Virus record (IMG/VR): IMGVR_UViG_3300009001_000006 | Location: 49,833-113,832 of that record | Direction: 5' to 3' (one strand) | Origin: a virus | DNA: 64,000 nt | Shown: positions 1 to 64,000 of the stretch, one piece after another | Numbering within the stretch: position 1 is the first letter of the stretch | Layout of the letters: every line of letters begins with the position of its first letter | The notes under the pieces: generated by a model | The model's input: only the letters and a program-made list of their open reading frames with translations | Told to the model about the DNA's origin: nothing | Database searches by the model: none | Program-made: the position numbers and the translations under genes

Positions 1-1560
1 AACGGAAAAATTGATTTAGATATTAGTTTAGAAAATATCTGTCTAAGTTGTAATAAAACTTGGAATTTGATTTCTGAGGGTAATACAAAGGGTTGCTTTC
101 AGCTGGAATCTAGGCTCGGTCAAATGATGTCCAAAAAATTAAAACCTAATAATATTGAGCAACTTTCTGCCCTAATTAGTATTATGAGGCCGGGATGTCT
201 AGAGGCTTATCGTGATGGAAAATCGGTTAGCAATCATTATATAGACAAAAAGAATCAAGAAGAAGAAGTAGATTTCTTTCACGAGTCTTTAGAGCCGATA
301 TTAAAAACCACTTATGGAGAAATGGTTTATCAAGAACAGGCTATGCAGATATGTCAGAAAGTAGCTAATTTTGACCTTACTGAAGCTGATAGACTCAGAA
401 AAGCAATTGGTAAGAAAAAGCCAGAAGAAATGAAGAAAATCAAAAAACTTTTCATTAAAAAAACAGCCGAAACCAAAATATTATCAAAAGAAGAAGCTGA
501 TCAGGTATTCGGATGGATCGAAAAAAGTCAGAGATATAGTTTTAATAAAAGTCATGCTGTTAGTTATGCATATAACGCTTATCTATCGGCCTATATTAAA
601 GCTCATTTTCCTAAACATTTTTTTGCATCTTATCTTAAATTTGCTAAAGATAAAATAGACCCGCTCAAAGAAATACAAGAATTAATTAATAACGCCAACC
701 AAATGGGAATTGATGTGTATAAACCAAGCATATCAAAGCCAAGAGAAGAGTTTTTTATAGACGAAAATGATCACCAGATATATTTTGGTCTTACTGATAT
801 TAAGGGCGTTGGGGGATCTGTATATCAAAAAATTATAGAGATATTAAATAATATTAATCTTAAAGATATTAGTTTTGGAGAATTATATTGTAAATTTTTT
901 CAACATATTAATTCTACAGCCGTTAAAGCCCTGATTTCTGTTGGCGCTATAGACTGTTTGTCTATCTCAAGAAATAGAATGCTATTCTACTATGATTGTT
1001 TAAATAATTTAACAAGTAGAGAGTCGGGTGTTATTGAAAATATTTTTCAAAAAGAAAAAGAGATTGATAAAGCTTTAGGTTTATTGGTTGATAATACAGA
1101 AAAGAAATTGACTGCGAAAAGAAAGGATGTTATCCTATCAATTATCAACAGTATACATAAGCCACCCTACAGTCTACAGGATAGTCCAGAATGGATAGCA
1201 AGTAATGAGAGATTTTATTTGGGTATATCTTTGACTTGTCACAAAATAGATGGTTGTGATATTTATTCTGCTAATGTAGAATGTAAAGATTTACTCAAAA
1301 GTGGCTGTCCAAAACAGCCGGTTTTAGGTGCTGAAATTGTAGATATCAATGTTATAAAAACTAAAAGAGGGCTTAATCCAGGTCAAGAGATGGCTTTTGT
1401 TAAAGCAGAGGATTCTACTGGTGCTTGCGATCTGGTTATTTTCCCCGAAGAATTTAATAAATACAAGGATTTACTAATGGAAGGAAATACCCTATTATTA
1501 AAATTAGATAGATCCAAGAATAAGGATTCTTTTATAGTAAAGAAATGCTGGCAAGTGTAG
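1..1560 (+). CDS. dnaE: DNA polymerase III alpha subunit (family C), C-terminal part; frame open from base 1 (5' truncated by window)
   Basis: Motifs GCFQLES, ALISIMRPG, LKTTYGEMVYQEQAMQI, EADRLRKAIGKK, YSFNKSHAVSYA, FGLTDIKGVG (HhH) and a C-terminal OB fold (MAFVKAEDSTG..DLVIFP). Frame 1 has no stop from base 1 to 67. Confidence 0.95.
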   Translation, partial: NGKIDLDISLENICLSCNKTWNLISEGNTKGCFQLESRLGQMMSKKLKPNNIEQLSALISIMRPGCLEAYRDGKSVSNHYIDKKNQEEEVDFFHESLEPILKTTYGEMVYQEQAMQICQKVANFDLTEADRLRKAIGKKKPEEMKKIKKLFIKKTAETKILSKEEADQVFGWIEKSQRYSFNKSHAVSYAYNAYLSAYIKAHFPKHFFASYLKFAKDKIDPLKEIQELINNANQMGIDVYKPSISKPREEFFIDENDHQIYFGLTDIKGVGGSVYQKIIEILNNINLKDISFGELYCKFFQHINSTAVKALISVGAIDCLSISRNRMLFYYDCLNNLTSRESGVIENIFQKEKEIDKALGLLVDNTEKKLTAKRKDVILSIINSIHKPPYSLQDSPEWIASNERFYLGISLTCHKIDGCDIYSANVECKDLLKSGCPKQPVLGAEIVDINVIKTKRGLNPGQEMAFVKAEDSTGACDLVIFPEEFNKYKDLLMEGNTLLLKLDRSKNKDSFIVKKCWQV

Positions 1561-1562
1561 AC

Positions 1563-1590
1563 TTGACTGCATCAGACAGAGTGCTATAAT
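1563..1590 (+). promoter_or_regulatory. sigma70-type promoter for ssb
   Basis: TTGACT-16nt-TATAAT with extended -10 TG; AGGAG RBS at 1627-1631 before the ATG at 1637. Confidence 0.75.
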
Positions 1591-1636
1591 AGGTTAGATT
1601 GTTACTTAACTTTTTTGAAATGAAATAGGAGCTATT

Positions 1637-2032
1637 ATGAATTTAGTAATTTTGAGAGGCAACCTTGCTAGAGACCCAGAACTTCGTTATGTTAATCCTT
1701 CTGGGAGAGAAACAGCTGTAATTAATTTTACTGTTGCTGTATCTAGAGAATTCACCAAGAATAATGGTGAACAAGATAAGGTTACCACATTTGTTAATTG
1801 TGAAGCCTGGGATACTGGAGCAGAAGCTATCGGAAATTCCTTCAGGAAGGGAGATCTCGTTATGATCGAGGGATCATTAAGAAATGACACCTGGGAAAAA
1901 GATGGTGTTAAAAGATCCACAATGAAGGTTAGAGTTAATAATTTTGCTCGTATACAGAAGGTGTCGAAATCTTCTGGAAAGACGGCAGAGGAAAGTAAGG
2001 ATAGTAGTGAGGAACCCGCTGTAGCCTTCTAG
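1637..2032 (+). CDS. ssb: single-stranded DNA-binding protein
   Basis: MNLVILRGNLARDPELRY...FVNCEAW...KGDLVMIEGSLRNDTWEKDG; acidic tail ending in F. Confidence 0.97.
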   Translation: MNLVILRGNLARDPELRYVNPSGRETAVINFTVAVSREFTKNNGEQDKVTTFVNCEAWDTGAEAIGNSFRKGDLVMIEGSLRNDTWEKDGVKRSTMKVRVNNFARIQKVSKSSGKTAEESKDSSEEPAVAF

Positions 2033-2052
2033 TTTTTTGGTTGCTGTGGTGA

Positions 2053-2091
2053 GTGCGGGAGTCTTGTTGTGGGGGCTCCCGCACATTTTTT
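2053..2091 (+). terminator. intrinsic terminator after ssb
   Basis: GTGCGGGAG...CTCCCGCAC stem followed by a T run. Confidence 0.85.
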
Positions 2092-2110
2092 ATCAGGATA
2101 ATAACTTCTT

Positions 2111-3733
2111 ATGCCCTCTAAAAATAAAAAACTTAAAATCTTATTTTGTACAGAGTCTGGGCATGTACACTCGGGCTACGGTAATTATACCAGATCTCTG
2201 TTAAATCGACTCTATAATAGAAACAAATATCATATTGCAGAATTCTCATGTTATAGAAGTTGTGATATACCTAAAACAGAACCGTGGAAGGTTTATCCAA
2301 ATGCAGTTGTTAAAAATGACGATAGGTATGAATCATATATTGCTAATACCACAAATCAATTTGGGCAATGGCGTTTTGATGTTGTATTAGCAGATTTTAA
2401 GCCTGATGTTGTTGTAGACTTTAGAGATATCTTCATGTCGTTGTATCAGGGAACATCGGTATTTCGTAATAAATTTCATTGGGTTTTAGCCCCAACAATC
2501 GATTCCATACCATTAAAACAAGAATGGTTATCTGCGCTCAGAAACTGCAACACATTATTAACACACACAGATTGGGCCAAAAACGAACTAAACAATATGT
2601 ACGATTTAGATGTTCGTGGGGTGGTCAAAGATTCTGTAGATACTGATATTTTTAAGCCAGAGAAACAAATTTCTGCTAGAAAAAAAACAAACATACCTCT
2701 AGATGCTTTTGTTGTTGGTAGTGTAATGAGAAACCAAAAAAGGAAACTAATACCGAATATTTTAAAAATTACACAAAAGCTAAAACATAAAAACCCAAAT
2801 AAAAAAATATATTTGTATTTACATACCAGCTATCCAGAAGGGCAGGGATGGGATATACCAAGCCTATTATTAAAATATGGTGTGCAATCTAATATTCTAT
2901 TCTCTTATAAATGCAAGCATTGTCAGTCTTGGACACCCATGACATGGCATGGCGAGGTTTGTATATGTCCAAAATGCAATCAGAAAAAATTATCTATTTG
3001 TAATGTAAATAATGGATTATCTGACGATCAACTATCTGATATATATAATTCAATGGATATATATTTACAGTATTCTATATGCGAGGGTTTTGGGATACCA
3101 CCACTAGAAGCTGCTTCTTGTGGCGTTCCGTTTATTTCTGTCAAGCACGGAGCTATGCTGGACTTAGTTAAAAGTCTGGGTGGCTATGGTGTTGATATTA
3201 AAAACGAATTCACAGAACAAGAGAGTGGAGCAGATAGAGTATATCCAGACGACGACCACTGCGTATCGCTAATTACTCAACACATGAATTTAGATATAGT
3301 GGACATGCTGTCTATGAAAAAAAATATTAGAAATAAGGTTTTGGAACAGCACTCATGGGACAAAACATGCACTAATTTTGAAAACATATTTGATAAAATC
3401 AAACCCAAAAAACATCAATGGATACCAATTCCTAAAGAACATTTCGAACAAATCAACACTAGTTTAGATGACCATCAATCAAACAGAGATTTTGTTTATA
3501 GTATGATAAATTCTATCCTAGAAGAGCCAACATTAAAAAAAGAATTTTTTGTACAACAGGTTGTCAAAGCTTTGGATAGTGGCTATATTATGAATGAGAA
3601 GGATGTGGTTGGTTTCAGCAGAAAAGATGCCGTAGATATACTCCAGATGTGGTTTAATAATAAAGTCAATCTAAACAGATTACTAGAAGATACATCTATA
3701 CTAACTAATAAAGATTTCTTAGAGTACAAATGA
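2111..3733 (+). CDS. GT-B (GT4-like) glycosyltransferase with internal Zn-ribbon
   Basis: N-terminal SGYG; VGSVMRNQKRK; EGFGIPPLEAASCGVP (EX7E motif); CKHC...CPKC insertion. Confidence 0.9.
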   Translation: MPSKNKKLKILFCTESGHVHSGYGNYTRSLLNRLYNRNKYHIAEFSCYRSCDIPKTEPWKVYPNAVVKNDDRYESYIANTTNQFGQWRFDVVLADFKPDVVVDFRDIFMSLYQGTSVFRNKFHWVLAPTIDSIPLKQEWLSALRNCNTLLTHTDWAKNELNNMYDLDVRGVVKDSVDTDIFKPEKQISARKKTNIPLDAFVVGSVMRNQKRKLIPNILKITQKLKHKNPNKKIYLYLHTSYPEGQGWDIPSLLLKYGVQSNILFSYKCKHCQSWTPMTWHGEVCICPKCNQKKLSICNVNNGLSDDQLSDIYNSMDIYLQYSICEGFGIPPLEAASCGVPFISVKHGAMLDLVKSLGGYGVDIKNEFTEQESGADRVYPDDDHCVSLITQHMNLDIVDMLSMKKNIRNKVLEQHSWDKTCTNFENIFDKIKPKKHQWIPIPKEHFEQINTSLDDHQSNRDFVYSMINSILEEPTLKKEFFVQQVVKALDSGYIMNEKDVVGFSRKDAVDILQMWFNNKVNLNRLLEDTSILTNKDFLEYK

Positions 3734-4836
3734 AAAATATTCTATATATAGGACCATACAGAGAAAATACTGGTCTTGGTAGATCAGCTAGAAGATATGT
3801 CGATGCTTTAGGTTATAATCTAGATATTAATTTATCTATAAGGCCGATATATTTTACCCCATATCTAGATCATGGTAATGAGGCCGGAAAAGACTATAAC
3901 GAATTTGAAGAAAATAGTAGTGCTTCCTATGATATGGTAATACAACATGGCTACCCAAATTGTTTCGAATATAGGTATGATTTTGGTGAAAATATAGGAA
4001 TAGCAGAAGTAGATACATATGGTATAGGGCATACGGGATGGATTGAGCGCATGAATATGATGGATCGCATCATAACTCCATCTAATTGGTCTAAATCCTC
4101 TATAATGGACGCAGGCTGTAACACACCGGTGCAAGTACTACCAGAACCATTTGATCTTACTAAATTTGATCAAGATTATGAGCCTATGTTTAGCGATAAG
4201 AATAATGATTTTATTTTTTATTATATCGCAAAACATCAGGACAAAAATAATATCAAAGCATTGCTCGCGGCCTTTTTATTAGAGTTTCGCAAACACGACG
4301 ATGTTAAATTAGTGATAAAAACAGATATTAATGGTTTCGATAATCAAGAGTCTGAACATATTGTGGCTTACGATATACAACAGGTAGAGAGAGCCCTTAG
4401 AATTAATGGAAAAAATATACAAGTTCCTAAGGTCATCATTGGTTATTACGAGCAAGAGTATATGTTGAGATTACATAACCAATGCGACTGCTATGTGGAT
4501 GTGTGCAGAGCTGAAGCTTTTGGTGCTTCATCAATTGAATCTATGCTTTTTGGTAATGCTACTATTGTCAATAAAGATACTGGTCCAAATACTTATATCA
4601 ATAATAAAAACGGGTGGGAAATAGACAGTATTCTAACCAATGTATATAGCAAAGACTTTTATATGGAAAATACATTTACCATATATGAAAAATGGAAAGA
4701 GCCATTTCTAGACTCCATCAGAACAAATATGAGATCGGCTTATGAGTCAACACAACAAGAAAGAAAGAACAAAATAAACAATTTTAATAAACAAATTTTT
4801 TCAGAGGAGTCTTTCACTAAGGCTTTATTTCAATGA
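3730..4836 (+). CDS. GT-B (GT4-like) glycosyltransferase
   Basis: ILYIGPY..TGLG; CDCYVDVCRAEAFGASSIESMLFG (EX7E motif); ATGA-type overlap with the upstream gene. Confidence 0.85.
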   Translation: MKNILYIGPYRENTGLGRSARRYVDALGYNLDINLSIRPIYFTPYLDHGNEAGKDYNEFEENSSASYDMVIQHGYPNCFEYRYDFGENIGIAEVDTYGIGHTGWIERMNMMDRIITPSNWSKSSIMDAGCNTPVQVLPEPFDLTKFDQDYEPMFSDKNNDFIFYYIAKHQDKNNIKALLAAFLLEFRKHDDVKLVIKTDINGFDNQESEHIVAYDIQQVERALRINGKNIQVPKVIIGYYEQEYMLRLHNQCDCYVDVCRAEAFGASSIESMLFGNATIVNKDTGPNTYINNKNGWEIDSILTNVYSKDFYMENTFTIYEKWKEPFLDSIRTNMRSAYESTQQERKNKINNFNKQIFSEESFTKALFQ

Positions 4837-5291
4837 ATTCTATAACTGGTATTTTATCTAGAGAATATATTACTAGAAAAGATAAATTAAATATAGTTTG
4901 GACACCAGTGGACCGTTCTGTATTTAAAGAACAAATCAAAAAATTGGGACATAAATTACTATCTTTTGATCATTTGTATTTTGGTAAAGATTCCCCACAA
5001 CTAATTATATGTAATAATAAGGTTTTGTTCTATGAAAAATGTAAAAATATAGCCATTCAATTCCATATACCAATACTAGTAATAGACCATGATCTAAAAC
5101 CCAAAAATATTAATGATAAAGAAAAATACGAATTACCAGCAATGTATAAAATTGCATTAAGCGAAAAAATTGCACAATCATGGAATGAACCCTATCATAA
5201 AATACTTGAACCCGACCAAGTGAATAACACAGAATTATGGATTGACATCATATTTAAAACCTCAAAGAAACTTTTCCAATATTATGAGTAA
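4833..5291 (+). CDS. hypothetical protein, possibly an isolated glycosyltransferase N-terminal Rossmann domain
   Basis: Coupled within the GT operon; QLIICNNK...FHIPILVIDH resembles GT-B N-domain elements. Confidence 0.5.
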   Translation: MNSITGILSREYITRKDKLNIVWTPVDRSVFKEQIKKLGHKLLSFDHLYFGKDSPQLIICNNKVLFYEKCKNIAIQFHIPILVIDHDLKPKNINDKEKYELPAMYKIALSEKIAQSWNEPYHKILEPDQVNNTELWIDIIFKTSKKLFQYYE

Positions 5292-5706
5292 ATCAGTTTT
5301 TTTTCACGTTACAGAACAAGAGCTAAGACCTTCAGAAAGCTCTTATGAAAATATATTAAAAATTAATGAATATAAAGATAATTCATTAGAATCTATAATT
5401 TTACAAGACACCTGTGATTATCTTATAAGAGAAGATGTGCCTGTTTTAATCAAAAAGATATGCGGGAAATTAATATCTGGCGGTAAACTATATATTCAAG
5501 GATCAGACTTCAAGCAGTTGTGTGTGGCTGTTACATTTGATATGATGCCGGAAACAACCATAATGAAGGTATTATATCCCGATAAAAAATCTATTCATAA
5601 TATGGGCGAAATACTAAAATATTTAAAAGACAACGATATGAGTATAGTATTAAAAAAATATATTAATATCTTTGAATATTATATAGAGGCTGTGAAGGGT
5701 GAATAA
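5284..5706 (+). CDS. class I SAM methyltransferase-like protein (degenerate)
   Basis: YKDNSLESIILQDTCDYL...LIKKICGKLISGGKLYI matches the post-motif-I part of methyltransferases. The ATG at 5284 is preferred over the TTG at 5242. Confidence 0.55.
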   Translation: MSKSVFFHVTEQELRPSESSYENILKINEYKDNSLESIILQDTCDYLIREDVPVLIKKICGKLISGGKLYIQGSDFKQLCVAVTFDMMPETTIMKVLYPDKKSIHNMGEILKYLKDNDMSIVLKKYINIFEYYIEAVKGE

Positions 5707-6373
5707 AAACACTAATTTTATATTAGTTGTTGGTAATATGGATAAAAACCATATAGCCGCACAAAAGATATACAAAACCAAATTTCTAGACTATCAAATC
5801 AGTAGTATACTAAATACATATAATAGGTCTAAGGTTTTTGTTGTTGGTTCGTGGTCAGAAGATTTTAAGATGCAAAAAATACCTAGAGTTAAATATATTA
5901 AATATGACACCAATGATCTATCTAATATTGGACTAGCTATTAATAAATCTATAAAATATATTAGTAACTCTTCATTAGCTATAATGAACATAGAAATGTT
6001 TTTTGATCATAAAATTTTATCAAAATTAACAATGAAAAACAATGCTATCATAGTTAATCAAAATAATAAATTCTGCTCTAAAATAGGATGTACCATAGAA
6101 AATAATAAAGTGAGTTTTATTTTTTACGAGCTAGAAAATAAAGTATGCGAATTTGTTTATATACACAAAAATAGTCTGGATAACTTCAAACAAATTATAG
6201 AGGATAAGGTTTCTAATAATATGTATCTATTTGAGATATTAAATATACTAATTGAAAATAATATACAGCTTGATCCCTGTATTACCAATGAAAATATAGT
6301 ACATATATATAACAATAAAGACATAAATAAAATAAGAAAAACACTGAAAAGAATAAAAAATGTTCCTGTATAA
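5699..6373 (+). CDS. sugar nucleotidyltransferase/GT-A-like protein (degenerate)
   Basis: NFILVVG...FLDYQISSI...VFVVG pattern of MobA/NTP-transferase folds; operon context. Confidence 0.45.
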   Translation: MNKNTNFILVVGNMDKNHIAAQKIYKTKFLDYQISSILNTYNRSKVFVVGSWSEDFKMQKIPRVKYIKYDTNDLSNIGLAINKSIKYISNSSLAIMNIEMFFDHKILSKLTMKNNAIIVNQNNKFCSKIGCTIENNKVSFIFYELENKVCEFVYIHKNSLDNFKQIIEDKVSNNMYLFEILNILIENNIQLDPCITNENIVHIYNNKDINKIRKTLKRIKNVPV

Positions 6374-6695
6374 AAATAATATTAATCACCAAGACTTACA
6401 CCTAATTAATTTAGTTAGAGAGGTATCTGGCGAAGAATTTTGTATATTTACAGATCAATTCAATATACATAATAAAGAACTACCATTCTTCCATACTTTC
6501 TACCTAAACCAGCTTGTAAAAAAATATGTTTTAGTATCAAGCGACAAGGATTTAGATAATTTATTATCTATGGGATATGAAAAAGAATATATAATATTAT
6601 TGAGCGATACCAACATCTATAAACACAGGCTACACATTAATATAAATCAAGAAATAGCAGATATAAAATATCAACTACAAGAAATGGTGTCATAA
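6360..6695 (+). CDS. hypothetical protein
   Basis: Overlapping, coupled ORF in the operon. Confidence 0.6.
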   Translation: MFLYKNNINHQDLHLINLVREVSGEEFCIFTDQFNIHNKELPFFHTFYLNQLVKKYVLVSSDKDLDNLLSMGYEKEYIILLSDTNIYKHRLHININQEIADIKYQLQEMVS

Positions 6696-7489
6696 TGATA
6701 AAAGAATATAATAAATTAAATGAACCACAAAAACAAAAATTAATACAAGAACTGTATGTTCAGGATAATAAAAGTTTCCAAGCTATTGCTAAAGAATATA
6801 ATACATATCCGAACAAAATACTTAGGGACGCTAAAAAATTTAATATACCTATCAAAAATAAATCACAAGCACAAAAGAATGCTTTAAAAAAGGGCGTTAT
6901 TAAGCACCCAACAAAAGGTAGGAGTAGGACACAGGACGAGAAAAATAAAATCGGACTAGGTGTCTTAAATACATGGTCTAAGGCTGATGAAAAAACAAAG
7001 AATAAAAAGAAAGATCAAGCTAAAAAACTATGGGACAAAAAAACAGAAGATGAGCGGAACCAAATGCTACAAAAAGCTAATTACGCCGTAAGGGAAAGTA
7101 GCAAAAAAGGGTCCAAGATGGAGCATTTTATTTTAAATTTTTTGGTAGATAATGGTATAAAGGTAGATTTCCATAAAGAGCAATTCTTAGTAAATACCAA
7201 ATTGCAAATAGACCTGTTTTTACCTAAGATAAACGTAGCAATAGAAGTAGATGGCCCATCGCACTTTGAGTCTGTGTGGGGAGAAGAAGTACTTCAAAGA
7301 AACATAGCTTATGATGCAAAGAAAACAGGTTTGATTATTGGTAAAGGATATAAACTAATTAGGGTAAAACAAAAAAGGGATTTCTCAAATACAAGAGCTA
7401 AAATTGTATGCGATAAAATATTGAGTGTAATTAATAATATAGAAAATAACAGCAACAAAGTTACAGAAATAGAGGACAATAATGCCTAG
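6695..7489 (+). CDS. Vsr/DUF559-like endonuclease with basic NUMOD-like DNA-binding region
   Basis: C-terminal KLQIDLFLPKINVAIEVDGPSHF...GYKLIRV; N-terminal HTH and KGRSRTQDEKNKIG NUMOD3-like segment. Confidence 0.75.
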   Translation: MIKEYNKLNEPQKQKLIQELYVQDNKSFQAIAKEYNTYPNKILRDAKKFNIPIKNKSQAQKNALKKGVIKHPTKGRSRTQDEKNKIGLGVLNTWSKADEKTKNKKKDQAKKLWDKKTEDERNQMLQKANYAVRESSKKGSKMEHFILNFLVDNGIKVDFHKEQFLVNTKLQIDLFLPKINVAIEVDGPSHFESVWGEEVLQRNIAYDAKKTGLIIGKGYKLIRVKQKRDFSNTRAKIVCDKILSVINNIENNSNKVTEIEDNNA

Positions 7490-8213
7490 ACCCAAAAAAA
7501 CACAAACAACAGAAACACAGACAGAAGTTAAGGAACAAGGCCAACAATATACGATATGGGATATTGAATGGACAGATTATGTGTTGTCTTTGCTCTCAGA
7601 AGATGAAAAAATTCAAGGCAATCCAACTACAGACGGTTTGAGACGGGTTTTTGAAAAAGCCTTAAACTGCGTACTAGTAGAATCAACATCTGATGTGGTG
7701 CAATCCCCCTGCCCAACCAATGAGAAAAGAGCCACTGTGGTACATTCTCTGAGCTATATTTTAAAAGATATACCCCAAGATAGCCCATTTAATACTATCA
7801 CGGTAAATGGAGCCGCAGACGTTTATTGGGGTAATTGTGACAAGGTGTTCAGGAATCATCCTGTAGCCGTAGCTGAGACTAGGGCAGAGGGTAGGGCTTT
7901 AAGAAGAGCCTTAAGGCTACGTAAAGTACTAGCTGCTGAAGAAGTAGTAGATAGTACAGAAGATGATATTGGTGCTGATAATGTGACCAAAATTACTAAT
8001 AATCAAATTAATTTTATAGACGTCATTGCCAAAAGATTAGATATAAATGTATTATCTATTATTAAAAATCTAGGTATAAATGAAGATAATGTAAAAAACA
8101 TATTGCATGAAGATGCCTTAAGGGTTATTAGAGAGTTATCTTCGTATCAACAAAAAGTAGATGATATACCAGAAGATATTAAAGGTTACGTCAACAACTG
8201 GAGCTTATTATGA
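7482..8213 (+). CDS. putative Rad52/Sak-like single-strand annealing protein
   Basis: GAAD...HPVAVAETRAEGRALRRALRL resembles the Rad52-superfamily helix motif; C-terminal KITNNQINFI linker domain; replication context. Confidence 0.5.
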   Translation: MPRPKKTQTTETQTEVKEQGQQYTIWDIEWTDYVLSLLSEDEKIQGNPTTDGLRRVFEKALNCVLVESTSDVVQSPCPTNEKRATVVHSLSYILKDIPQDSPFNTITVNGAADVYWGNCDKVFRNHPVAVAETRAEGRALRRALRLRKVLAAEEVVDSTEDDIGADNVTKITNNQINFIDVIAKRLDINVLSIIKNLGINEDNVKNILHEDALRVIRELSSYQQKVDDIPEDIKGYVNNWSLL

Positions 8214-8533
8214 AAGTCAAGTATCGAGCAAATGAAAAATTGGAATTTGAGGTAGAAGGTTCTGGGCAAAAAGAGCTTTTTAAAGAACTATCTGCTATTC
8301 AGGAAATTTTTGGTGAAGAACAATGCGGTATGTGTAAGAGCCCTAATATCAAATTTGGTGTTAGAAGTGTAGAAGGTAATGATTATTTTGAAATGAAATG
8401 CTCTAAATGCGGAGCTACACTATCGTTTGGTCAGCACAAGAAGGGCGGAACTCTTTTCCCGAAAAGGAAAGATAATGAAAACAATGAATACCTACCAAAT
8501 AACGGTTGGTATAAGTGGCAAGGTAAAAACTAA
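8210..8533 (+). CDS. zinc-ribbon protein
   Basis: CGMCKS...CSKCGA. Confidence 0.7.
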   Translation: MKVKYRANEKLEFEVEGSGQKELFKELSAIQEIFGEEQCGMCKSPNIKFGVRSVEGNDYFEMKCSKCGATLSFGQHKKGGTLFPKRKDNENNEYLPNNGWYKWQGKN

Positions 8534-11500
8534 TTATTGATTTTCGTAAAAATTAGGCGGCGGAGTATAGCATTCTACTATATCCTCCCACATTAAACAA
8601 TCAGGGCCCTGTGTTTCAGACTTATGAACCAGGGCTTGATGCTTGCCTTCTTTATAACCTTTTAGTGTTTGTAAACACTCAAGATTACACCAGCAACTTG
8701 TTGGTGTCGGTATGGTTGGTTGAGATACGGCTGGGGTAGCTGTTGTTGTTGGACAGCAAACCTCATTAGGGTCTTTATATGCTCTGCTACTTTCTAGAAC
8801 AATATATCTATTATCATCATAATAAGCATATACTGTATCACATTTACAAAGCTCTATGCCTAAATAATCATATATTTTAATTTTTGCTTTTTCAATAGAT
8901 TTTTTAACATTCTTACCATCCTTATCCCAAATATCATAATATTCATAAAAACTTACCCCACCACCATCGGGATTAATTAATTCTGCCTCAACAACACCAT
9001 ATTTCGCTAAATTGCCTAGTAATCTTGCTACCACAATCTTATTAGCTGGCGGAGCTACCCAAACTCCTCTTTCTCTATCCCATCGTAAATCTATCGGACC
9101 AGCAGGCCATGTTTTAGGATTTTCTAGCCAATTTTTGAGGAATTTATCTTGTAGACCTTTTCTTCTAAATTTACCCTGCTCTGTTTCAGCTGCTGAGTCA
9201 ATAGCATTAGGTATGGGCTTTCCAGAAGTATCATAACCCCAAGCCTGTAAACTTAAAGGACCTCTTAAAATATTATACCTAAAGTTTTCAGATGCTTGTC
9301 TATTTCGTTCATCTTCGTCTAAATGTGTTAATTTATAATCTTCGTCAGTACCCCAACTAATAACATTGCAAATAAATCCTTTAAAGCTATTGTTTTGTCT
9401 GCCATCCCAATTATTCAACATTGCTTCAGAGGTTACGGCATTTAAATACTGTTGATGAACCGCTAGGTCATATGTTAATTCAGAGTCTAAAAGAAAGGGT
9501 GGAATTTCGTTTCTAGGTCTAGAATTGGGTGGTTTACCGGGCGTACTGTCCTCTGGTTTTTGTCCATACTCCATAATTCCACAATCATAATCCTGATACA
9601 TAGCTAGTCGTGGTAATTGATATTCATCGTCACCTTCTTGATTGGTGCTGATGGGTGTAAATATCAAATCCAAAGTAGAAATAGCATGTCTTTTAAAGGT
9701 ATTTTTTTTAACGTGTTCCCAGGTATATCCTTTTTCAAGCTCTAATTTAGGTCTATTTTTCAAAATATTACCGGTAGAAGCACTAGATCCACCACCTAGA
9801 TCTGGTGGTGGTATATATGGCTTACATGGTCTACAACCTCTTTCGAGGCCCTTCGAACCATCATGACAATCTGTGCCCCCACTAGCATTGGTATCTTTAC
9901 TTCTCATGAAAAATGAGCCAATTAATATTAAACCTGGACTTGTTCCAGAACCTTGTGTATTACCTCCACCATCATTTTGTGTAACTACCCCAGCAGTACC
10001 TGGTATCTGAAAACTTTGCGTAGATGCATCTTGCAGAGCCGTATCAGTGCTATTGATAAGTTTCTGTAATTCTAAACTTTGATCCTTGAAGAATTTATTA
10101 ATATAAGACATCGACTGATAGCTTTTAGACCACAAATCAGCCAATGCTCTACCAGGACTACCAAACTTTGGAGTATAAGTTTGAAAATTATAAGTAGTAG
10201 TATACCCACCTTCACCAATATTAATATTTATATCAGTAAGAGTAGCAGCATTAGTGCCGACCATATAGCCTATATTGTAAGATGGTAGGGCAGCAACAGT
10301 AACCGAGCCCTTTTCTTGTTTTTGCAATCCTCTAGGACCATCAGCAGCAATTAAATTGCCATACTGATTCATTCTTGCATAGCCATCGTCAAAACCATTT
10401 GTAAATTTCCATGGACACAATTCTTTATTATTTTCATATATCGTTCCACCAACAGGATTGCTCACAAAACTCCAAGGACCATAAACAAAAAGATTGCTTC
10501 TCATAGGAAGTATAAAATGATCTGGAACAACACATGGTCTATGGCTTTTTAAGACATTAAAAGCACTAGTGTTAGTAGGAGCACCATCATTTCGATCTTG
10601 GGGATCATCACAAAATATATCCTGTAAAGCCTCCATTCTTGACTGGTCAGTATTACCATCAAAAAGAGTCATCATAGCCACAGCGCCTTGGCTAATTAAA
10701 TTCTGATCACATAATTTACCATCTGCTTGTAATCTTAATCTTGGTGGCCCACTAACACTCACTCTAACATACTGCTTGCCATCGACTTGATAAATAGCCT
10801 CTGTTGTCGATGACTTTAGGTATAATGATTGAGCCTTGGTGTAAAAAGCCTCATCGCTACAACTACTAAGTTCAACCTCCCAGGTATTATCTAATTTATT
10901 GATATTTTTTCTTTCATCTATCTTAACAAAGGGGCCTATTCGATTGTCTGATTCATGAAATAAAAGAGTTTCTGGACCTATAGTAAGTCCCAATATTTGA
11001 TTTGCACCAGGATTAGGCCATCCACCAGCAGATGATGGCATATCAGAAGTGTAAAATAAACCACCAGGTTCTGCTTTTAAATTAAATGCTGGTTTATTGC
11101 CAAACTTATCTTTAATACAAATACCCGAATTCTGATCGCCAACCTGTACAAGATACTCTCTGCCATAATATTTATCATGAATATTTTTTAACCAATTAAA
11201 AGCTTCTTGTAGTTTAGGCATAATTTCTTTACGATTATTTCGCACCAATTGATTCATATGCTCATTAACGCTTTGAGCTGTACGATTCTCTGCGAAATTT
11301 GTTAAAAAGTCAGCAACATTATCTCTTAATTTTGCCATATCAAAACCCAAAGCACTCATAACCTTATAACCAAAAGTAAGCTGACCAGTACCAGCTTCTC
11401 CTACATACATGCACCATGTTTGATATGAAGCTGTAGCTAATAACTCTTTTTCTGTAAGCTCGAACGACGTAAAGTTATTGGCTATACCTAAAGCCTCGCA

Positions 11501-11614
11501 TATCATCGTACAATCATAATCTGCAATAAAAACCTGCTCAGGATCAGATAGATATACATTAAATCCTTGTGCTGTTAATCTTTCTCCAAAAAACATTTTA
11601 ACAGAGCATGCCAT
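8534..11614 (-). CDS. large distal tail/baseplate hub-type virion protein
   Basis: 1026 aa, downstream of the TMP; TLTDININIGEGGYTTTYNF hub-like strand motif; Cys-rich C-terminus. Confidence 0.6.
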   Translation of the reverse strand: MACSVKMFFGERLTAQGFNVYLSDPEQVFIADYDCTMICEALGIANNFTSFELTEKELLATASYQTWCMYVGEAGTGQLTFGYKVMSALGFDMAKLRDNVADFLTNFAENRTAQSVNEHMNQLVRNNRKEIMPKLQEAFNWLKNIHDKYYGREYLVQVGDQNSGICIKDKFGNKPAFNLKAEPGGLFYTSDMPSSAGGWPNPGANQILGLTIGPETLLFHESDNRIGPFVKIDERKNINKLDNTWEVELSSCSDEAFYTKAQSLYLKSSTTEAIYQVDGKQYVRVSVSGPPRLRLQADGKLCDQNLISQGAVAMMTLFDGNTDQSRMEALQDIFCDDPQDRNDGAPTNTSAFNVLKSHRPCVVPDHFILPMRSNLFVYGPWSFVSNPVGGTIYENNKELCPWKFTNGFDDGYARMNQYGNLIAADGPRGLQKQEKGSVTVAALPSYNIGYMVGTNAATLTDININIGEGGYTTTYNFQTYTPKFGSPGRALADLWSKSYQSMSYINKFFKDQSLELQKLINSTDTALQDASTQSFQIPGTAGVVTQNDGGGNTQGSGTSPGLILIGSFFMRSKDTNASGGTDCHDGSKGLERGCRPCKPYIPPPDLGGGSSASTGNILKNRPKLELEKGYTWEHVKKNTFKRHAISTLDLIFTPISTNQEGDDEYQLPRLAMYQDYDCGIMEYGQKPEDSTPGKPPNSRPRNEIPPFLLDSELTYDLAVHQQYLNAVTSEAMLNNWDGRQNNSFKGFICNVISWGTDEDYKLTHLDEDERNRQASENFRYNILRGPLSLQAWGYDTSGKPIPNAIDSAAETEQGKFRRKGLQDKFLKNWLENPKTWPAGPIDLRWDRERGVWVAPPANKIVVARLLGNLAKYGVVEAELINPDGGGVSFYEYYDIWDKDGKNVKKSIEKAKIKIYDYLGIELCKCDTVYAYYDDNRYIVLESSRAYKDPNEVCCPTTTATPAVSQPTIPTPTSCWCNLECLQTLKGYKEGKHQALVHKSETQGPDCLMWEDIVECYTPPPNFYENQ

Positions 11615-11617
11615 AAT

Positions 11618-12571
11618 TTATTGATCCTCCTGATTTAAAGAATTATCAACAGCAGGAGTGCTTTGTGTAATTTGATTTCCAACATAACCTAATCCTGTCA
11701 CCACAGGATCGTCTGGCACAGGTCTTACACCAGGTGTACCCGGCCGACCTTCACAATCACCCGCCTTATCTACATTAGTAAGATAATGTACATTTTCTCC
11801 TATTACAAATTTCTTACTAGGCTCATAAGCTGTTTCTTCACCATATCTATAATCTATAGTACCTGCACCGCCACAAGAACCGGCAGCTATACTATTTAAC
11901 AATGTTCTCAAAGCACCGCTAGGGGGTGCGATTTTTTTACTAATAGGCACAAACGTAAAGTAGCTACCAACAATTTGTACAAAAAAATCATAACCAGCTT
12001 CTTGGCATGCCTGATCAACAATATTTAAAACATTACTATGACTATCACTAATTCTAAGGTAAAATGGACATATGGCAATAATTTGAGATAAATCCATATA
12101 TAAAGTTCCGCCACAAACAGGTAATAGCACAGCCCTTTGGTTTAGTGCTTGTAAGACATAATTCATAGGAATGCCAGACTCATCCTTCAATGAATTCATA
12201 AAATCGCCACAATCAAAATTACAAATACTAGGCTCTAAAAGAGCTAAAACATTATATATATTAGGACTATTAATAGGACAATAATAATCATCTAATACTG
12301 CGATAACATTATTCAGGCTTTGTCTGCCATCCGTAAGTCTGACGTCCCACACTAATCCGCCAGAAGATTCCTGATATGTATGATCTGCTAATACACCGGT
12401 GAAAGAAAGCCCACCAACAGCTATGGTATATATGCAACCTAAAGACCCATTATAAGTGCCACAATCTCTTTGTTCTACTAGTTTTAAGGAAACGCTAGAC
12501 TCGTTACTACCGAAACCTAAATTACATGTGATACTAGCTATTTCGCAATTAAATGCTTTAGTAGAAGCCAT
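11618..12571 (-). CDS. tail hub protein, N-terminal-type domain
   Basis: Location; NVLNIVDQACQEAGYDFFV resembles hub-protein domain motifs. Confidence 0.55.
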   Translation of the reverse strand: MASTKAFNCEIASITCNLGFGSNESSVSLKLVEQRDCGTYNGSLGCIYTIAVGGLSFTGVLADHTYQESSGGLVWDVRLTDGRQSLNNVIAVLDDYYCPINSPNIYNVLALLEPSICNFDCGDFMNSLKDESGIPMNYVLQALNQRAVLLPVCGGTLYMDLSQIIAICPFYLRISDSHSNVLNIVDQACQEAGYDFFVQIVGSYFTFVPISKKIAPPSGALRTLLNSIAAGSCGGAGTIDYRYGEETAYEPSKKFVIGENVHYLTNVDKAGDCEGRPGTPGVRPVPDDPVVTGLGYVGNQITQSTPAVDNSLNQEDQ

Positions 12572-14498
12572 TTGGTTCTTTCTCTAGTATAATGGTGACT
12601 AAATCTTTTGATTTGTTGATAAAGAATTCCTGTTTTTTTGATAAGTATCCTTCGTGCCAAGATTCTATAGAATATTTGCCATAATCCAATTCTACAATAC
12701 CATATCCACAACCATCGATTTTATTTCCATCATCATCAATGATTTCATAACAAGCTTCAGATGGTGATATATTAATTAATACCCCGTTTGTAAATTCTGG
12801 TGATGTGAATAATAATTTACTTGGTGTTTTATCGTAAGTATTTAATGATTCTATAGGAATATCATAGGTTTTTGACATCATAGCTTGAGAATATTGTTGT
12901 TCTTCTTTAAATGATTTTAATATAGTGAATGCATAATATTCGCTATTTATATTTGTCTTATTATATTCAATAGCATAAATATATCTATCGTATACTTTAA
13001 TTTTATAATCCCCATGGGTCAAATCATTAATCCTTAAATAATTGTCCTTAATATCATAATATGATTTATTATCGTCTTTGTCTATTAATTCAGCTTTTAA
13101 AGAATTCTTATCTCCACCAGCAACATATAAATATATCTCACCAAGATTGTTATTAGATTTGGTGGTCAAACACCTAATATCAATTTGTTTAGACTTGTTG
13201 AGAAAATTTAAAACTTGCTCTGGATTATTAGGTAAAAAATTAATAATTGTTGATATATTTGGAGATATATAAAGACCGCTAGTTGTATAAGAGTACCTAA
13301 TAGTTTCTGTAATAGATTTATCTGTCTTTGTATCTGTTAAAGACACAATATCATCATTGTGAAATAAATATTCATAATTTTTATCTAATATAATAGATCC
13401 TATTAATAATTTATTTTGATTATTAAATGTCGTATCATGGTATAAGGTGATGTCTTCGTCGCCAATAGATAATACAGAAGTAGCTTGTGATATTCTGGTT
13501 AATCCAGGACTAATATAAAAATACATATAATCTAGACCATCAATACTTACAGTATCAAAGTCTAATACTATATTTTGCTCTGTTTTTTGTTTTTTGTGCT
13601 CTAAGACAATTTTATTCGATTTTAATTTTTTGTGGAAGTCTTTTATTTTATTTTTTTCTAGTGGTATTAATAAAAGATTATAAAGCTTTTGTGTTGTTTC
13701 TTCAGGAAAATAAGATTCGCTACGGTAGTCTGCAGAAATTTTTGTATTAACTAAAATATTAGATGGCTCAGATATGAAAAAATCCTTATATATCTTACAG
13801 TTATTAGAGTCTGTAACAATTAATGTATAATAATTAGACTTGAGTTTATTTTTAATAGAGTTTTTATTAACAACAATAGGTTTGCTATCATCCTGTATAA
13901 ACCAAGCTATAGAATATGGGGCTTTACCACCAGATATTGTACATTCAACATTTTCTGATGTTCCGCCATTATATTTAATGGGCTCCCATTGTAATTCTAC
14001 TTTTAAATAGTCTATTTTTTTACTAATATTTTTACGCTCAACCATACAACCCAAACTATCTTTAATAGTAATATCATATGTATGATCGGCTTTAATCTCA
14101 TCAACTATATTATTATCATTAGTAGTAATATTTTTACCGTTTATAGACACAGCATATGGTGATTTACCACCAGACCACATAATATTTAGATCACCAATAT
14201 CGTTTTTACAATATAAACCGTCTATTTGCACTAAATCAATAGAAAGTATATCTGGACACTCTATTTCTATGCTTTCTATATAATCTTGTTTATTATCTAT
14301 ATCATAGATATTGACTTCATACAGACCGCACCCTAAATTTGATACTGTTTTACCATGGTTAGTAACTTTAGCATCTGGCGGAAGATTTTTCCATGTTATA
14401 GATAAATTTTTATTGTCCGTAAGATCTATAATATCAATTCCACCATTAGTATTAGATGTACATTCTGGAGTATATAAATCTATCTTATATTTTTTCAT
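12558..14498 (-). CDS. SprB/PKD-like repeat protein (putative adhesin/virion protein)
   Basis: Repeats SGGKSPY, SGGKAPYSIAW, NLGCGLYEVNIYD, YTLIVTDSNNC, LTHGDYKIKVYD. Confidence 0.7.
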   Translation of the reverse strand: MKKYKIDLYTPECTSNTNGGIDIIDLTDNKNLSITWKNLPPDAKVTNHGKTVSNLGCGLYEVNIYDIDNKQDYIESIEIECPDILSIDLVQIDGLYCKNDIGDLNIMWSGGKSPYAVSINGKNITTNDNNIVDEIKADHTYDITIKDSLGCMVERKNISKKIDYLKVELQWEPIKYNGGTSENVECTISGGKAPYSIAWFIQDDSKPIVVNKNSIKNKLKSNYYTLIVTDSNNCKIYKDFFISEPSNILVNTKISADYRSESYFPEETTQKLYNLLLIPLEKNKIKDFHKKLKSNKIVLEHKKQKTEQNIVLDFDTVSIDGLDYMYFYISPGLTRISQATSVLSIGDEDITLYHDTTFNNQNKLLIGSIILDKNYEYLFHNDDIVSLTDTKTDKSITETIRYSYTTSGLYISPNISTIINFLPNNPEQVLNFLNKSKQIDIRCLTTKSNNNLGEIYLYVAGGDKNSLKAELIDKDDNKSYYDIKDNYLRINDLTHGDYKIKVYDRYIYAIEYNKTNINSEYYAFTILKSFKEEQQYSQAMMSKTYDIPIESLNTYDKTPSKLLFTSPEFTNGVLINISPSEACYEIIDDDGNKIDGCGYGIVELDYGKYSIESWHEGYLSKKQEFFINKSKDLVTIILEKEPNGFY

Positions 14499-14515
14499 TC
14501 CTATTTATATCCTTA

Positions 14516-16114
14516 TTAACAATTGCTTGGTTTTGTCCATTCCTTTGTTACTCTAAAAGAACCAGTATTGGTTTTTGTGGTATTATAACTAGTCAAGTAC
14601 CAACCACCAGCGCCTTCTTCAGATCCCTTTTGATCAGCTATGCCAACGGCACAGTTTGTAAGATATCTTTCCTCACAGCCAGTGTCATCTACAGTAACAC
14701 TAACTGTTACAGATACTGTTTCTTTGGTGGTTGTGCCTAAATTTTGTAAAAGTGGCGCTCCCCTAAAAGGTATTGTAAATTCTGCAAAAATATTCGTAGG
14801 GTAAGTATGAGATATCTCTACCTCTGTTTTCGCAGCTCCTGGTATGCTACAATTTTTTGCTGTTGAATATTCATGACTAAAAGATACTGTACCCTGGCCA
14901 AAATTTCTAGTAACACTTTTATTAACTTCCCTTAAAGTACATTCAGCTGGTGGTACAATCGGTTCACAAACACCCAACAAACCCCCACTAGTGCAATCTC
15001 CAGTGTCATTTAAAGCCTGTTCTAAATACTGGGTAGCTATACCTAAGAAACTATTTTTAATACTACCATACACGCCATCAGCAGCACCAACCCTATCGGC
15101 ACTCATACTATGAAAAGCACCATTAGTGATTATAGTATTAAAATCATGACTATACAAACCCTCTACGGTGCCGGATACAGTAACTATTCTTCCTACTTGA
15201 GTACTGTCGGCTCTAGAATCAACAGTAATATCTATAAACGCATTAGGATGTGTACAGCCAGCTGGTCTCATAATAACATCGCCAGATACTGTCATAGTTC
15301 CATTTATAGGATCAGCATCCACACTTCTTACATGAAGTTGTTTACTACCACTATGATAAGTGTTCAGCGCATTAGTTAATGATGATGGACTAGCTAAACC
15401 GCTAGCAATATTACCATTTTGAATTTGCCCTATTCTTCTTTTAATTACTTCTTCAGCAGCTTCGATACCAGTTTTTTGACTTAGCTGACCTTTACATCCG
15501 ACACTGCCACCAGTAGCACTAATATTAAAACTATATTTAGCATGAGCTTTACCAGCTTTAATAGAGCTAACCTGATCTACCGCAAAACCATCATTATCTA
15601 CATTAAGAGTAACGCTTTCGGTAATATCTTTAATAATTTCACCAGAAGTAACATAACTACCAGCACTAGCATTAGGCCTTACGGCAAGCTGGCCGTTATT
15701 GTGATACATTTCTAATTCGATGTTGTATGTAGCGAGTTGAGTCCATGTTGGATCTGGGCCTTCATCTACACTAACAGATCTAACAGTACCATAACCATTT
15801 ACTAATACGGCACCACCACAATTAATATTAACTTGAACACAATCACCCACCCTACCTATACCTTCTATAATAGCTTTAGCTTGACTGCTTACATCACTAA
15901 ATCCACCAGCAGTTGCAGTATAAACTGTTCCATTAAGAGATACTGTTAAAACACCTCCAACAACAAGCTCACCAATTCTGTACTGATCTGTAGAAAGACT
16001 TACAAAAGGAGCAGGATTTAGACCTTGACCATTTACAGATATAGTGGCTCCACCAGCTGGTACATTTTGTGTTGATACAGTCTGAACGGTTGTTTTTTCA
16101 TCTCTAATTTTCAT
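14516..16114 (-). CDS. distal tail protein (putative)
   Basis: Immediately downstream of the TMP; beta-rich; PAPFVSLS motif. Confidence 0.55.
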   Translation of the reverse strand: MKIRDEKTTVQTVSTQNVPAGGATISVNGQGLNPAPFVSLSTDQYRIGELVVGGVLTVSLNGTVYTATAGGFSDVSSQAKAIIEGIGRVGDCVQVNINCGGAVLVNGYGTVRSVSVDEGPDPTWTQLATYNIELEMYHNNGQLAVRPNASAGSYVTSGEIIKDITESVTLNVDNDGFAVDQVSSIKAGKAHAKYSFNISATGGSVGCKGQLSQKTGIEAAEEVIKRRIGQIQNGNIASGLASPSSLTNALNTYHSGSKQLHVRSVDADPINGTMTVSGDVIMRPAGCTHPNAFIDITVDSRADSTQVGRIVTVSGTVEGLYSHDFNTIITNGAFHSMSADRVGAADGVYGSIKNSFLGIATQYLEQALNDTGDCTSGGLLGVCEPIVPPAECTLREVNKSVTRNFGQGTVSFSHEYSTAKNCSIPGAAKTEVEISHTYPTNIFAEFTIPFRGAPLLQNLGTTTKETVSVTVSVTVDDTGCEERYLTNCAVGIADQKGSEEGAGGWYLTSYNTTKTNTGSFRVTKEWTKPSNC

Positions 16115-16137
16115 AACAAATATTATTCCTTATGAGT

Positions 16138-19100
16138 TTACGCTATTCTACCCAATGTTGTCAATGCTTGTAATTTTGTTTGTAAAGCCTCGGCAATTTG
16201 GCGCTTATCTTCTTCACTTAATTTATAGTTACTATCTTGTGGTGCTATTAGTTCTACTCTAATAGTATCACTATTAACATTAATAGTATCTGGAATATTA
16301 GGTCCTTTAATCTCAATATTTTTCAATCCATTCAGAGCGTTCACAAGTTTATCAACATGATTACCAAAATTATTAACAGGTCCGCCAAGAGCAGGAAATA
16401 CTCTGGCTAAATTATTAATTAGTCCACCAAAAGCACTAGTTTCGCTATTAAAGTTTCTGATAAATGTATTAAATACACTTTCTGCACCAGACATATCCAA
16501 ACCTAAGGCTCCGCCAACCATTCGCCCCATAGAACTTAGGCCACCATCAAAATAGTTCCTAGCTTGTATTACACCGCCAGATCTAGCATAGGTTGCTCCC
16601 CCCATATGAGTTGGCATTGACCCATTATTAATAGATTTAAGCAACGGTAAGTGTTTTTGCGTAGCGGCCCTATTAACCACAAACTCTCCCGGAGTAAGCA
16701 TAGCAGGAACAGTATCTGTTCCCTTTGGCTGATAGTTTACAAGTGTAGAGCCGCCACCGCTAAGATAATTTGGTATTGAACCACCCCTAGCTCTTTTAAC
16801 AGGTTCTTGCATTTGTATTTCTTTTTGGCTTACAATAAATTCTTTATTATCAAAAGGAGTAGGTGCCCCAATTAAGCCTCTAAATTCTTGTTGACCCTTA
16901 CCACCCTTACCAGATTCTGTTAATATGCCACCACCCTCAAGTATCATATTATAAGGATCTTTACCAGGAGCTAAGGCAGCTTGATACTTATCTAGAAATC
17001 CATTGGCACTAATCTGTTTGCCGCCAATAGTAAAGCTACCAGCTTTAGTTTGGGTGTCAGAAATAACACCAGCAGCATTTTCATCAATAATTCTAGCAGT
17101 AGTCTGATCGCCCTTCACAAAGTAATTCTTTAAAGAATCCCATAATGTATATATAGGCTTTAATTTTAATATGCTACTATCTAAATCTTTTTCATATTTA
17201 CCGTATATGGGATCTTGCAAAGTTGACGCAAAATCAAAATCTTTTACATAATCTAATCTAGCCTGTCTATTTGTAATACCTAATCTTTGACCAAAATTTA
17301 ATGCACTGGCTAGCAATCCAAGGATAGTGGTTTTCTTTGTTGTTTCTCCAGATAAATCAGTAAATCTATCTCTATCTTGTGCTGATATTTCAGTGCTACC
17401 AGCAGATGCGAAAAGATTAGCAATACCAGCGGCTTGTTTGGCTCCTCCGGTTCCTGCGCCGCTTAAAGCCCTATTAACAGCATATGTTTTACCCGCTCTA
17501 ATTCTTTTGATACTATTTCTATCAGTTAGTACGGTTTCCCTAAGCGCATCACCTGCCATATTGATACCAAGTCTTCTAGCTACTGTATCAAAACCATCAG
17601 CTGATGTAATGCCACCGAACTCGTAATCAAAATTATCTTTAATAAATTTGGGTACCTGACCGTTGATAGCATTTCTGTATTTTTTGATACGCTGCTCTTC
17701 AGTGCCAACTCCAGGTCCAAATCTTGGGAAATTTAATGGAGCGAAACCAGGATTAGCTCTGCCATAAATGCCACGATTCATTTGTGCGGTATATTTTTCT
17801 AATGCTCCAGCTATATCTTCCCATGAGCCAACTTTATCTTGAGGCAGTGATTCTGCTTCTTTACCCTTTTGCTTGGATATATCTTGAAGTCTTTTTCGTG
17901 TTTTATTTAAAAATGCCTGTTCATATTGTTTACCAAAATCTCTATTAAATGAATTAGCGGCACCAGTTACACTCCATAAACCAAATTTACTAGCAATAGT
18001 ATCACCAAGCTCGTCGGTAACTCCTACATTATACATGTTCTTGAGGGTGTCTAGCATCCAACCAGGATCAGCAACATCGCTATCTAATAATTGTATAGCA
18101 TCAGGATTAATACCTTTAAGCCAGTTATCCATATCAGATTCTGTTTGTGGTATTGGGTTAGCACCAGGAATACCAAGAGACTGACCATAATTCTTTAATA
18201 ATTTTTGAATATTATTATTAACAGTTGTGGTATAAGGATTCATTACTTCTTCAAGATTTAGCCCTGGTTTTCCATACAACATATCATCATCCATTTGCTT
18301 AAATGGATTAATTCTAGTTCCACCAAAAGAAGCGTTAGCTGGGTGGTTGAACAATACATATTGTAGAGTTCGTAAACCAAGAGTATCATTACCACCTATT
18401 CTTTGTTCTGGATCGTTACCTAGTTCTTCTCTGAATTTCCATCTTTTCTGAAGAAATTCAAATTCTAAATACTTATCATCATAATTGTCTTTATCTTTAT
18501 AGTATTTGTCCCATTCTTTATGTTTAGCTTTAAGTTCAGATCTCCTATCAGCTTCTTTTTGTAGGTAACCCTTAAGTTGTGCTGGTGTACTAGCTCCAGA
18601 CTGAGCTTCATACTTAGACATCATCTTGTTAATATCTGCTGCTGTTTGTTTCTTTTGTTTCTCTGTAGCTTTACCTTGACTGCTTTTTGACATCCATTCT
18701 GCATTAGCGGCTTTCATCATCATATCTGCTTTTAAAGCTTCTGATTCATCATCTACTTGTTGTTTAGTAGCAGCAATACTTAATAAACCAGCTTTGATAG
18801 GTTCGTCACTAACGCCTTTTACAGGACCGAAGGTTCTGGTATAGTCTAGTTTGGTATTATTAAATTTATTTAGTAATGTAGAATCACTTTCTGTTCCCTC
18901 ATCTTTAGCCGTTTGTAAAGCTTGAAATCTTTGTTGAAATCCAGCAAGCAGTTGAGCATTACTGGTGACTGTTGTGCCTTGTTGTTGTTGAACCAACAAC
19001 TCCTGAAGACGAACATTATCGTCGATAACGCTGTCTTTTAGCATAGCCTTTTCTAAATCATTAGGCTCTACCGATTTAGGTTTTGTTGGAGGCTCAAGAT

Positions 19101-22100
19101 TAAATTTAGGTTCTTTTGTTGGTACTCCAAGATTAAATTGTGCTCTATAATCACTTTCTAATAATTGTTTTAAACTGTCTCTACGATGAGTTAAGGCTAA
19201 AAGCTTGTCTTGTTGAGGAGAACTAGTTTGAGAATATAAATCTCTAATTCTATCCATAACCTCTAAATATTCAGCTTCATAAGTTTGTCTAGCACTTTGT
19301 GTTAAAAGCTCGCCCTTAGCAACACCGCCATCTTGACTATTTCCACCTAATTCAAATTCAGGAATACTAATTCTTCTAGCATAGTAATTAACAACACCAA
19401 GAGGATCTATTAAGCCTTTATTTCTAGCTTGTACAGCCTGACCGAATCTGTATTTGCTAGTATCTTCACCTACATTCTCACCACCCGTAGCGTCCATAAT
19501 CTCTGCATTAGTACGCTCAAATACTCTTCTACTATGCTCGGAATGCTGTTCAATCGCTTCTCTAGAAGCTGGTGTTGGTGGTGGTAAAGATCTAGGAGCT
19601 GGTAATGGATCGGCACTAGCGCCTGCGCCTCCTACATCAATCGGTGACGCAAAACTATCGTCATATAGCTCGTCGCCAATTCCTTGGCCTACTGAAGTCA
19701 TTCCTCTTGGGGCTCGTGGAATTGGTGCTGGAGGTACTGGTGGGGGCGTAACATCATCAGCTAGTCTAGCAACATCATCAAGAGTTGTTGCGCCTGTATC
19801 TATCTGAGTGGTTCCTGGTAGGGGGCTAGCATCATCAGCCATTCTAGCAACATCATCAAGAGTTGTTACGCCCGTATCTATCTGACTTGATCCTGGTAAT
19901 GGCTTAACATCATCAACCGCTGTGGCTGGAGCGGCTGGCACTGGAGGAGGCATCAAATCATCGGCTGCTTTGGTTGATAGTGGTACTTGAATATCTGGTG
20001 CGCCACTAGGCGTTGGTTTACCTTTCAATGTACGTCTAGATAGCTTAGCTGCTTTTTGACCAATTAATTTTCTACCCTTTTCTACAGCTTCGCCAACTTT
20101 CATTGTTGCGGCACTAACACCAGTTTTAGTGTTTGCTACAGCTTTAGCTAATATTCTAGGTGTTGCTGTTTTATAAAGACCCTTTATAACAGCATTAGCG
20201 CCAGCATCAGACAATAGCATTTCAGCAGCAAAACCAGTCCATTGACCTGCACTATATGAACCTGGATTTTCTTGAACTTTCTTAACAATTCTGTCTTTCC
20301 ATCCGCTAGGAAGCCAGCTATAGGCGTAACTATTCACACCATGACCAATGAGGTTTCCGGCCATAGCGCCACCAATAGTCCACAACGGTAAAGCAACCGC
20401 CGAACCAACACCAGCGGTAGGTACTCCAACAGCTGTACCTGCTACTACACCTAATCCACCGCCAATAATACCCCCAAGAGTGGGTAGAGCTTTAGAGGCT
20501 AATCCATAAAAATAAGCTTCAAGATCAACAGCATTTCTAGAAGCAATACTTCTTTCAAAAATATCATTAAATCCGCTTCTAACATTAGGTTCCATAGGTA
20601 ATTTTGGATCGCCACCATAATTTTTGCCAGTTACTGCTGGGTGGCTTGTAGACGCATTACCAACAGAATCTTTGCCAAATAATGGAATACCATGAGCAGC
20701 CTCCATCTCTATAGCAAACTCACGAGCATCTTTAAGAGAATCAAAAGATGTACTGCTCCAAGGTTGACCTTCTTTTTCTTTTTCTTTCCAATCAGGAATT
20801 AATACTTTTGCTCTTTGATATTTAATAATATTGCTAGGTGAAAAATATTGTTTCTTATGGTCACTAATAATCTTATTTAATTTAGTAACTTCTGTATCGC
20901 TAACACTACCATCTTTGTTGCCAATAAAATCCATATAATCAAATGGAACTGTATCTTTATTGGCTTCATAATCATCAACTGAATCTTTGTTATATCGTTT
21001 AAGATTGCCAAAATTACGATAAGCAGTTGTATTTCCTGTTCCAATCTGACCACCCATAGCTCTATATTCAACCTGACCGCCATTATAATAATTACCACTA
21101 TTAATAGAATTCAATAATGGTAGATTCTTCGCGGTTGCGGCCCTATTAACAACAAATTCACCAGGAGTAAGCATAGCTGGTACTGTATCTGTACCTCTTG
21201 GTTGGAAATTAATCATTTGTCCAGCAGCAGCATAAACAATACCTCCAGTAGCTAGACCTTGACTATCTGCTGGACGACCCAAACCTAATCTGTCGGCAAC
21301 AGCATTTAACTCTGCAACTATATTATCTGTGGCTGTCTTCATTCTAGAGGTAAAGTCGTCAGCACCCTGTCTTAATGCGTTAGCAGTCAACTCTGCGCCA
21401 GTACCAATCAATTTAGATTGTTGTTCTACAGCCAATGTTTGTTGTTTAATAGCTTCTTGATAAGCATCAACAAAAGGTTGGATTGCTGGATTCTGATCTT
21501 GTGGTGCGAAATCTGCTGCAAAAGTATCTCTAAACTGCTGGATAGTTGCAGGGTTGCCACCAGCATTTTCCAAAATAGTCATAGCATTATTAAAAAACGC
21601 TTCTTGTGTTCTGGCAAATTCTTCTGGAGTTTGAGTACTTTCTACCATTCTTAAACTAGAAATACCTTGAGCAATATCGTTCACAGTGCCTGTTCCAGCC
21701 ATAACGTTAGAGTAAGACACCTGTTCCTGTCTCATTTGCATCAATGCTTCTGGATTATTTACATTGGCAAGAAAATCCATTACACCACTACGTCTACCAG
21801 CAGAAATTCGCTGCTGCTCATCTATTTTCTTTAGGGCATTAGAGGCTCTATCAGTGCTAGTAGCTAGTATATCTAAAGCTCTTTGGTAACTATTAATTTT
21901 TGATGTAAGCTTAGCAATTTGTCCTGATCCAAGAGCACTAGTTTGTGTATTTGGATCTGCTTCTAACGCTCGTTTCTGAGCAATAGCTTCTGCTATCATG
22001 CTGCCAATTTTAGCAGCGTCAGTTGTTCCGCCAGTTAAACCTGATACAGAACCCATGAATGGTGCGTTTAGGTCGGCCAAGCTAATTGTTCTATTAAATT

Positions 22101-25100
22101 TATCCGCAAGATCATTGGCGCTTTGTAATTGTATGTCTCGAACCTTAATAACATTATCTTTTAATCTGTCTAATTGACCAGCAAGCTGATTAGATATGCC
22201 ACCAAGAACCCTGTTGGCCTCTACTTGTTTTTTAGCATATTCTTCAAAAGTACTTCTAGCTTTTTCTGCTGCTGCATCTAATTCTTCAAGACCTTTGATG
22301 TTATTGGCTAAATCTTCATAACTCATACCTTGTCTATTACCGGTAGAATCGCTAATATAGTTTATAATACTATCTTCAAGATCTTTCTTAATATTTTTGT
22401 CAATATCCACGCCAGTAAACATTGTTTGTAATCTGTCTCTAATATTACTTTCGGCACCAGCGTCAATAGGTCCGCTATCAGCAGTATCTCTAAGAATTAA
22501 TGGTAATTCTTTTCTCATTACTTGAAGACCTTTAACGAGATCTCCCATTTGTCTGGTTTCTTTAGTATCTCCTAAACTTGCATTAATATTATCTACAACA
22601 CCAGCTAGCTCTTGAGAACTATAAGCAGTTATATTAGATAATGTTCTAACAGCATTTTCTTCTGGATCTGCAGAAGCAACATTACCACCACTATATTCAT
22701 CAGCAATCCTAGATAATCTACTAGAACTAGCAGCAATCTCAGATGTAACCCTATTCATTGTGGCACCAAGCCTATTCATTACATCTGTAAGATTTAGAGT
22801 GAATTTTTGTAATTCTCTATTAACCCTTATCATTTGCCTATTAAGGGCTATGCTACGGTTTTGTGCTCCTGATTCTTCTGCAATAGCTCTAGCGACCTTT
22901 TTTCTCATTTCAGGATCAGAGCTTTCGTATTCTTTCTGAGCCGTACTAAGATCAATGCCCTGTCTTTCTCTTCTTTGTAGATATAATCTTTTATTAACTT
23001 CTTCACTAGCCTCAACAACAATCTTTTCGGCTTTTATTCTATCATCGCCGCTTAAAGTGTCAAGATATTCTTGTACGGTCTGGTTTTCTCCCATTTCATA
23101 ACCAGCGCCACTAAGCTTAGCTCTAGCCTGATTTTGTAATAATACATTAAGATCATTAATCCCACCAGAAGCATCCCTAGTACTAGCATACTGAGCTCTT
23201 CTTTGTTCTGCTGTTAAATTAGCTCTTTCAACAGTATCAACTTTACTCAAAAATTTTCTAGAAGATTCTGGATCTCTTGTAATACGTTGGGTTTCTAAAT
23301 CAACTAATTTTCTTAATTGTTCCAGTGAGGCTATTTGGGCAGCTAATTGTTGCTCTTGGGCTGTGTTATCAAAGAAACCCGAAATACCACTCAACAAAGT
23401 ATCACCCAAAACATACGTCAGCATAGTCCCAAAACCACTACCAAAAAATTTACCTATGGTACGAAATACAGGGGAAACTATCTTAAATAGCCCTTTAGTA
23501 AGTGTTGGCCCGATTGTTCTAAAGCCAAGCCTAATAGCGCCTACAATTAATTTACCTATTATACCACCAGCAAAATGGCCCTGTCTAGCAATACCTCCAC
23601 CAGCATAACCAATACGAGAGATACTACCCCCGCCAGAGTAACCTTTAGCACTTATTGAACCGCTAGAAATTTTACCTCCAGTAGCAGCCCTTAAAGCATC
23701 CATCGAAGAACTTTTGATTACATATGAATTAGCTGGTAAATTAGTCTTAAAATTATCAACCTTACCACTACCCTTACCTGGAACAATACCCATAGGTGCG
23801 CCATCAAGCATATCTGGATTAGCACCATAACCATTTTTATCTGCGTTATTTAATCTTTGCAATTGCATGTCAGAAAACTGTGAGGCTACTTCTGGAGATA
23901 GTACCCCTTCTCCTGCGGCCAAATGTACAGGAACCAATGGCCCATCAGATCCGCTAGAGTAACCTACGCGACCACCAATAGCCATACCCCTTCTGCCACC
24001 ACGACGACGACCACGCCCCATTGGCATAGGAACCATACTTGCTGCTTGAGTCATTCTAGCAGCAGCCATAAAGCCTATTACGGTAGATAATGTACTAAGA
24101 AAACCTTCTAAACCACTGCTTAAAGCATTCCAAATTCTATTACTTTCTATTTCCTGAGCAGATTTACTCAAAGCTTGATTCAAAGCCTCATAATCATCAT
24201 TTAATTGCTTAACTAGTTCTTGTCTTTCTGCTATTGTTTGAGCCATATCTAAGCGGCTAAGTGTTTTATCTAAATTACTAGAGGCTTCAGTTACACCCCT
24301 CATAGCGTTTTCTACTTCTTTAGCTGTAGATTCTTTAATAAATCCACTAACGGCGCCACCAGCTAAACCAATAGCACCACCAACAGCAGCTCCTCTTCTA
24401 CCAAACGCTTGTTGACCTAATACAGCACCACTCAAACCAAAGCTACCAGCAGATTTTAACGCTCCAGTAACACCAGCCACAGCTTCGCTATGATCTGATA
24501 CGGTTCCGGTAAGCTTGTCGAAGGAATCGATTAGTTGTGGTAATTTACTAGCTAATAATGTTGAACCTGCACCTAGTATTCCTGTCAGCCCTCCCATCTT
24601 ATCACCAATCATAGTGATTTTATCGGCCACATCAGGGAAAGAACTAGATAGTCGAGCCATACCAGGAAGATTAGCTGTACTAAATTTAGTACCAATATCG
24701 TCAAGTATTTTACCAAAACCAGATTCTATACTTTCCTGTGCTCCTCTAAGATCCATTTTATCAAATGCGCCAAACTTACCCTCGCTTAAGGATTTTTGTG
24801 CTCTAAAGTCTATATCTTTTGTTTTCATTCCTTCGGTTAAGAAGCCCAATTCTTTAGCCATTTTTTCTTGAGCTTCAGCTGCCATATCAATAGCATCTAT
24901 TTGACTATCAAGTGTATCGGCCCATTCTGCTGATTTAGCTTTTATTTCCTCAAGAGATAAACCTTTCTTCATCATATCAATTAAATCATCCAGACTTTCA
25001 CCAAAAACATCAGGATCAATTTGATCTACACCGCCATACATTCTTTCTACAAGATCTTGTACTTGGGCTCTGACTACACCTTCTACATCAGCATCACCAA

Positions 25101-28100
25101 TAGATTCCATATTTTTAGTAATAATATCCTGAATATCAATTTGATATCCTGTGTTTTCATCCGCTCTTTGGGCGGCAGTATTCATAATTCTGGCACGAAT
25201 CATCTTCTCATATTTTTCAACTGTCATGCCTAATTTTTCAGCCATTCTAGCAACATAAGCGGCTTTATCATCTTCAACACTGCCACCACCAGCAAAACGC
25301 TGAACAAAACCAACAGCACCACCCTTATTAAAGCCTTGAATTCTGTCGGCTTTATTTAATTTATTGAGTTTTTCAGAACCAAGCTTTTTAGCCGCTTCTT
25401 TATTAATTACAAACTCGCCAGGAGTTAATAATGCTGGTACAGTATCTTGTGGTGAGCCACCATTAGCAAATCTTTGTATTTGTTTACGATATCTATTAAC
25501 TTGACCTAGAAAATCATTAGGACTTTTCCCCTTACCAAATACTGTTCTAGTAGTATCAGTAGGAATATCTGATGGTATACCGAATAATGCAGCAGCATTC
25601 CCTATACCTCCAGCAAAATCGATAGGATCATTTGTTTCATCTTTATCATATGGTGCTCCTAGTGTAGCAATAGCAGCTTCAAGATATGCCCCAATAGCAT
25701 TGTATAATCCAGCTTTTTCCATCTGATTTTTATCTAGGGCGGCAGCTGATGCACCCACTCTACTAGCCATATTATTACCAACTACAGCTACAGTTTGCTC
25801 AAAACCATCAGTCATCATTTTTTCATATTCATCAGATAATTTTTTATCTAATGTTTTGCCAATAAGTTGGACCGTATCACCATCTTCGGTTTTGGCTGTT
25901 ACGTTTCTAGGACTACCATATAAACCAACTAAACCATATTGTTTAGCTCCAACAAGTTCTTGTTCTTCTTGAGCAACAGCTTGTCTTTGCTGAATTCTTT
26001 TTTGTAGTTGTGATACAGTAAATAGGTTCTTTTGTACGTTCGGGTTTTCTAATAGTGCAGCAGCTTGTTTTTCGGTTAGTCTTTCTATATCAGATTTATT
26101 AATTTTACCAGTTTTAGCAACCTTAATACCTCCAACATCACCGCCATCATCAAATCTTTGTACCAACCCACCACTAGCGAACTGTTCTAAAAATTCTACA
26201 TTACTAAATTGATCATAAAGATTTTGAGGGATAGATGTTGGGGCATTGATGGTGCCCTGCAATTGTTTGGTGGATCTTTTGTCCTGGCTGCCAGATCTTA
26301 AAGCATCGTCTAGTCTTTGTTGTCTTTGTTGTGTAATTTTTTCAGCAGGAATTATTAATGCGGTGATTTGTCGAGCGCCAGACATAATGCTCTGTGCTTG
26401 AGGACTAAAATCTCCGCTCTTAGTTTCACCAGCACTGCTTAATACCATAAATTCTTTAAATTTATCTAAATCATCAGCAGATAATACAAAATTTTTACCG
26501 AATCTTTGAGTAGCAAAAGTGGTTTTACCAGAACCTGCTGGCCCACTAATAACATCATAATCTTTGCCAGAACTTAAAATAGCATTTAATACGTCTTTAC
26601 TACCAGCACCAATCATATCGCTATCAAAGATACCAACGCCACCAAATTGTTCACCCTGTTTAACGCCTCCACCTCCAGCAAATTTTTGCACCATGCCGCC
26701 AGAAGCTAACTTACTTCTTTCTCTATCATAAACAAGTTTTTTATTACCCATACTTTCAAGAGTTTTTAATTGTGTCGCCTTAACTTTTTCTGACTGCACC
26801 TTTCCTGTTGCAACATTATCTTTATTAGATGTTCTAAGAGCAACACCTTCAGCAACCATCTGGTTTACAATACTATTAGGAACACTATGAACAGGTCTAC
26901 CGCCAACAGATTGTCCCTGCGTTAAAGCCTTACCTAAACTATGGTCAATAGACATTTTGCGAGAATCAGTAAAAGCCCCTTGAGCTATTTCTGTAGCTCT
27001 TTGACCTAGAGCCCTTTCCCACGCTAAACCCTTTTTGATTTCATAAGCATCATAACCTTCACCACGACTAGTCATTGGTCCAACTGGACTAGATTCTGGA
27101 ATATAGGATACATGCCACGAGTCGCCGTCATATGCATCATGCGCCTGTATTTTTTCGATTCGTCCCCCACGAGCATAACCCTTAATTCTACCACCACGAT
27201 TCAACTGCTCAAGATTTTCTACACCTATTTTTTCAACAGCTTTCTTGCGAATGACATATTCACCTGGTGTTAGCATTGCTTCTACAGTATCTCTATTGCC
27301 AGTACCAGGAACCTTGCCACCACTAGCAAAACGCGGAACTGGACCGCCTTTATTAAGTCCTAGACCTGAATCTGAATCACCGCCATCAATATTAAGATTT
27401 GATATTGTACCATTTAATTCTTGCATTGTGGCCATGAGGTCGGCCATAGTTTTCATTAAACCACTAAGAGCATCAGTATTACTAGACATAATAGTAATCT
27501 GACTAGTCAAAGCATCTGTATTAGCGGAAATAGCAGCTGTATTAGCTAATATAACATCGCTATAATCATCTTTCTCTGATCCGCCAGCACCACCGCCACC
27601 AGTACCTCCACCAGTACCACGACCAGTACCTCCACCACCTCCTCCGCCACCAGGCATGCCTCCAGTAGCACCACCTCCGCCACTGCTAGTTTTTCCTAAG
27701 CCCCCCAGAAAACCGCTACCAAATTCACTAAGAATCGAGGCTCCTTTAATAGCAGCAAGAGCTGTTAACATGGGTAGTAAAGGTTTAAGTGCGCCAGCAA
27801 GACTAATAAAAGCATTAGCTGTTGTTAAACTTACGCTAGCTATAGTTCTAAAAGTTGTACTATTGCCAATATCTCTTACCAACGCCACAAATGATTGTCT
27901 TGTTTTCTCAAATTGCACAGCAAGTGAGGCTTGGGCTTGTATTGCGGCTTTGCTAAGACTGCTCTGACCACCCTGAGCCACAGCCAAAGCTTGTTGTGCT
28001 GTGGTAAATTGTTGAATAAGAGGAATAACCTTACCTATCTGGCGGAAACCACCAAGCTCTTCAACAATCTGACCAAAGCGAACATCTCTAGGGTCTAGAC

Positions 28101-29208
28101 CCTGTAAACCTTCGCTTAGTCTGCGAACAGCTTCATAAGGACCAACGAATTTTCCTTCTAAATCTGTTAAAGTGATACCATATTCTTTAAGGGCTTCAAT
28201 AGTTGAACCTCTTTGAATTCTTGTGAATATGGTTCTTAAACCAGTAGCGATTGTTTCAGCACCTTCACGAGTAGTGGCTCTAACGCTAGTAAATAATGCT
28301 ACGAATTCATTTAAAGCATCTGTACCCTGACTAACACCTTGACTAGCACTAGCAAACACACCACCAGTACGCTGAATAGCTTTGATAATGTCGCCAGCTT
28401 CTACAGCAAAAGCGGCTGCAACAGCATTAATGCTACCAAGAGAAGCTTCCAATTCAGAGCTAGATATACTGAACTGCTTCATTAAAGCAATGCTGCCTTC
28501 AACAGTATCGTTAAGATTATCAAAAGAAGGAGCTAGTGCAGATTTAGCTAGAGCTTCAAGTGCTGTTTTAGCTTCTTGAGCACTTAAACCAGCTTGAGCA
28601 AGTGTTACAGAAATTTGTAATAGATCTGTGGAGGCAACACCAAGATTAGTAGATAGTCTTGTAATTTCATTAGTAATACCCTGTAATCCAGCAACGCTAC
28701 TTCCGGTAACTTGACTTAACCTAATTAATTGTCTATCAAACTGAACAAATTCTTTATAGGCACTATTAACAGCATTGGTTAAACTATAAACAACGCCGGT
28801 AACAGCACTAAACGCAGCAAATCTTCTAATAGCAAGACCAGATTGCTTGCCAAATTCTTGAATCTGTGATGTGGCAGTATCTATAGATTTACCGGCGCTC
28901 GAAGTCTGTTTTTGTATTTTGGTTAAAGACTGTATAGAACCAGAACCTAAGCCACTTAAACCTGCACCTAATTGAGCAATGCTTTGATTTAATTGGGTAA
29001 CATTTTTATTGGCTAGAGCAGCATTTCTTGATAAAGACTGTAATTGTTTATTAATATTAGCAACATTTTTAGCTGCTGCTCCCTTTAGATCCAAATCGAC
29101 CTTAACTTTAATACCAGAAAGTTGCTTTCTCATTTGAGAAGCAATAGCTCTAGTATTAGTAGGACCTCTAAGATTAATCTGTGCGGTAAGATTAAATGCT
29201 GCTGCCAT
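16138..29208 (-). CDS. tail tape measure protein, 4356 aa, multidomain
   Basis: N-terminal TP901-type core (RLSQVTG...LSTNLGVAS...LAQAGLSA...NAVAAAFAVEAGDI...TREGAETIATGLRTIFTR); repeated xxGG/DTVPAMLTPGEFV motifs; position after tail tube and chaperones. Confidence 0.93.
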   Translation of the reverse strand: MAAAFNLTAQINLRGPTNTRAIASQMRKQLSGIKVKVDLDLKGAAAKNVANINKQLQSLSRNAALANKNVTQLNQSIAQLGAGLSGLGSGSIQSLTKIQKQTSSAGKSIDTATSQIQEFGKQSGLAIRRFAAFSAVTGVVYSLTNAVNSAYKEFVQFDRQLIRLSQVTGSSVAGLQGITNEITRLSTNLGVASTDLLQISVTLAQAGLSAQEAKTALEALAKSALAPSFDNLNDTVEGSIALMKQFSISSSELEASLGSINAVAAAFAVEAGDIIKAIQRTGGVFASASQGVSQGTDALNEFVALFTSVRATTREGAETIATGLRTIFTRIQRGSTIEALKEYGITLTDLEGKFVGPYEAVRRLSEGLQGLDPRDVRFGQIVEELGGFRQIGKVIPLIQQFTTAQQALAVAQGGQSSLSKAAIQAQASLAVQFEKTRQSFVALVRDIGNSTTFRTIASVSLTTANAFISLAGALKPLLPMLTALAAIKGASILSEFGSGFLGGLGKTSSGGGGATGGMPGGGGGGGGTGRGTGGGTGGGGAGGSEKDDYSDVILANTAAISANTDALTSQITIMSSNTDALSGLMKTMADLMATMQELNGTISNLNIDGGDSDSGLGLNKGGPVPRFASGGKVPGTGNRDTVEAMLTPGEYVIRKKAVEKIGVENLEQLNRGGRIKGYARGGRIEKIQAHDAYDGDSWHVSYIPESSPVGPMTSRGEGYDAYEIKKGLAWERALGQRATEIAQGAFTDSRKMSIDHSLGKALTQGQSVGGRPVHSVPNSIVNQMVAEGVALRTSNKDNVATGKVQSEKVKATQLKTLESMGNKKLVYDRERSKLASGGMVQKFAGGGGVKQGEQFGGVGIFDSDMIGAGSKDVLNAILSSGKDYDVISGPAGSGKTTFATQRFGKNFVLSADDLDKFKEFMVLSSAGETKSGDFSPQAQSIMSGARQITALIIPAEKITQQRQQRLDDALRSGSQDKRSTKQLQGTINAPTSIPQNLYDQFSNVEFLEQFASGGLVQRFDDGGDVGGIKVAKTGKINKSDIERLTEKQAAALLENPNVQKNLFTVSQLQKRIQQRQAVAQEEQELVGAKQYGLVGLYGSPRNVTAKTEDGDTVQLIGKTLDKKLSDEYEKMMTDGFEQTVAVVGNNMASRVGASAAALDKNQMEKAGLYNAIGAYLEAAIATLGAPYDKDETNDPIDFAGGIGNAAALFGIPSDIPTDTTRTVFGKGKSPNDFLGQVNRYRKQIQRFANGGSPQDTVPALLTPGEFVINKEAAKKLGSEKLNKLNKADRIQGFNKGGAVGFVQRFAGGGSVEDDKAAYVARMAEKLGMTVEKYEKMIRARIMNTAAQRADENTGYQIDIQDIITKNMESIGDADVEGVVRAQVQDLVERMYGGVDQIDPDVFGESLDDLIDMMKKGLSLEEIKAKSAEWADTLDSQIDAIDMAAEAQEKMAKELGFLTEGMKTKDIDFRAQKSLSEGKFGAFDKMDLRGAQESIESGFGKILDDIGTKFSTANLPGMARLSSSFPDVADKITMIGDKMGGLTGILGAGSTLLASKLPQLIDSFDKLTGTVSDHSEAVAGVTGALKSAGSFGLSGAVLGQQAFGRRGAAVGGAIGLAGGAVSGFIKESTAKEVENAMRGVTEASSNLDKTLSRLDMAQTIAERQELVKQLNDDYEALNQALSKSAQEIESNRIWNALSSGLEGFLSTLSTVIGFMAAARMTQAASMVPMPMGRGRRRGGRRGMAIGGRVGYSSGSDGPLVPVHLAAGEGVLSPEVASQFSDMQLQRLNNADKNGYGANPDMLDGAPMGIVPGKGSGKVDNFKTNLPANSYVIKSSSMDALRAATGGKISSGSISAKGYSGGGSISRIGYAGGGIARQGHFAGGIIGKLIVGAIRLGFRTIGPTLTKGLFKIVSPVFRTIGKFFGSGFGTMLTYVLGDTLLSGISGFFDNTAQEQQLAAQIASLEQLRKLVDLETQRITRDPESSRKFLSKVDTVERANLTAEQRRAQYASTRDASGGINDLNVLLQNQARAKLSGAGYEMGENQTVQEYLDTLSGDDRIKAEKIVVEASEEVNKRLYLQRRERQGIDLSTAQKEYESSDPEMRKKVARAIAEESGAQNRSIALNRQMIRVNRELQKFTLNLTDVMNRLGATMNRVTSEIAASSSRLSRIADEYSGGNVASADPEENAVRTLSNITAYSSQELAGVVDNINASLGDTKETRQMGDLVKGLQVMRKELPLILRDTADSGPIDAGAESNIRDRLQTMFTGVDIDKNIKKDLEDSIINYISDSTGNRQGMSYEDLANNIKGLEELDAAAEKARSTFEEYAKKQVEANRVLGGISNQLAGQLDRLKDNVIKVRDIQLQSANDLADKFNRTISLADLNAPFMGSVSGLTGGTTDAAKIGSMIAEAIAQKRALEADPNTQTSALGSGQIAKLTSKINSYQRALDILATSTDRASNALKKIDEQQRISAGRRSGVMDFLANVNNPEALMQMRQEQVSYSNVMAGTGTVNDIAQGISSLRMVESTQTPEEFARTQEAFFNNAMTILENAGGNPATIQQFRDTFAADFAPQDQNPAIQPFVDAYQEAIKQQTLAVEQQSKLIGTGAELTANALRQGADDFTSRMKTATDNIVAELNAVADRLGLGRPADSQGLATGGIVYAAAGQMINFQPRGTDTVPAMLTPGEFVVNRAATAKNLPLLNSINSGNYYNGGQVEYRAMGGQIGTGNTTAYRNFGNLKRYNKDSVDDYEANKDTVPFDYMDFIGNKDGSVSDTEVTKLNKIISDHKKQYFSPSNIIKYQRAKVLIPDWKEKEKEGQPWSSTSFDSLKDAREFAIEMEAAHGIPLFGKDSVGNASTSHPAVTGKNYGGDPKLPMEPNVRSGFNDIFERSIASRNAVDLEAYFYGLASKALPTLGGIIGGGLGVVAGTAVGVPTAGVGSAVALPLWTIGGAMAGNLIGHGVNSYAYSWLPSGWKDRIVKKVQENPGSYSAGQWTGFAAEMLLSDAGANAVIKGLYKTATPRILAKAVANTKTGVSAATMKVGEAVEKGRKLIGQKAAKLSRRTLKGKPTPSGAPDIQVPLSTKAADDLMPPPVPAAPATAVDDVKPLPGSSQIDTGVTTLDDVARMADDASPLPGTTQIDTGATTLDDVARLADDVTPPPVPPAPIPRAPRGMTSVGQGIGDELYDDSFASPIDVGGAGASADPLPAPRSLPPPTPASREAIEQHSEHSRRVFERTNAEIMDATGGENVGEDTSKYRFGQAVQARNKGLIDPLGVVNYYARRISIPEFELGGNSQDGGVAKGELLTQSARQTYEAEYLEVMDRIRDLYSQTSSPQQDKLLALTHRRDSLKQLLESDYRAQFNLGVPTKEPKFNLEPPTKPKSVEPNDLEKAMLKDSVIDDNVRLQELLVQQQQGTTVTSNAQLLAGFQQRFQALQTAKDEGTESDSTLLNKFNNTKLDYTRTFGPVKGVSDEPIKAGLLSIAATKQQVDDESEALKADMMMKAANAEWMSKSSQGKATEKQKKQTAADINKMMSKYEAQSGASTPAQLKGYLQKEADRRSELKAKHKEWDKYYKDKDNYDDKYLEFEFLQKRWKFREELGNDPEQRIGGNDTLGLRTLQYVLFNHPANASFGGTRINPFKQMDDDMLYGKPGLNLEEVMNPYTTTVNNNIQKLLKNYGQSLGIPGANPIPQTESDMDNWLKGINPDAIQLLDSDVADPGWMLDTLKNMYNVGVTDELGDTIASKFGLWSVTGAANSFNRDFGKQYEQAFLNKTRKRLQDISKQKGKEAESLPQDKVGSWEDIAGALEKYTAQMNRGIYGRANPGFAPLNFPRFGPGVGTEEQRIKKYRNAINGQVPKFIKDNFDYEFGGITSADGFDTVARRLGINMAGDALRETVLTDRNSIKRIRAGKTYAVNRALSGAGTGGAKQAAGIANLFASAGSTEISAQDRDRFTDLSGETTKKTTILGLLASALNFGQRLGITNRQARLDYVKDFDFASTLQDPIYGKYEKDLDSSILKLKPIYTLWDSLKNYFVKGDQTTARIIDENAAGVISDTQTKAGSFTIGGKQISANGFLDKYQAALAPGKDPYNMILEGGGILTESGKGGKGQQEFRGLIGAPTPFDNKEFIVSQKEIQMQEPVKRARGGSIPNYLSGGGSTLVNYQPKGTDTVPAMLTPGEFVVNRAATQKHLPLLKSINNGSMPTHMGGATYARSGGVIQARNYFDGGLSSMGRMVGGALGLDMSGAESVFNTFIRNFNSETSAFGGLINNLARVFPALGGPVNNFGNHVDKLVNALNGLKNIEIKGPNIPDTINVNSDTIRVELIAPQDSNYKLSEEDKRQIAEALQTKLQALTTLGRIA
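19753..19903 (-). repeat. ~78-bp tandem duplication inside the TMP (PLPGxxQIDTGxTTLDDVARxADD x2) in a Pro-rich linker
   Basis: Two copies are visible in both the protein and the DNA (ctagcaacatcatcaagagttgtt). Confidence 0.85.
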
Positions 29209-29230
29209 CTATAAAATACCTTATATATGT

Positions 29231-29261
29231 AAAATCCCCTACGTTAGCCATAGAGGATTTT
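29231..29261 (-). terminator. hairpin just upstream of the TMP start (weak terminator/attenuator)
   Basis: AAAATCC-CTA...TAG-GGATTTT inverted repeat in the intergenic gap. Confidence 0.45.
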
Positions 29262-29290
29262 TGTGGTGTTATAATATTAAATTAATATCT

Positions 29291-30178
29291 TTACTCAATA
29301 GTTTTTTCTGATTCTGGTTCCTTTTCTTCTTTAGTTGAGCTTTCAGGTTCTTTATCTGTTGAAGTTTCTGTTTTTTCATCTTTACTTTCCAAAACCACAG
29401 GTTTACCATCATCGTCAGTAAAAGGCACAAAATCTACAACATAATCACCACTTTCGCTAACCAAGTTTCCGTCCCTATCAACAAATTTTCCTTCCTCATT
29501 AACATACCTACCATTCTCATCAACCAATCTACCTTCTTCATCAACAAGTTTGCCATCTTTATTTACAAATCGTAATTCATCATTTACAAATTTGTAATTA
29601 ATTAAAAACTTATTTTCAGGTAATTTTTTCTCAAATTCTGAATCTAAGCCATATAACATAGCTGCCAACTTTTGTGCTCCCAACACTCCAACAGGATCGG
29701 AGGATCTATTTAAGTAATCTTCATAACTACTAAAATATACCTTCTTACTACTACTATACACCACACAGCAAGAAACTAGATAATTGAATCTAGAATTATC
29801 AGCCTGACCTTCTGCCGTATGTGTATCTAGATTAGTTCTAACAGAAATGAGTTCTTTAAGCTCTTCTCGTAAATTTCTCATCCTCAAGGCAACACCTTTA
29901 GCAGATTGTAAAGATATACCACCAGTAGCTAACTGTTTCTCAGCATCGTTAAGTTCTGTTTGAATAGCTAAAAATCTAGCTTGTTTGGCATCGTCCCATA
30001 ATCCCTGATCTTTAAGTAGATCATCTAGTTTTGCCCTAACAATTGATCCAGATTTTACAGCATCTGAAAATGCCTGATTATAAACCTTTTGTCCCTCTCT
30101 CTGCTGATGTAGGGTTGGTGACTGTACAGTAAATTCTGTTGGTTTTCCATCGATCTTTAAATTGAATGTTTCGGCCAT
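29291..30178 (-). CDS. tail assembly chaperone (putative) with 7-aa VDxxG repeats
   Basis: Directly upstream of the TMP; FVNKDGKLVDEEGRLVDENGRYVNEEGKFVDRDGNLV; acidic tail. Confidence 0.6.
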   Translation of the reverse strand: MAETFNLKIDGKPTEFTVQSPTLHQQREGQKVYNQAFSDAVKSGSIVRAKLDDLLKDQGLWDDAKQARFLAIQTELNDAEKQLATGGISLQSAKGVALRMRNLREELKELISVRTNLDTHTAEGQADNSRFNYLVSCCVVYSSSKKVYFSSYEDYLNRSSDPVGVLGAQKLAAMLYGLDSEFEKKLPENKFLINYKFVNDELRFVNKDGKLVDEEGRLVDENGRYVNEEGKFVDRDGNLVSESGDYVVDFVPFTDDDGKPVVLESKDEKTETSTDKEPESSTKEEKEPESEKTIE

Positions 30179-30181
30179 TAT

Positions 30182-30472
30182 CTATTCTCCTTGGTTATAA
30201 AAAATCTTTAGGTGATATTTGTCTACCTGATTTAAATAATTATTCAAATCCTGTATTCCGTTTCTTATCTGAGCATTGCCATGGTCTAATAAATCGCTTC
30301 TTAAATCTTCCCACTTATCTCTAAAATAAGCTTCCTGACCATTAGAAGGATCTTCGTCCCCATTCCAAAGATAGCCAAACTCATTTTCGAATCTGGCTAA
30401 TGCACCAATCATAATTGTCTTGAATCTTTTTTCCATTTGTTCAACAATTTGTCTTCTATTGTGATTTTTCAT
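30182..30472 (-). CDS. hypothetical protein
   Basis: Tightly packed ORF in the tail operon. Confidence 0.7.
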   Translation of the reverse strand: MKNHNRRQIVEQMEKRFKTIMIGALARFENEFGYLWNGDEDPSNGQEAYFRDKWEDLRSDLLDHGNAQIRNGIQDLNNYLNQVDKYHLKIFYNQGE

Positions 30473-30475
30473 AGA

Positions 30476-31537
30476 TTATCCTTTTTTAGAAGCCGCTAAC
30501 ATACTTTGTTTTTTATTAAGTTTATTTTCTAATTCCATTTTTACGTGTGGTAAATCCTGCCATTGTATATGATCTTTTGGGTCTTTAAAATCTTTAGCCA
30601 TAGCTTGCATATGTCGTATCTCTGCCATAGCTTTACCGTCGTTTAAGGCATAAATTTCTTTAGCCTCTTCTTGACTATTAGCTACAATAAATACTTCTCC
30701 AGCATTTTTATACTTTCCACCAACTTCTTCCATAAGTTTATTTTTCTTACGATCTTTTTCTGCTTTTCTTTTCCAAAATAATATCCAGCCATCCAAAGCG
30801 TCATCATCCTCTATAACAGCATCTTCTGGACACTCAGGATGCTCTCTAACAGAATCATACATTTTACTAATATTAACCAACAGCCTTTGCTCATCTGTCC
30901 ATTCATATGCTGGTGGTGCAAAAATAGCACCTTTCGCAGCATCCCAATACGATTTCCATAAATCGCTTCTTGCTACAGCTCTCAAGTTATCATGAGATAC
31001 ACCATTTTTTTGTATTACAGCCATAAAGTCTTCTAAAGCTGAAGAATCTATATTATCATTATCAAAAACTAAATTATTATTATCATCATAAATAGTGTGC
31101 GTAATAATATATTCATTTTTAACACTTTCTGCATGATATTCTAGCGTAAGATGATCCATAGAGTGTTTTTTATTCAGTAATTCTCCTATAGCATCTTTAC
31201 CCGTTTCAAGGCTAGCTTTAATCTTCTTTTTCATTGTGAGGTCGTTGTATTTAAGATACAGCTCAATCTTCATATCATCCAGTCTATTTTGTAATATCTT
31301 TAGTTCCTCTTCTTTACTACTATTCCATATTCCATTAGTATTTAATATTTTTTCAGCCTGATTCCTAGTAAGCCAATGAGTAGTATCGAATCTGTTATTT
31401 TTTAAAATATCCCAATATAGTGCATGAGATTCTTGTTTGGTTTGTAAGTTTGGTAAAACTATTTTATATCTTTGATTATTTACATAAATATAATAGCTAC
31501 CATTAATAATCCTGTATAGTGTTCCTTCTATATCCAT
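30476..31537 (-). CDS. hypothetical protein (possible second tail assembly chaperone)
   Basis: Between tail tube and TMP; HPECPEDAVIEDDDALDGW motif. Confidence 0.6.
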   Translation of the reverse strand: MDIEGTLYRIINGSYYIYVNNQRYKIVLPNLQTKQESHALYWDILKNNRFDTTHWLTRNQAEKILNTNGIWNSSKEEELKILQNRLDDMKIELYLKYNDLTMKKKIKASLETGKDAIGELLNKKHSMDHLTLEYHAESVKNEYIITHTIYDDNNNLVFDNDNIDSSALEDFMAVIQKNGVSHDNLRAVARSDLWKSYWDAAKGAIFAPPAYEWTDEQRLLVNISKMYDSVREHPECPEDAVIEDDDALDGWILFWKRKAEKDRKKNKLMEEVGGKYKNAGEVFIVANSQEEAKEIYALNDGKAMAEIRHMQAMAKDFKDPKDHIQWQDLPHVKMELENKLNKKQSMLAASKKG

Positions 31538-31547
31538 ATATTATCGT

Positions 31548-32408
31548 TTAATTAACTGTCAAATTATTATATGTTGTATAAGTAAAAGTAATCGTTGCAT
31601 TTCCGCCACCAGTATCGCCGCCACCATAAGTTACATTACTTAGTTTACAGTCTTCCATTGTGAAGGTTTTACCACATATATTTATAGCAATAGTTTGTTT
31701 ATTAAAAGCTCCACCAGTAGGACTGGCACAACTGCCTACTTGAGACCATGCCACACCATCTGTGCTTGTGGCGCTAACCTCAAACTCTACAGTTACTTCT
31801 GCTGGAAGATTAGCATAAGTATGAACCCCTTTAAAACTGCCTAATCTGAGAATTTGCTCACGACTAACAGATGTGCTAATGCTAATATTTGTAAGATTTC
31901 CGGCACCAGTAACTAAAGCTGGAGCACCACTAGCATAATGCTGTCTAGTTTTGGCTTTAGAAGTAGTGTCTAGACTGACGCCACCACAACTACCCCCTAA
32001 CTGTTTATTATCAGCAAAAAATGTTATTTCTTCAGTAAATATACCATCAACAGGGAAATTGTATGTAGCACCACTAATACCAGCACCTGTACAAGATATA
32101 GAAGCACCAGGACTACTTAACAGAGGCGATGTGTCATCACCAATACCAAGACATACGGTTTTGTTAGAAGGTCCAACATTACTAATAAAATCGCCATTCC
32201 ATATTGTTCCGCTAGTATTTGTAATAGCTCTAGTCACTGTAAATTCAACACTAGGAGCAAGATTCATAACATCTACAGGTTTTACTTGACCAAGCTGGAA
32301 AACTGGCTCAAGATCAAAAGTGGTAGTTACGCCAACACTTTGGGCGCCAGCAATATTCTGCCCACCAACGGAAATGGCGTGACAAGCATAAAAAATTCTA
32401 TTAGGCAT
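31548..32408 (-). CDS. tail tube protein paralogue 2
   Basis: Colinear similarity with 32488-33393 (NRIFYA, GAQSVG.TT.F.LE..FQLGQ, FPVDG..TEE.TF, GGDTGGGNATIT). Confidence 0.75.
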   Translation of the reverse strand: MPNRIFYACHAISVGGQNIAGAQSVGVTTTFDLEPVFQLGQVKPVDVMNLAPSVEFTVTRAITNTSGTIWNGDFISNVGPSNKTVCLGIGDDTSPLLSSPGASISCTGAGISGATYNFPVDGIFTEEITFFADNKQLGGSCGGVSLDTTSKAKTRQHYASGAPALVTGAGNLTNISISTSVSREQILRLGSFKGVHTYANLPAEVTVEFEVSATSTDGVAWSQVGSCASPTGGAFNKQTIAINICGKTFTMEDCKLSNVTYGGGDTGGGNATITFTYTTYNNLTVN

Positions 32409-32438
32409 CTGTTTTCTCTCCCTTTATTGTTTTAAAAT

Positions 32439-32468
32439 AATCGAAGGGGGCCGAAGCCCCCAATCGAT
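32439..32468 (-). terminator. hairpin/terminator with cUUCGg tetraloop between the two tail tube paralogues
   Basis: Minus strand reads ATCGATTGGGGGC-TTCG-GCCCCCTTCGAT-TATTTT. Confidence 0.8.
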
Positions 32469-32487
32469 AGTATTCCCAGAATCAATA

Positions 32488-33378
32488 TCAAGCGTCTGTG
32501 ATAGTTAATTCGTTGTAAGTGCTAAAGCTATAGGTAATAGTAGCATTTCCGCCACCAGTATCTCCACCGCTATAGTTAACGCTAGTAAGCTTGCACTTAT
32601 CGCCAAGATCAAACGTATAAGCAAGACCATCAGCGTCACAAATCTTAACAATAATTTCACGATCATTAGCAGCAAGACCACTACAAGCAGTATCTGGAAT
32701 ATCAACAGCTACTCCATCAAGGCCAGTAGCACTTACCTCAAATTCGCAAGTAACTTCAAGAGGGAAGTTAACAAAACGATGAAAAGGCTTTAAACTACCA
32801 AGCTTGTACATGCTTTCACGACCAAGGTCAGCACTAATACTAATACTAGTAATATTTTTGCCGCTAACTTCAGTTGGAATAGTGCAGTTTGGAATATCAA
32901 CATTTTGTCTTCTGAGTACAGTTTTATCTGTAGTAGCAGGAGCACTTACAGTTCCAGTAATAGCTTTAGAATTACCAACAAAGGTAACTTCTTCTGTTAA
33001 ATTACCATCAACCGGGAAAGTGTAGCTAACACTTGAAACAAACATACCGCTACAAGTAATAGCGCTAACATTAGTAAGACTAGCAGCAGTGTCATCGCCA
33101 ACGCCAACTATAATGGTGGTATCATCGTTAGCATTTTCAATTAAACTGCCACCATCCGTAGCAAGCTTCCAAATGGTACTTTCACCATCAAGCACTTTAG
33201 AAATAGTAATCTCAACCTCAGGGTCAAGTGAAATGTTGTCATATAATGCTAATTGACCAAGCTGGAAAGCCTGCTCAAGATTAAAATTGGTAGTAATACC
33301 TACACTTTGAGCGCCCTGTACGGTTGTGCCACCAACATCAACACCGTGAGAGGCATAAAAAACTCTATTATTTGCCAT
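32488..33378 (-). CDS. major tail tube protein (paralogue 1)
   Basis: MANNRVFYAS... start after a GGAG RBS; acidic and beta-rich; own late promoter and terminator. Confidence 0.78.
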   Translation of the reverse strand: MANNRVFYASHGVDVGGTTVQGAQSVGITTNFNLEQAFQLGQLALYDNISLDPEVEITISKVLDGESTIWKLATDGGSLIENANDDTTIIVGVGDDTAASLTNVSAITCSGMFVSSVSYTFPVDGNLTEEVTFVGNSKAITGTVSAPATTDKTVLRRQNVDIPNCTIPTEVSGKNITSISISADLGRESMYKLGSLKPFHRFVNFPLEVTCEFEVSATGLDGVAVDIPDTACSGLAANDREIIVKICDADGLAYTFDLGDKCKLTSVNYSGGDTGGGNATITYSFSTYNELTITDA

Positions 33379-33431
33379 AGTTAAAATCTCCATCGAATAT
33401 TATAAGGATTTAGTGGGAACACTTAAAATAG

Positions 33432-33439
33432 TATACACC
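33432..33439 (-). promoter_or_regulatory. putative late promoter motif GGTGTATA
   Basis: One of 7 RGTGTAWW copies 40-55 nt upstream of minus-strand genes. Confidence 0.65.
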
Positions 33440-33444
33440 AATTG

Positions 33445-34437
33445 TTAAATATCATCAAATATTATTTCTGCAGTTATTCTAATTTTAGCTTCTTCGAAAA
33501 AATATCTACTTTCTACCTCTGACACCACAAAATCTTTCAAATGGCACTTTTTCCATCTTAATTTATGTTTTTTAACCATTTCTCCAACTTCGTTTTCTAT
33601 CTCAAAATTATAGTCATTTTCTTCATTATAAAGAAGCTCATCGTATGTATTCCTGTTGCCATTTAAAGACCCGTCAAAATTATAGGGTAATACCCCTTCT
33701 TTAACCAATAGATTGGTATCATATAGCCAAATCACTTTATCTTCTTGTAAACGAATAATATCTATAATAGAATTTCTATGAGCTGGATTATTAGCTACTA
33801 TATGTAAAATAATATCTTGACTAGAAATCAAAGATTTATCACCTAGTTGATATGGTACAGAAGTTCCTCGTGGCACAGTCTCTATTATAATACTAGGTAG
33901 CTGAATTCGGTTTTGGTTGAATATAGCATATTCTCCGGTATTTTGATTAAACTGTGTAGTATCATTAACAATATCTGATTGAAATTGTTTCCACCATATT
34001 AAATTACTATTAGATTTATGAATTTGTACCCATCTAAAAGAATAATCCATTAACACATTACTAGAGATGGAAACCGGTTCATTAAATATGACTCTACTAT
34101 TAACATAATCTAAAATATAAGAAGAAGCTGGATTTCCGTCTACACTCACCCCACTAATCAGGGTAGGAGAAGATCCATCAAAATTCACATTTTCCCAAAC
34201 CCAATCACTATGTCTAGTTTGCCAGACCTGACCATCTGCATAATTAGGATCTTTTACTACAGCTAATTTATTTGGACTATCATTATAGCTATTAGCAGCA
34301 CTATTAACGTTAACAAAGCCTCCAACATTCAGAAAGCCCCAATCTAAAAATGATTTAAGATTATTTTCTATATTGGAAATAAATAGATAATCGTTGATAG
34401 ATCGTACACCAGTGAATTTCTCGTCGCCTACGGCCAT
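33445..34437 (-). CDS. tail terminator/neck protein (putative)
   Basis: Immediately upstream of the tail tube; RIQLPSIIIE motif typical of tail-completion proteins. Confidence 0.55.
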   Translation of the reverse strand: MAVGDEKFTGVRSINDYLFISNIENNLKSFLDWGFLNVGGFVNVNSAANSYNDSPNKLAVVKDPNYADGQVWQTRHSDWVWENVNFDGSSPTLISGVSVDGNPASSYILDYVNSRVIFNEPVSISSNVLMDYSFRWVQIHKSNSNLIWWKQFQSDIVNDTTQFNQNTGEYAIFNQNRIQLPSIIIETVPRGTSVPYQLGDKSLISSQDIILHIVANNPAHRNSIIDIIRLQEDKVIWLYDTNLLVKEGVLPYNFDGSLNGNRNTYDELLYNEENDYNFEIENEVGEMVKKHKLRWKKCHLKDFVVSEVESRYFFEEAKIRITAEIIFDDI

Positions 34438-34440
34438 ATG

Positions 34441-35091
34441 TTATTTCCTTAAGGAGTCTTCTAAAAGTTTAAAAACCTGGCCTTCTACGCTGTCTATGGC
34501 CTCTGTAATCCAGTTTTTATTAGCTGTTCCAGCAAAAGCTGGAGGAACACCCCATCTGCCACCAGATTTGCCAATCATCACAGCCTCGCCTGTTCTAGAT
34601 CTAGGATTGCTACCAAATTTAATTTCATAGTCTTTAATAATTTGTTTATCCCCAAATAATAAAAGCCATTTTAGCCATTCTAATCGGGAGCCCTTTTCTG
34701 TATTTACTACAGCTGCTGCTGTTGATAAAACATCAGAATAATCAGATTTTATCATAGATAATTTAAAAGAACCAATAATTTCATTACTTTTAATTCTAGG
34801 TTTTGTATATGTCACTTCTAAATTTTCCCAAAATCTAAGAATTTCAGACAATCTAGAAGATGCGTTATCCAACCCAAATTCTTTTCTTAATTGACCAGAT
34901 ATCAGAGATCGATAGGTGGTATGATTAGTGATGGCGCTAGAAACTATACTAACAATATCCGCTTTACATTTAGTAAAAGCTTTTTTGAAATATTTGTCAA
35001 CTTCACCAGATAGTGCTTTTAATATTTTTTGACTAATCTGCGAATTAGTTTCTCTAATTTTTATATTAGCAATAATCATGATCTTTTCCAA
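34441..35091 (-). CDS. neck/tail completion protein (putative)
   Basis: Synteny in the head-tail joining block. Confidence 0.5.
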   Translation of the reverse strand: MEKIMIIANIKIRETNSQISQKILKALSGEVDKYFKKAFTKCKADIVSIVSSAITNHTTYRSLISGQLRKEFGLDNASSRLSEILRFWENLEVTYTKPRIKSNEIIGSFKLSMIKSDYSDVLSTAAAVVNTEKGSRLEWLKWLLLFGDKQIIKDYEIKFGSNPRSRTGEAVMIGKSGGRWGVPPAFAGTANKNWITEAIDSVEGQVFKLLEDSLRK

Positions 35092-35573
35092 TTAGTAAAA
35101 ATATACCTATTATCACCAAGACCGACTGGCATGGGTTCGTTATCTCTAATAAAAATATTATTGGTCAAATAATCTATATCTGTATTAAATATAATCTTAG
35201 AACACTGTTTAATACTATCTAAATAACCTATACTACATATAGTTTGAGCATCAATATCTGCTTTATTAATAGGACCTATAAAATTTTTACTATCTGTTAA
35301 TACAGCAAAATGTACCTGCTTCTCTGCTACACTAGAGTTAGTAACACCGCTACCAAGACAAAATGGGCATGTTTGACCATTAGAGAACAATATAGGGCCA
35401 CCCGGTTTATACTGGTTAGACGATTTTCGACTCATCGTATCATAAATACAATTAGGGCATTCACTAATTTTAGTAGTTTCATATACCAAAGAGCAAGGTA
35501 TAGTTAGGCCTGTACTAGCGAGTAGTATATCTATTTGATTATTATATAAAGTTTTAAGTGGAGATAAATCCAT
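35076..35573 (-). CDS. head closure/stopper-like protein with CxxC pairs (putative)
   Basis: CPNC...CPFC; synteny. Confidence 0.5.
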   Translation of the reverse strand: MDLSPLKTLYNNQIDILLASTGLTIPCSLVYETTKISECPNCIYDTMSRKSSNQYKPGGPILFSNGQTCPFCLGSGVTNSSVAEKQVHFAVLTDSKNFIGPINKADIDAQTICSIGYLDSIKQCSKIIFNTDIDYLTNNIFIRDNEPMPVGLGDNRYIFTNWKRS

Positions 35574-36100
35574 TAGCTATAAAACCCATCACGAGTACTA
35601 CGGGCTGGTAAATCAGAAACGAAAAGAAATCTAGGGTCAAAATTATTGCCAACAAAAGGACTGAGTACTGCACTAATCGCACTAGCATTACCTATATTAT
35701 GTTGCTGTTTAAGATGTTCATATATAGAGCATGGGCCCACATCTAAAACTGTTTTATAACCAGCTAAATTACCAGATACTTGTAAAGAGGCTGGTCCAAG
35801 AGATGTTTTAATTCCTTCTGTTGCAGCTTTTGTTCTATATGTACTTTGATCTAAAAAACAAGCTGCTCTGAGAGCTACAAAACTAATAAAAGTATCATCT
35901 CTAGTATTGCTGCCACACGGATCGGGCGTGATCAGATTGTTCACGACATCTATCTGATATTCTTGATCTAATGTTAGATCCAATACAACATATTTGGCCC
36001 CAACAGTAATTAGCTGTATAATTCGTTCATTAGAATAATTATCTTCAAAATCATTAATTAATGATCTAACAATAATAGGTATTTCTGTCTGCCAGTACAT
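35573..36100 (-). CDS. head-tail adaptor (putative)
   Basis: IVRSLIND...YSNERI resembles gp6/gp15 adaptor N-termini; synteny. Confidence 0.55.
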   Translation of the reverse strand: MYWQTEIPIIVRSLINDFEDNYSNERIIQLITVGAKYVVLDLTLDQEYQIDVVNNLITPDPCGSNTRDDTFISFVALRAACFLDQSTYRTKAATEGIKTSLGPASLQVSGNLAGYKTVLDVGPCSIYEHLKQQHNIGNASAISAVLSPFVGNNFDPRFLFVSDLPARSTRDGFYS

Positions 36101-36146
36101 AGAGCATTCCTTATAGTAGACTATCTAATTTATTAAACTACTATAA

Positions 36147-36154
36147 TTTACACC
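36147..36154 (-). promoter_or_regulatory. putative late promoter motif GGTGTAAA
   Basis: 47 nt upstream of the start at 36100. Confidence 0.55.
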
Positions 36155-36168
36155 TAATTATACTAAAA

Positions 36169-36327
36169 CTATGATTCTGTTTTATTGTTTTCAGCAGTTT
36201 CGAGTATTTTCTGAATCTTATCGTATAAATTACCAACAGCTACAAAATCAGCTGGTCTAAAAAGCCCTTTTTGGGCACTTACGTCCAAAACACTTAAAAT
36301 AACCCTGTAGTCTTGTTCTGTTAACAT
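36169..36327 (-). CDS. small 52-aa phage protein (not in the ORF track)
   Basis: MLTEQDYRVILSVLDVSAQKGLFRPADFVAVGNLYDKIQKILETAENNKTES*; AGGA RBS upstream; fills the gap. Confidence 0.7.
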   Translation of the reverse strand: MLTEQDYRVILSVLDVSAQKGLFRPADFVAVGNLYDKIQKILETAENNKTES

Positions 36328-36366
36328 AATATATAAAATCCTTTGTAAATGTGTTTAAAATAAAAA

Positions 36367-37098
36367 TCAAGGTATGGCGTCTGGCGCTATGCTCTGTGTG
36401 TTAGTTTCTGTATAGCCGCTAATATCTCCACCTACTTCTAGTAGATCCAGTTTACATACCCAATTAACATTCTTACTAGCAGCACCTTTGCCTTGTATTA
36501 ATAAATCGTCGCTCGTATCGCTATCTACATTGATACTAACGATAATAGCCTGAACATCCCACGAACTATCACTCTCATAAAGAATAGTCTTAACAGGAGT
36601 GCCTAATATCGACGCCCCATAACCATCATTGGCTATTATGCCTTCAAGCTTATATGCCGCATTATCTTGACCATTTGTTCTGCGCGCTACAATATTAGCT
36701 GTAAACATAAAAGTTCTGTTATTGCTTAATCTTATGCTGGATCCATTGTTCGCAATAGTTGTAAAAGTATCGTTTGTTGTAGAAGTTCTTAATACATACG
36801 AACTATTTTGGGCATCACCATTGGAAACAAAACTTCCATTAGATATAACAGTGCGTCCATCACTAGTAATTCTGAGCTTCTCGGAAGCGATAGCATCATT
36901 AGCTGTAGAAAATATTAAAGAAGTAGCATTATTAGAATCATTAAATGTTTCTTCAGCAACAGCAGAAATACTGGCCGCAATAGAAGTGGCAACTGGGCCA
37001 TCGCCATCGCTGGCGGCAGCCCAGTTTATTCTACCAACTATATCCCCTGAAATAACATCACTATCATTGCTCTGTAATGTTATTGAATTTAATCCCAT
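36367..37098 (-). CDS. tail/head fibre-associated protein
   Basis: TSLIFSTAN...SEKLRITSDG is a common fibre motif; ends YTETNTQSIAPDAIP. Confidence 0.6.
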   Translation of the reverse strand: MGLNSITLQSNDSDVISGDIVGRINWAAASDGDGPVATSIAASISAVAEETFNDSNNATSLIFSTANDAIASEKLRITSDGRTVISNGSFVSNGDAQNSSYVLRTSTTNDTFTTIANNGSSIRLSNNRTFMFTANIVARRTNGQDNAAYKLEGIIANDGYGASILGTPVKTILYESDSSWDVQAIIVSINVDSDTSDDLLIQGKGAASKNVNWVCKLDLLEVGGDISGYTETNTQSIAPDAIP

Positions 37099-37111
37099 AT
37101 TAAACCTACTA

Positions 37112-38734
37112 CTAGATTACGTACCACACATTGTTATAAAACACCATGCTAACGCTTTCGTTTTCATAGTAAAGATTGATGCTTCCACCATCTATACTAT
37201 GTCCACTGTTACCGCTAATAGTAAGTGTACCACTACCATCATCAACTTTCTTAACAGTAGCGACTTGACCATTGCTAGGACTAGCATGCATAGTTAAAGT
37301 AAAACTATTAGTGCTAGTGGTTACAAGAGTTACGTCGTTACTAGCTGTAGAAGCTGAATTAGCAGTGTCAACAGACTTGAAGCTAGCAGCAGCACCAGCT
37401 ACGAGCTGGCCGCTACCATTTCTTGTGATAGTACTACCATCAATTTGAACAGTCATGACACCGCTGCTAGCAGCAAGAGATGTATTAGCAGTTGTACCAG
37501 CAACGCCAGCAACCATGTCTGCAATAGTGTCTCTTTTTGAAGTACCATCACTATCTCTAAAGAACATGCTATCTGCAGCAACATCTACAGCAGCATCACT
37601 AACGATAAGACTACCAGTAACATCACCAGTAACATCACCAGTCAAATCGCCAGTAACATTACCAGTCAAATCGCCAGTAACATTACCAGTAACATTGCCA
37701 GTTAAATCACCAGTCACATCACCGGTCACATTGCCAGTCACATTACCTGTAACATTACCAGTTAAAGTACCAGTAATGCCACCAGAAGCACTAAGGGTGG
37801 TAAATGCACCACTACTAGCTGCATTAGCTCCAATAGCAGTTCCATCAATAGCTCCACCATTAATGTCTACGGTAGTAAAAGTAGAAGTACCGCTTGAAGT
37901 AATATTACCCGTAACATTACCGGTTACGTTGCCGGTTACATTACCAGTTAAATCACCGGTTACATCACCAGTAAGATCACCAGTTACATTACCAGTCACA
38001 TTTCCGGTAACATTACCAGTTAAATCACCGGTTACATCACCAGTAAGATCACCAGTTACATTACCGGTAACATTTCCAGTAACATTTCCAGTAACATTGC
38101 CAGTTAAATCACCGGTCACGTCACCAGTCACATCTCCGGTCACATTACCTGTTAAATTACCAGTAACATTACCAGTAACATTACCGGTAAGATCACCAGT
38201 AACATTACCAGTTACATCACCCGTAAGATCGCCAGTAACATCACCAACAATATTAGCCGCAAGTGTACCAAGACTAATATCTAAATTACCAGTACTTGCG
38301 CCAGTAGCTGTTGTAGTACCAAGAGTAAATCTGTCTTCGCTTTCATCCCAAACGAAAACAGCATTATCTCCAGTACTGCCTCTTTCGATAATAAAACCAG
38401 AATCATTACCATTGCTTTCAGCACCATTATTCAACTCAATCAAAGTGTCTGCAACAACAGTATTGGTACTATTAACAGTAGTTGTAGTACCATTAACGGT
38501 AAGGCCACCATCGATAGTTACATTGCCGCTAGCATCAATAGCGATTGCGCTATTAGCACTATCTGAACCAATATAACCACCATCAGGAAGCACTACACCT
38601 GGGGCATACAGCTTGCTATTATCGTAATACAGATTACTGCCGTCCGAATCAAATTTGTTAGAGCTTGCATCAGAACCAAAAAACACCAAACCCTTTTGAT
38701 TGCCGCCGCCGGCAGCTATAGGACTATAACTCAT
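37112..38734 (-). CDS. fibre protein with (G[ND][VL]T)n repeats
   Basis: LTVNGTTTTVNST..VADTLIELN..DSGFIIERG fibre motif; long GNVT/GDLT tracts. Confidence 0.85.
   Translation of the reverse strand: MSYSPIAAGGGNQKGLVFFGSDASSNKFDSDGSNLYYDNSKLYAPGVVLPDGGYIGSDSANSAIAIDASGNVTIDGGLTVNGTTTTVNSTNTVVADTLIELNNGAESNGNDSGFIIERGSTGDNAVFVWDESEDRFTLGTTTATGASTGNLDISLGTLAANIVGDVTGDLTGDVTGNVTGDLTGNVTGNVTGNLTGNVTGDVTGDVTGDLTGNVTGNVTGNVTGNVTGDLTGDVTGDLTGNVTGNVTGNVTGDLTGDVTGDLTGNVTGNVTGNVTGNITSSGTSTFTTVDINGGAIDGTAIGANAASSGAFTTLSASGGITGTLTGNVTGNVTGNVTGDVTGDLTGNVTGNVTGDLTGNVTGDLTGDVTGDVTGSLIVSDAAVDVAADSMFFRDSDGTSKRDTIADMVAGVAGTTANTSLAASSGVMTVQIDGSTITRNGSGQLVAGAAASFKSVDTANSASTASNDVTLVTTSTNSFTLTMHASPSNGQVATVKKVDDGSGTLTISGNSGHSIDGGSINLYYENESVSMVFYNNVWYVI
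37612..38250. repeat. 12-bp degenerate tandem repeats encoding G[ND][VL]T (two blocks, ~37612-37770 and ~37900-38250)
   Basis: Iterated accagtaacatt / accagtaacatc / accagttaaatc. Confidence 0.95.
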
Positions 38735-38776
38735 ATAAAATTCTCCATTTTGCTGTGTAAAAAATAACCAAAACCA

Positions 38777-39241
38777 TTAAATTATACACCAATTATTGCC
38801 GTCAGATAATAATGTTATAGATTCATTTTTATAAAATAAATCATAAGAGCTTAGATCATCAATAGTTTCATTATTTTTTGTTTTAATGTTTACAGTTTTT
38901 GTAGTGCGATTTTTAATTCTAATAATTTTGCCAAGATTATCAAAAGCTGTATGTAGTGTAACGTTAATTGTATTAGATAATGTACCTACTTCGCTATCGA
39001 TAATCACAACTACATCCTCAAACACACTAACTTCATAATCTCCAGCAACTTGTGATGTTTCAGAGTATGGTACAGATCCGAGTGGTTTATTAGTATTGGT
39101 AATAGCTATAGTTTCATCCACAACATCTATGTTGTGTAAATTATTTTCAAGCTTTACTTCTACGGAAGGGTTGCCTTCGGGATTTACTTCTATAATATTA
39201 GTGTTTTGATTAATAGCGACTTCTAAGTAATAAGTAGACAT
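38777..39241 (-). CDS. fibre-associated small protein; C-terminal domain paralogous to that of 37112-38734
   Basis: TIDD...LFYKNESITLLSDGNNWCII versus SIDG..NLYYENESVSMVFYNNVWYVI. Confidence 0.7.
   Translation of the reverse strand: MSTYYLEVAINQNTNIIEVNPEGNPSVEVKLENNLHNIDVVDETIAITNTNKPLGSVPYSETSQVAGDYEVSVFEDVVVIIDSEVGTLSNTINVTLHTAFDNLGKIIRIKNRTTKTVNIKTKNNETIDDLSSYDLFYKNESITLLSDGNNWCII
38783..38790 (-). promoter_or_regulatory. putative late promoter motif GGTGTATA (overlaps the end of the upstream gene)
   Basis: 49 nt upstream of the start at 38734. Confidence 0.5.
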
Positions 39242-39262
39242 GAATTAAGAATTCCTATATAT

Positions 39263-39856
39263 CTATGAGCACACGCTCTGGGTGTCACTAGAGCTATATC
39301 TTTTTACAATATTTATATTGCCATATAATATTCTAGAAATATGTTTATCTCCACCGTCAGACCAATCGTTCGGAGACTCTAGGTCCAAATCATATTTAGC
39401 TTTATTAAATCCAAAAGTATCTGTAACATTGGCTGGTATTATTAAAGAAATCCTGCCACTAGAATTCACGCTAAAAGTATATTTCGTATAATCTGTATTA
39501 CTGGACTTATACTGATATGTAACAGGCTCAAAATAGATGGTGCTACCAGCCGATAGTGTAACATTATTAGAAAGTTTGGCTATAGAACCACTAAATTCAA
39601 TGATATATGTATTAATCGGTATATTATGTCCTGTTATCATTCCGTTATCAACAAGCAAAGAGGGATCGGAAACTTGAATAGTATCTGAACTATTGACAGC
39701 AGAAATAACCTTAGCTTCATATCTTTCTGTTTTCCATATCAATTGAGCACACCAATTTGTAAGATTAACAGGTTGTTTATCAGAGTCTTTATATATAAAA
39801 TCAATCCTGAAAGAACTACCTTGCTCTATAGAGAAATCATATTTACCGGCAGCCAT
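39263..39856 (-). CDS. virion structural protein (BppU-like N-terminal Ig fold, putative)
   Basis: MAAGKYDFSIEQGSSF...PVNLTNW...AKYDLDL...RILYGNI pattern. Confidence 0.65.
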   Translation of the reverse strand: MAAGKYDFSIEQGSSFRIDFIYKDSDKQPVNLTNWCAQLIWKTERYEAKVISAVNSSDTIQVSDPSLLVDNGMITGHNIPINTYIIEFSGSIAKLSNNVTLSAGSTIYFEPVTYQYKSSNTDYTKYTFSVNSSGRISLIIPANVTDTFGFNKAKYDLDLESPNDWSDGGDKHISRILYGNINIVKRYSSSDTQSVCS

Positions 39857-39881
39857 ATTATCCTTATACCTTTCTGGTGTG

Positions 39882-39920
39882 AAAAAGAAATAGCCGACCC
39901 TTTGTGGAGCCGGCTACTTC
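39882..39920 (-). terminator. intrinsic terminator after the major capsid gene
   Basis: Minus strand TAGCCGGCTC-CACAAA-GGGTCGGCTA-TTTCTTTTT. Confidence 0.8.
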
Positions 39921-39944
39921 GATATCATAAGCAAAGCTTAAAGA

Positions 39945-40946
39945 TTAAAGAGAGCCAAGAAGCACTCTTCTGTTATCTAGAACAGCAAAACCCTGCTCAG
40001 CCCATCCATAGAAGCCAGCTCTCTTTTGACGATGAAGGGTATCATCTTCAAAGATTTGAACTTCTTGACGAACTGGCATGATAAATGAATCTCTCTTTCT
40101 AAGGTCAAGACCAACAACAATTTCGCTGTCGCCAGCATCAATAGTGCCAGAAAGAACATTATCATAGAACTCTTGATATTCTTGGCCTTCGCCAAGCTCA
40201 TCAACGTCATGAAGGTTTACACCAAACACGCGATTAACATTACCGTCAGCAGCGGTATAGATCTCACGACGAGTAATCTCATCGACCTGATCAACGCCCC
40301 AGTTTCTGATATCTTCCATAGCCTCTGGTGAGACATAAAGATCGGTAAGGATACCTCTGTTATTACTAGCAGAGTTACCGCCACCATTACGACGCATAAC
40401 GGTCTTCATAAGAGAAACAAGTCTCTTAGTAAACTGACCAGCATCAGCGTCACTATCATAAACAACAATATTACGGTCTACACCAGCAGCAAGCAAGGTG
40501 TGCCAACCGTCATCATTCATCTTCTTGACGAATTGTGCTTCGAGAACTTCCATAGCACGACCAACGACATCCCAACGGGCGTCACGAGCATACTTTAGAA
40601 GATAGTCGATACTTGCACCAATATCATAGGTAGGAACCATGACATAATCGCCTTCGACATGTCTTTCTGGTACATAACCATGATTAGGTAAAGTATAAGC
40701 AACAAAATCAGCTTCTGTTCCAGGAGCCAAGAAGTCTAATGGAAATTCTGGAGTAGCACCAGGAGCCAATTGAATTGGTTCAAAGATGCCATCAAGAATA
40801 TCTCCACTAAGAATAGCTTGACGCAATGGAAGCTCAAGAGCTTTTGCAAACTCTCTACTAGCAGCCAAAGACTGCTCTTTTTCAGCAGAACCTGATCTAA
40901 CTAAGAGATCAGTAAGCTCAGCGGATGGTTCAAATTTATTAGCCAT
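39945..40946 (-). CDS. major capsid protein (HK97 fold)
   Basis: 333 aa after protease/scaffold and decoration genes; strong AGGAG RBS; terminator downstream; C-terminal GFYGWAEQGFAVLDNRRV. Confidence 0.88.
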   Translation of the reverse strand: MANKFEPSAELTDLLVRSGSAEKEQSLAASREFAKALELPLRQAILSGDILDGIFEPIQLAPGATPEFPLDFLAPGTEADFVAYTLPNHGYVPERHVEGDYVMVPTYDIGASIDYLLKYARDARWDVVGRAMEVLEAQFVKKMNDDGWHTLLAAGVDRNIVVYDSDADAGQFTKRLVSLMKTVMRRNGGGNSASNNRGILTDLYVSPEAMEDIRNWGVDQVDEITRREIYTAADGNVNRVFGVNLHDVDELGEGQEYQEFYDNVLSGTIDAGDSEIVVGLDLRKRDSFIMPVRQEVQIFEDDTLHRQKRAGFYGWAEQGFAVLDNRRVLLGSL

Positions 40947-40969
40947 GTTTATATATCTCCTTTTTAAAC

Positions 40970-41431
40970 TCAGGTAATGTTAATATCTACTTTAACGTAG
41001 CCGTCGGCATCTTTGCCACTTAAGAATGTACCAACTTTAACACTGTTTGTTGATACTGTGGTGAAATCACCAGCACCATCATAATAAGCAGCGTCTCCAG
41101 CAACTGGACTTTGACCAGAAGCTAGACTGTTGGTAGTAACTTGACCCCTACGAAGAAGAGCCACTTTGCCGCCAGCCTGAACTTCATCTTTATGATAATT
41201 AATATGTTGTCTTGTAAGATCAAGATTAACAACATCATTAAGTAAAACACCTGCTGGAGCAGTGCCAGCTGGACTGCCAGTTGGATAGATAACTACGGCA
41301 TCAGCATCATCCATAGATGAACCAACACCACCTGCACCGTTGTATACAACCACACCGCCGCGATCGCCGGTTGTGTTCATAAAGAAAGATACATCGGTAA
41401 AACTTTCAACACGATCTGGTTTTAAAGCCAT
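40970..41431 (-). CDS. capsid decoration/cement protein
   Basis: Small Gly/Val-rich ORF between scaffold and MCP; PAGVLL, VGTFLSGKDADG. Confidence 0.7.
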   Translation of the reverse strand: MALKPDRVESFTDVSFFMNTTGDRGGVVVYNGAGGVGSSMDDADAVVIYPTGSPAGTAPAGVLLNDVVNLDLTRQHINYHKDEVQAGGKVALLRRGQVTTNSLASGQSPVAGDAAYYDGAGDFTTVSTNSVKVGTFLSGKDADGYVKVDINIT

Positions 41432-41434
41432 TTT

Positions 41435-43120
41435 TCATTCTCCTTTATTGGATTGTTGTTTGCCTAATCTAGAATAAACAAAATCTACTAATGATGCTCT
41501 AGTGTGATCGATCTCTGAATCTTCATCACTACCAACACTAAGATCAACAGATTCTTCAGCTTCTGCGGTTTCTAAAACTTCCTCAGCAACTGAATCTTCT
41601 AGTTCACCTTCTTGTTCTTCAGTCTCAGTAGAATCTGCAACCTCTTCAGCTTCTGCAACTTCTTCCGAAGCAACTTCTTCTGATTTAGTTTGAGCCCACT
41701 CAGGAACATTAGAACTAACCAAAGACTTGATAGTAGCGAAAGCCTCATCGTCTAGATCTTCAAATTTGTTCACTGTAGCTTCTGCTACATCGTGAGCAAC
41801 ACCAGATTCGACAAGTTCAGAGACCCTACTAACAATTTTTGCCTGCCTAGCAAGTTCAGCTTCTTTTGCTTTATAAGCTTCAATAGCCTCATTAGCAGCA
41901 GCAAGTTCGCTTTTCAATGTCTCAAGATCACATTCTCTTGTCTTGAGAGCTTCTTCATGAGCACTAGTAAGTTCTTTAAGCTCGTTGGCTTTAACTTCAT
42001 CTAATTGTGCTACATCATATTCCATTTTTTTCTTGTATTCTTCTAAGAGTTTATCTTTCTCAGCTACAGCTTCATTAAGAGAAGAAGCCTGATCTGACAT
42101 TCTTGCCATATCTTCTTCTTTATCTTTCATGGTAGCTTCTAGTTGCATGACTTTAGCCTCTAGTTCGCTTACGCGACTATAAGCCTCTTTAAGAACTTCG
42201 CCACAGCCGGTCATAGCTTCGACTTTTTCTGCTAGTTCTTTTACATCTTTTTCTAGACTCATATTATCATTCTCCGGGTTAAAGGACGCTTGGATATTAA
42301 ATACACTATTATTGGCTAAAAGGTTATCGTCTTTTTTAGTAAAAATTTCATCAGCACTTTGTTTATCAAAAATAATACTTTCTGGATTAGCTGGTTTGTT
42401 CACAAAACCCTTTCCTGAAAAACTTATATTGCGCAATACTCTGCCAATTTTATGATTATCATATTCTCCAACACCACCATATGATCTTAAAAATTTAGTT
42501 AAATAACTAGTATTATTATTTCTAGCTAATACTTTATATTCTCCAGTTTCTTGATTTAGTAAACCATAATCAAAATTATTAAAATAACATTCCATGCTAA
42601 CAAACTTTTTACCAGCCTCGATTTCCTGAATTAAAGACTCTGCTCTTTCTCTCAATTCAGGATTAGAAAAATTTCTATAAATAACAGAACCGGTAACAAT
42701 ATGGAATTTATCAGGAAGCTGTTCCATATCAATATTATCTGGAATTTTCTGACCATCAACATCTATGGGCCAGTTAGAAACAATATGTCCAACAATTTGG
42801 TCCTCGTCATGCTCTAAATTAGTGGGCTTATCTTCCGGAGTATTTTTAGCTTTCCATACTTCTACTTTATCAAAAATATCATCATTTCTATTCCATGATG
42901 AACTCACTAAGATAGATTGAACATAATACAGATCTTCGTCGGTAACGGATGCTAATGACTGACTATCAGGATCCGTAATTAATTGATAATTAACACTAGC
43001 CTTAACTAAGTCAGTTGTTTGTTTTGTTGTTGGTTGAATTTGTGCGAGGTATGCAATAGAAGCGTTGGCTATTACCTGTTCAGCAACACCGTCATCCCAT
43101 TCTTGTTGATAAATATGCAT
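41435..43120 (-). CDS. prohead protease-scaffold fusion
   Basis: NRNDDIF, KPTNLEHD..IVGHI, VSMECYF, FSGKGFVNKPANPES; acidic coiled-coil C-terminal half. Confidence 0.85.
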   Translation of the reverse strand: MHIYQQEWDDGVAEQVIANASIAYLAQIQPTTKQTTDLVKASVNYQLITDPDSQSLASVTDEDLYYVQSILVSSSWNRNDDIFDKVEVWKAKNTPEDKPTNLEHDEDQIVGHIVSNWPIDVDGQKIPDNIDMEQLPDKFHIVTGSVIYRNFSNPELRERAESLIQEIEAGKKFVSMECYFNNFDYGLLNQETGEYKVLARNNNTSYLTKFLRSYGGVGEYDNHKIGRVLRNISFSGKGFVNKPANPESIIFDKQSADEIFTKKDDNLLANNSVFNIQASFNPENDNMSLEKDVKELAEKVEAMTGCGEVLKEAYSRVSELEAKVMQLEATMKDKEEDMARMSDQASSLNEAVAEKDKLLEEYKKKMEYDVAQLDEVKANELKELTSAHEEALKTRECDLETLKSELAAANEAIEAYKAKEAELARQAKIVSRVSELVESGVAHDVAEATVNKFEDLDDEAFATIKSLVSSNVPEWAQTKSEEVASEEVAEAEEVADSTETEEQEGELEDSVAEEVLETAEAEESVDLSVGSDEDSEIDHTRASLVDFVYSRLGKQQSNKGE

Positions 43121-43121
43121 A

Positions 43122-45311
43122 TTATTCTTCTTCCGTATGAATAGATGAGTAATAAATTGACTTAACTAGTTTTTGCTCTTCTGTAGTTAATGTTCTTTGT
43201 AAATTGTTGGATATTGACCTTACCCAATATTCATACCCCGATATTAAACTTTTGGTAGTTTGAGAAATACTTTTTATATTAGCAGAAATTTTATCAGGGT
43301 CAATTTTTACAAAAGGTTTTAAAGAAAAAAGGGCTTGTGTTTTAATAAATTCTAAGTTTTTGGACTCATCACTAGATAATGATCGTAAATTTTTCTTATT
43401 GTAAAACTCTAGAATAAGAGGATTGATTATACAGGCTATTCTTTCTTGTGCGTCCTGCGCCCATATGTCTAATGTTGCCCCGGTTCTAGGTTTAAAATCT
43501 TTGGTCTTTCTTTTCTTGGTGTCTTTTGACATTTGTGGGCGGCCTTCGCCAGGAACGCCAGGTAAAGATTCTGGCGAATCTTTAACCAACTTCGTTGTGT
43601 TTTTCTTTTCTGTATCGTTTTTGAGTTCGTAAAGATTTTTTTCGCCACGTTTCTTCTTGGATAAGTCTAAACCAACCTCGCTAGGTGTAGCCATACCTGA
43701 TTGTAATGCTATCTTTTTTAAGCTATTGATAAATTCAGCATCATGATATGGCCCTGATTTAGTAGGTCTCTTGGATGATGCTCTTTCTTTACTTTCTCTA
43801 CTAATTCGACTTTGTTCCATATCAGCATCAAAACCGAATCTTGTTTGCACCAATTCTTCACTCACTAAATTCCTATCAGCTAGTTGTATTAATAGGGCTT
43901 TTTCTGCTTCTTCATTGCTTAGGTCCATTCTATCAAATTCTATTTTAGCTGGATATCTGAAGCCCATGGCTTTTTGTAGCATTTCTATTTCTTTTTGCCA
44001 AAATTGTACTAATACCTGTCTACCATATTCTAGTCTTTGTGTTAATGTTTTTAGACTAATGAAATTATTAGTAGTACCAGCAGCACCGTAAGTGCCTGTT
44101 AATGTGGGAGGTATACCAAGACCAGCATAAACACTATTTAAGTGTGGAGTATATTTAGCTTCTCCTAAAAATTGATGTACATTAGTTTTACTTTCTAATA
44201 ACTCAATATCTGGACCCCAAATTAAATCCATTGTACCGCCACCAACATTATTTTGTAAAATATTAGATAGTTTAGCAGCAGCAGCTTTTGTTGGAGCTAT
44301 TTTATGTTCTAGATTACCGAGTTTGAAAATTCGAATATTGGAAATAGCGCCGTCTAATGCAGCTAAGTCAGCTAGTTTAAGTTTTTCGATAATATTGATA
44401 TCATCCATAATAGCATAAATCATGGGATATGCCCAATTCTGCCAATCGTCTTTTTTGTAATGAAAAACTAGAGTTTTATCAGCATCTAAAGGATAAAGTG
44501 TTTTATTTTTTGCAGCAAATAAAATACTCTCTGGTAATTGATCTACAATTTGTTTTTCTATATCATTTTTAGGACTGTTTATAGTTTTTCTTAATTGAGC
44601 TGGTAGTGAAATAGCATACTGTTTTTTCCCAACAAAAGATGATAAGCTCTCTCCTAAAATGTCAACATAAAAAGGATCGATAAATGTATATCTCCATGGT
44701 ATTTCTTTTCTATCAACTTTAATTTCATCTAAAGAAGGATCGATATCAGCTTTAGCATTAGCTCTATATAATTCATCAGCTATTTTTTGACTAATTTTCG
44801 CTGTTTGTTTATTAATAACAACATTCCCTACCCTGTATAAATTATTAAGAAATCTTTCGCTTCTATCTATACCATTAATTTTCCTAAACCAATTTCTATA
44901 AAATCTTTCTATTCTTTTATTTCTATGGGAAAGTCTAATACCTTGAGATCCGAAATCGCCCATAAGATCAATAACATTCTTAACCAAACCCACTCTCTGA
45001 TATATTGTATCAGCAGTTTTGATAATATTTTTAAGCTTAACGGGAACAGCTTCATTTGGTCTAAAATAGTCATAATCTGATCTAGTTAGACCTGGACGGC
45101 TAGATGTATTTTCTGATAAGTTAGAAAAATCTCTATTATATCTAGCATAACCTGTAGTTCTATGAATACCTTCAAATTCAGCTAAAGATTTTGAGGAAAG
45201 CTCCAAGGCGCTTTGTTTAGAGGCTAAATCATCACCCCATGTAACATAAGCCTCTTCTTTTTCTATCTCTGCATCTTCTATGGCTTTACTTTTTGGATAT
45301 TTATTTGACAT
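43122..45311 (-). CDS. portal protein
   Basis: Between TerL and protease; LVKNVIDLMGDF, VYAGLGIPPTLTG. Confidence 0.85.
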   Translation of the reverse strand: MSNKYPKSKAIEDAEIEKEEAYVTWGDDLASKQSALELSSKSLAEFEGIHRTTGYARYNRDFSNLSENTSSRPGLTRSDYDYFRPNEAVPVKLKNIIKTADTIYQRVGLVKNVIDLMGDFGSQGIRLSHRNKRIERFYRNWFRKINGIDRSERFLNNLYRVGNVVINKQTAKISQKIADELYRANAKADIDPSLDEIKVDRKEIPWRYTFIDPFYVDILGESLSSFVGKKQYAISLPAQLRKTINSPKNDIEKQIVDQLPESILFAAKNKTLYPLDADKTLVFHYKKDDWQNWAYPMIYAIMDDINIIEKLKLADLAALDGAISNIRIFKLGNLEHKIAPTKAAAAKLSNILQNNVGGGTMDLIWGPDIELLESKTNVHQFLGEAKYTPHLNSVYAGLGIPPTLTGTYGAAGTTNNFISLKTLTQRLEYGRQVLVQFWQKEIEMLQKAMGFRYPAKIEFDRMDLSNEEAEKALLIQLADRNLVSEELVQTRFGFDADMEQSRISRESKERASSKRPTKSGPYHDAEFINSLKKIALQSGMATPSEVGLDLSKKKRGEKNLYELKNDTEKKNTTKLVKDSPESLPGVPGEGRPQMSKDTKKRKTKDFKPRTGATLDIWAQDAQERIACIINPLILEFYNKKNLRSLSSDESKNLEFIKTQALFSLKPFVKIDPDKISANIKSISQTTKSLISGYEYWVRSISNNLQRTLTTEEQKLVKSIYYSSIHTEEE

Positions 45312-45363
45312 AATGGTATTGCATTTCTATTGCGGTTCTATTGTTTATGGTTAACTAGTTTAT

Positions 45364-45371
45364 TATACACT
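45364..45371 (-). promoter_or_regulatory. putative late promoter motif AGTGTATA
   Basis: 53 nt upstream of the portal start. Confidence 0.6.
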
Positions 45372-47403
45372 ATTTTTTATAAATACCAACATATATATCG
45401 TTATTTGCGTCATTGGTAAACCAGGCAGGACCTTTATATAGGCTCTCTGTAGAATTCTTATATCTACCATCAACACCACCTATAACGTCATATTCTATGG
45501 GTGCATCAGCCCTACTGATAGATCTGGCTATAGAATTAGCTATAATTAATGAGCTATATCTATCTTTTCTTAATTTACCTCTTTTTGCTCCAGCTCCTTT
45601 GTTATCTGGAGTATCCCATTTCTCTCTTGATCCAGAACTATTGCTTGTTTGACTCATTACTATGGTGGTAAGCTCATTTTTCAATTCTTCAATTTCTAAA
45701 ATACACTCACCAAGAGTGTCATATACATTTTCTAGGTCTGTTTCTAATACATTCTGGGAGTCTTTTTCCATAGCTAATCCAAGAGTTAAATTATCGAAAG
45801 CTGGAAATAACAAAACTTTATCTTCAAAATCTTTTCTAAGACCATGATTGGCATGACTGGTCCAGTCAGATCTGGCGAATTGCACCAGCTCCAAAATATG
45901 TAAACCTGGCTTAGCGTCACTATCTTTACTCTTTTTATCATCTATAATAGGCCAGATGGGTAATTCATGCTCTTTTAATTTATTACTATCGTGCAAAGCC
46001 TCTTCGATAGCTATACCACCTCCCTGAGCATCTATACCTATTCTTTCGCAAGGAAAAACCTTCATTAAATCACGAATCTTTCTAGCGCAAAAACCATAAA
46101 AATCATTTTCATCTACAAGACCTGTTCTTTGTCGTTTCTTAAAATTTGTTCTATTTGTAGTCCAGCAATAAACTATCCTTGTATGATTATGGTGTAATTC
46201 AAGTACCACAATGCTAAAATTATCTTGCTCACTAGCAGGGTCAATGCCATAAATATATTTTTTGTCAGGATCCCCCTTAATTCTAGCATCAAATATAATA
46301 GGTTCATTATTGATAATGATTGGATTTTTATTATTAGTAACACAACTTTCTATTAGACTTCTACGAAAAAATCCACTGCTGTCTTTTGTGAAGCAAGCAG
46401 CATATTCCATGTTGTATATACCACTATGTATAGTTGCCCTAGCCCTAGCTACCTGCCTATCATCCATGAAACCCTTTGGTATCAATTCATATGGAATCCT
46501 AACTACGCTATAGTCTTTCCAGTTAAAATTTTGTGGCACCTCACCCTGGAATAATTTTTGTAACTGCTCTTCATTGCCTTTACTATGAATAATAGCCCTA
46601 TATCTCTCCCAATATTGAGCGAAATGCTTAAAGCTATAATCAGCCGTTCCTGCTATAATTGCCTGATTGCTTTTACGGTATTGTAAAGATTCCATTTCTT
46701 CATTCCATATCCCAAGATCTTTCATTAATTCTTTTTTAGCTTCTGCTTTGACATTACCCATAGGATCTGCTGATACCGCAGCGAAACCAGACACAACTGT
46801 TTCATATACCTCTGGTGATATAGATGCAAATTCGTCAGCAATAATAATATGAGCTCTTAAACCTCTAATTTTACTACCATCACCCAAAGGAATGGCTATG
46901 GTCCAGCTATCTCCATATCTCATAGTACATCTATCAACGTCTCGCCTTGGTCCATCATCATTACCATTAAAGATACTACGAATAATAGCTGACTTTCTCC
47001 ATATGGTTTCCATATATTCAAATATAACTTTACTCTGTCTAAACGCAGCTCCAACCACAACGATCTTGCTACCAGGAACAAAGATGCATTTTAAGGTACA
47101 ATACAAAGCTAATAAAAAAGATTTACCAAAACCACGACTAGCAATAAACATAGGGAACGGCCTATCCCAGAATTCTTGTAATATAGCAGCTTGAATTGGG
47201 TGTAGTTCAATATCCATTAAAAGTTTAGCTGTCATACTAAAATTATCTGGATTCTTAATAATATTGATCAGGTGGCGGTCTGGATTTTCAATATCCTTTT
47301 CTGACCTATTGATCATTAGGTTTTTATCTATCTTAATCTTGTCAATATCGCCTATATTCAACCAGGCATTATCTAAATAATTATTACTTACCATGTAATT
47401 CAT
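45370..47403 (-). CDS. terL: terminase large subunit
   Basis: LHPIQ; Walker A ASRGFGKS; IRGLRAHIIIADEF (Walker B); nuclease YGIDPASEQD and RKDRYSS. Confidence 0.95.
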   Translation of the reverse strand: MNYMVSNNYLDNAWLNIGDIDKIKIDKNLMINRSEKDIENPDRHLINIIKNPDNFSMTAKLLMDIELHPIQAAILQEFWDRPFPMFIASRGFGKSFLLALYCTLKCIFVPGSKIVVVGAAFRQSKVIFEYMETIWRKSAIIRSIFNGNDDGPRRDVDRCTMRYGDSWTIAIPLGDGSKIRGLRAHIIIADEFASISPEVYETVVSGFAAVSADPMGNVKAEAKKELMKDLGIWNEEMESLQYRKSNQAIIAGTADYSFKHFAQYWERYRAIIHSKGNEEQLQKLFQGEVPQNFNWKDYSVVRIPYELIPKGFMDDRQVARARATIHSGIYNMEYAACFTKDSSGFFRRSLIESCVTNNKNPIIINNEPIIFDARIKGDPDKKYIYGIDPASEQDNFSIVVLELHHNHTRIVYCWTTNRTNFKKRQRTGLVDENDFYGFCARKIRDLMKVFPCERIGIDAQGGGIAIEEALHDSNKLKEHELPIWPIIDDKKSKDSDAKPGLHILELVQFARSDWTSHANHGLRKDFEDKVLLFPAFDNLTLGLAMEKDSQNVLETDLENVYDTLGECILEIEELKNELTTIVMSQTSNSSGSREKWDTPDNKGAGAKRGKLRKDRYSSLIIANSIARSISRADAPIEYDVIGGVDGRYKNSTESLYKGPAWFTNDANNDIYVGIYKK

Positions 47404-47860
47404 TCACCCTCTTAAAGATAGAAAACGCCATCTGATTAGCAGCTTCTGGGTTATCGCAAAATACCACATTAATATTATGTTTGATCTGTAATTCTGTTAA
47501 ATATTTAAGTATATAAGCTGGTTTAATTTTTATTTTAGACCATAATCTTCTAGGTACGGTAGAGCCTATAGGATAGTTTAAAACATCCTGTAAACTAAAT
47601 TCTAATAAAATAAATTTGTATAGGTAGTCATTCATTCTTAATATTTCAGCTTTGAATCTAGCTTCAGAAATATTATTTGCGATCTCGCTCACACTGTTCT
47701 TTCTTTCGATACATAGTAAATCTTCTAAGCCCTCTATACTATAATCTCCAGTATCTAATTTTTTATTAATAGTATTACATCCAGCAAAAGCCCATGGTTT
47801 TTGTTCTCTGGTGTCTATGATTATATTAAAACTGTATTTCTTGTCTGATTCATGACCCAT
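47384..47860 (-). CDS. ERCC4/XPF-family nuclease
   Basis: IIIDTREQKP...LDTGDYS...CIERK. The start is likely the internal Met (MGHESD). Confidence 0.9.
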   Translation of the reverse strand: MGHESDKKYSFNIIIDTREQKPWAFAGCNTINKKLDTGDYSIEGLEDLLCIERKNSVSEIANNISEARFKAEILRMNDYLYKFILLEFSLQDVLNYPIGSTVPRRLWSKIKIKPAYILKYLTELQIKHNINVVFCDNPEAANQMAFSIFKRVNELHGK

Positions 47861-48524
47861 GGCAAAAATCCAGTGTTGGTTGAACTCTTTCTCTAATATC
47901 GGCCTGATCAAAATCAAATGCAATATCCGAAAATTCTAGCTTCATAAAATCTTTAATAGCCTTATTGAATATTTTCTTAACATTAGAACCAACGATTAAT
48001 AAATTAGTTAAAATATTATTATTGATGATTTTATTTTGATAAATACAAGATAATACGCTAGCATCTCTAAGATAAGATATATTAAAGGATTTACCATATA
48101 AATAAAAACAATATGAGATTACATCTTCTATTTTGGGTAAAAAATATCTTATGCCGTTATAGTATAACTTTTCTGGTGGGTTATATTGATATACTTTATC
48201 ATACCTATTAACACTATCTATATGTATAAAATTGGTGGTATATCGATCAATATACTTAAAGTTTATATTTTTATAGTTAAAAGAATGGTTAGAAATATTA
48301 CAATGATTCTTAGTAAGATGTATACATGTATTCAAAAATCTAAAACTATTAATAATTAAAGAATTAGTTTGAAATTCTCTAGGGTATGTTAAAAATAATT
48401 CTCCAGAATAATCAAAAAGATATAAGGCTAATGCAGGCTCCATCCCCAGTACACAAGAACACTCTTCAGTATAATTGCAAAATTCAGAATTGAATATTAA
48501 ATTATAAAGGTATAGGTTATTCAT
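47850..48524 (-). CDS. hypothetical protein (very AT-rich)
   Basis: Overlapping, coupled ORF; no recognised motif. Confidence 0.55.
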   Translation of the reverse strand: MNNLYLYNLIFNSEFCNYTEECSCVLGMEPALALYLFDYSGELFLTYPREFQTNSLIINSFRFLNTCIHLTKNHCNISNHSFNYKNINFKYIDRYTTNFIHIDSVNRYDKVYQYNPPEKLYYNGIRYFLPKIEDVISYCFYLYGKSFNISYLRDASVLSCIYQNKIINNNILTNLLIVGSNVKKIFNKAIKDFMKLEFSDIAFDFDQADIRERVQPTLDFCHGS

Positions 48525-48787
48525 TTTTTATTTGCTATAATTTTAAAAAACATCATTTCATAATTTTCTTCATTACTCTTGATTAGGTCGTGGTGATATT
48601 TACATAAAGTAATACCATTATTGGGATACAATCTTAACCCTGGGTAGTCTGCCCACTTCTTAATATGATGAGCGTTTAATTTACCTTTTTGTTTTTTACA
48701 TTCTGGCCACTGACACTTAAATTTGTCTCTAGCAAAAATTTGTTTAATCCACGCTTTATATTGTTGATCATATAATCTTTTATTCAT
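48521..48787 (-). CDS. HNH endonuclease (packaging-associated type)
   Basis: RDKFKCQWPEC...LNAHHI...NGITLCKYHH. Confidence 0.9.
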   Translation of the reverse strand: MNKRLYDQQYKAWIKQIFARDKFKCQWPECKKQKGKLNAHHIKKWADYPGLRLYPNNGITLCKYHHDLIKSNEENYEMMFFKIIANKK

Positions 48788-49598
48788 CTTGATTCTTTAG
48801 TACTGATTCCGCATTTAATATAGGTGTATCAAATTCATTATCTTGATATTGGTGTGGTGATTGTAAATCATCTTTAAATTTACTGGTAGCCATCTTTAGA
48901 ATTTCTAACTGGCGGCCTTCTTTTTCTCTGATGTCTTCATCTTCCAGCATCCTAATTAATCCTGTCCAACTGCTTTTGCCATCTTCAATCCTTTTAATTC
49001 TTTGTTCTCTAGTAGCTTTTAAATCTTTACTAATTTTTTGCTGTTCACTTAATAATTTGGTATATTCATTAGTATAGCTAGCGATACTATTTCTAGCAAA
49101 ACTTAATTGTGTTTCAAGATTTGCTAGCTTAGCGGTGTCTCTATCAGATTCTGGCATTTCATACTCAAAGTCTACCTGCCTTTGTAATTTTTCGGTTTCT
49201 GCAATATGTCTTTTACGCTCTTTCATACTTCTGTTAATAAGAATATCTATTGTAATAAACTGTTTAATTTGTAACTCTTCTGCTGGAAGAACATCTTCAC
49301 GAAATTGTTTAATAAGATTAATCCATGTATTTTCGAAATAATCTAATTCGCCAGTCTCTTTATCAAACTGCTTACATACCTCACCCCAAAAAGATTTAGA
49401 TCTAAGTTTAATACTTAAGATTTCATTATCAGCATGCTCTGCTGGTGTTTGCAGCAACTGATTTTTTTCTATGTATTTTTTAATAGGAGCTACATTTCTA
49501 TTTAAACTAACTGCTATATCTTCTATACTTGAAGAATTAGCATTTTCTTTAATGTACTTTTCTTCCTGTAGCGAAAGCTGTCCTCTTTTTTTAGTCAT
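48780..49598 (-). CDS. HTH/coiled-coil protein, candidate terminase small subunit
   Basis: N-terminal SIEDIAVSLNRN HTH, long coiled coil, upstream of TerL. Confidence 0.45.
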   Translation of the reverse strand: MTKKRGQLSLQEEKYIKENANSSSIEDIAVSLNRNVAPIKKYIEKNQLLQTPAEHADNEILSIKLRSKSFWGEVCKQFDKETGELDYFENTWINLIKQFREDVLPAEELQIKQFITIDILINRSMKERKRHIAETEKLQRQVDFEYEMPESDRDTAKLANLETQLSFARNSIASYTNEYTKLLSEQQKISKDLKATREQRIKRIEDGKSSWTGLIRMLEDEDIREKEGRQLEILKMATSKFKDDLQSPHQYQDNEFDTPILNAESVLKNQDE

Positions 49599-50241
49599 TT
49601 TTATATTTGGGTATGAGTTTCTTTTTAATAAAATTCTGTAACTTTACTTTATCGTTTTTTATGACCTTTTGTCCGTGTTTTAATTTTAGGTATGTGCTTC
49701 TGTATTTTACTGGTAAATTTTCTTCTATAAAATCGACTAGTTGCTGGTCTGATATATGATCCACAAAATCTTTAGTATTCGCTGGGTCTATATTGTCTAT
49801 ATAAGATGGTTGAATAATTCCTTTTTTGTTATTATTTCTGTTAAACCAAGATCTATAAGCATGACAGTTGAATTTATCGTTAAACTCTTCACAATCCTTA
49901 CCGTCTTTATTTTTAGGATTATATAATGGGCAAGTTAAGCAAGGTTTGTCTGGACGCTGATAATTATCTCTCTTATAATTAAAAAGCCTATTTCTTACAT
50001 GTGTCCACAAAAAATTCTCTAACGGTCTAGAGTGATCATATTTTTCTAATCCTTCAAGAGCAAAAATCGCTGCTTGTTGCTTCATATCATTAATATCATG
50101 ATAAGCAAACTTGAATTTATAACAGAGTCTTTTGCTTATATTGTCTAAAACAGCTAGAAACTCTTCTTCTGTTACATTTACTTTATTCTGTATTTTCTTC
50201 GTTGTTTTTTTCGTTGTTTTTTTCGGAATTTTCTTCCTCAT
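49591..50241 (-). CDS. phage RNA polymerase sigma factor-like protein
   Basis: Region 2 signature DMKQQAAIFALEGLEKYD..RPLENFLWTHVRNRLFNYKRD; Cys cluster insert; short C-terminus. Confidence 0.75.
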   Translation of the reverse strand: MRKKIPKKTTKKTTKKIQNKVNVTEEEFLAVLDNISKRLCYKFKFAYHDINDMKQQAAIFALEGLEKYDHSRPLENFLWTHVRNRLFNYKRDNYQRPDKPCLTCPLYNPKNKDGKDCEEFNDKFNCHAYRSWFNRNNNKKGIIQPSYIDNIDPANTKDFVDHISDQQLVDFIEENLPVKYRSTYLKLKHGQKVIKNDKVKLQNFIKKKLIPKYKND

Positions 50242-50359
50242 ATAATTCTGCTATACTTTTATATTGATTATTATTAAGGTCATCAGATATATCAAGATTT
50301 TCTGATGCTACTACCTTAATGGTTGAATTAGCTAGGTTGTTATACTTTTTATGTTTCAT
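50183..50359 (-). CDS. small acidic protein (58 aa, not in the ORF track)
   Basis: MKHKKYNNLANSTIKVVASENLDISDD...; downstream of the late motif at 50408-50415. Confidence 0.45.
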   Translation of the reverse strand: MKHKKYNNLANSTIKVVASENLDISDDLNNNQYKSIAELYEEENSEKNNEKNNEENTE

Positions 50360-50407
50360 ATGATTGACCGTTTTCTCAAAAGGGTTAATATACTATTATA
50401 CTATTTA

Positions 50408-50415
50408 ATTACACC
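50408..50415 (-). promoter_or_regulatory. putative late promoter motif GGTGTAAT
   Basis: About 50 nt upstream of the start at 50359. Confidence 0.5.
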
Positions 50416-50437
50416 GAGTAAAGCAAGGTAACTTAAT

Positions 50438-50635
50438 ATGTCTAAAACATATAAAAAATGGAGAGAAGAAGATATAGAATTTATTAGAAATAATAGTCCA
50501 TTAATGCCCGATAACGTTGTAGCTATGACATTATCCAAAATTACTGGATATCATATATCTACTGATATGGTAAGAGCACAAAGACGTCGATTAAAAATAG
50601 TAAAAAACAGAGGTAGGCAACCAAAAAGTCCATAG
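50438..50635 (+). CDS. small basic HTH-like DNA-binding protein
   Basis: KKWREEDIEFIR...VRAQRRRLKI; AAGG RBS; divergent from the sigma operon. Confidence 0.7.
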   Translation: MSKTYKKWREEDIEFIRNNSPLMPDNVVAMTLSKITGYHISTDMVRAQRRRLKIVKNRGRQPKSP

Positions 50636-50639
50636 AAAC

Positions 50640-50828
50640 TTATTCGGCGTCACCTACTTGATCAATTACAAATAATTGTGTATTATTAGTTAGTTTGCCA
50701 ATATTATATGTAATATTAGATTGCTGCGGATATATATAATCTTTATTAATTTTAGTATTTTGCGTATCTTTTTTATCTATAAATGTATTAAATCTACTAG
50801 TTAAATTTTTACCGTATAAAATATTCAT
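50640..50828 (-). CDS. small protein, distant member of the IY..YG partner family
   Basis: MNILYGKNLTSRFN versus MNSIYVSYGSRISKSNRNFN. Confidence 0.5.
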   Translation of the reverse strand: MNILYGKNLTSRFNTFIDKKDTQNTKINKDYIYPQQSNITYNIGKLTNNTQLFVIDQVGDAE

Positions 50829-50842
50829 ATCAATACTTGGGT

Positions 50843-51895
50843 TTAGGGTAAGAAAATATCTGAAAGCACAGCTTGTGTATAATTTTTACATACACAATCA
50901 TTAGGATCTCGACTTTGTCCAGATGGGCATGCATTATAACACTTTCCTTTGCATTCTTTCATACCCTGAGGACATACACACTTGCATTTTCCTGCTGGAT
51001 CTGGTACTTTACCTCCACTGCAGCCTTTTTGTAAAAGCTTACATACACACTGACAATTATCAGCATCAAAATCAGGTAATGCTCCATCGCTATAATAATC
51101 ACAATCTAATCCCTGTTTATATAAAACTTCTTCAAAATAGCAATAACAGCTACAAGTAGAGTCTCTCAGACTGGGTTTGTTTGGAGGGCATTTTTTGACG
51201 AATTGTAGATTTACAGATTCTTTATATGCGCATTTACAGCTACAATCCTCTTTGTCAAAATCGGGAGTACTGCCTGTACATGGTTCCTCACTTGCATGTT
51301 TACAATAACATGAGCAATCCTTAGATTTGAAGTGTGGCAACCTTCTATATTTACCTTGACCACATCTAGGTCCGCCAGGTTCGTTAAGTGGACATACACA
51401 TTCACAATCTTGATCTCCGGTTTTGTTGCCGGCTAAGTCTGTAGTCCATGTTATTTTTAGTTTAGGACGACTAGGGTCCTCAGCTTTACAGTCGTAACCA
51501 ACATCACAGCCACAATTACATGGTTGAATAACCACCTTCATATCATCTCCGCAAGGATTTATATCAGGATTTTTTTTCATTTGATAAATATAGGTACAAC
51601 CACAACCACAGAATTCAGACATAAAATGTGGATACTCAGGTTTATCGCATGGTCCAATCTTAGTAGGGTCACATTCACAACCGCAAGGGGCTTTCCAATG
51701 AGGTGTACCAGATTTTCCAGTAACAGGATCTATATTTCTAGATTTACATAAATATACATTCTTATCATAATCAATCGCTGTACATCCACAGCACTTACCA
51801 CCATAACCCTTTTGCCACGGATCTAAAGAAGATCCATCAGGATCTTGATCTGGTCTGGGACATGGGCAATTACTATTACAACATTCAGCGGCCAT
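50843..51895 (-). CDS. Cys-rich CxCxC repeat protein
   Basis: Repeats PDFDKEDCSCKC, PSLRDSTCSCYC, PDFDADNCQCVC; ends YTQAVLSDIFLP. Confidence 0.85.
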   Translation of the reverse strand: MAAECCNSNCPCPRPDQDPDGSSLDPWQKGYGGKCCGCTAIDYDKNVYLCKSRNIDPVTGKSGTPHWKAPCGCECDPTKIGPCDKPEYPHFMSEFCGCGCTYIYQMKKNPDINPCGDDMKVVIQPCNCGCDVGYDCKAEDPSRPKLKITWTTDLAGNKTGDQDCECVCPLNEPGGPRCGQGKYRRLPHFKSKDCSCYCKHASEEPCTGSTPDFDKEDCSCKCAYKESVNLQFVKKCPPNKPSLRDSTCSCYCYFEEVLYKQGLDCDYYSDGALPDFDADNCQCVCKLLQKGCSGGKVPDPAGKCKCVCPQGMKECKGKCYNACPSGQSRDPNDCVCKNYTQAVLSDIFLP

Positions 51896-51897
51896 AA

Positions 51898-53028
51898 TTA
51901 CACCTTATTAGGAAAACGTTTAAATTTTAAGCCCGTAACAATAGGGTTGTGCATATCTTGCAAAAGATTAAAGTCAATAGTAATATAGTTATCAGATGTG
52001 TAAATATTATCATTCATATGAAAATAAAATTTCGTATCAACATCTATATTATTACCAGAAGATAAACATATAATATCATTAATTACAAACTCTGTTTCAT
52101 TAATTTCAACACCGGTGAGATCATAATCATAGTCAAGATAAATAGATTGTGGTAATGTAATATAATCTTGACCATCTTTTTCTGCGTATACATATACATT
52201 ATTATAAACCGGATAATATCTTTGTAATGTTGAGACAATATTAGCAATACTATAATCATCATTAATAGTGATATTAGCGCCAGATCCTGTTTGCCCTAAA
52301 TATACTACCTGTGGAGCTACCGTAATATCGGTCATATCATTAAATAAACTCACTGATAAAATTTCACCAGTATCACTATTTATTTGTTCTACTGTCAGCA
52401 AAGCTTGTCCGGTGCTACCAGCTGATATAATATTGAATGTGTCTCCAACCTGATAATTGCTGCCACCAGTAATTGATATTGTATTATCGTTAATAGTTAA
52501 ACTTACTTGTATATACTCTTTATCAAAGTCGTTAGTAGATTCATTTAAGCAAGATAAATAAAATAAACTATTTAGTTTATAACCTTGCTGAATAACGGCA
52601 AAACCACTATCAAGTATACCAATAGGTTTTGCGTAATAAGTTAAATTATCCGAATCTATTATATTATCACCGGTAAAAATACCATTTGAGATAATTTCAG
52701 TATTGTGTAGTGTGGTATTATATTTGACTAAAAAAGATTCTTGTTGAAATTGGTATGTATTTTCAGGAAAGGAATCATTTGTGATATATATATAAGGTGA
52801 TTGAGAATTGATGTTATCAATAACTAAAGAGTTAGAAGAAAGAGATAAAAGTACCATAAATTCTGGCTTACTGCCTTGATAATATTTATCAACCTCTAAA
52901 TAAATATCTTTATAAACCTTTTGGGAAGTATCAATACTATCGCATATGCTATTATATAATGGAAAACCTTGTAATGTTAATGGTTCTCTATAATTTTGTG
53001 TAATTTCGTAAATATTGTGAATAGCCAT
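51898..53028 (-). CDS. putative virion protein with baseplate-wedge-like GGxxY repeats
   Basis: ITGGSNYQVGDTF...GEILSVSL...GSGANI. Confidence 0.5.
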   Translation of the reverse strand: MAIHNIYEITQNYREPLTLQGFPLYNSICDSIDTSQKVYKDIYLEVDKYYQGSKPEFMVLLSLSSNSLVIDNINSQSPYIYITNDSFPENTYQFQQESFLVKYNTTLHNTEIISNGIFTGDNIIDSDNLTYYAKPIGILDSGFAVIQQGYKLNSLFYLSCLNESTNDFDKEYIQVSLTINDNTISITGGSNYQVGDTFNIISAGSTGQALLTVEQINSDTGEILSVSLFNDMTDITVAPQVVYLGQTGSGANITINDDYSIANIVSTLQRYYPVYNNVYVYAEKDGQDYITLPQSIYLDYDYDLTGVEINETEFVINDIICLSSGNNIDVDTKFYFHMNDNIYTSDNYITIDFNLLQDMHNPIVTGLKFKRFPNKV

Positions 53029-53076
53029 ATTTAAAAACTCTCTGTATGCAGCATATAAATGATTTGACTCTGGGTT

Positions 53077-54264
<1,188 letters not shown>

Positions 54265-54304
54265 ATCTTGCGCCTTTGTGTTTAGTTAATAACATATATA
54301 TTAT

Positions 54305-54312
54305 TATACACC
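54305..54312 (-). promoter_or_regulatory. putative late promoter motif GGTGTATA
   Basis: 41 nt upstream of the start at 54264, just after a terminator. Confidence 0.65.
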
Positions 54313-54319
54313 AACATCC

Positions 54320-54351
54320 AAAAAAAAAGCACCCGCTTTCGAGGGTGCTTC
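54320..54351 (-). terminator. intrinsic terminator
   Basis: Minus strand GAAGCACCCTC-GAAA-GCGGGTGC-T9. Confidence 0.9.
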
Positions 54352-54379
54352 AAGAAATAATTCTATTTATAAAAATAGA

Positions 54380-54982
54380 TCAATCTTCGTTATCTAGGTC
54401 CTCGTCATTTTCTGGAACTGGCTGATTAGCAAGTAATTTTCTAGACTTTTTAATAGCTCGGTTAACCATAACCTTGCCAACCATCTTTACGAATGGTAGT
54501 CCTCTATTCTTGGCTTCTTGATCAAGCCAACCTACAACAGTATCAATATTTTGTTCACACCAATCGTTACCTTTTTCATTCATATTAATAGCGTGGCGAC
54601 GACAAGAGCAGCTATCGCTCATATGAATACCAAGACTTTTAATCATTTTACTAAGTTGAGTTCCTGGTCCATGCGGATCTTCTTCCATAGTTTTTGGAAA
54701 AAGACTTCTTAAGAACTTGTCTGGGTGATCACCCATCAAAACTCTCAACCTATCTTCTAGCTGAGATTTAGTCCAATCTCCAAGTTCTTCATAACTAGCA
54801 GCACTATATAGCTGTACCGGCAATGGAATTTGATCAATTTGAACGCTGATAGTTTTGTGTGTAGGATCATCCATATAAACAACTTTTAACGTATCAGTAA
54901 CAATAGGGTCTGGCGTAGTAACATTACCAGCGTTGTCTGAATATGGAGGAGGCTGAACTGTAATTTTCTGATTTAATTTCAT
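54380..54982 (-). CDS. hypothetical protein with GPGT...CSC...WC motif
   Basis: Has its own sigma70 promoter and terminator; AGGA RBS. Confidence 0.8.
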   Translation of the reverse strand: MKLNQKITVQPPPYSDNAGNVTTPDPIVTDTLKVVYMDDPTHKTISVQIDQIPLPVQLYSAASYEELGDWTKSQLEDRLRVLMGDHPDKFLRSLFPKTMEEDPHGPGTQLSKMIKSLGIHMSDSCSCRRHAINMNEKGNDWCEQNIDTVVGWLDQEAKNRGLPFVKMVGKVMVNRAIKKSRKLLANQPVPENDEDLDNED

Positions 54983-55031
54983 AGTAATTTTCCTTTGTTC
55001 CTATAGAAAGCGGGTTAAAACGCGTTAATAT

Positions 55032-55059
55032 ATAATAACGGTCAAAAATCCGATGTCAA
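55032..55059 (-). promoter_or_regulatory. sigma70-type promoter
   Basis: TTGACA-16nt-TATTAT on the minus strand. Confidence 0.6.
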
Positions 55060-55081
55060 GCAAAAAATAATATCGCAATAA

Positions 55082-55921
55082 TTATGGCACAATAGTGCTT
55101 TGTAATATATTTTGAGAATATGAGCTACAAGGATTTCCATCATTATCATATGCGTCTGGGTCAGGTACGCAAATTCCTAAATCACACTTTTCACATTCAC
55201 CACAAGCGGCTCCGGGCATACATCTCCCAAATTCACATTTAGCGCAGTCTAGTAATAGAGGATTACAACCAGGAACACATTTACCAGTGATGGATGATGT
55301 ATAATAACATTTTAAAGGATCTATGCAACTACCATCACAACAGTAAGTTTTGTCACCCTCTGTGCATAAAAATGTATTTGGGTTTTGACCATTGGTGCAA
55401 AAAGCTACATCGTTATTGCATTCTAAACACTGCTCTTGAAGAGTTGGACCGGGGCCTGGCAGATCATCACATGAATAAGTACCAAGACCACTGCTGTTAC
55501 ATATATAACACGGTCCACATAACTGACAGCCAACGCTCATGATCTCTTTACAAGTTGGCTGTAAAAAAGCATTTAATCCAGGAGCATGAATAGAACAAGG
55601 ATTAAGATAATCTGCGTGATACCATTTCCCTCTCAAGCAAGACACACAAGCATTATCAGGATGAATATCTCCATCTAAACAAGCTGGATTCCATGTGCCT
55701 GGACCTCCAATACTTGCTATGTTTACAAGACCAGACAAAGCTCCAGAACTAGCTGTTAAACCTAGTATAGAACCTGTTTGTCTAGCATCACTAGCAGGAA
55801 CCTCATTACCTATAACACCCCTAACATTAGGATCATTATTAATAATAGGCTCATCTGGTATCTGATTCACAGGTACCTGTGGTACGATTTTTGATCCATT
55901 TATAATAACAGGTCTATTCAT
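55082..55921 (-). CDS. Cys-rich protein
   Basis: Many CxxC/CxxCxxC motifs; ends YSQNILQSTIVP. Confidence 0.85.
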   Translation of the reverse strand: MNRPVIINGSKIVPQVPVNQIPDEPIINNDPNVRGVIGNEVPASDARQTGSILGLTASSGALSGLVNIASIGGPGTWNPACLDGDIHPDNACVSCLRGKWYHADYLNPCSIHAPGLNAFLQPTCKEIMSVGCQLCGPCYICNSSGLGTYSCDDLPGPGPTLQEQCLECNNDVAFCTNGQNPNTFLCTEGDKTYCCDGSCIDPLKCYYTSSITGKCVPGCNPLLLDCAKCEFGRCMPGAACGECEKCDLGICVPDPDAYDNDGNPCSSYSQNILQSTIVP

Positions 55922-55930
55922 ATTATTAAT

Positions 55931-56800
55931 CTAAGGTATTAAGTTAATAGAAAGTGCATCTGCATCGTAAACACAAGAACAAGTATCAGCATCAAATTTA
56001 CTATCTTCATTTTGTTCTTTGCATTTATCTTCATTTAGGTTACAAACACATGTACAATCAGCCAAACCATTGAAGACCCTATTCAATACTTCTGGCTGAT
56101 CTTGTGGACATTCTGTTTGGCCAGCAGGAGTAAATAAAGGAGGTTCAGATCCGTAATTGCGAAATTTACACTCACACCTACCGCTTTTTTCAAGAGGATT
56201 ATCTGGATTATTATAAAATAAGTCTATTACACAAACAGTAACTGCGCTACACTGACTTACACAAATTTTTCTTTTATGACTAGCATCCTCCCACTCACAC
56301 TCTTCGCAATTTTTAATGCAGTCGGTACCGCAATTATCTGGTATGCACTTTCCTTTAGAGTTGCATTCATAACCCTCTCCGCATTTGTCTACCCATTTAT
56401 CCCCCCCAGGACTTTGTGGATCTGCTACGCACTTTACGCAAGGATCTGGTACTGGCAATGGATTCCCAGGGATATTGATCAATGGGGCCGTTTTACTCAC
56501 CCATTTTCTGACAGAACGAGGTTTCGCATCGGGCTTGCCTACTGCTTTCTCTGTACAATCTTTGCAGGGTTTTTCTATATTTTTGATGATCTTTCTCTGA
56601 TTTTTCCTATCCCATTCACAAGTGCTGCAGGGAAAGAGATTATTGTGGTGTATCCAACTTGATGCGGGAACCTGCTGACCACGTATATTTAAAAAATACG
56701 ATTCGCAAGATTCACACTCCCATTGCGTTAAAGGTGCGCATTTGAGATAAGGATTATCACTAACAATAATAGGTGGTCCTGTTCTTGATTCTGTGCCCAT
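55931..56800 (-). CDS. Cys-rich protein
   Basis: CxxC and CxCxC (KFDADTCSCVY); ends YDADALSINLIP; AGGAG RBS. Confidence 0.85.
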   Translation of the reverse strand: MGTESRTGPPIIVSDNPYLKCAPLTQWECESCESYFLNIRGQQVPASSWIHHNNLFPCSTCEWDRKNQRKIIKNIEKPCKDCTEKAVGKPDAKPRSVRKWVSKTAPLINIPGNPLPVPDPCVKCVADPQSPGGDKWVDKCGEGYECNSKGKCIPDNCGTDCIKNCEECEWEDASHKRKICVSQCSAVTVCVIDLFYNNPDNPLEKSGRCECKFRNYGSEPPLFTPAGQTECPQDQPEVLNRVFNGLADCTCVCNLNEDKCKEQNEDSKFDADTCSCVYDADALSINLIP

Positions 56801-56823
56801 TATATTAAAACTCCTATGTTTTA

Positions 56824-57165
56824 TTAATTGCTATAAGCTGTGGCTAGCCTATAATTGCTTACTACTTCTTCTGATAAAAGTTTAGAAAAAATATGGGGGA
56901 AAGCAAAACCATCGTCACGAACCTGGTCTTTGAGCATAAAACATACACCATAATTCATGTTATAAAAACTATCTCTATAGGAATCTGGAGGAGGTAGGTA
57001 TGTTAAACTATCTCTATAGCCATCATAGTATCTATACGCTCGATTATTCTTATATGTCTTTGGTAAAGAATCTTGAGCATTATAGGTGTTTCGACAATTA
57101 AAGTTCATTCCTGCTCTATCATTTTTCTTGATATATCCACCATATCTATAATAAATCATATACAA
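56824..57165 (-). CDS. small partner protein (113 aa), paralogue of 58228-58569
   Basis: IYYRYG..IKKNDR..NFN...DSLP..Y...YRLATAY. Confidence 0.75.
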   Translation of the reverse strand: MYMIYYRYGGYIKKNDRAGMNFNCRNTYNAQDSLPKTYKNNRAYRYYDGYRDSLTYLPPPDSYRDSFYNMNYGVCFMLKDQVRDDGFAFPHIFSKLLSEEVVSNYRLATAYSN

Positions 57166-57173
57166 CTTTCTTA

Positions 57174-57215
57174 TTAATGTTTAAAGGCATTTATTATTAT
57201 TGGTCTATTATTCAT
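57174..57215 (-). pseudogene. 13-codon remnant (MNNRPIIINAFKH*) of the 55082-55921 N-terminus
   Basis: Matches MNRPVIING and sits in the equivalent position, right after a Cys-rich gene. Confidence 0.6.
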
Positions 57216-57229
57216 TCATTTAAATATAT

Positions 57230-58225
57230 TTATGGTAATAGAGATAGTCCTAAACTGCTCTTAGGAGTATAGCAGCCGCCACTACCGTCGCAAACTGCTG
57301 GAGGTATGCAAATATCTACACAGCCCCAATTGCCAGGAGATTTTTCTCTACATTCTTGACAACTGCTTGTAACCTCTAATGCACCAAATGACTGAGAATT
57401 AGGTGTACAATCAGCACACATAGGCACACATTTACATTTATCAGGATCAAGCTTTGTCTGACCAAAGCAAGTAACAGTACATTCGCAACCCTTACAATTA
57501 GCCTTAAGACTAGGCTCTGCTTCGGTACACATTTGATATCCGTCTATCAGTTGTGTCATTGATATTCCTGCTGGATTATAAGGCAAAAACATACAAACAC
57601 AATTACCCTTAGTTCCTGTAGTAGGATTTCCACCTACACAAATATTATTGTCTAAATTTCTACATATATTTTTGCATTTTTTTCTTCTGCCTACTTTTGT
57701 ACACTCTTCACATACTCCGCAAGGAGTGTCGCAACAAACACATCTAGGCATCTTGGGGTTGCTAGTATCACATTCACAATTAGATGCACCAGGATTTTGA
57801 GCTGCGCAATCCTGCCAAACCTCTCTGGGGTTAGGAAAAAGAAATAGTACACACTTATCGCAAGGACTGCCCGGAGAAGGTTTATCTATTATTTTTTTAT
57901 CTGACCAAATATACGATATGCCATATTTTGTTTGTAGAGTTTTTCTTTCACCTGGTATGCATTTCTTACAAGGTTCGTCGAATTCGGTTGTAACCTGTAA
58001 TGGCAACATACCATCAGGAGCAGCTACAACTTCACACTCTTCGCATCTTTGTTGGTCAGAAAAACTTTTAAAAACATAAGTAGCGGAACCTCGCTGCATT
58101 AACTTGAAGCAAGTACCGCAATTACCTTCCTCACCTGCACTCATACAATAACCATTATTTACCTCACAACCATATTGAACCCCATCTCTTGGTCCACCTG
58201 GTGGCACTCTACTTACACATGGCAT
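57230..58225 (-). CDS. Cys-rich protein, paralogue of 55931-56800
   Basis: PCKKC, PCDKCV, CEEC...KKCKNIC, GNCVC, KLDPDKCKCV; ends YTPKSSLGLSLLP. Confidence 0.85.
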   Translation of the reverse strand: MPCVSRVPPGGPRDGVQYGCEVNNGYCMSAGEEGNCGTCFKLMQRGSATYVFKSFSDQQRCEECEVVAAPDGMLPLQVTTEFDEPCKKCIPGERKTLQTKYGISYIWSDKKIIDKPSPGSPCDKCVLFLFPNPREVWQDCAAQNPGASNCECDTSNPKMPRCVCCDTPCGVCEECTKVGRRKKCKNICRNLDNNICVGGNPTTGTKGNCVCMFLPYNPAGISMTQLIDGYQMCTEAEPSLKANCKGCECTVTCFGQTKLDPDKCKCVPMCADCTPNSQSFGALEVTSSCQECREKSPGNWGCVDICIPPAVCDGSGGCYTPKSSLGLSLLP

Positions 58226-58227
58226 AA

Positions 58228-58569
58228 TTATCTTCCTCCTTTATATACAGCTGTTAGTCTACTATGTCCTACGGCACTACCACTATGTGGACTAACAACC
58301 GGAGGAAAACTAATCATATGAGGTTTGTTTTTATCTATTAGGTGATTTCTTGTTAGTCCCGAAGTAAAATTTATATGGTCACTAGGAACTTGGTCAACAT
58401 AATCAGGAAAACTATTATCATTACTATATTGATCTGGTAAGCTAGAATCAATTTCAGGATATAAAACATCACCATCATCATTTTCGGCAAATGTTTCGTT
58501 TGAGGCAAAATTGAAATTTCTATTAGATTTAGAAATTCTTGAGCCATAAGATACGTATATACTATTCAT
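58228..58569 (-). CDS. small partner protein (113 aa)
   Basis: IYVSYG.RISKSNRNFN...SSLPDQY...HSRLTAVY. Confidence 0.75.
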   Translation of the reverse strand: MNSIYVSYGSRISKSNRNFNFASNETFAENDDGDVLYPEIDSSLPDQYSNDNSFPDYVDQVPSDHINFTSGLTRNHLIDKNKPHMISFPPVVSPHSGSAVGHSRLTAVYKGGR

Positions 58570-58615
58570 AATAAGCCTGTAGTTTGTGGTTGTGTTCTGC
58601 TTTGTCTATTATAGG

Positions 58616-58623
58616 TATACACT
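58616..58623 (-). promoter_or_regulatory. putative late promoter motif AGTGTATA heading the Cys-rich array
   Basis: 47 nt upstream of the start at 58569. Confidence 0.6.
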
Positions 58624-58645
58624 ATTTTTATACAAAAGGGCGTTG

Positions 58646-60103
58646 ATGATGACTAAGCAAATATTAACTATGGACCAGGTGGAAAAATATGAAAAAATCT
58701 ATTTTGGGTCAAAAGAAAAGATTAGTGGGATTTACGGAATTGTTTTTTATAGAAATGATGTTAATGGTGTGAAAATTTATATTGGAAATAGTATTGATAT
58801 TATAGCTAGATGTAAAGAACATGTTAGGAATTTGACTGGTACTTCTGGACGGAAAATTAATAAAACTTCGAAAAAGTTAATACAGTGTTATAAGAATAAA
58901 AATTATAAGATGGTTTTTGTGGTATTGGAACGATGTAATGAAAATGTGGTCATGAGCAAAGAACGTGAATATCAGCATAAGTGGGTGAAGCGGAATTTAT
59001 TAAATAATTGGGTGGCATCTAATATAGATGAAATTAAGCCATGGTTAGATAAATGTATTAAAAGTAAAGCCTATACAAAACATTTTAAATATAGTGAAAA
59101 GAATTTTTATAATGGTACTCCTTGTAAGGAAAGTCTTAGTGTAAGTTCAGGCGGATATGCTAGAATTCAGGTTCGTATTAATAGCAAAGACAAACATATA
59201 TTTAAGCATAGAGCAGCTTATTACGAAAAGCACAATGAATATCCAGAATTAGTTCGTCATTTATGTAATAATAGATGTTGTTATAATCCTGATCATTTAA
59301 CATCTGGAAATTATAGTGAAAATAGTTTAGATAAAAGAGGGGATTTTCCAGAAAGATTTGAAAAAGATTGGGTGAGGCTGGAAGGTGACGCAGATAAGTT
59401 AACAACATTATATGGATGGAAAAGAAATTGTACACGAAAAGGGGTTCGCATATCAGCGACAGTTTATCGATGGGAAAAGAAATTAGGATTAAGAGATAAT
59501 TATCCTGATATTTACTATAACAAAAGAGCTATGCGAACAAAGTTGTGGAGAAGAAAAGATATACAGGAATTTATACAGAATTGTGGGGATAAGTATGGAA
59601 ACAGTAATGTAAAAATAGCTAAGGCATTAAATACGGAATATGGATTAGAACTAACACCTCGGCAATTAAGCCAAATGAAAAATAAGATGAAGGGCAAATC
59701 AAGAAATAGAAAAAGAGTAAAGAATGCGGATCTGACAGGGGCGACTAGTGTGATAAAAGAATACTATCAGTCAAAGACAGATGAAGAAATTAAAGATATA
59801 TGCAATGCCAAATTAGGTACTTCATATCAAACGGGCACAATAAGAGCAATGAGATTTGATTTAAGTTTATATAAGCCTCAAATGATTCAAGACAAGGTGG
59901 GGGATTTATACAGAAGAGATGCTGTATCTAGGTGGGGGATAGAGGCGGAAAAGTTAGTGGAATATTTTGGGGAAGAGTATTCAGATGGGGAATTAGCAAA
60001 GATATGTAATAGGGAGTATGGGGAAGATATGGGGTTTGATGAGGGGGTGATTCAAGAACTAAGGCAGCTAGTAGGATCTGGGGATACTGTGGGGCAAACT
60101 TGA
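58646..60103 (+). CDS. GIY-YIG plus HNH dual-domain homing endonuclease-like protein
   Basis: SGIYGI...KIYIGNS..I.AR...H...E...E (GIY-YIG) and HRAAY...VRHLCNNRCCYNPDHL..GNYSEN (HNH). An ATG start at ~58646 is preferred. Confidence 0.85.
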   Translation: MMTKQILTMDQVEKYEKIYFGSKEKISGIYGIVFYRNDVNGVKIYIGNSIDIIARCKEHVRNLTGTSGRKINKTSKKLIQCYKNKNYKMVFVVLERCNENVVMSKEREYQHKWVKRNLLNNWVASNIDEIKPWLDKCIKSKAYTKHFKYSEKNFYNGTPCKESLSVSSGGYARIQVRINSKDKHIFKHRAAYYEKHNEYPELVRHLCNNRCCYNPDHLTSGNYSENSLDKRGDFPERFEKDWVRLEGDADKLTTLYGWKRNCTRKGVRISATVYRWEKKLGLRDNYPDIYYNKRAMRTKLWRRKDIQEFIQNCGDKYGNSNVKIAKALNTEYGLELTPRQLSQMKNKMKGKSRNRKRVKNADLTGATSVIKEYYQSKTDEEIKDICNAKLGTSYQTGTIRAMRFDLSLYKPQMIQDKVGDLYRRDAVSRWGIEAEKLVEYFGEEYSDGELAKICNREYGEDMGFDEGVIQELRQLVGSGDTVGQT

Positions 60104-60226
60104 TAGTTTAGGTATTACATTTTATATAGATAGTGCTTACTATTTTTGGACCACCCGCCCTTTTTCAGAGCAGCGAACACATACCCAAGCAAAACAAAAA
60201 AACCCCCCTATGTAGGTAGGTATATA

Positions 60227-60428
60227 TGTAAGGTATTGATAGATATAGACTTGCGTGTATGTCTGCCGACCGGCCCCCTCTTTGGTGGGGTAATAAAAGA
60301 AAAAACTTTTGGCATGATATTTGCACTAGAAAAAAATAAAAAAATTTTTCAGAAAGTACTTGACACCTGACGATACTAGGTATATACTTGAGACATAACA
60401 AGTAACCAAGAAAGAAAAGGAAAAAGAC
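60227..60428 (+). repeat. composite intergenic cassette 1
   Basis: 11-7-11 palindrome 60227-60255; CCCC-N8-GGGG 60275-60290; sigma54 motif 60309-60325 (+); TTGACA-17-TATACT 60360-60388; purine-rich leader. Confidence 0.8.
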
Positions 60429-60620
60429 ATGAAAAAGCTCATCCCCTACTTCGAAGCAAACGGCGTTCGGTACACTATCCTCAATAAGATGCGAATCTTT
60501 CTTTCGCAGAACAATCAAGTTCTTGCTGTTCAATCAGCAGATACCTTTCCTGCTAAGGTTTCACAAGATCCACTCTTGGTCCGCTTTTGGCAGAACGAAC
60601 TGAATCGAGAATATGCTTGA
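60429..60620 (+). CDS. small early-type hypothetical protein
   Basis: AAGGA RBS after the cassette 1 promoter. Confidence 0.75.
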   Translation: MKKLIPYFEANGVRYTILNKMRIFLSQNNQVLAVQSADTFPAKVSQDPLLVRFWQNELNREYA

Positions 60621-60666
60621 CCCCATATTGGAGTAGATCTATCCCCCAAAAGAATTGCTAGCCAAA

Positions 60667-60901
60667 GGTAAGTGCTTGGTAAATAAAGACTTACAAGCGA
60701 TTCGACCGGCCGGCCCCCTCTGTGGTGGGGGTGTACAAGTGTTCCACTAGCAAACGCTGTGCCAAACGAGAGCAAAATGCCAGAAAGTTTTGTCAAATTT
60801 TCTTGACATAAAAATTCCAAAATTATTGTTGACGACTAAAGATTGCTTTGGTATAATGTCGATATAAGGAATAAGGAAAAGAAAACTAAGGAGAAATAAA
60901 A
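60667..60901 (+). repeat. composite intergenic cassette 2
   Basis: Palindrome 60667-60695; CCGGCCGG; CCCC-N8-GGGG; sigma54 motif 60749-60765 (-); TGTCAA-N6-TTGACA; TTGACG-17-TATAAT 60829-60857; AAGGAG. Confidence 0.9.
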
Positions 60902-61048
60902 ATGGAAATGCAAATCCTCTACATTTCAGATTGCTGCGGTTCATATCTTGACGATTGCCATATCGAATATGGTATCTGCAACGATTGCGGTGAGCATTGT
61001 GAAGTGCTGACCGAAGAATATCCTGCTACCCCCGTTTGTGGGGGTTGA
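60902..61048 (+). CDS. 48-aa Zn-finger-like protein (SDCC...ICxxCGEHC), not in the ORF track
   Basis: MEMQILYISDCCGSYLDDCHIEYGICNDCGEHCEVLTEEYPATPVCGG*; AAGGAG RBS; paralogue of 62715-62921. Confidence 0.85.
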   Translation: MEMQILYISDCCGSYLDDCHIEYGICNDCGEHCEVLTEEYPATPVCGG

Positions 61049-61072
61049 CAACACAAAAAAATTTGCTAGACT
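61030..61072 (+). promoter_or_regulatory. mini-cassette: CCCC-N8-GGGG fused to a sigma70 promoter
   Basis: CCCCGTTTGTGGGGG then TTGACA-16-TAGACT. Confidence 0.7.
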
Positions 61073-61096
61073 TTGGATAACTAAGGAGAAAACAAA

Positions 61097-61276
61097 ATGA
61101 CGATTTACCCAAGTATGAACGACTACCGCAAGTATTTCAACACCATGACAACCGATCTTCTTTCGGTATGGGTTGAGGTTGCAGAACATAAACTGCCGAA
61201 CTATACTAGGATCGAGGAGGTCGAAACCGTAAAGGCCGCTCTAATCGTAGCCCGTCAAGTATTGTCCACCCGATAG
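61097..61276 (+). CDS. 59-aa protein (LSVWVEVAEHKLPNY family), not in the ORF track
   Basis: AAGGAG RBS; paralogue of 62059-62256. Confidence 0.85.
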   Translation: MTIYPSMNDYRKYFNTMTTDLLSVWVEVAEHKLPNYTRIEEVETVKAALIVARQVLSTR

Positions 61277-61288
61277 GAAACCGAAAGA

Positions 61289-61579
61289 ATGAATACTGAA
61301 AAACTCATGCAACAATACCCGATTCTCACTGACGCTTGGAATCAGTGTACCCTAATCTGGAAAGGTGTTGAGCAGAACGGAACGGTTCACAAGTTCAATC
61401 GAAAAGAATTGAGAAAAATTGTAAAGGCTAACCGTCGGTCGGTCGATAAGAGACTGGTGGGCGGGAATGACCACATGATTGAAAAGGTAGGAAAGCCTGG
61501 CTCCCCCGAAAGAGTGGTTGCGTTGGCTGCCCAATATGCTAGACTGAGTGAAAGCGAATCGTCACCCTTTGGAGAATGA
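61289..61579 (+). CDS. hypothetical protein
   Basis: AGGA RBS; co-oriented with its neighbours. Confidence 0.75.
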   Translation: MNTEKLMQQYPILTDAWNQCTLIWKGVEQNGTVHKFNRKELRKIVKANRRSVDKRLVGGNDHMIEKVGKPGSPERVVALAAQYARLSESESSPFGE

Positions 61580-61583
61580 TAGA

Positions 61584-61820
61584 ATGACAACCTACGAAAA
61601 AATGACAACGCGAGAACTTGACGCTTGGATCCGGGAAGGCGGGAAAGACTTGAGCGATAATGCTCAAACGTACACCCCAGCAAAGTATAGGCTGGTGGCC
61701 CATATGGTACGCTCTGCCGTTCGTGAGAGGCTGCGACGACTTCGCCATGCCGACTGGCTGGAGAAGGAATACGCTTGGGAAACTGAACGGGCGATCAGGG
61801 GTGGTACAGGGTGGAGTTGA
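61584..61820 (+). CDS. hypothetical protein (MTTYEKMTTRELDAW...)
   Basis: ATG at 61584 after GGAG; ends just before cassette 3. Confidence 0.7.
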   Translation: MTTYEKMTTRELDAWIREGGKDLSDNAQTYTPAKYRLVAHMVRSAVRERLRRLRHADWLEKEYAWETERAIRGGTGWS

Positions 61821-61841
61821 TCCCTCATTAGGGTGGGCGTT

Positions 61842-62058
61842 CGTAAGTTGTTGCTACGTAAGGACTTACGGCCTGCCCGGCCGGCCGAACCCCACTTGCG
61901 AGGGGTATTAGCAAATGCCGTGCCAAAAGCACACAAAATACCAGAAAGTTTTGTCAAATTTTCTTGACATAAAAATGCAGAAAAATCTCTTGACAATTCA
62001 AGTTTCGTATGGTAGAATGTCGATATAAGAAGTAAGAGAGAAAGAAAGAGAGAAAAAA
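61842..62058 (+). repeat. composite intergenic cassette 3
   Basis: Palindrome CGTAAGTTGTT-GCTACGT-AAGGACTTACG 61842-61870; CCCGGCCGGCCG; CCCC-N8-GGGG; sigma54 motif 61910-61926 (-); block near-identical to cassette 2; TTGACA-17-TAGAAT 61990-62018. Confidence 0.9.
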
Positions 62059-62256
62059 ATGACAACGCTACAAGCACAATACAACAGTCTTCAAGAGCAA
62101 TTCCACAAGATGAGCAATGAAATGCTCTCAGTGTGGATTGAAGTAGCAGAACACAAACTGCCAAACTATCGCCGAACCGAAGAGATGCTGTCGGTTCTCA
62201 ATGGCATCCACGCTGCCAAGAGTGTTCAACGCTATCGAGAAAATAATTGGGAGTGA
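62059..62256 (+). CDS. 65-aa protein (LSVWIEVAEHKLPNY family)
   Basis: First gene after the cassette 3 promoter. Confidence 0.85.
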   Translation: MTTLQAQYNSLQEQFHKMSNEMLSVWIEVAEHKLPNYRRTEEMLSVLNGIHAAKSVQRYRENNWE

Positions 62257-62257
62257 T

Positions 62258-62300
62258 CCCCCAGCGGCGGGGTTGACAAACAGAAAATCTTTGGTATAAT
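62258..62300 (+). promoter_or_regulatory. mini-cassette: C-tract/G-tract box fused to a sigma70 promoter
   Basis: CCCCCAGCGGCGGGG then TTGACA-16-TATAAT (62273-62300) with extended TG. Confidence 0.75.
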
Positions 62301-62319
62301 GTCTGAAAAGAAAGAGAGA

Positions 62320-62520
62320 ATGAGAATGAGAAAGCCTAGTTTCAAGACCGTTGAGAAGAATCTGGTACAGTATGCTAGAAAGATGGATTGCGAAATCGTC
62401 AAACACCACGACGGTTCCTATTCACTGTACGATCGTAAAATGGATTATGTATCCATTACCAAAGCAACTCGACAGCGTGTTGCAAACGAAGTTTACTATT
62501 GGATGAGTGCTAGTAAGTAA
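62320..62520 (+). CDS. hypothetical protein
   Basis: Start downstream of the -10 box (ATG at 62320 or 62326). Confidence 0.7.
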   Translation: MRMRKPSFKTVEKNLVQYARKMDCEIVKHHDGSYSLYDRKMDYVSITKATRQRVANEVYYWMSASK

Positions 62521-62541
62521 GTAAGAGAGAGAGTGAAAGAG

Positions 62542-62718
62542 ATGAGTAAGTATCAAATGTTCAGTACCTATCGTCGCTATGCTGGCGGTTATTTTGAATG
62601 CTACAAGAAAGATGAGTATCTTGGCAACGTGTACGCTAGTACAGAGAAGGCTGCAAGGTATAAAGCCTTCAAGTTGTTTGGTGTTTGGTGCAATGTTTAT
62701 TGGCAAGATGGAGAATGA
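62542..62718 (+). CDS. hypothetical protein
   Basis: MSKYQMFSTY...YLGNVYASTEKAARYKAFKLFG. Confidence 0.7.
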   Translation: MSKYQMFSTYRRYAGGYFECYKKDEYLGNVYASTEKAARYKAFKLFGVWCNVYWQDGE

Positions 62719-62921
62719 AAATGGGAATGATGATTCAAAGCGACTGTTGCAACGAGCCAATGAGTGGCTCACAAATTGACCACGAAATTTGCCCAAAGTG
62801 TGGCGAACACTGCACCGTGGTGTTTGATCGTAGCGAAGAACGAATTGTTAGTTTTGCCCAACAGCGTCGTGCTGAACGGCTTAGGAAATGGAGCAAGAAT
62901 GAAAATGAAAACAGGCTATAA
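62715..62921 (+). CDS. Zn-finger-like protein (SDCC...ICPKCGEHC)
   Basis: ATGA overlap with the previous gene; paralogue of 60902-61048. Confidence 0.8.
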   Translation: MKMGMMIQSDCCNEPMSGSQIDHEICPKCGEHCTVVFDRSEERIVSFAQQRRAERLRKWSKNENENRL

Positions 62922-63129
62922 TAATTTTGAAGAAGCAATGATTTCTATGCTAACAAAAAAACAAAAAGAAAAACTATTAGATATAGCAAGGAATACTAAT
63001 ATAGGTACGGAATACTCAGAACAGTTTGGGGGAATAGCATTAGCCTGTTTGGCTGGAAAGATTGAAAAAAGTTTGACAGGTAAGAATGGAACAAACTGGT
63101 TTGAAGTTCTTTCGGAGAATAGAAAATGA
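62899..63129 (+). CDS. hypothetical protein
   Basis: GGAG RBS before MKMKTGYNNF. Confidence 0.6.
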   Translation: MKMKTGYNNFEEAMISMLTKKQKEKLLDIARNTNIGTEYSEQFGGIALACLAGKIEKSLTGKNGTNWFEVLSENRK

Positions 63130-63215
63130 AAAGTAAACTTAACAATGACGGCCTGGCTGTTATGCTCTTTCTTATGGTGTGTGTTGTGGTAATATTTATA
63201 GAAAGATTGGTGTAA
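63126..63215 (+). CDS. 29-aa single-TM peptide
   Basis: MKSKLNNDGLAVMLFLMVCVVVIFIERLV*; ATGA overlap; GGAG upstream. Confidence 0.55.
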   Translation: MKSKLNNDGLAVMLFLMVCVVVIFIERLV

Positions 63216-63222
63216 GGAATAG

Positions 63223-63398
63223 CCCCCTCTTTGGTGGGGCCCGGCCGGCCGAGTCGGCCATAAGTCCTTACGCCCCAACGACTTACGATCGCAGAGCAAA
63301 TGCTGTGCCAAAAAAGAAAATAATTTTTTCTAGATTTTTCTCTTGACATTCAAGTTTGCTGTGGTAGAATTCCGATATAGAAAGTAAGGAGAACAAAA
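63223..63398 (+). repeat. composite intergenic cassette 4 (left part inverted relative to cassette 3)
   Basis: CCCC-N8-GGGG, CCCGGCCGGCCG, palindrome 63259-63287 in reverse orientation, sigma54 motif 63295-63311 (-), TTGACA-16-TAGAAT 63343-63370, AAGGAG. Confidence 0.9.
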
Positions 63399-63704
63399 AT
63401 GAAAGCACACAACCCACGAATCATTTGCCGCGACGGCTTCTCAATCAGTGTTCAGGCCCGTGAGACTGCATACTGCACACCACGAAGCGACCACGGCCCA
63501 TACTCGCATGTAGAGTGTGGATACCCTAGCGAGGTTCCAAAAAGTTGGAGATTCCGGGAATTCTCGGAAGCCGCCCAATTTGGCAAGGGTTAGCCAAAGG
63601 ATGAAGAATACACCGACACGGTATATCCGTATGTTCCTGTTCATCTGGTTCGGCATGAGTTGGATCTGCACGGTGGAATTGTTGAAGGAAGGTTGCCAGA
63701 ATAG
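63399..63704 (+). pseudogene. conserved small phage gene (DGFSISVQA...TVYPYVP...HGG) interrupted by an in-frame TAG at 63591-63593
   Basis: The frame continues past the TAG as PKDEEYTDTVYPYVPVHLVRHELDLHGGIVEGRLPE*. Confidence 0.7.
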
Positions 63705-63715
63705 GAGAGATTGAA

Positions 63716-63865
63716 ATGGCTTGTATACAGACTATTTATGAAATTCGGATTCGTGATCCGCTCAGTGGTGACGAGCGAGTGATTAGTAATGGAACTTGTT
63801 TCCCTGTCACGACAGAGTGGCAATGGTTGATTGATGCCGGTTTTGCGGTTTGGTACTATGTTTAG
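63716..63865 (+). CDS. 49-aa hypothetical protein
   Basis: AGGAG RBS; MACIQTIYEIRIRDPLSGDERV... Confidence 0.65.
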   Translation: MACIQTIYEIRIRDPLSGDERVISNGTCFPVTTEWQWLIDAGFAVWYYV

Positions 63866-63877
63866 GGGGATTGTAAT

Positions 63878-64000
63878 ATGACAACGCAAGAATTGAAAAA
63901 CTATGTTCGCTCAGGCCGATACGCTTGGCCCGGAGGATACCCGAAGTATTTTGTAATGAACGACGGCGAGGCCATGAGTTTCGACGCTGTACAAGAAAAC
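63878..64000 (+). CDS. hypothetical phage protein (YAWPGGYP motif), 3' truncated
   Basis: MTTQELKNYVRSGRYAWPGGYPKYFVMNDG...; GGGGG RBS. Confidence 0.7.
   Translation, partial: MTTQELKNYVRSGRYAWPGGYPKYFVMNDGEAMSFDAVQEN

What the first reader, a model, noticed from the sequence alone, without database searches (positions are those of the whole stretch)
26185..26640. P-loop kinase-like domain inside the TMP, next to the nuclease
Seen: YDVISGPAGSGKTTFATQRFGKNFVLSADDL and an Arg-rich lid-like segment (QQRQQR...RSG..DKR), bounded by FAGGG and FASGG linkers. Established: this pattern matches AAA_33/polynucleotide-kinase/NMP-kinase-type P-loop proteins. Inference: an injected kinase. SNase products have 5'-OH ends, so the pair could be functionally coupled (end-healing or nucleotide scavenging), or it could counter RNA-cleaving defences.
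Basis: partly seen in the sequence, partly recalled or inferred. Interest (0 to 1): 0.7.

Follow-up and report, generated by a model that had tools for sequence, protein, structure and literature searches.

The report
Conserved P-loop kinase-fold domain in tape measure
A giant tail tape measure protein of an uncultured phage carries a small, intact ATP-binding domain with a nucleotide-kinase shape; the domain belongs to a previously undescribed family kept in dozens of related phage tape measures and as free 150-residue proteins, and it is not tied to the neighbouring "nuclease".

Summary
On the minus strand, aa 857-1008 of a 4356-aa tape measure protein (TMP, 16138-29208) form a discrete domain between FAGGG and FASGG linkers, with an intact Walker A.

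It is not chance. 65 representative proteins carry it: mostly 1500-5500-aa TMPs, plus free 147-159-aa proteins. D8, G36, G38, K39, R109, D120 and R122 are invariant. AlphaFold gives pLDDT 89.

The invariant Asp pair lies before the P-loop, the same shuffled order as in ng_zeta1 (Asp56 before Lys115). This suggests a hydroxyl-directed kinase; the acceptor is unknown.

Coupling to the SNase-like segment is not supported. That segment is absent from all 64 relatives and is replaced by largely dissimilar sequence in a phage whose P-loop domain is 97% identical. It has no Pfam, PDB or homologue support.

Delivery into the host is untested. The scan has not noted this domain on other DNA.

The parts
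16138..29208 (-). Giant tape measure protein gene (4356 aa, P0001) that hosts the domain
   Evidence: Single open frame. Pfam PhageMin_Tail PF10145 E=2.1e-24 at aa 180-384; PHROG TMP families 4211, 28 and 14441. It lies downstream (minus strand) of a gene with a PHROG minor-tail-protein match, in the minus-strand gene block that also holds the large terminase.
26185..26640 (-). P-loop kinase-fold domain (aa 857-1008; P0002)
26617..26628 (-). F-D-S-D at the end of strand beta0 (domain residues 5-8): proposed Mg2+/general-base Asp pair placed before the P-loop
   Evidence: D8 is in 44/44 members and D6 in 43/44. Strand 2-6 appears in the model. ng_zeta1 chains align from model residue 1-3 to chain residue 48-51, which puts D8 within about one residue of catalytic Asp56. 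The residue pairing is inference.
26518..26544 (-). Walker A, GPAGSGKTT (domain residues 33-41)
   Evidence: G36, G38 and K39 are in 44/44 members and T41 in 42/44. All Pfam and PDB sequence hits centre here.
26314..26325 (-). R106-x-x-R109 on the helix after strand beta4
   Evidence: R109 is in 44/44 and R106 in 43/44 members. hhalign of the family against the ng_zeta1 family aligns K39 with Lys115 and R109 with Arg175 (probability 52%, 77 columns).
26275..26283 (-). D120-K-R122 lid-like motif
   Evidence: D120 and R122 are in 44/44 members. The motif lies in the loop between helices 99-115 and 124-130 of the model.
26641..26682 (-). Upstream Gly-rich linker (KFAGGGGVKQGEQFG)
   Evidence: Motif scan. 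In distant relatives the same position holds GG[YF]IPNFA.
26137..26184 (-). Downstream linker (QFASGGLVQRFDDGGD)
   Evidence: Motif scan.
26683..27141 (-). Variable cassette slot (the 'SNase-like' segment, aa 690-842). It is listed as the neighbour the finding refers to and is not part of the conserved unit.
   Evidence: 0 of 64 relatives carry it. It is absent in L004, and in L003 shows only 29.5% identity over 61 aa although the flanking domains are 97-99% identical. No Pfam, PDB, NCBIfam or homologue hit.

Best explanation
The segment is an autonomously folding P-loop phosphotransferase domain of about 135-150 aa with a stripped-down nucleotide-kinase fold. It founds a family that current domain libraries do not model. 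It is a constant module of a lineage of very long tape measure proteins, placed after the N-terminal TMP domain and the first DTVPAxLTPGEFV module, and it also exists as a free small protein in other phages.

Proposed mechanism (inferred). The Walker A loop (K39, T41) binds the NTP phosphates and Mg2+. The invariant Asp pair at the end of the strand that precedes the P-loop (D6, D8) supplies the Mg2+/water ligand and the general base that activates a hydroxyl acceptor. R106 and R109 on the following helix and D120-x-R122 in a short lid stabilise the transferred phosphate.

The order 'Asp strand first, P-loop second' is the shuffled order described for the gonococcal zeta_1 UDP-sugar kinase. 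There is no NMP-binding subdomain, so the acceptor site is open. The acceptor could be a polynucleotide end, a nucleotide-sugar or something else, and is unknown.

Free copies sit among small non-structural genes, and the same residues are invariant in free and fused copies. The activity is therefore most likely cytoplasmic. On this reading the TMP fusion would deliver a pre-made enzyme with the ejected tape measure. Delivery itself is not shown.
For: Shown:
- The domain and motifs exist.
- 65 representative homologues, 31 of them sharing the N-terminal TMP domain. Distant members also carry PF10145.
- Invariant D8, G36, G38, K39, R109, D120, R122.
- Purifying selection: 17 synonymous versus 5 non-synonymous codon differences, none at invariant sites.
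- Confident model.
- Language-model neighbours are AAA_33, Zeta, CPT and APS-kinase fragments.
- ng_zeta1 has Asp56 before Lys115 through 'shuffled sequence blocks' (PMC5923241); the sequence was checked in L050.
- hhalign family-versus-family: K39 aligns with K115 and R109 with R175.
- Free-standing copies lie in small-ORF clusters next to sigma-factor, sugar-dehydratase, ClpP and terminase genes, not in tail modules.
- Zeta-like kinases are already reported in virion-delivered polyvalent proteins (PMC5512222).
Against: - Sequence-level links beyond Walker A are marginal (hhalign 52%/26%/56%).
- There is no acidic residue at the usual Walker B position (S68).
- The zeta_1 substrate residues K59 and N75 have no identified counterpart.
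- Nothing shows that a folded 150-aa domain fits in a tail tube, that the TMP is unprocessed, or that this part reaches the cytoplasm.
- No biochemical data exist for any member.
Confidence: 0.55

Rival explanations
1. An NTP-binding or NTP-hydrolysing switch that serves the tape measure itself, with no external phosphoryl acceptor. Examples: nucleotide-dependent oligomerisation or chaperoning of a very long TMP during tail assembly, or an energy-using step during ejection.
Against: The same domain with the same invariant residues occurs as a free 150-aa protein in gene clusters that are not tail modules. There is no Walker B acid or catalytic Glu after strand beta3 (S68 in 38/44). GTPase NKxD and DxxG motifs are absent from the alignment. 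The best fold matches are transferases.
Confidence: 0.22
2. A zeta-toxin-like UDP-sugar kinase. Once in the cytoplasm it phosphorylates UDP-GlcNAc/UDP-MurNAc and stalls peptidoglycan synthesis, as proposed for zeta-like domains fused to phage MuF proteins.
Confidence: 0.1
3. One reading: a polynucleotide 5'-kinase that works together with the adjacent SNase-like nuclease (end healing, scavenging) or repairs RNA cut by host defences.
Against: The SNase-like segment is absent from 64/64 relatives and is exchanged in a near-identical phage, so the pairing is not conserved. The segment is not verified as a nuclease. D57 is Q, S or E in 11 of 44 members. No RNA ligase family was found in the 114 kb held, which is 79% complete. 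No phosphatase partner was noted.
Confidence: 0.08
4. A non-catalytic phosphate- or nucleotide-binding module, for example one that holds a DNA end or a nucleotide cofactor, or a purely structural spacer that kept a P-loop.
For: No activity is shown. The canonical Walker B acid is absent. The domain lies in the N-terminal part of the TMP; that this end faces the head and the DNA end is taken from general knowledge of siphophage tails, not tested here.
Against: Seven charged or Gly residues spread over four motifs are invariant down to about 30% identity. That is more than binding alone usually requires. Free-standing copies exist.
Confidence: 0.05

Closest known systems
ng_zeta1, the Neisseria gonorrhoeae plasmid epsilon/zeta toxin (PDB 6EPG/6EPH/6EPI; Rocker et al. 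2018, PMC5923241)
   Different: No sequence similarity beyond Walker A with the single sequence (probability 26%) and only 52% family to family. No Pfam Zeta_toxin match. No counterpart of K59/N75. The spacer between Asp and P-loop is about 30 residues shorter. There is no OB domain and no antitoxin. It is embedded in a phage tail protein rather than a plasmid TA pair.
AAA_33 / polynucleotide kinase type kinases (T4 Pnk, Clostridium thermocellum Pnkp kinase domain, PDB 4GP6/4JST)
   Different: Scores are below every curated cut-off (AAA_33 17.2 versus 27 bits; Pnkp 13.4 versus 750). The PNK-type Asp is not invariant in the family. There is an extra N-terminal strand with an invariant DxD. No phosphatase or ligase partner was found (RNA ligase searched; phosphatase not searched).
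NMP kinases (adenylate kinase, UMP/CMP kinase)
   Different: No NMP-binding subdomain: only one short helix lies between beta2 and beta3. The invariant Asp pair suggests a hydroxyl acceptor, which NMP kinases do not need (my inference). No sequence match.
Zeta-like kinase domains in phage and conjugative-element 'polyvalent proteins' (Iyer et al. 2017, PMC5512222)
   Same: The concept is shared: a P-loop kinase domain built into a large multi-domain protein that travels with the virion or DNA, flanked by other swappable enzyme cassettes.
   Different: Those are recognisable Zeta_toxin domains fused to MuF (head) proteins. That paper does not mention tape measure proteins (0 occurrences). This domain is a separate sequence family.
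Enzymatic domains embedded in tape measure proteins (peptidoglycan hydrolase motifs of mycobacteriophage and T5-type TMPs; general knowledge)
   Same: A catalytic module is inserted in a TMP.
   Different: The known examples act on the cell wall from outside the cytoplasm and need no ATP. A P-loop domain needs cytoplasmic NTP. No paper found here reports one in a TMP.

Membership tests
P-loop NTPase superfamily | Walker A G-x4-GK[ST] on a strand-loop-helix in a parallel alpha/beta sheet | tested here: met
   GPAGSGKTT is present. G36, G38 and K39 are invariant in 44 members. The model has strand 27-33, a loop, then helix 39-47, at pLDDT 89.
P-loop kinase (nucleotide-kinase) fold | Overall fold superposes on solved P-loop kinases better than on other P-loop classes | tested here: met
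Pfam AAA_33 (PF13671) | Score at or above the gathering threshold (27 bits) over most of the 143-position model | tested here: not met
   17.2 bits, E=0.0064, model positions 4-33 only. 4 of 14 members hit, best E=8e-4. The genome search gives 16 bits, below cut-off.
Polynucleotide kinase (T4 Pnk / bacterial Pnkp) | Conserved general-base Asp directly after the strand that follows the P-loop helix | tested here: inconclusive
   D57 is present in this protein, but the column is D in only 33/44 members (Q 7, S 2, E 2).
Polynucleotide kinase (T4 Pnk / bacterial Pnkp) | Significant sequence match to a Pnkp model or a solved PNK | tested here: not met
   TIGR04075 gives 13.4 bits against a cut-off of 750. 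CthPnkp gives E=1.3 (single sequence) and 0.012 (profile), Walker A region only.
Polynucleotide kinase (T4 Pnk / bacterial Pnkp) | 5'-OH polynucleotide phosphorylation | not testable with these tools
   This needs a kinase assay on 5'-OH oligonucleotides.
NMP kinases | NMP-binding subdomain between strands beta2 and beta3 | tested here: not met
   Only one 6-residue helix (55-60) lies between the beta2 position and strand 63-69 in the model.
Zeta toxin (PF06414) | Match to the Pfam Zeta_toxin model | tested here: not met
   The family is not listed at E<=1 for P0002, nor among the 25 families shown, of 33 matched by any of the 14 members. 119 of the 120 listed ng_zeta1 homologues carry it.
Zeta toxin, ng_zeta1 subclass | Catalytic Asp-bearing block placed N-terminal of the P-loop block | tested here: inconclusive
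   The sequence order D6/D8 before K39 is met. Co-linear structural alignment runs from model residues 1-3 to chain residues 48-51. The residue-level pairing D8 = Asp56 could not be read because no coordinates or alignment were returned.
Zeta toxin, ng_zeta1 subclass | UDP-sugar binding residues (Lys59, Asn75), invariant or nearly so in that family | tested here: inconclusive
   K59 is in 120/120 and N75 in 119/120 zeta_1 homologues. The reliable part of the hhalign alignment starts only at the P-loop, so no counterpart could be assigned.
ASCE ATPases (AAA+, RecA, SF1/2 helicases, ABC) | Walker B hhhhD/E with a catalytic acid on the strand next to the P-loop strand | tested here: not met
   Strand 63-69 ends in Ser (S68 in 38/44 members), with no acid. 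Matches to AAA_30, AAA and similar models cover only the Walker A region.
Phage tape measure protein (host protein) | PhageMin_Tail domain, and a very long ORF following a tail gene in the block that also holds terminase | tested here: met
   PF10145 E=2.1e-24; PHROG TMP families; gene order.

The most novel reading that the evidence does not exclude
A lineage of uncultured phages has made a minimal, topologically shuffled P-loop kinase a fixed part of its tape measure protein. A ready-made ATP-dependent enzyme would then enter the cell ahead of the DNA and phosphorylate a host or defence-related molecule (for example a nucleotide signal, a UDP-sugar or a nucleic-acid end) before any phage gene is expressed. 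This would be a new enzyme family and a new class of TMP-borne effector.
Probability: 0.25. Interest if true: 0.8.

Novelty: new variant of a known kind. Interest (0 to 1): 0.55.

Why it matters
Tape measure proteins are usually treated as rulers that sometimes carry cell-wall hydrolase motifs. Here an ATP-dependent catalytic fold is a conserved, selected part of a whole TMP lineage, next to a slot where other cassettes are exchanged. If the domain is active and delivered, TMPs would join MuF and N4-type virion proteins as carriers of pre-made cytoplasmic effectors. The domain would also add a new minimal family to the P-loop kinases, with the rare Asp-first block order so far described only for gonococcal zeta_1. 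At about 150 aa, with free-standing natural versions, it can be tested directly by expression and assay.

Tried and rejected
- Library and sequence searches. Pfam, PHROG and NCBIfam scans of the domain, of 14 members and of free homologues gave only sub-threshold Walker A hits. The NCBIfam thiolase hit (20 bits against a cut-off of 412) is noise. PDB sequence and profile searches also matched only Walker A.
- tblastn of the domain against 50,697 GenBank phage records and 72,556 plasmids found no match. DNA search of the region against phages gave one 108-nt match at 72% to a marine single-cell virus.
- The word-indexed homologue search for near-length relatives found one fragment only.
- The search for related loci failed or found nothing useful with alignment A1 (no conserved stretch) and with P0034, P0022 and P0029 (no relatives in IMG/VR).
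- RNA ligase families were not found in the genome. For one of them the control genomes were also silent, so that result is uninformative.
- hhalign to E. coli AroK (56%, 36 columns) and to single ng_zeta1 (26%, 30 columns) covers little beyond the P-loop. Global and low-mact hhalign gave no trustworthy N-terminal pairing.
- The idea that the N-terminal FDSD mimics the shikimate-kinase 'FYDSD' after a permutation is kept only as a resemblance.
- AAA+/RecA/helicase readings are rejected for lack of Walker B and of any such fold among the top matches.
- SNase check: no Pfam, PDB, NCBIfam or homologue hit, and a useless single-sequence model. Its nature is left open.
- Literature searches for P-loop, Walker A or polynucleotide kinase in tape measure proteins found nothing relevant.

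Full report
**1. What is there**

The finding lies on the minus strand. The plus-strand frame is full of stops. The reverse complement of 26185-26640 reads without a stop as 152 residues (P0002), which are aa 857-1008 of one open frame, 16138..29208(-), 4356 aa (P0001).

That protein is a tape measure protein. It has Pfam PhageMin_Tail at aa 180-384 (E=2.1e-24) and matches three PHROG TMP families. It lies downstream (minus strand) of a gene with a minor-tail-protein match, in the same minus-strand block as the large terminase.

The window is the right-hand 64 kb of a 113.8-kb IMG/VR virus record estimated 79% complete. The Walker A at aa 889 is the only one in the protein. FAGGG (aa 843) and FASGG/FDDGG (aa 1010/1019) bracket the segment.

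**2. Is it more than chance?**

Yes.
- A full HMMER scan of 1.84 billion representative proteins found 65 with E<=1e-3, 26 of them with E<=1e-10. Nearly all cover positions 1-4 to 130-152 of the query.
- Most are proteins of 1500-5500 aa. 31 share the N-terminal TMP domain of this protein, and two distant ones tested also carry PF10145.
- Six are complete proteins of 147-159 aa. They begin with Met one to three residues before the first strand in five of the six (nine in P0019) and end after the last one. The segment is therefore an autonomous domain.
- In an alignment of 44 members reaching down to about 30% identity, D8, G36, G38, K39, R109, D120 and R122 never vary. D6, R106 and T41 vary in one or two sequences.
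- Against a relative with 95% nucleotide identity (L003), the domain has 17 synonymous and 5 non-synonymous codon differences, none at an invariant site.

**3. Fold**

With 14 family members as the alignment, AlphaFold2 gives mean pLDDT 89.4 and pTM 0.82. The elements in order are:
- strand 2-6
- helix 14-23
- strand 27-33, followed by the P-loop
- helix 39-47
- a single bridge at residue 51
- helix 55-60
- strand 63-69
- helix 80-88
- strand 92-95
- long helix 99-115 (carrying R106 and R109)
- helices 124-130 and 140-144
- strand 148-151

Fold comparisons:
- Foldseek against the PDB gives no hit below E=1e-3. The list is headed by adenylate kinase 1, UMP/CMP kinase, C. thermocellum polynucleotide kinase, mammalian PNKP and zeta toxins.
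- BFVD shows the same classes weakly.
- The protein-language-model search returns AAA_33, Zeta, CPT and APS-kinase fragments at a score (0.82) that is only a lead.

These scores are all in the range the tool calls 'middling', so none proves kinship with a given family. Taken together with the invariant Walker A, they place the domain in the nucleotide-kinase branch of P-loop proteins. They do not place it among AAA+, RecA-like or helicase ATPases, whose Walker B acid it also lacks (S68).

**4. Sequence-level membership**

No curated model reaches its threshold. AAA_30 scores 22 bits and AAA_33 17.2 bits (cut-off 27 for each), and both cover only the region around Walker A. The same holds across 14 members, in PHROGs, in NCBIfam and in PDB sequence and profile searches.

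There is no match in GenBank phage records or in plasmids. Literature searches found no report of a P-loop domain in a tape measure protein. At the sequence level this is an undescribed family known only from metagenomes.

**5. The Asp-first order**

In AAA_33, PNK, shikimate-kinase and streptococcal zeta enzymes, the catalytic or Mg2+-binding Asp follows the P-loop helix. Here that position (D57) is Asp in only 33 of 44 members. An Asp pair at the end of a strand before the P-loop (hFD6-S-D8) is invariant.

Only the gonococcal zeta_1 chains align with the model from its first residues: model 3..152 to chain 51..216 (122 residues, rmsd 3.1 A), and model 1..152 to chain 48..216.

Rocker et al. 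2018 (PMC5923241) report three relevant points for zeta_1:
- The P-loop lies unusually far from the N-terminus.
- 'Two sequence blocks were shuffled' relative to other zeta toxins.
- Asp56 is the base, Lys115 is the P-loop lysine, and Arg175/Arg181 line the site.

I fetched the gene from plasmid pEP5289 and confirmed ..YVCAD56TFK.. and GIPGSGK115T.

If the first few residues of the structural alignment are ungapped, D8 falls on or next to Asp56. This is inference, because only alignment ranges are returned.

A profile-profile comparison of the 44-member family with 120 zeta_1 homologues aligns 77 columns from the P-loop strand to the arginine helix. It pairs K39 with Lys115 and R109 with Arg175, at a probability of 52%. 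Attempts to extend it to the N-terminus were not trustworthy. The domain does not match Pfam Zeta_toxin, whereas nearly all zeta_1 homologues do. It also lacks identifiable counterparts of the UDP-sugar ligands K59 and N75.

My reading is that it works like a hydroxyl-directed P-loop kinase with the zeta_1 block order. It is not shown to be a zeta toxin.

**6. The neighbour**

The evidence is against this.
- That segment matched none of the 64 relatives.
- In L004 (P-loop 60% identical) the P-loop follows the TPGEFV module directly.
- In L003 the P-loop is 97% and the next domain 99% identical. The roughly 180 residues in that slot share only 29.5% identity over 61 residues with the segment here, and they have no Pfam match either.
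- The segment has no Pfam, PDB, NCBIfam or homologue support, and its single-sequence model is uninformative.

The picture is a constant P-loop module next to a variable cassette slot, not a conserved enzyme pair.

The next domain (aa 1025-1245) recurs in three relatives, on either side of the P-loop. RNA ligase families were not found in the 114 kb held, and one of the two searches lacked a working control.

**7. Context of free copies**

Two free-standing copies could be placed. In L034 and L005 the gene lies in a cluster of small ORFs of unknown function. That cluster is divergent from an operon with a sigma-factor-like gene, a GDP-mannose dehydratase/epimerase and, in L005, ClpP and terminase. 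An endonuclease VII-like gene is nearby in L034. The L005 copy is frame-shifted.

These are not tail modules. This argues that the activity is not tied to tail assembly, and it fits a cytoplasmic role.

**8. Verdict**

The best explanation is a new family of minimal P-loop phosphotransferases that is fixed in a tape measure lineage. I give about 0.9 that it is a functional NTP-binding P-loop domain, about 0.55 that it is a kinase acting on a separate acceptor, and much less for any particular acceptor.

The main rival is an NTPase that serves the TMP itself. Whether the folded domain is in the virion, and whether it reaches the cytoplasm, is open. The scan's earlier notes on this genome come from first readers only, and the domain has not been noted on other DNA.

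Noticed in passing
window 26683-27141 (-), and L003:5464-6000: The slot between the first TPGEFV module and the P-loop domain holds different sequence in near-identical phages (29.5% identity over 61 aa, while the flanks are 97-99% identical) and is empty in L004. It looks like a cassette-exchange site inside the TMP. Neither version has a Pfam match.
   Followed up: partly
window 25471-26136 (-) (aa 1025-1245 of the TMP): A further globular domain with no Pfam, PDB or NCBIfam match. It recurs in three relatives (P0003, P0007, P0010), sometimes before and sometimes after the P-loop domain.
   Followed up: partly
TMP aa 647, 1262, 2681, 4172 (window about 27250, 25400, 21150, 16680, minus strand): Four DTVPAxLTPGE[FY]V modules match PHROG 35029 (unknown function). 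They recur two to five times in most related TMPs, always between cassettes. In distant relatives GG[YF]IPNFA takes the place of the FxxGG linkers.
   Followed up: partly
L005:8001-8409: The free-standing homologue in this IMG/VR contig is interrupted by frame shifts or stops. It could be a decaying copy or an assembly error.
   Followed up: no
L034:5685-6419 and neighbours; L005:5306-5848: Phages with the free-standing domain encode a sigma-70 region-2 protein, a GDP-mannose dehydratase/epimerase and, in L005, ClpP next to the small-gene cluster that holds it. L034 also has an endonuclease VII-like gene there.
   Followed up: no
window 58586-60103 (+): A 505-aa ORF with an HNH endonuclease core lies on the opposite strand to the surrounding genes.
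   Followed up: no
window 2111-4836 (+): Two adjacent glycosyltransferase genes (PHROG 2170) follow the DNA polymerase fragment at the window start.
   Followed up: no
window 37112-38734 (-): A 540-aa protein matches the baseplate hub / tail lysozyme and tail fibre PHROGs. Most other structural genes of the block have no PHROG match at all, so the phage is very distant from cultured ones.
   Followed up: no

Follow-up and report, generated by a model that had tools for sequence, protein, structure and literature searches.

Why should a phage place the same elaborate pieces of intergenic DNA again and again between its small early genes, and are these pieces control elements or sites at which the genes are shuffled? 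The DNA in question comes from an uncultured large tailed, siphovirus-like phage, known from a contig of 113.8 kb (G000; completeness estimate 79%). Its large terminase has its nearest match in Bacillus siphoviruses (27%), and it encodes a tape-measure-size ORF of 4356 amino acids, a RecA-like protein and a PD-(D/E)XK nuclease. All coordinates given here are positions in the window, a 64,000-nt stretch of the 113,832-bp contig. We compared it with the close relatives G001, G002, G003 and L087 and with four complete or nearly complete relatives (G005-G008, 94-100% complete); a wider survey of sigma54-type boxes covered 28 related viral loci (246 kb).

Layout of the repeated intergenic units

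Four homologous intergenic units are present, U1 (60200-60431), U2 (60621-60904), U3 (61821-62061) and U4 (63216-63401). An earlier note on this DNA had described four composite units here, and every part that it listed is where it had been placed. All four contain a dyad of 27 bp, a box of the CCGGCCGG type, a stem-loop made of a C-run and a G-run, a TGGCAY-N5-TTGC box, a near-consensus sigma70 promoter and a CGATATAAG start region. Two details change: the palindrome given as 29 bp (11-7-11) is a 27-bp dyad (10-7-10) that is degenerate in U1, and the CGATA near the promoter is present as part of the longer conserved start region. The note's list also lacked two smaller hairpin-plus-promoter cassettes (61029-61072 and 62258-62300, called p1 and p2 below). 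The features are as follows, with the strand given where one applies:

60228-60254: U1 dyad, 27 bp, degenerate (GTAAGG...GACTTGC); aligns with the dyads of U2-U4
60265-60290: U1 GC box (GCCGACCGGCC) and C-run/G-run stem-loop CCCCCTCTTTGGTGGGG
60310-60324, + strand: U1 sigma54-type box, R-type (sense), 35 nt before the -35 hexamer
60360-60388, + strand: U1 sigma70 promoter TTGACA-17-TATACT (11/12); precedes gene A (60429-60620)
60668-60694: U2 dyad, 27 bp, GTAAGTGCTT-N7-AAAGACTTAC
60704-60731: U2 GC box GACCGGCCGG and stem-loop CCCCCTCTGTGGTGGGGG
60750-60764, - strand: U2 sigma54-type box, L-type (antisense), directed into the hairpin/dyad module
60782-60808: U2 operator-like 22-bp dyad AGAAAGTTTTGTCAAATTTTCT and an orphan TTGACA without a -10
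60829-60868, + strand: U2 sigma70 promoter TTGACG-17-TGgTATAAT and start region CGATATAAG; precedes genes B, C, D and E
61029-61072, + strand: p1, minimal PeSL-like cassette, stem-loop CCCCCGTTTGTGGGGG abutting TTGACA-16-TAGACT; the stem-loop overlaps the final codons of gene B
61289-61579, + strand: gene D, 96 amino acids, hallmark gene of the region in this phage family
61843-61869: U3 dyad, 27 bp, GTAAGTTGTT-N7-AAGGACTTAC
61876-61905: U3 GC box CCCGGCCGGCCG and stem-loop CCCCACTTGCGAGGGG
61911-61925, - strand: U3 sigma54-type box, L-type (antisense)
61943-61969: U3 operator-like dyad and orphan TTGACA
61990-62029, + strand: U3 sigma70 promoter TTGACA-17-TGgTAGAAT and CGATATAAG; precedes gene C'
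62258-62300, + strand: p2, minimal PeSL-like cassette, stem-loop CCCCCAGCGGCGGGG abutting TTGACA-16-TGgTATAAT (12/12); precedes genes F, G, B', H and I
63223-63251: U4 stem-loop CCCCCTCTTTGGTGGGG and GC box CCCGGCCGGCCG; the module lies the other way round from U1-U3
63260-63286: U4 dyad, 27 bp, 9 nt downstream of the L-type box, which is the canonical place in the family
63296-63310, - strand: U4 sigma54-type box, L-type (antisense)
63343-63381, + strand: U4 sigma70 promoter TTGACA-16-TGgTAGAAT and CGATATAGA; precedes gene J and later genes

The six sigma70-type promoters match at 10-12 of 12 positions, all lie on the + strand, and each stands before a gene block. The left module (dyad, GC box and hairpin, about 70 bp) has one orientation in U1-U3 and the opposite one in U4, and of the sigma54-type boxes that of U1 lies on the + strand, those of U2-U4 on the - strand. 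Eighteen nucleotides of U1 (60273-60290, the last G of its box and the hairpin) recur unchanged in U4, and the operator-like dyad region of U2 belongs to a 36-nt exact direct repeat common to U2 and U3. TGGCAY-N5-TTGC has four matches in the window where shuffles predict 0.36 (no shuffle gave four), and the dyad pattern TAAG-N3-TT-N7-AA-N3-CTTA has three where 0.02 are expected, counts to be read in the knowledge that the cassette copies are homologous and so not independent events. When the whole contig was scanned, the sigma54-type box, the CCGGCCGG-type boxes, the C4-N-G4 hairpins and the promoter with CGATA proved to be confined to 60.2-63.4 kb of the window, and the clustering in the earlier note is confirmed.

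The paralogues that it saw among the gene blocks are also borne out by alignment (C/C', 43% identity, E 2e-17; B/B', 41% identity, E 8e-9). Gene D is found in 22 of the 28 related loci and in 2125 protein clusters, and showed no known domain. The small early-region proteins gave no meaningful match in Pfam or PHROG; a part for them in host takeover or anti-defence, as the earlier note proposed, would be conjecture.

The reading that we prefer, at a probability of roughly 0.6, is that one composite terminator/insulator-plus-promoter cassette, copied in U1-U4 and in the smaller p1 and p2, would punctuate the rightward early region and be exchanged by general recombination. Read rightward, each full cassette begins directly behind the previous block's stop codon with a module that can lie either way round (the dyad GTAAGT-N15-ACTTAC, a GC palindrome and the C-run/G-run stem-loop), continues with one sigma54-type -24/-12 box that points back toward the module in U2-U4 and forward in U1, and ends with a near-consensus extended -10 sigma70 promoter, the start region and a purine-rich Shine-Dalgarno leader.

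Sigma54-type boxes and the dyad beside them

The survey of related loci found 137 boxes, as against no exact match in the reversed control. Bacterial sigma54 (RpoN) promoters of the -24/-12 type use enhancer-binding activators, and enterobacterial ChIP studies place a share of chromosomal sigma54 sites within genes or antisense to them. The TGGCAC-N5-TTGC motif resembles such promoters in its invariant GG and GC and its matching flanks, and we read the boxes as candidate sigma54 sites. Their setting differs: they are predicted sites in a phage early region, and 27 of the 29 boxes in the four (near-)complete relatives fall within one 2.4-4.7-kb stretch per genome. Polarity in the relatives is strict (L-type antisense in 34 of 34, R-type sense in 23 of 23). 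Many boxes are antisense or paired, as are part of the chromosomal sites, and the paired dyads lie just downstream of antisense boxes, as against 80-150 bp upstream in the bacterial systems. Three of the four boxes in the contig are directed against the genes, an orientation that a simple promoter role leaves unexplained.

The likeness to -24/-12 elements might instead be convergent, the boxes being sites of a phage DNA-binding protein or elements of DNA architecture. The phage encodes no AAA+ activator (PF00158) that we could find in the contig or the four (near-)complete relatives, many boxes form divergent or convergent pairs that make long inverted repeats, the downstream palindrome of some distant relatives is CTGCCATTTTGGCAG, which reuses the TGGCA word, and the cluster is flanked by conserved small proteins of unassigned function and an AT-hook/Myb-like protein. 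On the other hand, agreement with the sigma54 consensus reaches beyond the positions by which the boxes were sought (those left free fit YTGGCACGr-N3-TTGCW), variation is lowest at GG and GC, and the spacing is constant. Sense boxes stand at promoter distance from the common leader, with predicted starts on the same GATATAAG leader as those of the sigma70 promoters, and in G002 a sense copy stands before gene B (97% identical) in place of the sigma70 cassette of U2. We consider the convergent explanation unlikely, if the strongest of the alternatives.

A less probable idea still is that the antisense box and the module form a small RNA gene, from which a sigma54-dependent, structured antisense RNA of about 70-80 nt would start at the first base of the dyad and act on the 3' end of the early operon upstream, by silencing or processing it. 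With 9-14 nt between box and dyad, the predicted start does fall no more than about 3 nt from that base, 24 of 26 asymmetric dyad copies (counted by hand) would form two G-U wobbles in the antisense RNA and A-C mismatches in the sense one, and the GC spacer changes in sequence while dyad symmetry is kept. The 24:2 bias may nevertheless come from one inherited variant and the fixed orientation of the units. The variable stem positions pair no more than column composition predicts (0.36 observed and 0.42 expected at position 7, 0.44 and 0.47 at position 8), the left modules show no advantage in folding over shuffled sequence (z from +0.2 to -2.0), no Rfam family matches, no terminator is evident past the module, and the inversion of the module relative to the box in U2 and U3 means that the RNA would differ between units. 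The left modules also have no U-tract, which, with their poor folding, makes a terminator function for them uncertain.

Canonical dyad pairs are spaced 53 bp apart, about five helical turns, the dyad-to-box distance in the wider family is fixed at 9 or 13-14 nt, and the dyad arms are kept in distant relatives together with the neighbouring box. With no excess of pairing in its variable stem positions, the dyad is most likely a sequence-specific protein-binding site (an operator or enhancer) and not an RNA hairpin.

Gene exchange around the cassettes

Gene content between and around the units varies among relatives, in agreement with the earlier reading of the units as repeated control cassettes and of the early region as plastic. 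For example, gene E is replaced by gene Y precisely at the ATG and gene G by gene X past codon 3. In G003 a promoter cassette of its own precedes gene G, which here directly follows gene F, the junction lying in the purine-rich leader; the promoter cassette that precedes gene D in G001, G002 and G003 is absent here. L087 has different genes on both flanks of a p2-type cassette, and a U1-type left module fused to a U2/U3-type right part. The homology breakpoints against these four relatives lie at ATGs, in purine-rich leaders or between cassette sub-modules. This suggests that genes are swapped by ordinary recombination around the cassettes, with no dedicated recombinase indicated, though the ATG breakpoints could instead reflect selection on illegitimate events and not cassette-guided exchange.

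The earlier note had gone further, to an array or shufflon driven by a recombinase, in which the dyads would be core sites at which a phage tyrosine recombinase or host Xer excises, inserts or inverts gene blocks. The dyads do resemble dif/pdif (XerCD), loxP, FRT and shufflon sfx sites in geometry, with two imperfect inverted arms (about 10-11 bp each) that flank a centre of 6-8 bp; the left module occurs in both orientations, and relatives differ in gene content. Nevertheless, no Phage_integrase, Resolvase or Y1_Tnp domain was found in the contig or in G005-G008, the tyrosine recombinase that the note suggested looking for included. The central 7 bp differ in every copy in the contig, and the commonest spacer in the family accounts for only 5 of 153 distinct 27-mers, which argues against strand exchange between dyads. 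No mapped breakpoint falls within a dyad, and all genes keep one orientation. The inversion of the U4 module is found in G003 as well, and the U2 and U3 modules are oriented alike in G001; module orientation, identical in close relatives at 74-95% identity, is therefore fixed and not switching. The fixed dyad-box distance and the 53-bp pairing are the behaviour of a regulatory element, and the conservation of the arms along with the box also sets the dyads apart from recombinase sites. Of the earlier interpretation the regulatory cassettes, the plasticity and the likeness to T4-type PeSLs stand, while a shufflon is very improbable. That the left modules are miniature mobile palindromes (REP/BIME- or MITE-like) spread into intergenic gaps without a regulatory role is hardly credible, for although they occur at operon 3' ends as REP elements do, in both orientations and also stacked or exchanged among units, and with an alternative module and further combinations in G003, no Y1 (RAYT-type) transposase was found in the five genomes searched, the modules are restricted to one region and not genome-wide, and their spacing to the box is fixed.

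A PeSL-like cassette with added parts

The PeSLs (promoter-early stem-loops) are cassettes of T4-type myoviruses (Arbiol et al. 2010, PMC2839356; Comeau et al. 2014, PMC4122927), and the earlier comparison with them is apt. In both cases repeated intergenic cassettes lie within a hyperplastic region of small ORFans, the order of parts is upstream stop codon, G/C-run stem-loop, sigma70-consensus early promoter, Shine-Dalgarno and start codon, and close relatives differ by cassette-flanked insertions, deletions and replacements. In p1 and p2 the C/G stem-loop stands immediately against the -35 hexamer, as in the PeSL layout (PMC2839356). The genome here, however, is not T4-like, and many junctions are at an ATG or in a leader and not within the cassette. 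The full units add a sigma54-type box, the sequence-specific 27-bp dyad and a GC palindrome, and U2 and U3 an operator-like dyad, all undescribed for PeSLs; in the present cassettes promoter and terminator activity are predicted from sequence, and mini-circles would be hypothetical.

Under the composite-cassette reading, host sigma70 RNA polymerase would fire the cassette promoters immediately on infection, and the stem-loops would attenuate read-through from block to block. Host sigma54 polymerase may bind the boxes and so provide a second layer of control, activator-dependent or occlusive, and the dyad would be bound by a protein as operator or enhancer. At the level of sequence comparison, gene content is seen to change through general recombination between repeated cassettes and at conserved leader/ATG junctions, which the phage's RecA-like protein may assist; this agrees with the PeSLs of T4-type phages, and site-specific recombination at the dyad takes no part in it. 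In this phage, as far as its sequence can tell, four copies of a putative composite stop-and-start control cassette, each bearing a sigma54-type site, stand between the small early genes, and that box and the dyad are features added to a PeSL-like cassette.

The cassette region and its genes

The IMG/VR virus record is 113,832 bp long, ~79% complete and classed as linear; the window is its final 64 kb and ends where the contig ends. The virion genes lie on the minus strand in its left part and include a 4356-aa ORF of tape-measure size; the large terminase is 22–29% identical to those of Bacillus and Clostridium siphoviruses, and the window holds no tRNA genes. The cassette region makes up the last 4 kb, where the small genes all run rightward and the GC content is 43–44%, against ~28–42% (mostly 33–39%) across the rest of the window; BLASTN with this region found no match among cultured phage records. 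Among the other genes of the phage are those of a RecA-like recombinase and of a PD-(D/E)XK nuclease (L074:6495-7502 and L074:12022-13041; genome positions 40495-41502 and 46022-47041), which adjoin the genes for DnaB, primase and a class II ribonucleotide reductase. The contigs of this phage (G000) and of its close relatives G001, G002 and G003 all terminate within or just past the cassette region, each at a different place; the assemblies probably break there because of the repeats and strain-level mosaicism.

Features of the cassette region and its left flank (window coordinates)
49591-50241, minus strand: putative sigma70-family factor, divergent from the early region
50438-50635: AT-hook/Myb-like small gene
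50640-60222: ~9.6-kb block of minus-strand Cys-rich genes
58646-60103: within that block, a GIY-YIG-like endonuclease of 485 aa that weakly matches HNH_3
60200-60431: full cassette U1
60621-60904: full cassette U2
61029-61072: minimal cassette p1, a C/G stem-loop directly adjoining the -35 hexamer
61289-61579, rightward: gene for protein D
61821-62061: full cassette U3
62258-62300: minimal cassette p2, built like p1
63216-63401: full cassette U4
63399-63704, rightward: gene J

The four full cassettes, which the earlier note had described as units with the same parts, are present between the early genes and are homologous, and all of the motif types are confined to 60.2–63.4 kb of the whole contig rather than scattered along it; the paralogues noticed in the gene blocks are likewise real (pairs C/C' and B/B'), and the two minimal cassettes had been missed. 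U1–U4 have in common a C-run/G-run stem-loop, a TGGCAY-N5-TTGC box of the sigma54 type, a TTGACA/TGnTAnAAT promoter and a GC box of the CCGGCCGG type, which in U1 is shortened to GACCGGCC. U2, U3 and U4 each carry a 27-bp dyad of 10-7-10 geometry (GTAAGTnnTT-N7-AAnnACTTAC), degenerate in U1, and after the promoter a start region CGATATAAG (CGATATAGA in U4) that is followed by a purine-rich leader; the right part of U1 is unlike theirs. A 36-nt exact repeat containing a 22-bp operator-like dyad is common to U2 and U3. Four boxes were observed where 0.36 were expected, and three copies of the dyad pattern against an expected 0.02. Dyad, GC box and stem-loop form a left module of ~70 bp, the U4 copy of which is inverted, and the box faces forward in U1 and backward in the other three.

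The repeated cassettes of this one region carry six sigma70-type promoters of near-consensus sequence (scores of 10–12 out of 12, five of the six with a TG extension), all of which face the gene blocks, and host sigma70 polymerase would be expected to carry out immediate early transcription from them. An additional upstream sigma70 promoter was considered in U2 and U3 and discarded, the TTGACA there being an orphan with no -10 hexamer at 16–18 nt. Stem-loops of the C4-5/G4-5 type, which stand at block ends, are found in all six cassettes; their stability is not above that of shuffled sequences and they have no U-tract, and transcription might be attenuated at them.

Pfam and PHROG scans of the small early proteins gave no meaningful match. 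The hallmark of the region is protein D, which is encoded in 22 of 28 related loci and has 2125 related clusters (E <= 1e-5) in a set of 5.8 billion proteins, none of which contains a Pfam or other known domain. Its predicted structure (19-sequence alignment, pLDDT 65, pTM 0.27) was too poor for a fold search, and an ESM Atlas look-up returned nothing. Several of the JGI copies bear the name "tRNA G37 N-methylase TrmD", apparently a mistake of annotation. The best genome match of the phage's GuaC-like gene lies in a MAG in which phage contigs are present and no sigma54 DNA-binding domain was seen. The 1.8-Mb GTDB genome G004 ("MAG: bacterium WB4_3_0875") includes related-phage contigs (L075 and L083), with a 71% identical large terminase on contig C90 and a 62% identical GuaC-like gene on a 141-kb contig, and this bin therefore seems to contain phage DNA. 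The sole remaining pointer to a host is a hint from a protein D homologue on one 2.8-kb MAG contig labelled Methylophilaceae. An in-frame TAG (63591-63593) divides gene J where its 101-aa homologue in G003 (L071:8997-9302) has Tyr; the 36 codons past it are 97% identical to that homologue, which suggests that the stop is a nonsense change of recent date, a variant of the assembly or a codon that is read through.

Sigma54-type boxes and dyads in related phages

Pattern scans of IMG/VR recovered the close relatives G001 (89–95% identical), G002 and G003 and about 25 more distant contigs with the same parts, and a metagenome scan added loci L086–L089. The boxes number 137 in 28 loci (246 kb), 94 with TGGCAC and 43 with TGGCAT, and the same loci in reversed sequence contain no exact match. 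In one-mismatch variants from these loci the GG is constant and the GC is seldom altered. The sigma54 consensus is YTGGCACGr-N3-TTGCW, with GG and GC doublets 10 bp apart; the four boxes in the window agree with it at this spacing, and the free positions of the boxes in general (a preceding TT, R-R following CAY, T ahead of TTGC and T or A behind it) fit it as well. Host sigma54 polymerase would be the protein that binds them. In four relatives whose genomes are 94–100% complete (150–205 kb), 27 of the 29 boxes fall in one stretch of 2.4–4.7 kb per genome.

Box polarity is conserved family-wide along with box sequence. Where a dyad, a C/G hairpin or a TGCCA palindrome comes after the box, the box is antisense without exception (34 of 34), and boxes with a sigma70 -35 hexamer 26–40 nt downstream are sense in 23 of 23. 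Boxes of a third class stand directly before genes (TGGCACGGTAGTTGC-tctatatata-GATATAAG...ATG); if canonical spacing is assumed, transcripts from them would start within ~2 nt of the predicted sigma70 start and have the same leader. These gene-proximal boxes were also considered as sigma70 sites with TTGGCA as the -35 hexamer, a reading rejected for their poor spacing to any TATA-like hexamer. Placement upstream of a gene, with a predicted start ~12 nt after the GC, is found in U1, where the box is in tandem with the sigma70 promoter, and in the gene-proximal copies of relatives, the boxes of U2–U4 being antisense. Gene B of G002, which is 97% identical to gene B of the window, is preceded by a third-class box where the window has U2. 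Upstream of this sigma54-type promoter, at L070:6060-6270, G002 has six C-run/G-run stem-loops in tandem within ~200 bp and, after them, GCAAAATGC repeats.

Across the family the dyad has a constant length of 27 bp. Dyads are often paired exactly 53 bp apart, the 26-nt spacer between them being GC-rich and itself symmetric, and an antisense box lies 9 or 13–14 nt from the proximal dyad. The module order of U4 is the canonical one and the module is inverted in U2, U3 and their G001 homologues, which makes this inversion old and fixed. The dyad could in principle be an RNA hairpin, but pairing at its variable stem positions is not above the expectation from column composition, and this was rejected as the main reading. 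The folding energies of the dyad and the left module are no better than those of shuffled sequences, and an Rfam scan of 59900-64000 gave no family match at E up to 1; together these results lead us to read the dyad as a putative sequence-specific protein site, which would act as an operator or enhancer. Symmetry is kept in the C/G hairpins and in the GC spacer while their sequence changes, and so they look structural.

The sigma54 activator domain PF00158 was found neither in this contig nor in the four 94–100% complete relatives; an activator could possibly come from the host, and the dyads might be the site at which it binds. The backward boxes might silence the operon upstream of them by antisense transcription, or might act as insulators through closed complexes. 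We tentatively suggest, at a probability of roughly three in ten, that the boxes and paired GTAAGT dyads constitute a conserved bidirectional control region whose reader is the host sigma54 polymerase. Such a region may be common to a very large family of uncultured 110–205-kb environmental phages, protein D alone having more than 2000 clusters, and through it an enhancer-dependent host sigma factor may control part of their early programme as well as the silencing of adjacent early operons. Its activator may not be recognizable as an AAA+ protein, or stable closed complexes may serve as insulators, and sigma70 and sigma54 promoter cassettes may be interchangeable before the same genes. The literature searched yielded no account of a phage early region with sigma54-type sites as its basis.

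Gene exchange around the cassettes

Homology breakpoints mapped against G001, G002, G003 and the related locus L087 fall at the following places.

Positions of homology breakpoints between the window and its relatives
At the ATG: genes E/Y, G/next gene, I and B
Three codons into the gene: G/X
In the purine-rich leader: F-G in the window, promoter-G in G003
Where the p1 hairpin ends: gene B, followed in G002 by an additional 169-aa gene
Between left module and box: hybrid cassettes in G003 and L087

Genes and promoters have been swapped among these close relatives in modular fashion, with several junctions at ATGs or leaders and not in the cassette core, and a p2-type cassette in L087 has flanking genes that both differ from those of the window. 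The left flank appears to vary as well. The putative sigma factor gene (Sigma70_r2, E 5e-5, 23.4 bits, just under the 24-bit cut-off; kept in 15 of the 28 related loci) and the AT-hook/Myb-like gene flank the cassette region in relatives; in the window the ~9.6-kb block separates them from U1, and homology with G001 begins at 60223. In L087 and G002 the cassette region directly follows the AT-hook/Myb-like gene with no intervening block, so that 50640-60222 looks like a second plastic site.

The earlier note proposed a gene-cassette array or shufflon in which every repeat combines recombinase sites with multi-factor regulation. The 10-7-10 dyad does have inverted arms around a centre of 6–8 bp, as tyrosine-recombinase core sites do. 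The partners in such sites, pdif included, share a crossover centre, whereas the phage dyads do not: the centres in the window are GGTAAAT, GCTACGT and ACGCCCC, no two copies alike, and the commonest centre in the family occurs in 5 of 153 27-mers. A tyrosine recombinase was looked for on the contig and not found (PF00589, Phage_integrase), and neither this domain nor PF00239 (Resolvase) or PF01797 (Y1_Tnp) is present in G000 or in the four nearly complete relatives (G005–G008); G003 likewise lacks Phage_integrase and Resolvase. A recombinase supplied by the host is conceivable. Gene orientation is uniform, and the breakpoints predicted to lie within 29-bp sites are instead at ATGs, in leaders or between sub-modules. 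With recombinase domains lacking, centres differing and breakpoints outside the dyads, the site-specific reading is not supported; on the alignments, the exchange fits general recombination around the cassettes. A 10-7-10 palindrome, it should be cautioned for annotation, need not be a recombinase site.

Relation to PeSLs

General recombination around repeated promoter/stem-loop cassettes has been described by Arbiol et al. (PMC2839356) and Comeau et al. (PMC4122927) for the promoter-early stem-loops (PeSLs) of T4-type phages, and the analogy with these drawn in the earlier note is supported by the repeated promoter and stem-loop units and the modular exchange. Like a PeSL, the element is an intergenic motif repeated in a plastic region, mostly before small ORFans (six cassettes in 3.2 kb), and it matches in sequence the succession of a sigma70-consensus early promoter, Shine-Dalgarno (here purine-rich leaders) and start codon; differences bounded by cassettes between close relatives are seen in both. 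The stem-loop of a PeSL has G/C runs and ends transcription arriving from upstream, a function that the C/G stem-loops of this phage may share. PeSLs are elements of T4-type myoviruses, whereas this phage is not T4-type, its terminase being nearest those of the Bacillus and Clostridium siphoviruses, so its element is PeSL-like without belonging to the T4 lineage. What is new is that its PeSL-like cassettes also contain sigma54-type boxes and a conserved dyad.

Cassettes of the PeSL type, so far described for T4-like myoviruses, thus occur in an unrelated lineage that is apparently very abundant among environmental phages. The two lineages share an evolutionary device in which a strong early promoter and a stem-loop recur between ORFans and genes are exchanged around them. 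If host sigma54 polymerase does read the boxes, phage genes would be controlled by an unusual route, and infection would be tied to host signalling in a way that can be tested.

Follow-up and report, generated by a model that had tools for sequence, protein, structure and literature searches.

Organisation of the early island

The window, that is, the whole stretch of DNA analysed here, comprises 64,000 nt (positions 49,833-113,832) of a 113,832-bp phage contig, IMG/VR record IMGVR_UViG_3300009001_000006, and all coordinates below are those of the window. The phage, a siphophage, encodes a tape measure protein of 4356 aa. Four palindromes had been reported in the earlier note at 60227, 60667, 61842 and 63259, and all four strings were recovered there. 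When the 27-nt consensus GTAAGTNNTTGNNNNNTAANGACTTAC was searched with up to 3 mismatches, four window sites (7 strand matches) were obtained against 0.03 expected from 100 shuffles. The bare GTAAG...CTTAC pattern is weak by itself, with 2 matches against 0.32 expected, a number reached by 6 of 100 shuffles. The four sites are confirmed as non-random copies of a conserved 27-base element. All of them are confined to the final 4 kb of the contig, an early island, and no further copy was found across the whole 113,832 bp. Each copy is located between the last gene of one cassette and the conserved promoter cassette of the next. A Pfam search of nine small ORFs of the island returned no family.

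The first copy (GTAAGGTATTG-ATAGA-TATAGACTTGC, 60228-60254, plus strand) has 3 mismatches to the consensus and is the sole window copy with the full IHF-type core TAA-N4-TTGATA. On the same strand there follow a GC clamp, CCGACCGGCC, continuous with the C5..G4 stem-loop GCCCCCTCTTTGGTGGGG (60266-60290), and then, within 60306-60388, a forward sigma-54-like box, TTGGCATGATATTTGCA, and a sigma-70-type promoter, TTGACA-17-TATACT, for the gene at 60429. The second copy (60668-60694, plus strand) matches the consensus exactly and precedes the clamp CCGGCCGGCC with the stem-loop CCCCCTCTGTGGTGGGGG (60704-60731, plus strand). The conserved regulatory cassette beyond it (60747-60908, plus strand) is 72-80% identical to cassettes of dozens of other viral contigs; it contains an antisense sigma-54-like box (60750-60767), an orphan TTGACA (60804), the promoter TTGACG-17-TATAAT (60829-60857) and a ribosome-binding site. 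The third copy (61843-61869, plus strand), likewise an exact match, is followed by the clamp GCCCGGCCGGCCGA with the stem-loop CCCCACTTGCGAGGGG (61875-61905, plus strand) and by another conserved regulatory cassette (61908-62062, plus strand), composed of an antisense sigma-54-like box (61911-61928), an orphan TTGACA (61965) and TTGACA-17-TAGAAT (61990-62018).

The fourth module is inverted relative to the other three. Its stem-loop GCCCCCTCTTTGGTGGGG and clamp (63222-63252, plus strand) come first, and its 27-mer (63260-63286) matches the consensus on the minus strand with 1 mismatch. An antisense sigma-54-like box (63296-63313, 9 nt past the 27-mer) and TTGACA-16-TAGAAT (63343-63370) complete this border (63296-63370, plus strand). 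With respect to the downstream promoter, the fourth copy has the orientation used in the large relatives described below. Two stem-loops stand alone, namely a C5..G5 stem-loop at 61029-61044 fused to TTGACA-16-TAGACT (61029-61072, plus strand) and CCCCCAGCGGCGGGG fused to the perfect promoter TTGACA-16-TATAAT (62258-62300, plus strand). Both are units without a 27-mer of the type of the PeSL (promoter-early stem-loop) cassettes of T4-type phages (Arbiol, Comeau and Krisch 2010, PMC2839356; Comeau et al. 2014, PMC4122927). The promoters at 60360, 60829, 61045, 61990, 62273 and 63343 match the consensus at 10 to 12 of 12 positions, and AT-rich stretches are located upstream of the window promoters.

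Composition of the module

The repeat unit is a 27-mer of the form GTAAGTNNTTG-N5-TAANGACTTAC. The palindromes had been described with an 11-7-11 geometry, of which the inverted arms and the varying centre hold, but the variable centre measures 5 nt, not 7. All four centres differ (ATAGA, GTAAA, CTACG and, for the fourth copy on the minus strand, GGGCG), while T6, G11, T17, A19 and the flanking C and G are conserved. Conservation extends to positions left free in the search pattern, T6 being present in 123 of 127 copies and A19 in 108 of 127, together with the flanking C and G. The arms are conserved, as had been proposed, but are not fully symmetric: phage copies mostly lack complementarity at pairs 7:21 and 8:20. 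Similarly, the reverse orientation of the fourth copy is correct but does not concern the palindrome alone, as the entire module of about 69 nt is inverted (78% complementary).

Each module follows the order 27-mer, CCGGCCGGCC-type GC clamp, and stem-loop formed by a C-run and a G-run (C5..G5). Clamps of this type gave 10 matches against 0.22 expected, 9 of which fall in the palindrome region. Stem-loops of the form C4-5..G4-5 are present in all four modules, in addition to the two fused to promoters at 61029 and 62258.

Distribution and helical phasing in the phage clade

The 27-mer is present across hundreds of viral contigs; two scans gave no fewer than 119 and 120 viral loci, respectively. 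Five large relatives share the terminase TerL at 68-80% identity, and each carries 19-27 motif matches within one island of 15-20 kb, the reversed-pattern control yielding 0. The best cultured TerL match, from Bacillus siphophages, is only 22-29% identical. The carriers are an uncultured clade of very large siphophages without a cultured relative. A nuclease-like ORF neighbouring the motif is not conserved across the clade.

Sites in the relatives are spaced about 1 kb apart, many of them as fixed doublets. Motif starts are exactly 53 nt apart, or 5 helical turns, in 293 of 555 neighbouring pairs, and a second class lies at 42 nt. In the doublets the hexamer half-sites are 21, 32 and 21 bp apart, placing them on the same face of the helix, and each of the four arms has its own consensus. 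The spacing to the downstream promoter, called by the pattern TTGACN-16/18-TAnnnT alone, is also regular: distances from the motif peak at 19, 29-30, 40-41, 50-52, 60 and 70-72 nt. For the distance to the -35 box the best period is 10.5 nt (power 21.8), a value that none of 5000 smoothed null samples reached. This periodicity persists once the linkers are clustered at 70% identity, clusters that may still share descent. The centres of the sites in the relatives lie about 65-145 bp ahead of the start site. It should be noted that the phasing was measured in these doublet-bearing relatives and not in the window, where the distances to the -35 box (105, 109/134, 95/120 and 56 nt) do not clearly fall on a lattice of 19 + 10.5k and, being four, are too few to test it. 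The presence of both module orientations in the window counts against a strictly polar upstream element.

Copies in bacterial chromosomes

The motif occurs sporadically in bacteria of at least six phyla, often just past tRNA genes. Copies lie 0-12 nt beyond the 3' ends of tRNA or tmRNA genes and never ahead of 5' ends, and some chromosomes carry the motif without a phage nearby. The core is embedded in differing dispersed repeat families in Treponema, termite-gut Planctomycetaceae and Latescibacterota; one Latescibacterota genome holds about 16 copies, with a poly-G run ahead of each. In the family of one carrier a match was found in only 4 of 121 genomes, near the control level. In 17 bacterial loci no Rfam family overlaps the motif. 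A canonical terminator is located downstream of the motif in three bacterial loci, indicating that the motif is not the terminator there.

Cassette borders and exchange

Between relatives, 22 of 107 homology-block ends fall no more than 10 nt from the motif, compared with an expectation of 7.3% (p = 9e-6), so that breakpoints coincide with the element. Relatives L173 and L090 share homology in a mosaic pattern, and promoter cassettes remain 72-80% identical between contigs although the genes differ. The modules are the only sequence common to otherwise unrelated ORFan cassettes, and for this reason they may provide homology patches for the gain, loss and swap of cassettes.

Proposed role of the module

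From comparison of the sequences, the 27-bp quasi-palindrome together with its clamp and stem-loop is read, with a probability of about 0.5, as an early-cassette boundary module that presents a double-stranded DNA docking site for a dimeric protein. A dimeric DNA-binding protein had been mentioned in the earlier note as the alternative to a recombinase, and it is this alternative that fits best: sequence and not structure is conserved, the half-sites are in register, and in the relatives the -35 box is phased at 10.5 nt. A dimeric and probably DNA-bending protein, of host or phage origin, would dock on the 27-mer and keep to one face of the helix ahead of every strong sigma-70-type early promoter. 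From this upstream position it could have an architectural or regulatory function and act as an insulator, while the modules would act as homology patches for cassette exchange in the manner of PeSLs. What the sequences show is the conservation, the position, the rigid geometry, the phasing in the relatives and the breakpoints at the motif; binding by a protein, an influence on transcription and homology-based recombination are inferred. No candidate binding protein for the 27-mer was found, and genes for a sigma-54 activator or for HU/IHF are absent from the contig, three complete relatives and one partial relative.

The module might instead act as RNA, as the 3'-terminal part of each early-cassette transcript, where its hairpins would terminate or attenuate read-through, shield the mRNA 3' end as REPs do, or form a processing site resembling the early RNase III sites of T7. 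The position directly past the last gene or tRNA of each cassette suits such a role, as do the C-run/G-run stem-loops, which resemble the PeSL terminators of T4-type phages. Doublets outfold their shuffles, with a mean z of -1.85 on the sense strand vs -1.45 on the other, and in bacterial copies, which trail tRNA and tmRNA 3' ends, positions 8:20 covary as Watson-Crick pairs (44 of 97 vs 24 expected); together these two signals may point to a role for a hairpin. In an intrinsic terminator, however, a U-tract follows the GC-rich hairpin directly, whereas none is present past the module, and a terminator scan called 0 of the 4 modules. Folds in the window are not clearly above shuffles (z from -0.2 to -2.1), RNAalifold gave no consensus fold for 68 doublets, and phage copies show no compensatory change and are depleted in 8:20 Watson-Crick pairing (9 of 91 vs 30 expected). 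In the doublet hairpin the inner arms alone pair consistently. Rfam returned a single match, to gyrA RNA, at chance level (16 bits vs a threshold of 45, E = 4.2). A hairpin would also leave the invariant stem sequence, the rigid 53-nt spacing and the -35 phasing unexplained, and a role in RNA is considered rather unlikely.

Tyrosine recombinases use inverted arms of 11-13 bp around a spacer of 6-8 bp, the identity of which sets which sites recombine, and the sites had been proposed to be dif- or att-like cores for a host Xer-type or phage-borne enzyme. The geometry fits loosely, as 10-7-10, 11-5-11 or, with the flanking C and G, 11-7-11; the arms of about 11 bp, the short centre and the two arm flavours per site recall dif/XerCD, loxP/Cre and att. 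The bacterial copies adjoin the 3' ends of tRNA and tmRNA genes, typical places for integration, and cassette breakpoints coincide with the sites. Nevertheless, this proposal is very improbable. Among the phage genes of the contig, three complete relatives and one partial relative, PF00589 is absent, a control search having found it in 14 of 14 genomes, although a host Xer enzyme could still act on the sites. The centres differ among all copies. A replicon carries one dif site, and attL/attR or lox sites form one pair; here there are tens of copies per genome, about 20 in each relative and often as tandem doublets, from which an active recombinase would delete the island. We know of no dif, lox or att system with some 20 sites at about 1-kb intervals, many in 53-nt doublets. 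The surroundings of three bacterial copies beside tRNA or tmRNA genes contain no integrase, and two bacterial genomes with a single copy have no attL/attR pair. Promoter phasing is also unexpected for recombination sites. The same phasing is not predicted if the 27-mer is the core of a selfish REP/BIME- or MITE-like unit, spread by some enzyme within or between genomes and found at cassette borders where insertions are tolerated. Both orientations in the window, the shared core inside different bacterial repeat families, the sporadic bacterial distribution and the BIME-like mosaic of two unit types with a fixed linker agree with such a unit. However, the Y1 (RAYT) transposase family PF01797 is absent from the contig, three complete relatives and one partial relative, and from the Latescibacterota and Treponema genomes that carry repeats built on the core; target-site duplications are not visible at the four window copies. 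A selfish origin is unlikely. A further reading is that the phage makes a repressor to silence the early island at a later stage of infection, with the sites as its operators. This would draw on the same doublet geometry and promoter phasing as the docking site, and dispersed palindromic operators over many promoters are known in phages. Repressors usually cover the -35 and -10 boxes, though, and these sites are located far upstream; no conserved regulator emerged as a candidate, and chromosomal copies without a nearby phage would be unexplained, which leaves the repressor distinctly doubtful.

Large phages take over the host with many small, fast-changing early genes. To our knowledge, the organisation, expression and exchange of such genes are known in detail for T4-type phages alone, through PeSLs. 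Here an unrelated, uncultured clade exhibits a PeSL-like modular logic with an extra, invariant 27-bp element. Its rigid doublets in promoter register point to a specific protein partner, offering a handle on promoter architecture and cassette exchange, and the occurrence of the same core beside tRNA genes in scattered bacteria hints at cassette traffic between phage and cell. A bolder idea, which we regard as a long shot, is that the 27-mer may be a portable docking or recombination signal of an undescribed cassette system common to the giant-siphophage clade and scattered bacteria, in which one protein would both set up the early promoters and move promoter-gene or tRNA cassettes between genomes. 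If true, phages would have an equivalent of the attC-type system of integrons that works with no tyrosine recombinase.

Comparison with known systems

The modules resemble PeSLs in being short intergenic composites that combine a strong sigma-70-like promoter with AT-rich sequence before the -35 box and a stem-loop of G/C runs. They are likewise clustered in a plastic region of small ORFan genes, where the units are conserved and the genes between them vary, and they mark where relatives differ by insertion, deletion or replacement. PeSL carriers, however, are T4-type myoviruses, whereas the phage described here is a siphophage, and PeSLs have no counterpart of the invariant 27-mer, the rigid 53-nt doublet or the helical phasing. 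The present stem-loops also lack a U-tract; a terminator role is putative.

REP/BIME elements of enterobacteria consist of two types of extragenic palindrome that alternate in orientation and are joined by fixed linkers, and include the IHF-binding RIP/BIME-1; they are located at transcription-unit ends and between operon genes and are bound by IHF and gyrase. Two alternating palindromic unit types, fixed linkers and transcription-unit ends recur here, with binding of an architectural protein being putative. REPs are species-specific and mobilised by RAYT, in contrast to the core described here, which is common to the phage clade and to scattered bacteria of several phyla; no RAYT was found in the phages or in the two copy-rich bacterial genomes searched, and only about one copy in five matches the IHF core.

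Upstream activator or bending sites include those for Fis at rrnB P1 and for IHF upstream of lambda pL and Mu Pe. Like them, the 27-mer is dimer-sized, located at roughly -70 to -140, ahead of an AT-rich UP-like stretch and in promoter register. It differs in that the Fis consensus is unmatched and the IHF consensus partly matched, and its effect on transcription is putative. The invariant TAA-N4-TTG covers 6 of the 9 positions of the IHF core WATCAANNNNTTR, and the remaining positions match as well in 19 of 91 phage copies, 13 of 97 bacterial copies and 1 of the 4 window copies, which thus have the full core.

Organization of the Motif and Its Module

The four palindromes quoted in an earlier note were all found, at 60227, 60667, 61842 and 63259 of the window, and they are real; they are part of a widespread, previously undescribed boundary element between early-gene cassettes. 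The bare pattern GTAAG-N15-21-CTTAC is weakly unusual in the window (2 matches versus 0.32 expected), and the 27-nt consensus GTAAGTNNTTG-N5-TAANGACTTAC is present at four sites with 0.03 expected when up to 3 mismatches are allowed. No further copies of this 27-mer occur elsewhere in the whole 113,832-bp contig, of which the window is the final 64 kb. Each copy belongs to a module of approximately 70 nt, in which the 27-mer is combined with a CCGGCCGGCC-type clamp (10 matches versus 0.22 expected, 9 of them within the motif region) and a stem-loop of a C-run and a G-run. Beyond the module lies a sigma-54 -24/-12-like box, followed by one or two sigma-70-type promoters that match 10 to 12 of the 12 consensus positions. 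The earlier note had described the fourth palindrome as reversed; its reverse orientation holds, and it is the entire module that is inverted (inverted repeat I1), not the palindrome alone. The near-perfect sigma-54-type boxes (TTGGCAY-N5-TTGC) are located at 60306-60327 on the plus strand and, with the consensus on the minus strand, at 60750-60767, 61911-61928 and 63296-63313, so that every window cassette carries one and three of the four are antisense to the genes. An extra perfect TTGACA is observed at 60804-60809 and at 61965-61970, 25 nt upstream of the real -35 and with no matching -10, and this hexamer is kept between cassettes 2 and 3. Plain units of the PeSL (promoter-early stem-loop) type, lacking the 27-mer, are found at 61029 and 62258. 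Rfam returned nothing relevant for the motif region or for 17 bacterial loci, and nothing relevant on the motif was found in the literature. To our knowledge, the consensus sequences of CIRCE, BirA, TyrR, LacI-type, Fis and dif sites do not fit it.

The modules are located in the last 4 kb of the window, an island of small genes on the plus strand whose G+C content (60001-64000) is 0.43-0.44 versus 0.28-0.42 elsewhere in the window. None of the nine small island ORFs searched has a Pfam family. Two duplicated small-gene families, both without a Pfam family, are present, one encoding Cys-rich, zinc-ribbon-like peptides (60902-61048 and 62712-62921) and the other peptides with SVW(I/V)EVAEHKLPNY (61097-61276, 62059-62256 and 61585-61820). 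At the head of the island, a 505-aa ORF at 58586-60103 (+) with weak GIY-YIG and HNH/His-Me matches is probably a free-standing homing endonuclease; as the cognate nuclease of the motif it was ruled out, being absent from five relatives of the clade. The window also encodes a large terminase, a baseplate-hub/tail-lysozyme-like tail gene and, as a single ORF at 16138-29208 (-), a 4356-aa tape measure protein with a PhageMin_Tail domain near its N-terminus, implying an extremely long tail. With this ORF assigned to the tape measure protein, a reading of the sites as N4-type hairpin promoters, used by a virion RNA polymerase, was rejected. The window contains no tRNA genes. A nucleotide search against cultured phages gave no match, and the terminase is at most 29% identical to that of any cultured phage.

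Relatives and the Doublet Form

A motif scan of the viral collection gave at least 119 loci, and a second, in which each arm was fixed at its outer 7 bp alone, gave at least 120. Among the viral matches listed, the positions left free in the search pattern are still conserved; in the set from the looser scan, 139 of the 209 unique copies listed have TT/AA at positions 9-10 and 18-19. Five large relatives, contigs of 105-231 kb that include three complete ones, have terminases 68-80% identical to that of the window, and each has 19-27 motif matches, approximately 1 kb apart, in one 15-20 kb island that also contains tRNA clusters. A reversed-pattern control in the five relatives gave zero matches. 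The element usually occurs there as a doublet, and among the viral loci listed, neighboring motif starts are exactly 53 nt apart in 293 of 555 pairs, and a second, less frequent spacing is 42 nt. In gene sense, a 26-nt GC-rich spacer separates copy A from copy B, and a short AT-rich linker then leads from copy B to a TTGACA promoter. Copy 4 of the window is oriented as copy B, copies 1-3 are flipped, and in the window's lineage (together with contigs L090 and L173) a C/G stem-loop takes the place of the second 27-mer. Most motifs in the relatives lack a sigma-54-like box; where one is present, it tends to follow at 9 or 13-14 nt. The same words also form another small palindrome, CCTTAC-N6-GTAAGG, which is seen repeatedly between doublet and -35 box, for example in contig L289 at 1100-1140 and near 2540, 3790 and 4720, and in many other cassettes of relatives; this recurrence suggests that GTAAG/CTTAC is the basic recognition word.

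Possible Mechanisms

Docking at the DNA level is the mechanism with the best support: a putative dimeric or bending protein would bind the double-stranded 27-mer upstream of a strong early promoter. The most telling DNA-level result, which points to this reading, is the phasing between the motif and the next sigma-70-type promoter. The distances peak at 19, 29-30, 40-41, 50-52, 60 and 70-72 nt, and once the linkers had been grouped into 171 clusters at 70% identity, the strongest periodicity was at 10.5 nt; its Rayleigh power of 21.8 was reached by none of 5000 smoothed null samples at any bandwidth. Such phasing would follow if a protein sat upstream of RNA polymerase; neither a recombination site nor an RNA hairpin accounts for it. 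Moreover, the hexamer half-sites are spaced 21, 32 and 21 bp apart and therefore lie on the same helix face. The docking reading agrees with the alternative offered in the earlier note, a binding site for a dimeric protein; that the motif is an operator of a phage repressor is possible. Against a DNA-level site, the four distances within the window itself (105, 109/134, 95/120 and 56 nt) are not clearly on the lattice, doublet folding is somewhat stronger than in shuffled sequence (mean z -1.85), and positions 8 and 20, which face each other in the arms, covary in bacterial copies. An RNA-level role of the module is accordingly possible. However, RNAalifold found no consensus fold among 68 doublets, pair tallies in the doublets did not consistently favor any one of the four pairings that the arms could form, Watson-Crick pairs at 8:20 are depleted in phage copies (9/91 versus 30 expected), and each doublet arm has its own consensus.

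The earlier note proposed dif/att-like sites for a tyrosine recombinase, on the 11-7-11 arrangement of the palindromes. This is unlikely. No tyrosine recombinase gene was found in the contig, three complete relatives or one partial relative, no two of the four copies have the same central bases, and with tens of sites in one genome, many of them in tandem, site-specific recombination would be destructive. Genes for a Y1 transposase, a sigma-54 activator and HU/IHF were likewise not found in these contigs, and control searches with the recombinase, transposase, activator and HU/IHF profiles gave the expected results. Enhancers for a sigma-54 activator were rejected, with no PF00158 gene in the phages and the box beside a minority of motifs only, as was a phage-encoded, TF1-like HU/IHF, for which no gene was found in the phages. 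The 27-mer itself resembles an IHF site only in part. A selfish-repeat origin of the 27-mer is possible, and some bacterial copies do lie within dispersed repeat families; RAYT/REPIN elements were rejected, the Y1 transposase not being found in the phages or in two copy-rich bacterial genomes.

Probable Cassette Exchange

Between relatives, 22 of 107 homology-block ends lie within 10 nt of a motif, versus 7.3% expected (p = 9e-6). The promoter cassettes at 60747-60908 and 61908-62062 are 72-80% identical to those of dozens of contigs, with which the genes between them are not shared, and homology between the window and its close relative L173 is mosaic. PeSLs of T4-type phages, which combine a strong sigma-70-like promoter, an AT-rich stretch and a G/C-run terminator stem-loop, mediate modular shuffling of ORFans (PMC2839356; PMC4122927). 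The conserved promoter cassettes, differing genes, mosaic homology and homology-block ends of the window's clade match this behavior. Exchange at motif sites would be an evolutionary consequence of the docking element.

Bacterial and Probably Mis-Binned Copies

With each prokaryotic species represented by a single genome, a scan gave 113 motif loci versus roughly 4 expected, in Planctomycetota, Treponema and other spirochaetes, Latescibacterota, Acidobacteriota, Omnitrophota, Gemmatimonadota and a few Proteobacteria. Ten or more copies lie 0-12 nt downstream of a tRNA or tmRNA 3' end and none lies ahead of a 5' end; the phage relatives show the same order, with a doublet 6 nt after a tRNA. Others are located between parA and parB or near groEL, rpoD or gidA. 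Integrated elements at the tRNA-adjacent copies were rejected, with no integrase near the three tRNA- or tmRNA-adjacent copies examined. The surrounding genes are ordinary chromosomal ones, and no protein family consistently adjoining the copies was found. In one carrier's family, a match occurs in only 4 of 121 genomes, near the control level. The bacterial copies are therefore sporadic, and such a distribution suggests that they arrived horizontally and are not a conserved signal of the hosts.

A Latescibacterota chromosome (G007; loci L178, L188, L206 and L222) carries approximately 16 copies of a unit of about 40 nt, consisting of a run of at least 12 G and then a 27-mer with a TTTTTT center, and at least one unit immediately precedes a gene whose secreted product has a T9SS sorting domain. 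In two contigs from Omnitrophota bins, group I introns (L186:571-798 and L217:266-501) lie just upstream of a tRNA 3'-end sequence, which is followed by the 27-mer and a canonical terminator; an intron-containing tRNA gene is inferred. Phage-type cassettes, in which the 27-mer occurs with a GC-rich spacer, a sigma-54-like box or a bacterial sigma-70 promoter, are also present in archaeal and assorted bacterial bins (L198 and L270, Promethearchaeota; L250, Bathyarchaeia; L184; L245), and these contigs are probably mis-binned fragments of the window's phage clade.

Follow-up and report, generated by a model that had tools for sequence, protein, structure and literature searches.

Conserved sigma-54-type −24/−12 sites in mobile early cassettes of a clade of large uncultured phages: candidate docking sites for the host holoenzyme

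Why should the early region of a large phage carry elements that look like the −24/−12 promoters of sigma-54 (RpoN) RNA polymerase, and why should most of them face away from the genes that they adjoin? Phage takeover of host transcription has been described for sigma-70, for phage sigma factors, for phage polymerases and for modifiers such as AsiA/MotA or Gp2, and the sigma-54 holoenzyme is distinctive in combining tight binding with silence, which only the action of an ATPase ends. Our search of the literature for sigma-54-type sites in phages, or for phage use of sigma-54, found no published description. The window analyzed here is a 64,000-nt stretch of a 113,832-bp linear phage contig that contains a 4356-aa open reading frame and has no close relative among isolates, its terminase being at most 29% identical to those of Bacillus and Clostridium phages.

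Sigma-54-type sites and early cassettes in the window

Four motifs of the form TGGCAY-N5-TTGC lie in the final 4 kb of the contig; a single one is on the plus strand, and the other three are on the minus strand. All four are where the initial annotation had placed them and on the strands that it had given, each has the exact GG-N10-GC spacing claimed for it, and three of the four are antisense to the genes, as had been said. A pattern scan against shuffled controls found five matches to TGGCA-N6-TTGC in the window where 0.51 were expected, and none of 100 shuffles reached five. Four of these matches fall within 3 kb; the fifth, at 10347 on the minus strand, is intragenic and looks like a chance match, and a search of the whole contig with the same pattern returned nothing further.

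The motifs are embedded in composite cassettes that run, in gene direction, from a hairpin/GC-box module through one or more sigma-54-type sites in either orientation to a near-consensus sigma-70 promoter and then to small ORFans. The structured module of cassette A (60228–60290) comprises an imperfect GTAAG...CTT palindrome, CCGGCC and a CCCCCTCTTTGGTGGGG hairpin (repeat families D2 and D9, and direct reading), and is followed by the site TTGGCATGATATTTGCA (60309–60325, plus strand), which is sense to the genes, with its GC 36 nt upstream of the −35 element of a sigma-70-type early promoter (60360–60388, plus strand; TTGACA-17-TATACT, 11/12). In cassette B, the module (60668–60731) contains a GTAAGTGCTT-N7-AAAGACTTAC palindrome, CCGGCCGG and CCCCCTCTGTGGTGGGGG (families D2, D9 and D12), the antisense site TTGGCACAGCGTTTGCT (60749–60765, minus strand) is identical in the relatives L023 and L058/L062, and a palindrome TGTCAA-N6-TTGACA (60790–60808), also present in cassettes of the relative G004, lies between this site and the promoter (60829–60857, plus strand; TTGACG-17-TATAAT with a TG extension). 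Cassette C repeats this arrangement: its module (61843–61905), with a GTAAG palindrome, CCGGCCGGCC and CCCCACTTGCGAGGGG (families D2 and D12), folds on the plus strand with z = −2.55, and it is followed by the antisense site TTGGCACGGCATTTGCT (61910–61926, minus strand), a second copy of the palindrome found by exact-repeat search (61951–61969) and a promoter (61990–62018, plus strand; TTGACA-17-TAGAAT). The module of cassette E (63223–63287) is inverted relative to that of cassette C, whose inverted counterpart spans 63224–63292 (69 nt, 78% complementary); the antisense site TTGGCACAGCATTTGCT (63295–63311, minus strand) starts 47 nt from the −35 element of the promoter (63343–63370, plus strand; TTGACA-16-TAGAAT).

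Promoter scoring on the plus strand found six sigma-70-like promoters in all, each matching 10–12 of 12 positions, and the repeated modules of the cassette zone fall into families D1–D12. Two of these promoters are simple internal ones, at 61045–61072 (plus strand, behind a CCCCC..GGGGG hairpin) and at 62273–62300 (plus strand, 12/12). Since neither has a sigma-54-type site, the statement that such sites occur in every cassette was too strong, although it is correct for the four composite cassettes. The cassettes serve a block of small ORFans (48–96 aa; 60429–63593, plus strand), for which Pfam and PHROG searches returned no significant family and only two sub-threshold matches, both on 62715–62921; the early-region ORFans include two Cys-rich, zinc-ribbon-like paralogues. 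Canonical terminators were looked for in the cassettes and none was found. Because cassettes B and C share a 149-nt duplicated segment (76% identical), the window copies of the motif are not independent of one another, and the support that is independent of this duplication comes from sites found in relatives.

Conservation of the motif across the clade

The motif is conserved in a clade of uncultured 130–205 kb phages, with related records from soil, salt marsh, freshwater and estuary. Terminase identities of 53–69% among the five records tested mark these as true relatives. The related IMG/VR loci, 547 kb in all, contain 164 unique sites. Every one belongs to an early-zone cluster, with one such zone of ∼5 kb per genome, and the reversed-pattern control gave zero. 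Retrieval of these loci used a pattern that presupposes one site in each, so part of the conservation is ascertainment; even so, non-seed sites are about twice as numerous as seeds. Conservation of the core was measured by masking tests on the relatives' sites.

In these tests, GG was retained at 107/107 sites, CA at 107/107 and GC at 107/109, and the GG-N10-GC spacing was found at 107 sites as compared with none at six other spacings. The initial annotation had named lack of GG/GC conservation in homologous cassettes as grounds for abandoning its reading; instead, the two dinucleotides and their spacing are essentially invariant. The degenerate positions are just as constrained: the Y position is C at 81 sites and T at 26 with nothing else, the following R is A (55) or G (52) only, and the W position is T at 98 sites and A at 9 (107/112). 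A further T precedes TTGC at 107 of 127 sites (75–97% by subset), giving the T-tract TTTGC. A strong T-tract is linked to tight closed-complex formation. Clade sites follow the extended consensus TGGCAC(G/A)-N4-TTGC(A/T), and window sites match up to 15 of 17 positions of the Geobacter RpoN consensus TTGGCACGGTTTTTGCT (PMC2725144), the maximum being reached by the cassette C site. The sigma-54 consensus is thus matched well beyond GG/GC.

Comparison of individual homologues gives the same picture. Changes between the window and L023, L058 and L062 are restricted to the spacer, the Y position and the flanks: the homologue of the cassette A site in L062 (4605) differs only at Y and at one flank base, that of the cassette E site (8894) by a single change in the spacer, and the site at 61910/61911 differs from L062 7656 at Y, at three spacer bases and in the flanks. 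Two site subtypes, TGGCACRGCATTTGCT and TGGCATGAWAWTTGCA, have in common only the sigma-54 consensus positions. Divergence between homologous sites is limited to bases that sigma-54 leaves unread. The same 18-mer is also found in three bacterial MAGs, upstream of a gene and on the motif's strand, as an ordinary sigma-54 promoter would be, while a search of 185,579 species genomes for the cassette found none.

The cassettes themselves are mobile. BLAST similarity of the window to L023, L058 and L041 is mosaic, and contigs from related populations join cassettes at repeated segments, for example from 60779 to 61941, which skips exactly one 1161-bp repeat unit. Contigs from RNA libraries reveal neither strand nor transcription start, and some of them may derive from DNA.

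Occupancy, activated initiation or another reader

The reading that we tentatively prefer, while giving it somewhat less than an even chance, is that the motifs would be docking sites for host sigma-54 holoenzyme within mobile early-promoter cassettes and would act mainly by occupancy. The holoenzyme would recognize the motif and settle on it as a stable, silent closed complex, so that the main effect would not depend on the direction of the site. Stable binding without transcription is a known behavior of Eσ54, and many of the places where it occurs are intragenic or antisense (PMC3844500; PMC4591121). Docked between two early transcription units that have no canonical terminator between them, the complex would mark their boundary and insulate it, and may be an effective roadblock. 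As phage DNA replicates, the sites would also capture scarce sigma-54 holoenzyme; with four to twelve sites per genome, they are a small sponge before genome replication. Firing by an activator could be added on top of occupancy.

Several observations argue for occupancy over firing. Among 126 classified clade sites, 51 are sense and 75 antisense, so that these 75, like three of the four in the window, point away from genes rather than toward a gene or RNA. Homologous cassettes can differ in the orientation of the site, which is antisense in the window and sense in G004, and stacked sites, whose starts are 20–24 bp apart, include pairs that face each other at 20–23 bp. What stays constant in the window and in relatives is position, with the hairpin module on one side and the next promoter on the other. 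The earlier view that variable orientation suits binding better than a simple promoter role is borne out even among homologous cassettes. As for the proposed tuning of the adjacent sigma-70 promoters, direct contact with them is disfavored, since sites and promoters are separated by anything between 47 and 79 nt. The earlier interpretation is thus supported in part, by consensus match, GG/GC conservation and variable orientation, while decoys, roadblocks and antisense RNA are candidate outputs and presence in every cassette was an overstatement. We observe how the sequence matches and is conserved, where it lies in the cassette, that its orientation varies and that phage activator genes are lacking, and we infer that sigma-54 is the reader and what its occupancy would achieve.

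The main rival, which we consider unlikely though still a serious contender, is that the sites are working activator-dependent sigma-54 promoters. Sense sites, in tandem with the sigma-70 promoter, would then open another route of expression to the early cassettes, one gated by a signal, and antisense sites, lying back to back with that promoter, would drive transcription into the preceding unit and so dampen it, through antisense RNA or colliding polymerases. Such promoters should match their consensus in full, as these sites do down to the −11 W and the T-tract. Antisense sites also have a divergent sigma-70 −35 element upstream at a preferred 40–59 nt, the layout of a divergent promoter pair. 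The five sites of G004 are all sense; each precedes a cassette, and its predicted start lies ∼25–37 nt ahead of the sigma-70 −35 element. However, a short hairpin with a T-run behind it occupies this predicted start, so the sense transcript would tend to stop, and the would-be antisense transcripts folded no better than shuffles and matched no Rfam family. Convergent pairs 20 bp apart cannot both initiate, because each site lies within the other's initial transcribed region, and the flips between homologous cassettes likewise tell against a promoter role. The activator would have to be a host enhancer-binding protein, possibly acting from solution, or an unrecognized phage protein. Enhancer-binding proteins that lack a DNA-binding domain can activate any closed complex (PMC3844500), but no recurrent enhancer-like element was identified at 80–150 bp, and the PF00158 search, which covered the contig and 29 related records, found no activator; CheckV rates 9 of these records as at least 94% complete. 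The single weak match in that search is RuvB. A sigma-54 domain search of the contig and four relatives was also negative, as was a search of the contig for RpoN-box and GAFTGA motifs.

Alternatively, the resemblance to sigma-54 promoters could be convergent and the reader an early phage DNA-binding protein or another host factor that recognizes two TKGCA half-sites one helical turn apart, with arrays at 20–23 bp serving as operator-like cooperative sites that control the early promoters. We regard this as rather improbable. The start-to-start distances of stacked sites do resemble operator arrays, such a reader would be indifferent to orientation, and many early ORFans, including the two zinc-ribbon-like paralogues, could bind DNA. 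Yet at least nine separate features, among them the strict spacing and the Y, R and W preferences, agree with the sigma-54 consensus, a coincidence that would be unlikely if an unrelated protein were the reader, and the sites lack the symmetry that is usual for dimeric repressors. Finally, it is very improbable that the motif has no reader and is a passenger of a recombination-spread repeated cassette, at most a homology patch for cassette shuffling: the duplication of cassettes B and C, the joins at repeats and the mosaic similarity among relatives would suit a passenger, but even decay would then be expected, whereas spacer and flanks vary freely while GG, CA, GC and spacing are invariant over more than 100 sites, across phages with terminases only 53–69% identical and where the surrounding modules differ or are inverted.

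Docking with occupancy and activated initiation share the premise that a clade of large environmental phages has recruited host sigma-54 holoenzyme through conserved −24/−12 sites in mobile early cassettes, which would be boundary or capture elements holding a silent closed complex, or else promoters whose gate is a host signaling ATPase, and to this broader proposition we would assign a probability approaching one half. The findings would then point to an undescribed phage use of host sigma-54 RNA polymerase and, if this is true, to a phage regulatory layer of which we found no published description. Use as a programmable boundary or sink would amount to a new mechanism of early-gene insulation and host shut-off, and use as signal-gated promoters would tie the start of infection to host nitrogen, envelope or motility signaling. 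The sites are short, defined and conserved, and sigma-54 is conserved enough for gel-shift and in vitro transcription assays without the native host. The motif also provides a simple marker of the early region for this clade of uncultured phages.

Comparison with known systems

The sites share with bacterial sigma-54 promoters, as collected for Geobacter sulfurreducens (PMC2725144) and for the Salmonella regulon (PMC3844500), the sequence TTGGCAYR-N3-TTTGCW, in which GG and GC do not vary and are spaced by exactly 10 nt, and the identical 18-mer of the bacterial MAGs is in ordinary promoter position. Unlike those promoters, the phage sites lie at the boundaries of early cassettes in either direction, often face to face, adjoin strong sigma-70 promoters, and have no activator gene or recognizable enhancer.

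The cassettes as a whole resemble the PeSLs of T4-type phages (Arbiol et al. 2010, PMC2839356; Comeau et al. 2014, PMC4122927). Both are repeated intergenic stem-loop modules directly upstream of a near-consensus sigma-70 early promoter, a Shine–Dalgarno sequence and a start codon, an arrangement that is present here, and both occur among small ORFans and are tied to the gain, loss and swapping of gene units among close relatives. In contrast to the present cassettes, PeSLs as described carry no −24/−12 element (PMC2839356; PMC4122927). Here the structured part consists of three pieces and may occur in inverted form, and the phage, judged by its distant terminase and its 4356-aa open reading frame, is not T4-type.

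A parallel in orientation is with the Eσ54 sites that ChIP has placed within or antisense to genes of E. coli and Salmonella, whose direction likewise does not suit a downstream gene and for which transcriptional interference, antisense RNA or silent binding has been proposed (PMC4591121; PMC3844500). Those sites are intragenic and deviate at −23 and −11, whereas those of the phages form intergenic clusters, are close to consensus and show strong conservation throughout the clade.

Early cassettes and their sigma-54-type sites

The window forms the final 64 kb of a 113,832-bp linear phage contig (CheckV completeness 79%) and ends at the contig end. At 58.6 kb the genes change from the minus strand, which carries the terminase and tail genes, to the plus strand. 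A gene for a 505-aa HNH endonuclease (58586-60103, +) lies exactly at this late/early switch, immediately upstream of cassette A, and downstream of it is a run of ORFans, 48-96 aa in length, that match no Pfam or PHROG family significantly. Six near-consensus sigma-70-type promoters are found on the plus strand (60360, 60829, 61045, 61990, 62273 and 63343), four of which belong to composite cassettes (A, B, C and E) built in the order structured module, sigma-54-type site, promoter. The structured modules (60228-60290, 60668-60731, 61843-61905 and 63223-63287) combine a ~27-nt GTAAG...CTTAC palindrome, a CCGGCCGG box and a CCCC-loop-GGGG hairpin, and occur in both orientations. No canonical intrinsic terminators were found at the cassettes.

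The initial annotation had placed four -24/-12 motifs for sigma-54 (RpoN) in this region, and all are present exactly there: TTGGCATGATATTTGCA at 60309-60325 (+) in cassette A, TTGGCACAGCGTTTGCT at 60749-60765 (-) in cassette B, TTGGCACGGCATTTGCT at 61910-61926 (-) in cassette C and TTGGCACAGCATTTGCT at 63295-63311 (-) in cassette E. Its further claim, that every cassette has such a site, holds for the four composite cassettes and fails for the promoters at 61045 and 62273, which carry a short hairpin only. The pattern TGGCA-N6-TTGC occurs five times in the window versus 0.51 in dinucleotide shuffles, with none of 100 shuffles reaching five; the fifth match (10347) is intragenic, and the contig outside the window has zero matches.

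Cassettes B and C duplicate each other over 149 nt with 76% identity, and both hold, between site and promoter, an exact 19-nt repeat with a TGTCAA-N6-TTGACA palindrome (60790-60808 and 61951-61969), which may act as an operator or represent two overlapping -35-like hexamers. The same palindrome was observed in the cassettes of the related genome G004 (locus L063, about 7070-7090, - strand). The module of cassette E (63224-63292) is an inverted copy of that of cassette C (61837-61905) while the site has kept its orientation, which rules out inversion of site and hairpin module as one unit, and the cassette pieces have therefore been shuffled independently. The early cassette zone (60.1-64.0 kb) has a G+C content of 43-44% versus 28-42% (mostly 33-39%) in the remaining window, which fits a separately evolving, recombining region. 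Two pairs of early micro-protein paralogues, both without a significant family match, are also encoded here on the plus strand: 61097-61276 and 62059-62256 (43% identity), and 60902-61048 and 62715-62921 (42% identity), the latter Cys-rich (CC...C...CxxCxxxC) and resembling small zinc ribbons.

Conservation of the sites in related phages

Exact matches to the 18-mer AGCAAAYGCYGTGCCAAA were retrieved from 55 IMG/VR DNA stretches, about half of which share the window's arrangement of a GTAAG palindrome upstream and a TTGACA promoter downstream, often with extra sites nearby. Nucleotide identity to the close relatives L023 and L058 is 89-95%, and the terminase is 68-69% identical to those of the related genomes G001, G002 and G004 and 53% to those of G006 and G007. 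The window phage and its relatives are one clade of uncultured 130-205 kb phages, several with terminal repeats. Megablast of the region and blastn of a site array found no close isolate relatives, and terminase identity to any isolate is at most 29%, so relatedness points to no host; the DnaE fragment matched nothing but viral clusters in the ESM Atlas and gave no host signal. Soil metagenomes contain near-identical DNA, and relatives that share ~40% of the sampled words are found in metagenomes from salt marsh, freshwater and estuary. In the related genomes scanned, sites cluster in a single zone of ~5 kb (9/10 in G002, 10 in G005, five each in G003 and G004, four in G001), and a reversed-pattern control gave zero matches throughout. 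Among early promoters of relatives (L060, L061, L063, L064), many have a conserved CGATAA or CCGATA in the -35/-10 spacer (e.g. TTGACATTGGACGATAATTATGGTATAAT), a motif that sigma-70 does not need, and in relatives another short hairpin (CCTTAC-N6-GTAAGG), with a T-run behind it, lies immediately upstream of the promoter.

The related loci hold 164 unique sites in 547 kb. Site positions were evaluated by masking one element per run while keeping the remaining pattern. Conservation of GG and GC in homologous cassettes, on which the initial annotation had staked its reading beforehand, was borne out at 107/107 and 107/109 sites. By the same masking, CA is kept in 107/107 sites, the base after TGGCA is C (81) or T (26) and the next A (55) or G (52), with no other base at either position, and GC is followed by T (98), A (9), G (4) or C (1). 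The GG-N10-GC spacing is found in 107/107 sites, with none at six alternative spacings; in the unconstrained flanks, TT is preferred before TGG and T before TTGC. Retrieving each locus via one fixed site brings some ascertainment; the non-seed sites, about twice as many as the seeds, obey the same sequence rules. The RpoN promoter consensus of Geobacter is TTGGCACGGTTTTTGCT (PMC2725144), and sigma-54 contacts the GG, the -23 A:T pair and the -12/-11 region (PMC3844500). At the level of sequence, the clade profile matches the published sigma-54 consensus position by position.

Drift of homologous sites is confined to unread positions, as comparison of the window with the related locus L062 illustrates: the sites at 63296 and L062 8894 differ at one spacer base, and those at 61911 and L062 7656 at the Y position, in three bases of the spacer and in the flanks. 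The site subtypes TGGCACRGCATTTGCT and TGGCATGAWAWTTGCA have the consensus positions alone in common. In more distant loci retrieved by the 18-mer (L005, L011, L018, L031), paired CTGCCAAAATGGCAG palindromes with TGCCA/TGGCA half-sites adjoin the site. When 185,579 species genomes were searched for the motif with TTGAC behind it, four matches emerged, all in ordinary bacterial DNA, and no phage cassette. The identical 18-mer is present in Methylococcales, Woeseiaceae, Sphingomonadaceae and Desulfobacteraceae MAGs; in all but the last it precedes a gene that lies on the same strand as the motif, the layout of an ordinary sigma-54 promoter. From these comparisons we consider it likely that the sigma-54 holoenzyme (Eσ54) reads the sites.

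Possible roles of the element

With gene direction set by nearby sigma-70-type promoters, the clade sites comprise 51 sense, 75 antisense and 38 unclassified. All five sites of G004 are sense (one cassette has an additional, decayed second site), and G001 has two sense and two antisense; the G004 cassettes and window cassettes B and C have the TGTCAA-N6-TTGACA palindrome and the promoter in common and the site in opposite orientation. Spacings between neighbouring sites are quantised: 20 bp in 8 of 10 face-to-face pairs, 22-24 bp (12) or 31-33 bp (6) in back-to-back pairs, and 26-27 or 35-39 bp in tandem pairs. At a face-to-face spacing of 20 bp the two sites lie in each other's initial transcribed regions, which prevents two holoenzymes from occupying the pair together or both firing. 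Antisense sites have a divergent sigma-70 -35 element at a preferred 40-59 nt upstream, and for sense sites it lies downstream, ~50 nt from the site start. A constant phase relative to the sigma-70 promoter was rejected, as site and promoter are 47, 79 and 79 nt apart in the window and 47-79 nt apart in relatives; the window values alone leave no fixed contact geometry.

Our tentative best explanation is that the element serves as a docking site for host Eσ54, acting by occupancy. A stable, silent closed complex would form a boundary or roadblock between early units, and after phage replication the sites could become a sink for sigma-54. We prefer occupancy over firing because site orientation flips between homologous cassettes, because sites stack in mutually exclusive pairs, because their place is always downstream of the hairpins of the preceding unit and ahead of the next promoter, at a point with no canonical terminator, and because no activator gene was found. 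Neither the contig nor any of 29 related records, of which nine are at least 94% complete, encodes the sigma-54 interaction domain of activator ATPases (PF00158), the lone weak match (in G002) being RuvB. Of the sigma-54 domains, PF04552 was not found in the contig or in four relatives, nor PF04963 in the contig or in two complete relatives, and six-frame translation of the contig contains no RpoN-box or GAFTGA motifs. The main rival, which we hold to be somewhat less probable, is that the sites are real activator-gated promoters, in tandem with the sigma-70 promoter when sense and divergent from it when antisense; the all-sense layout of G004 fits this reading.

A different reader with convergent specificity is unlikely. 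In the late block, a 216-aa protein (49591-50241, -) matches Sigma70_r2 weakly (E = 5e-5, narrowly short of the Pfam cut-off) and probably represents a late sigma factor belonging to the clade itself; it is an unlikely reader of the sites, as the 4-nt gap between their elements misfits -35/-10 recognition. That the element is a functionless passenger is highly improbable, since invariant core positions amid freely varying spacers are hard to reconcile with it. A T4 MotA-box-like middle promoter, a pac/cos site, replication iterons and a homing-endonuclease target were dismissed on the recurrence at each composite cassette over 3-5 kb, the lack of a -10 element at MotA distance and the position-by-position sigma-54 match. 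A small-RNA reading of the antisense sites was likewise rejected, as the region has no Rfam match at E <= 1 and the predicted minus-strand RNAs show no stronger folding than shuffled sequences (z = -0.6 to -1.7).

In three salt-marsh metatranscriptome runs, relatives are represented by contigs that cover portions of 59.8-64 kb, including ones that span a cassette (61775-61970, 63115-63362); these contigs give no strand, start or level and are possibly DNA-derived. They contain many inter-cassette joints at repeated segments, with skips of 1161, 1016, 401 and 914 bp and back-joins, and the joint of 60779 to 61941 skips exactly the 1161-bp B-to-C repeat unit. Related populations therefore differ in cassette order and content, which fits cassette shuffling.

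Comparison with known systems

In T4-type phages, promoter-early stem-loops (PeSLs) combine a stem-loop with an early sigma-70 promoter, and through them small genes are shuffled as modules (PMC2839356, PMC4122927). Taken as a unit, the cassette would work as a module of the same kind. Unlike PeSLs as described, it contains a -24/-12 element, and unlike PeSL carriers, the window phage is not T4-type. Our literature search for sigma-54 promoters or sites of phages gave no comparable case; a parallel is offered by the Eσ54 sites known from intragenic and antisense positions in E. coli and Salmonella (PMC4591121, PMC3844500). Sigma-54 sites and PeSL-like cassettes are each already known, and what appears to be new is a sigma-54-type site inside a PeSL-like cassette, to which the window clade adds the orientation flip between homologous cassettes and the quantised pair spacings.
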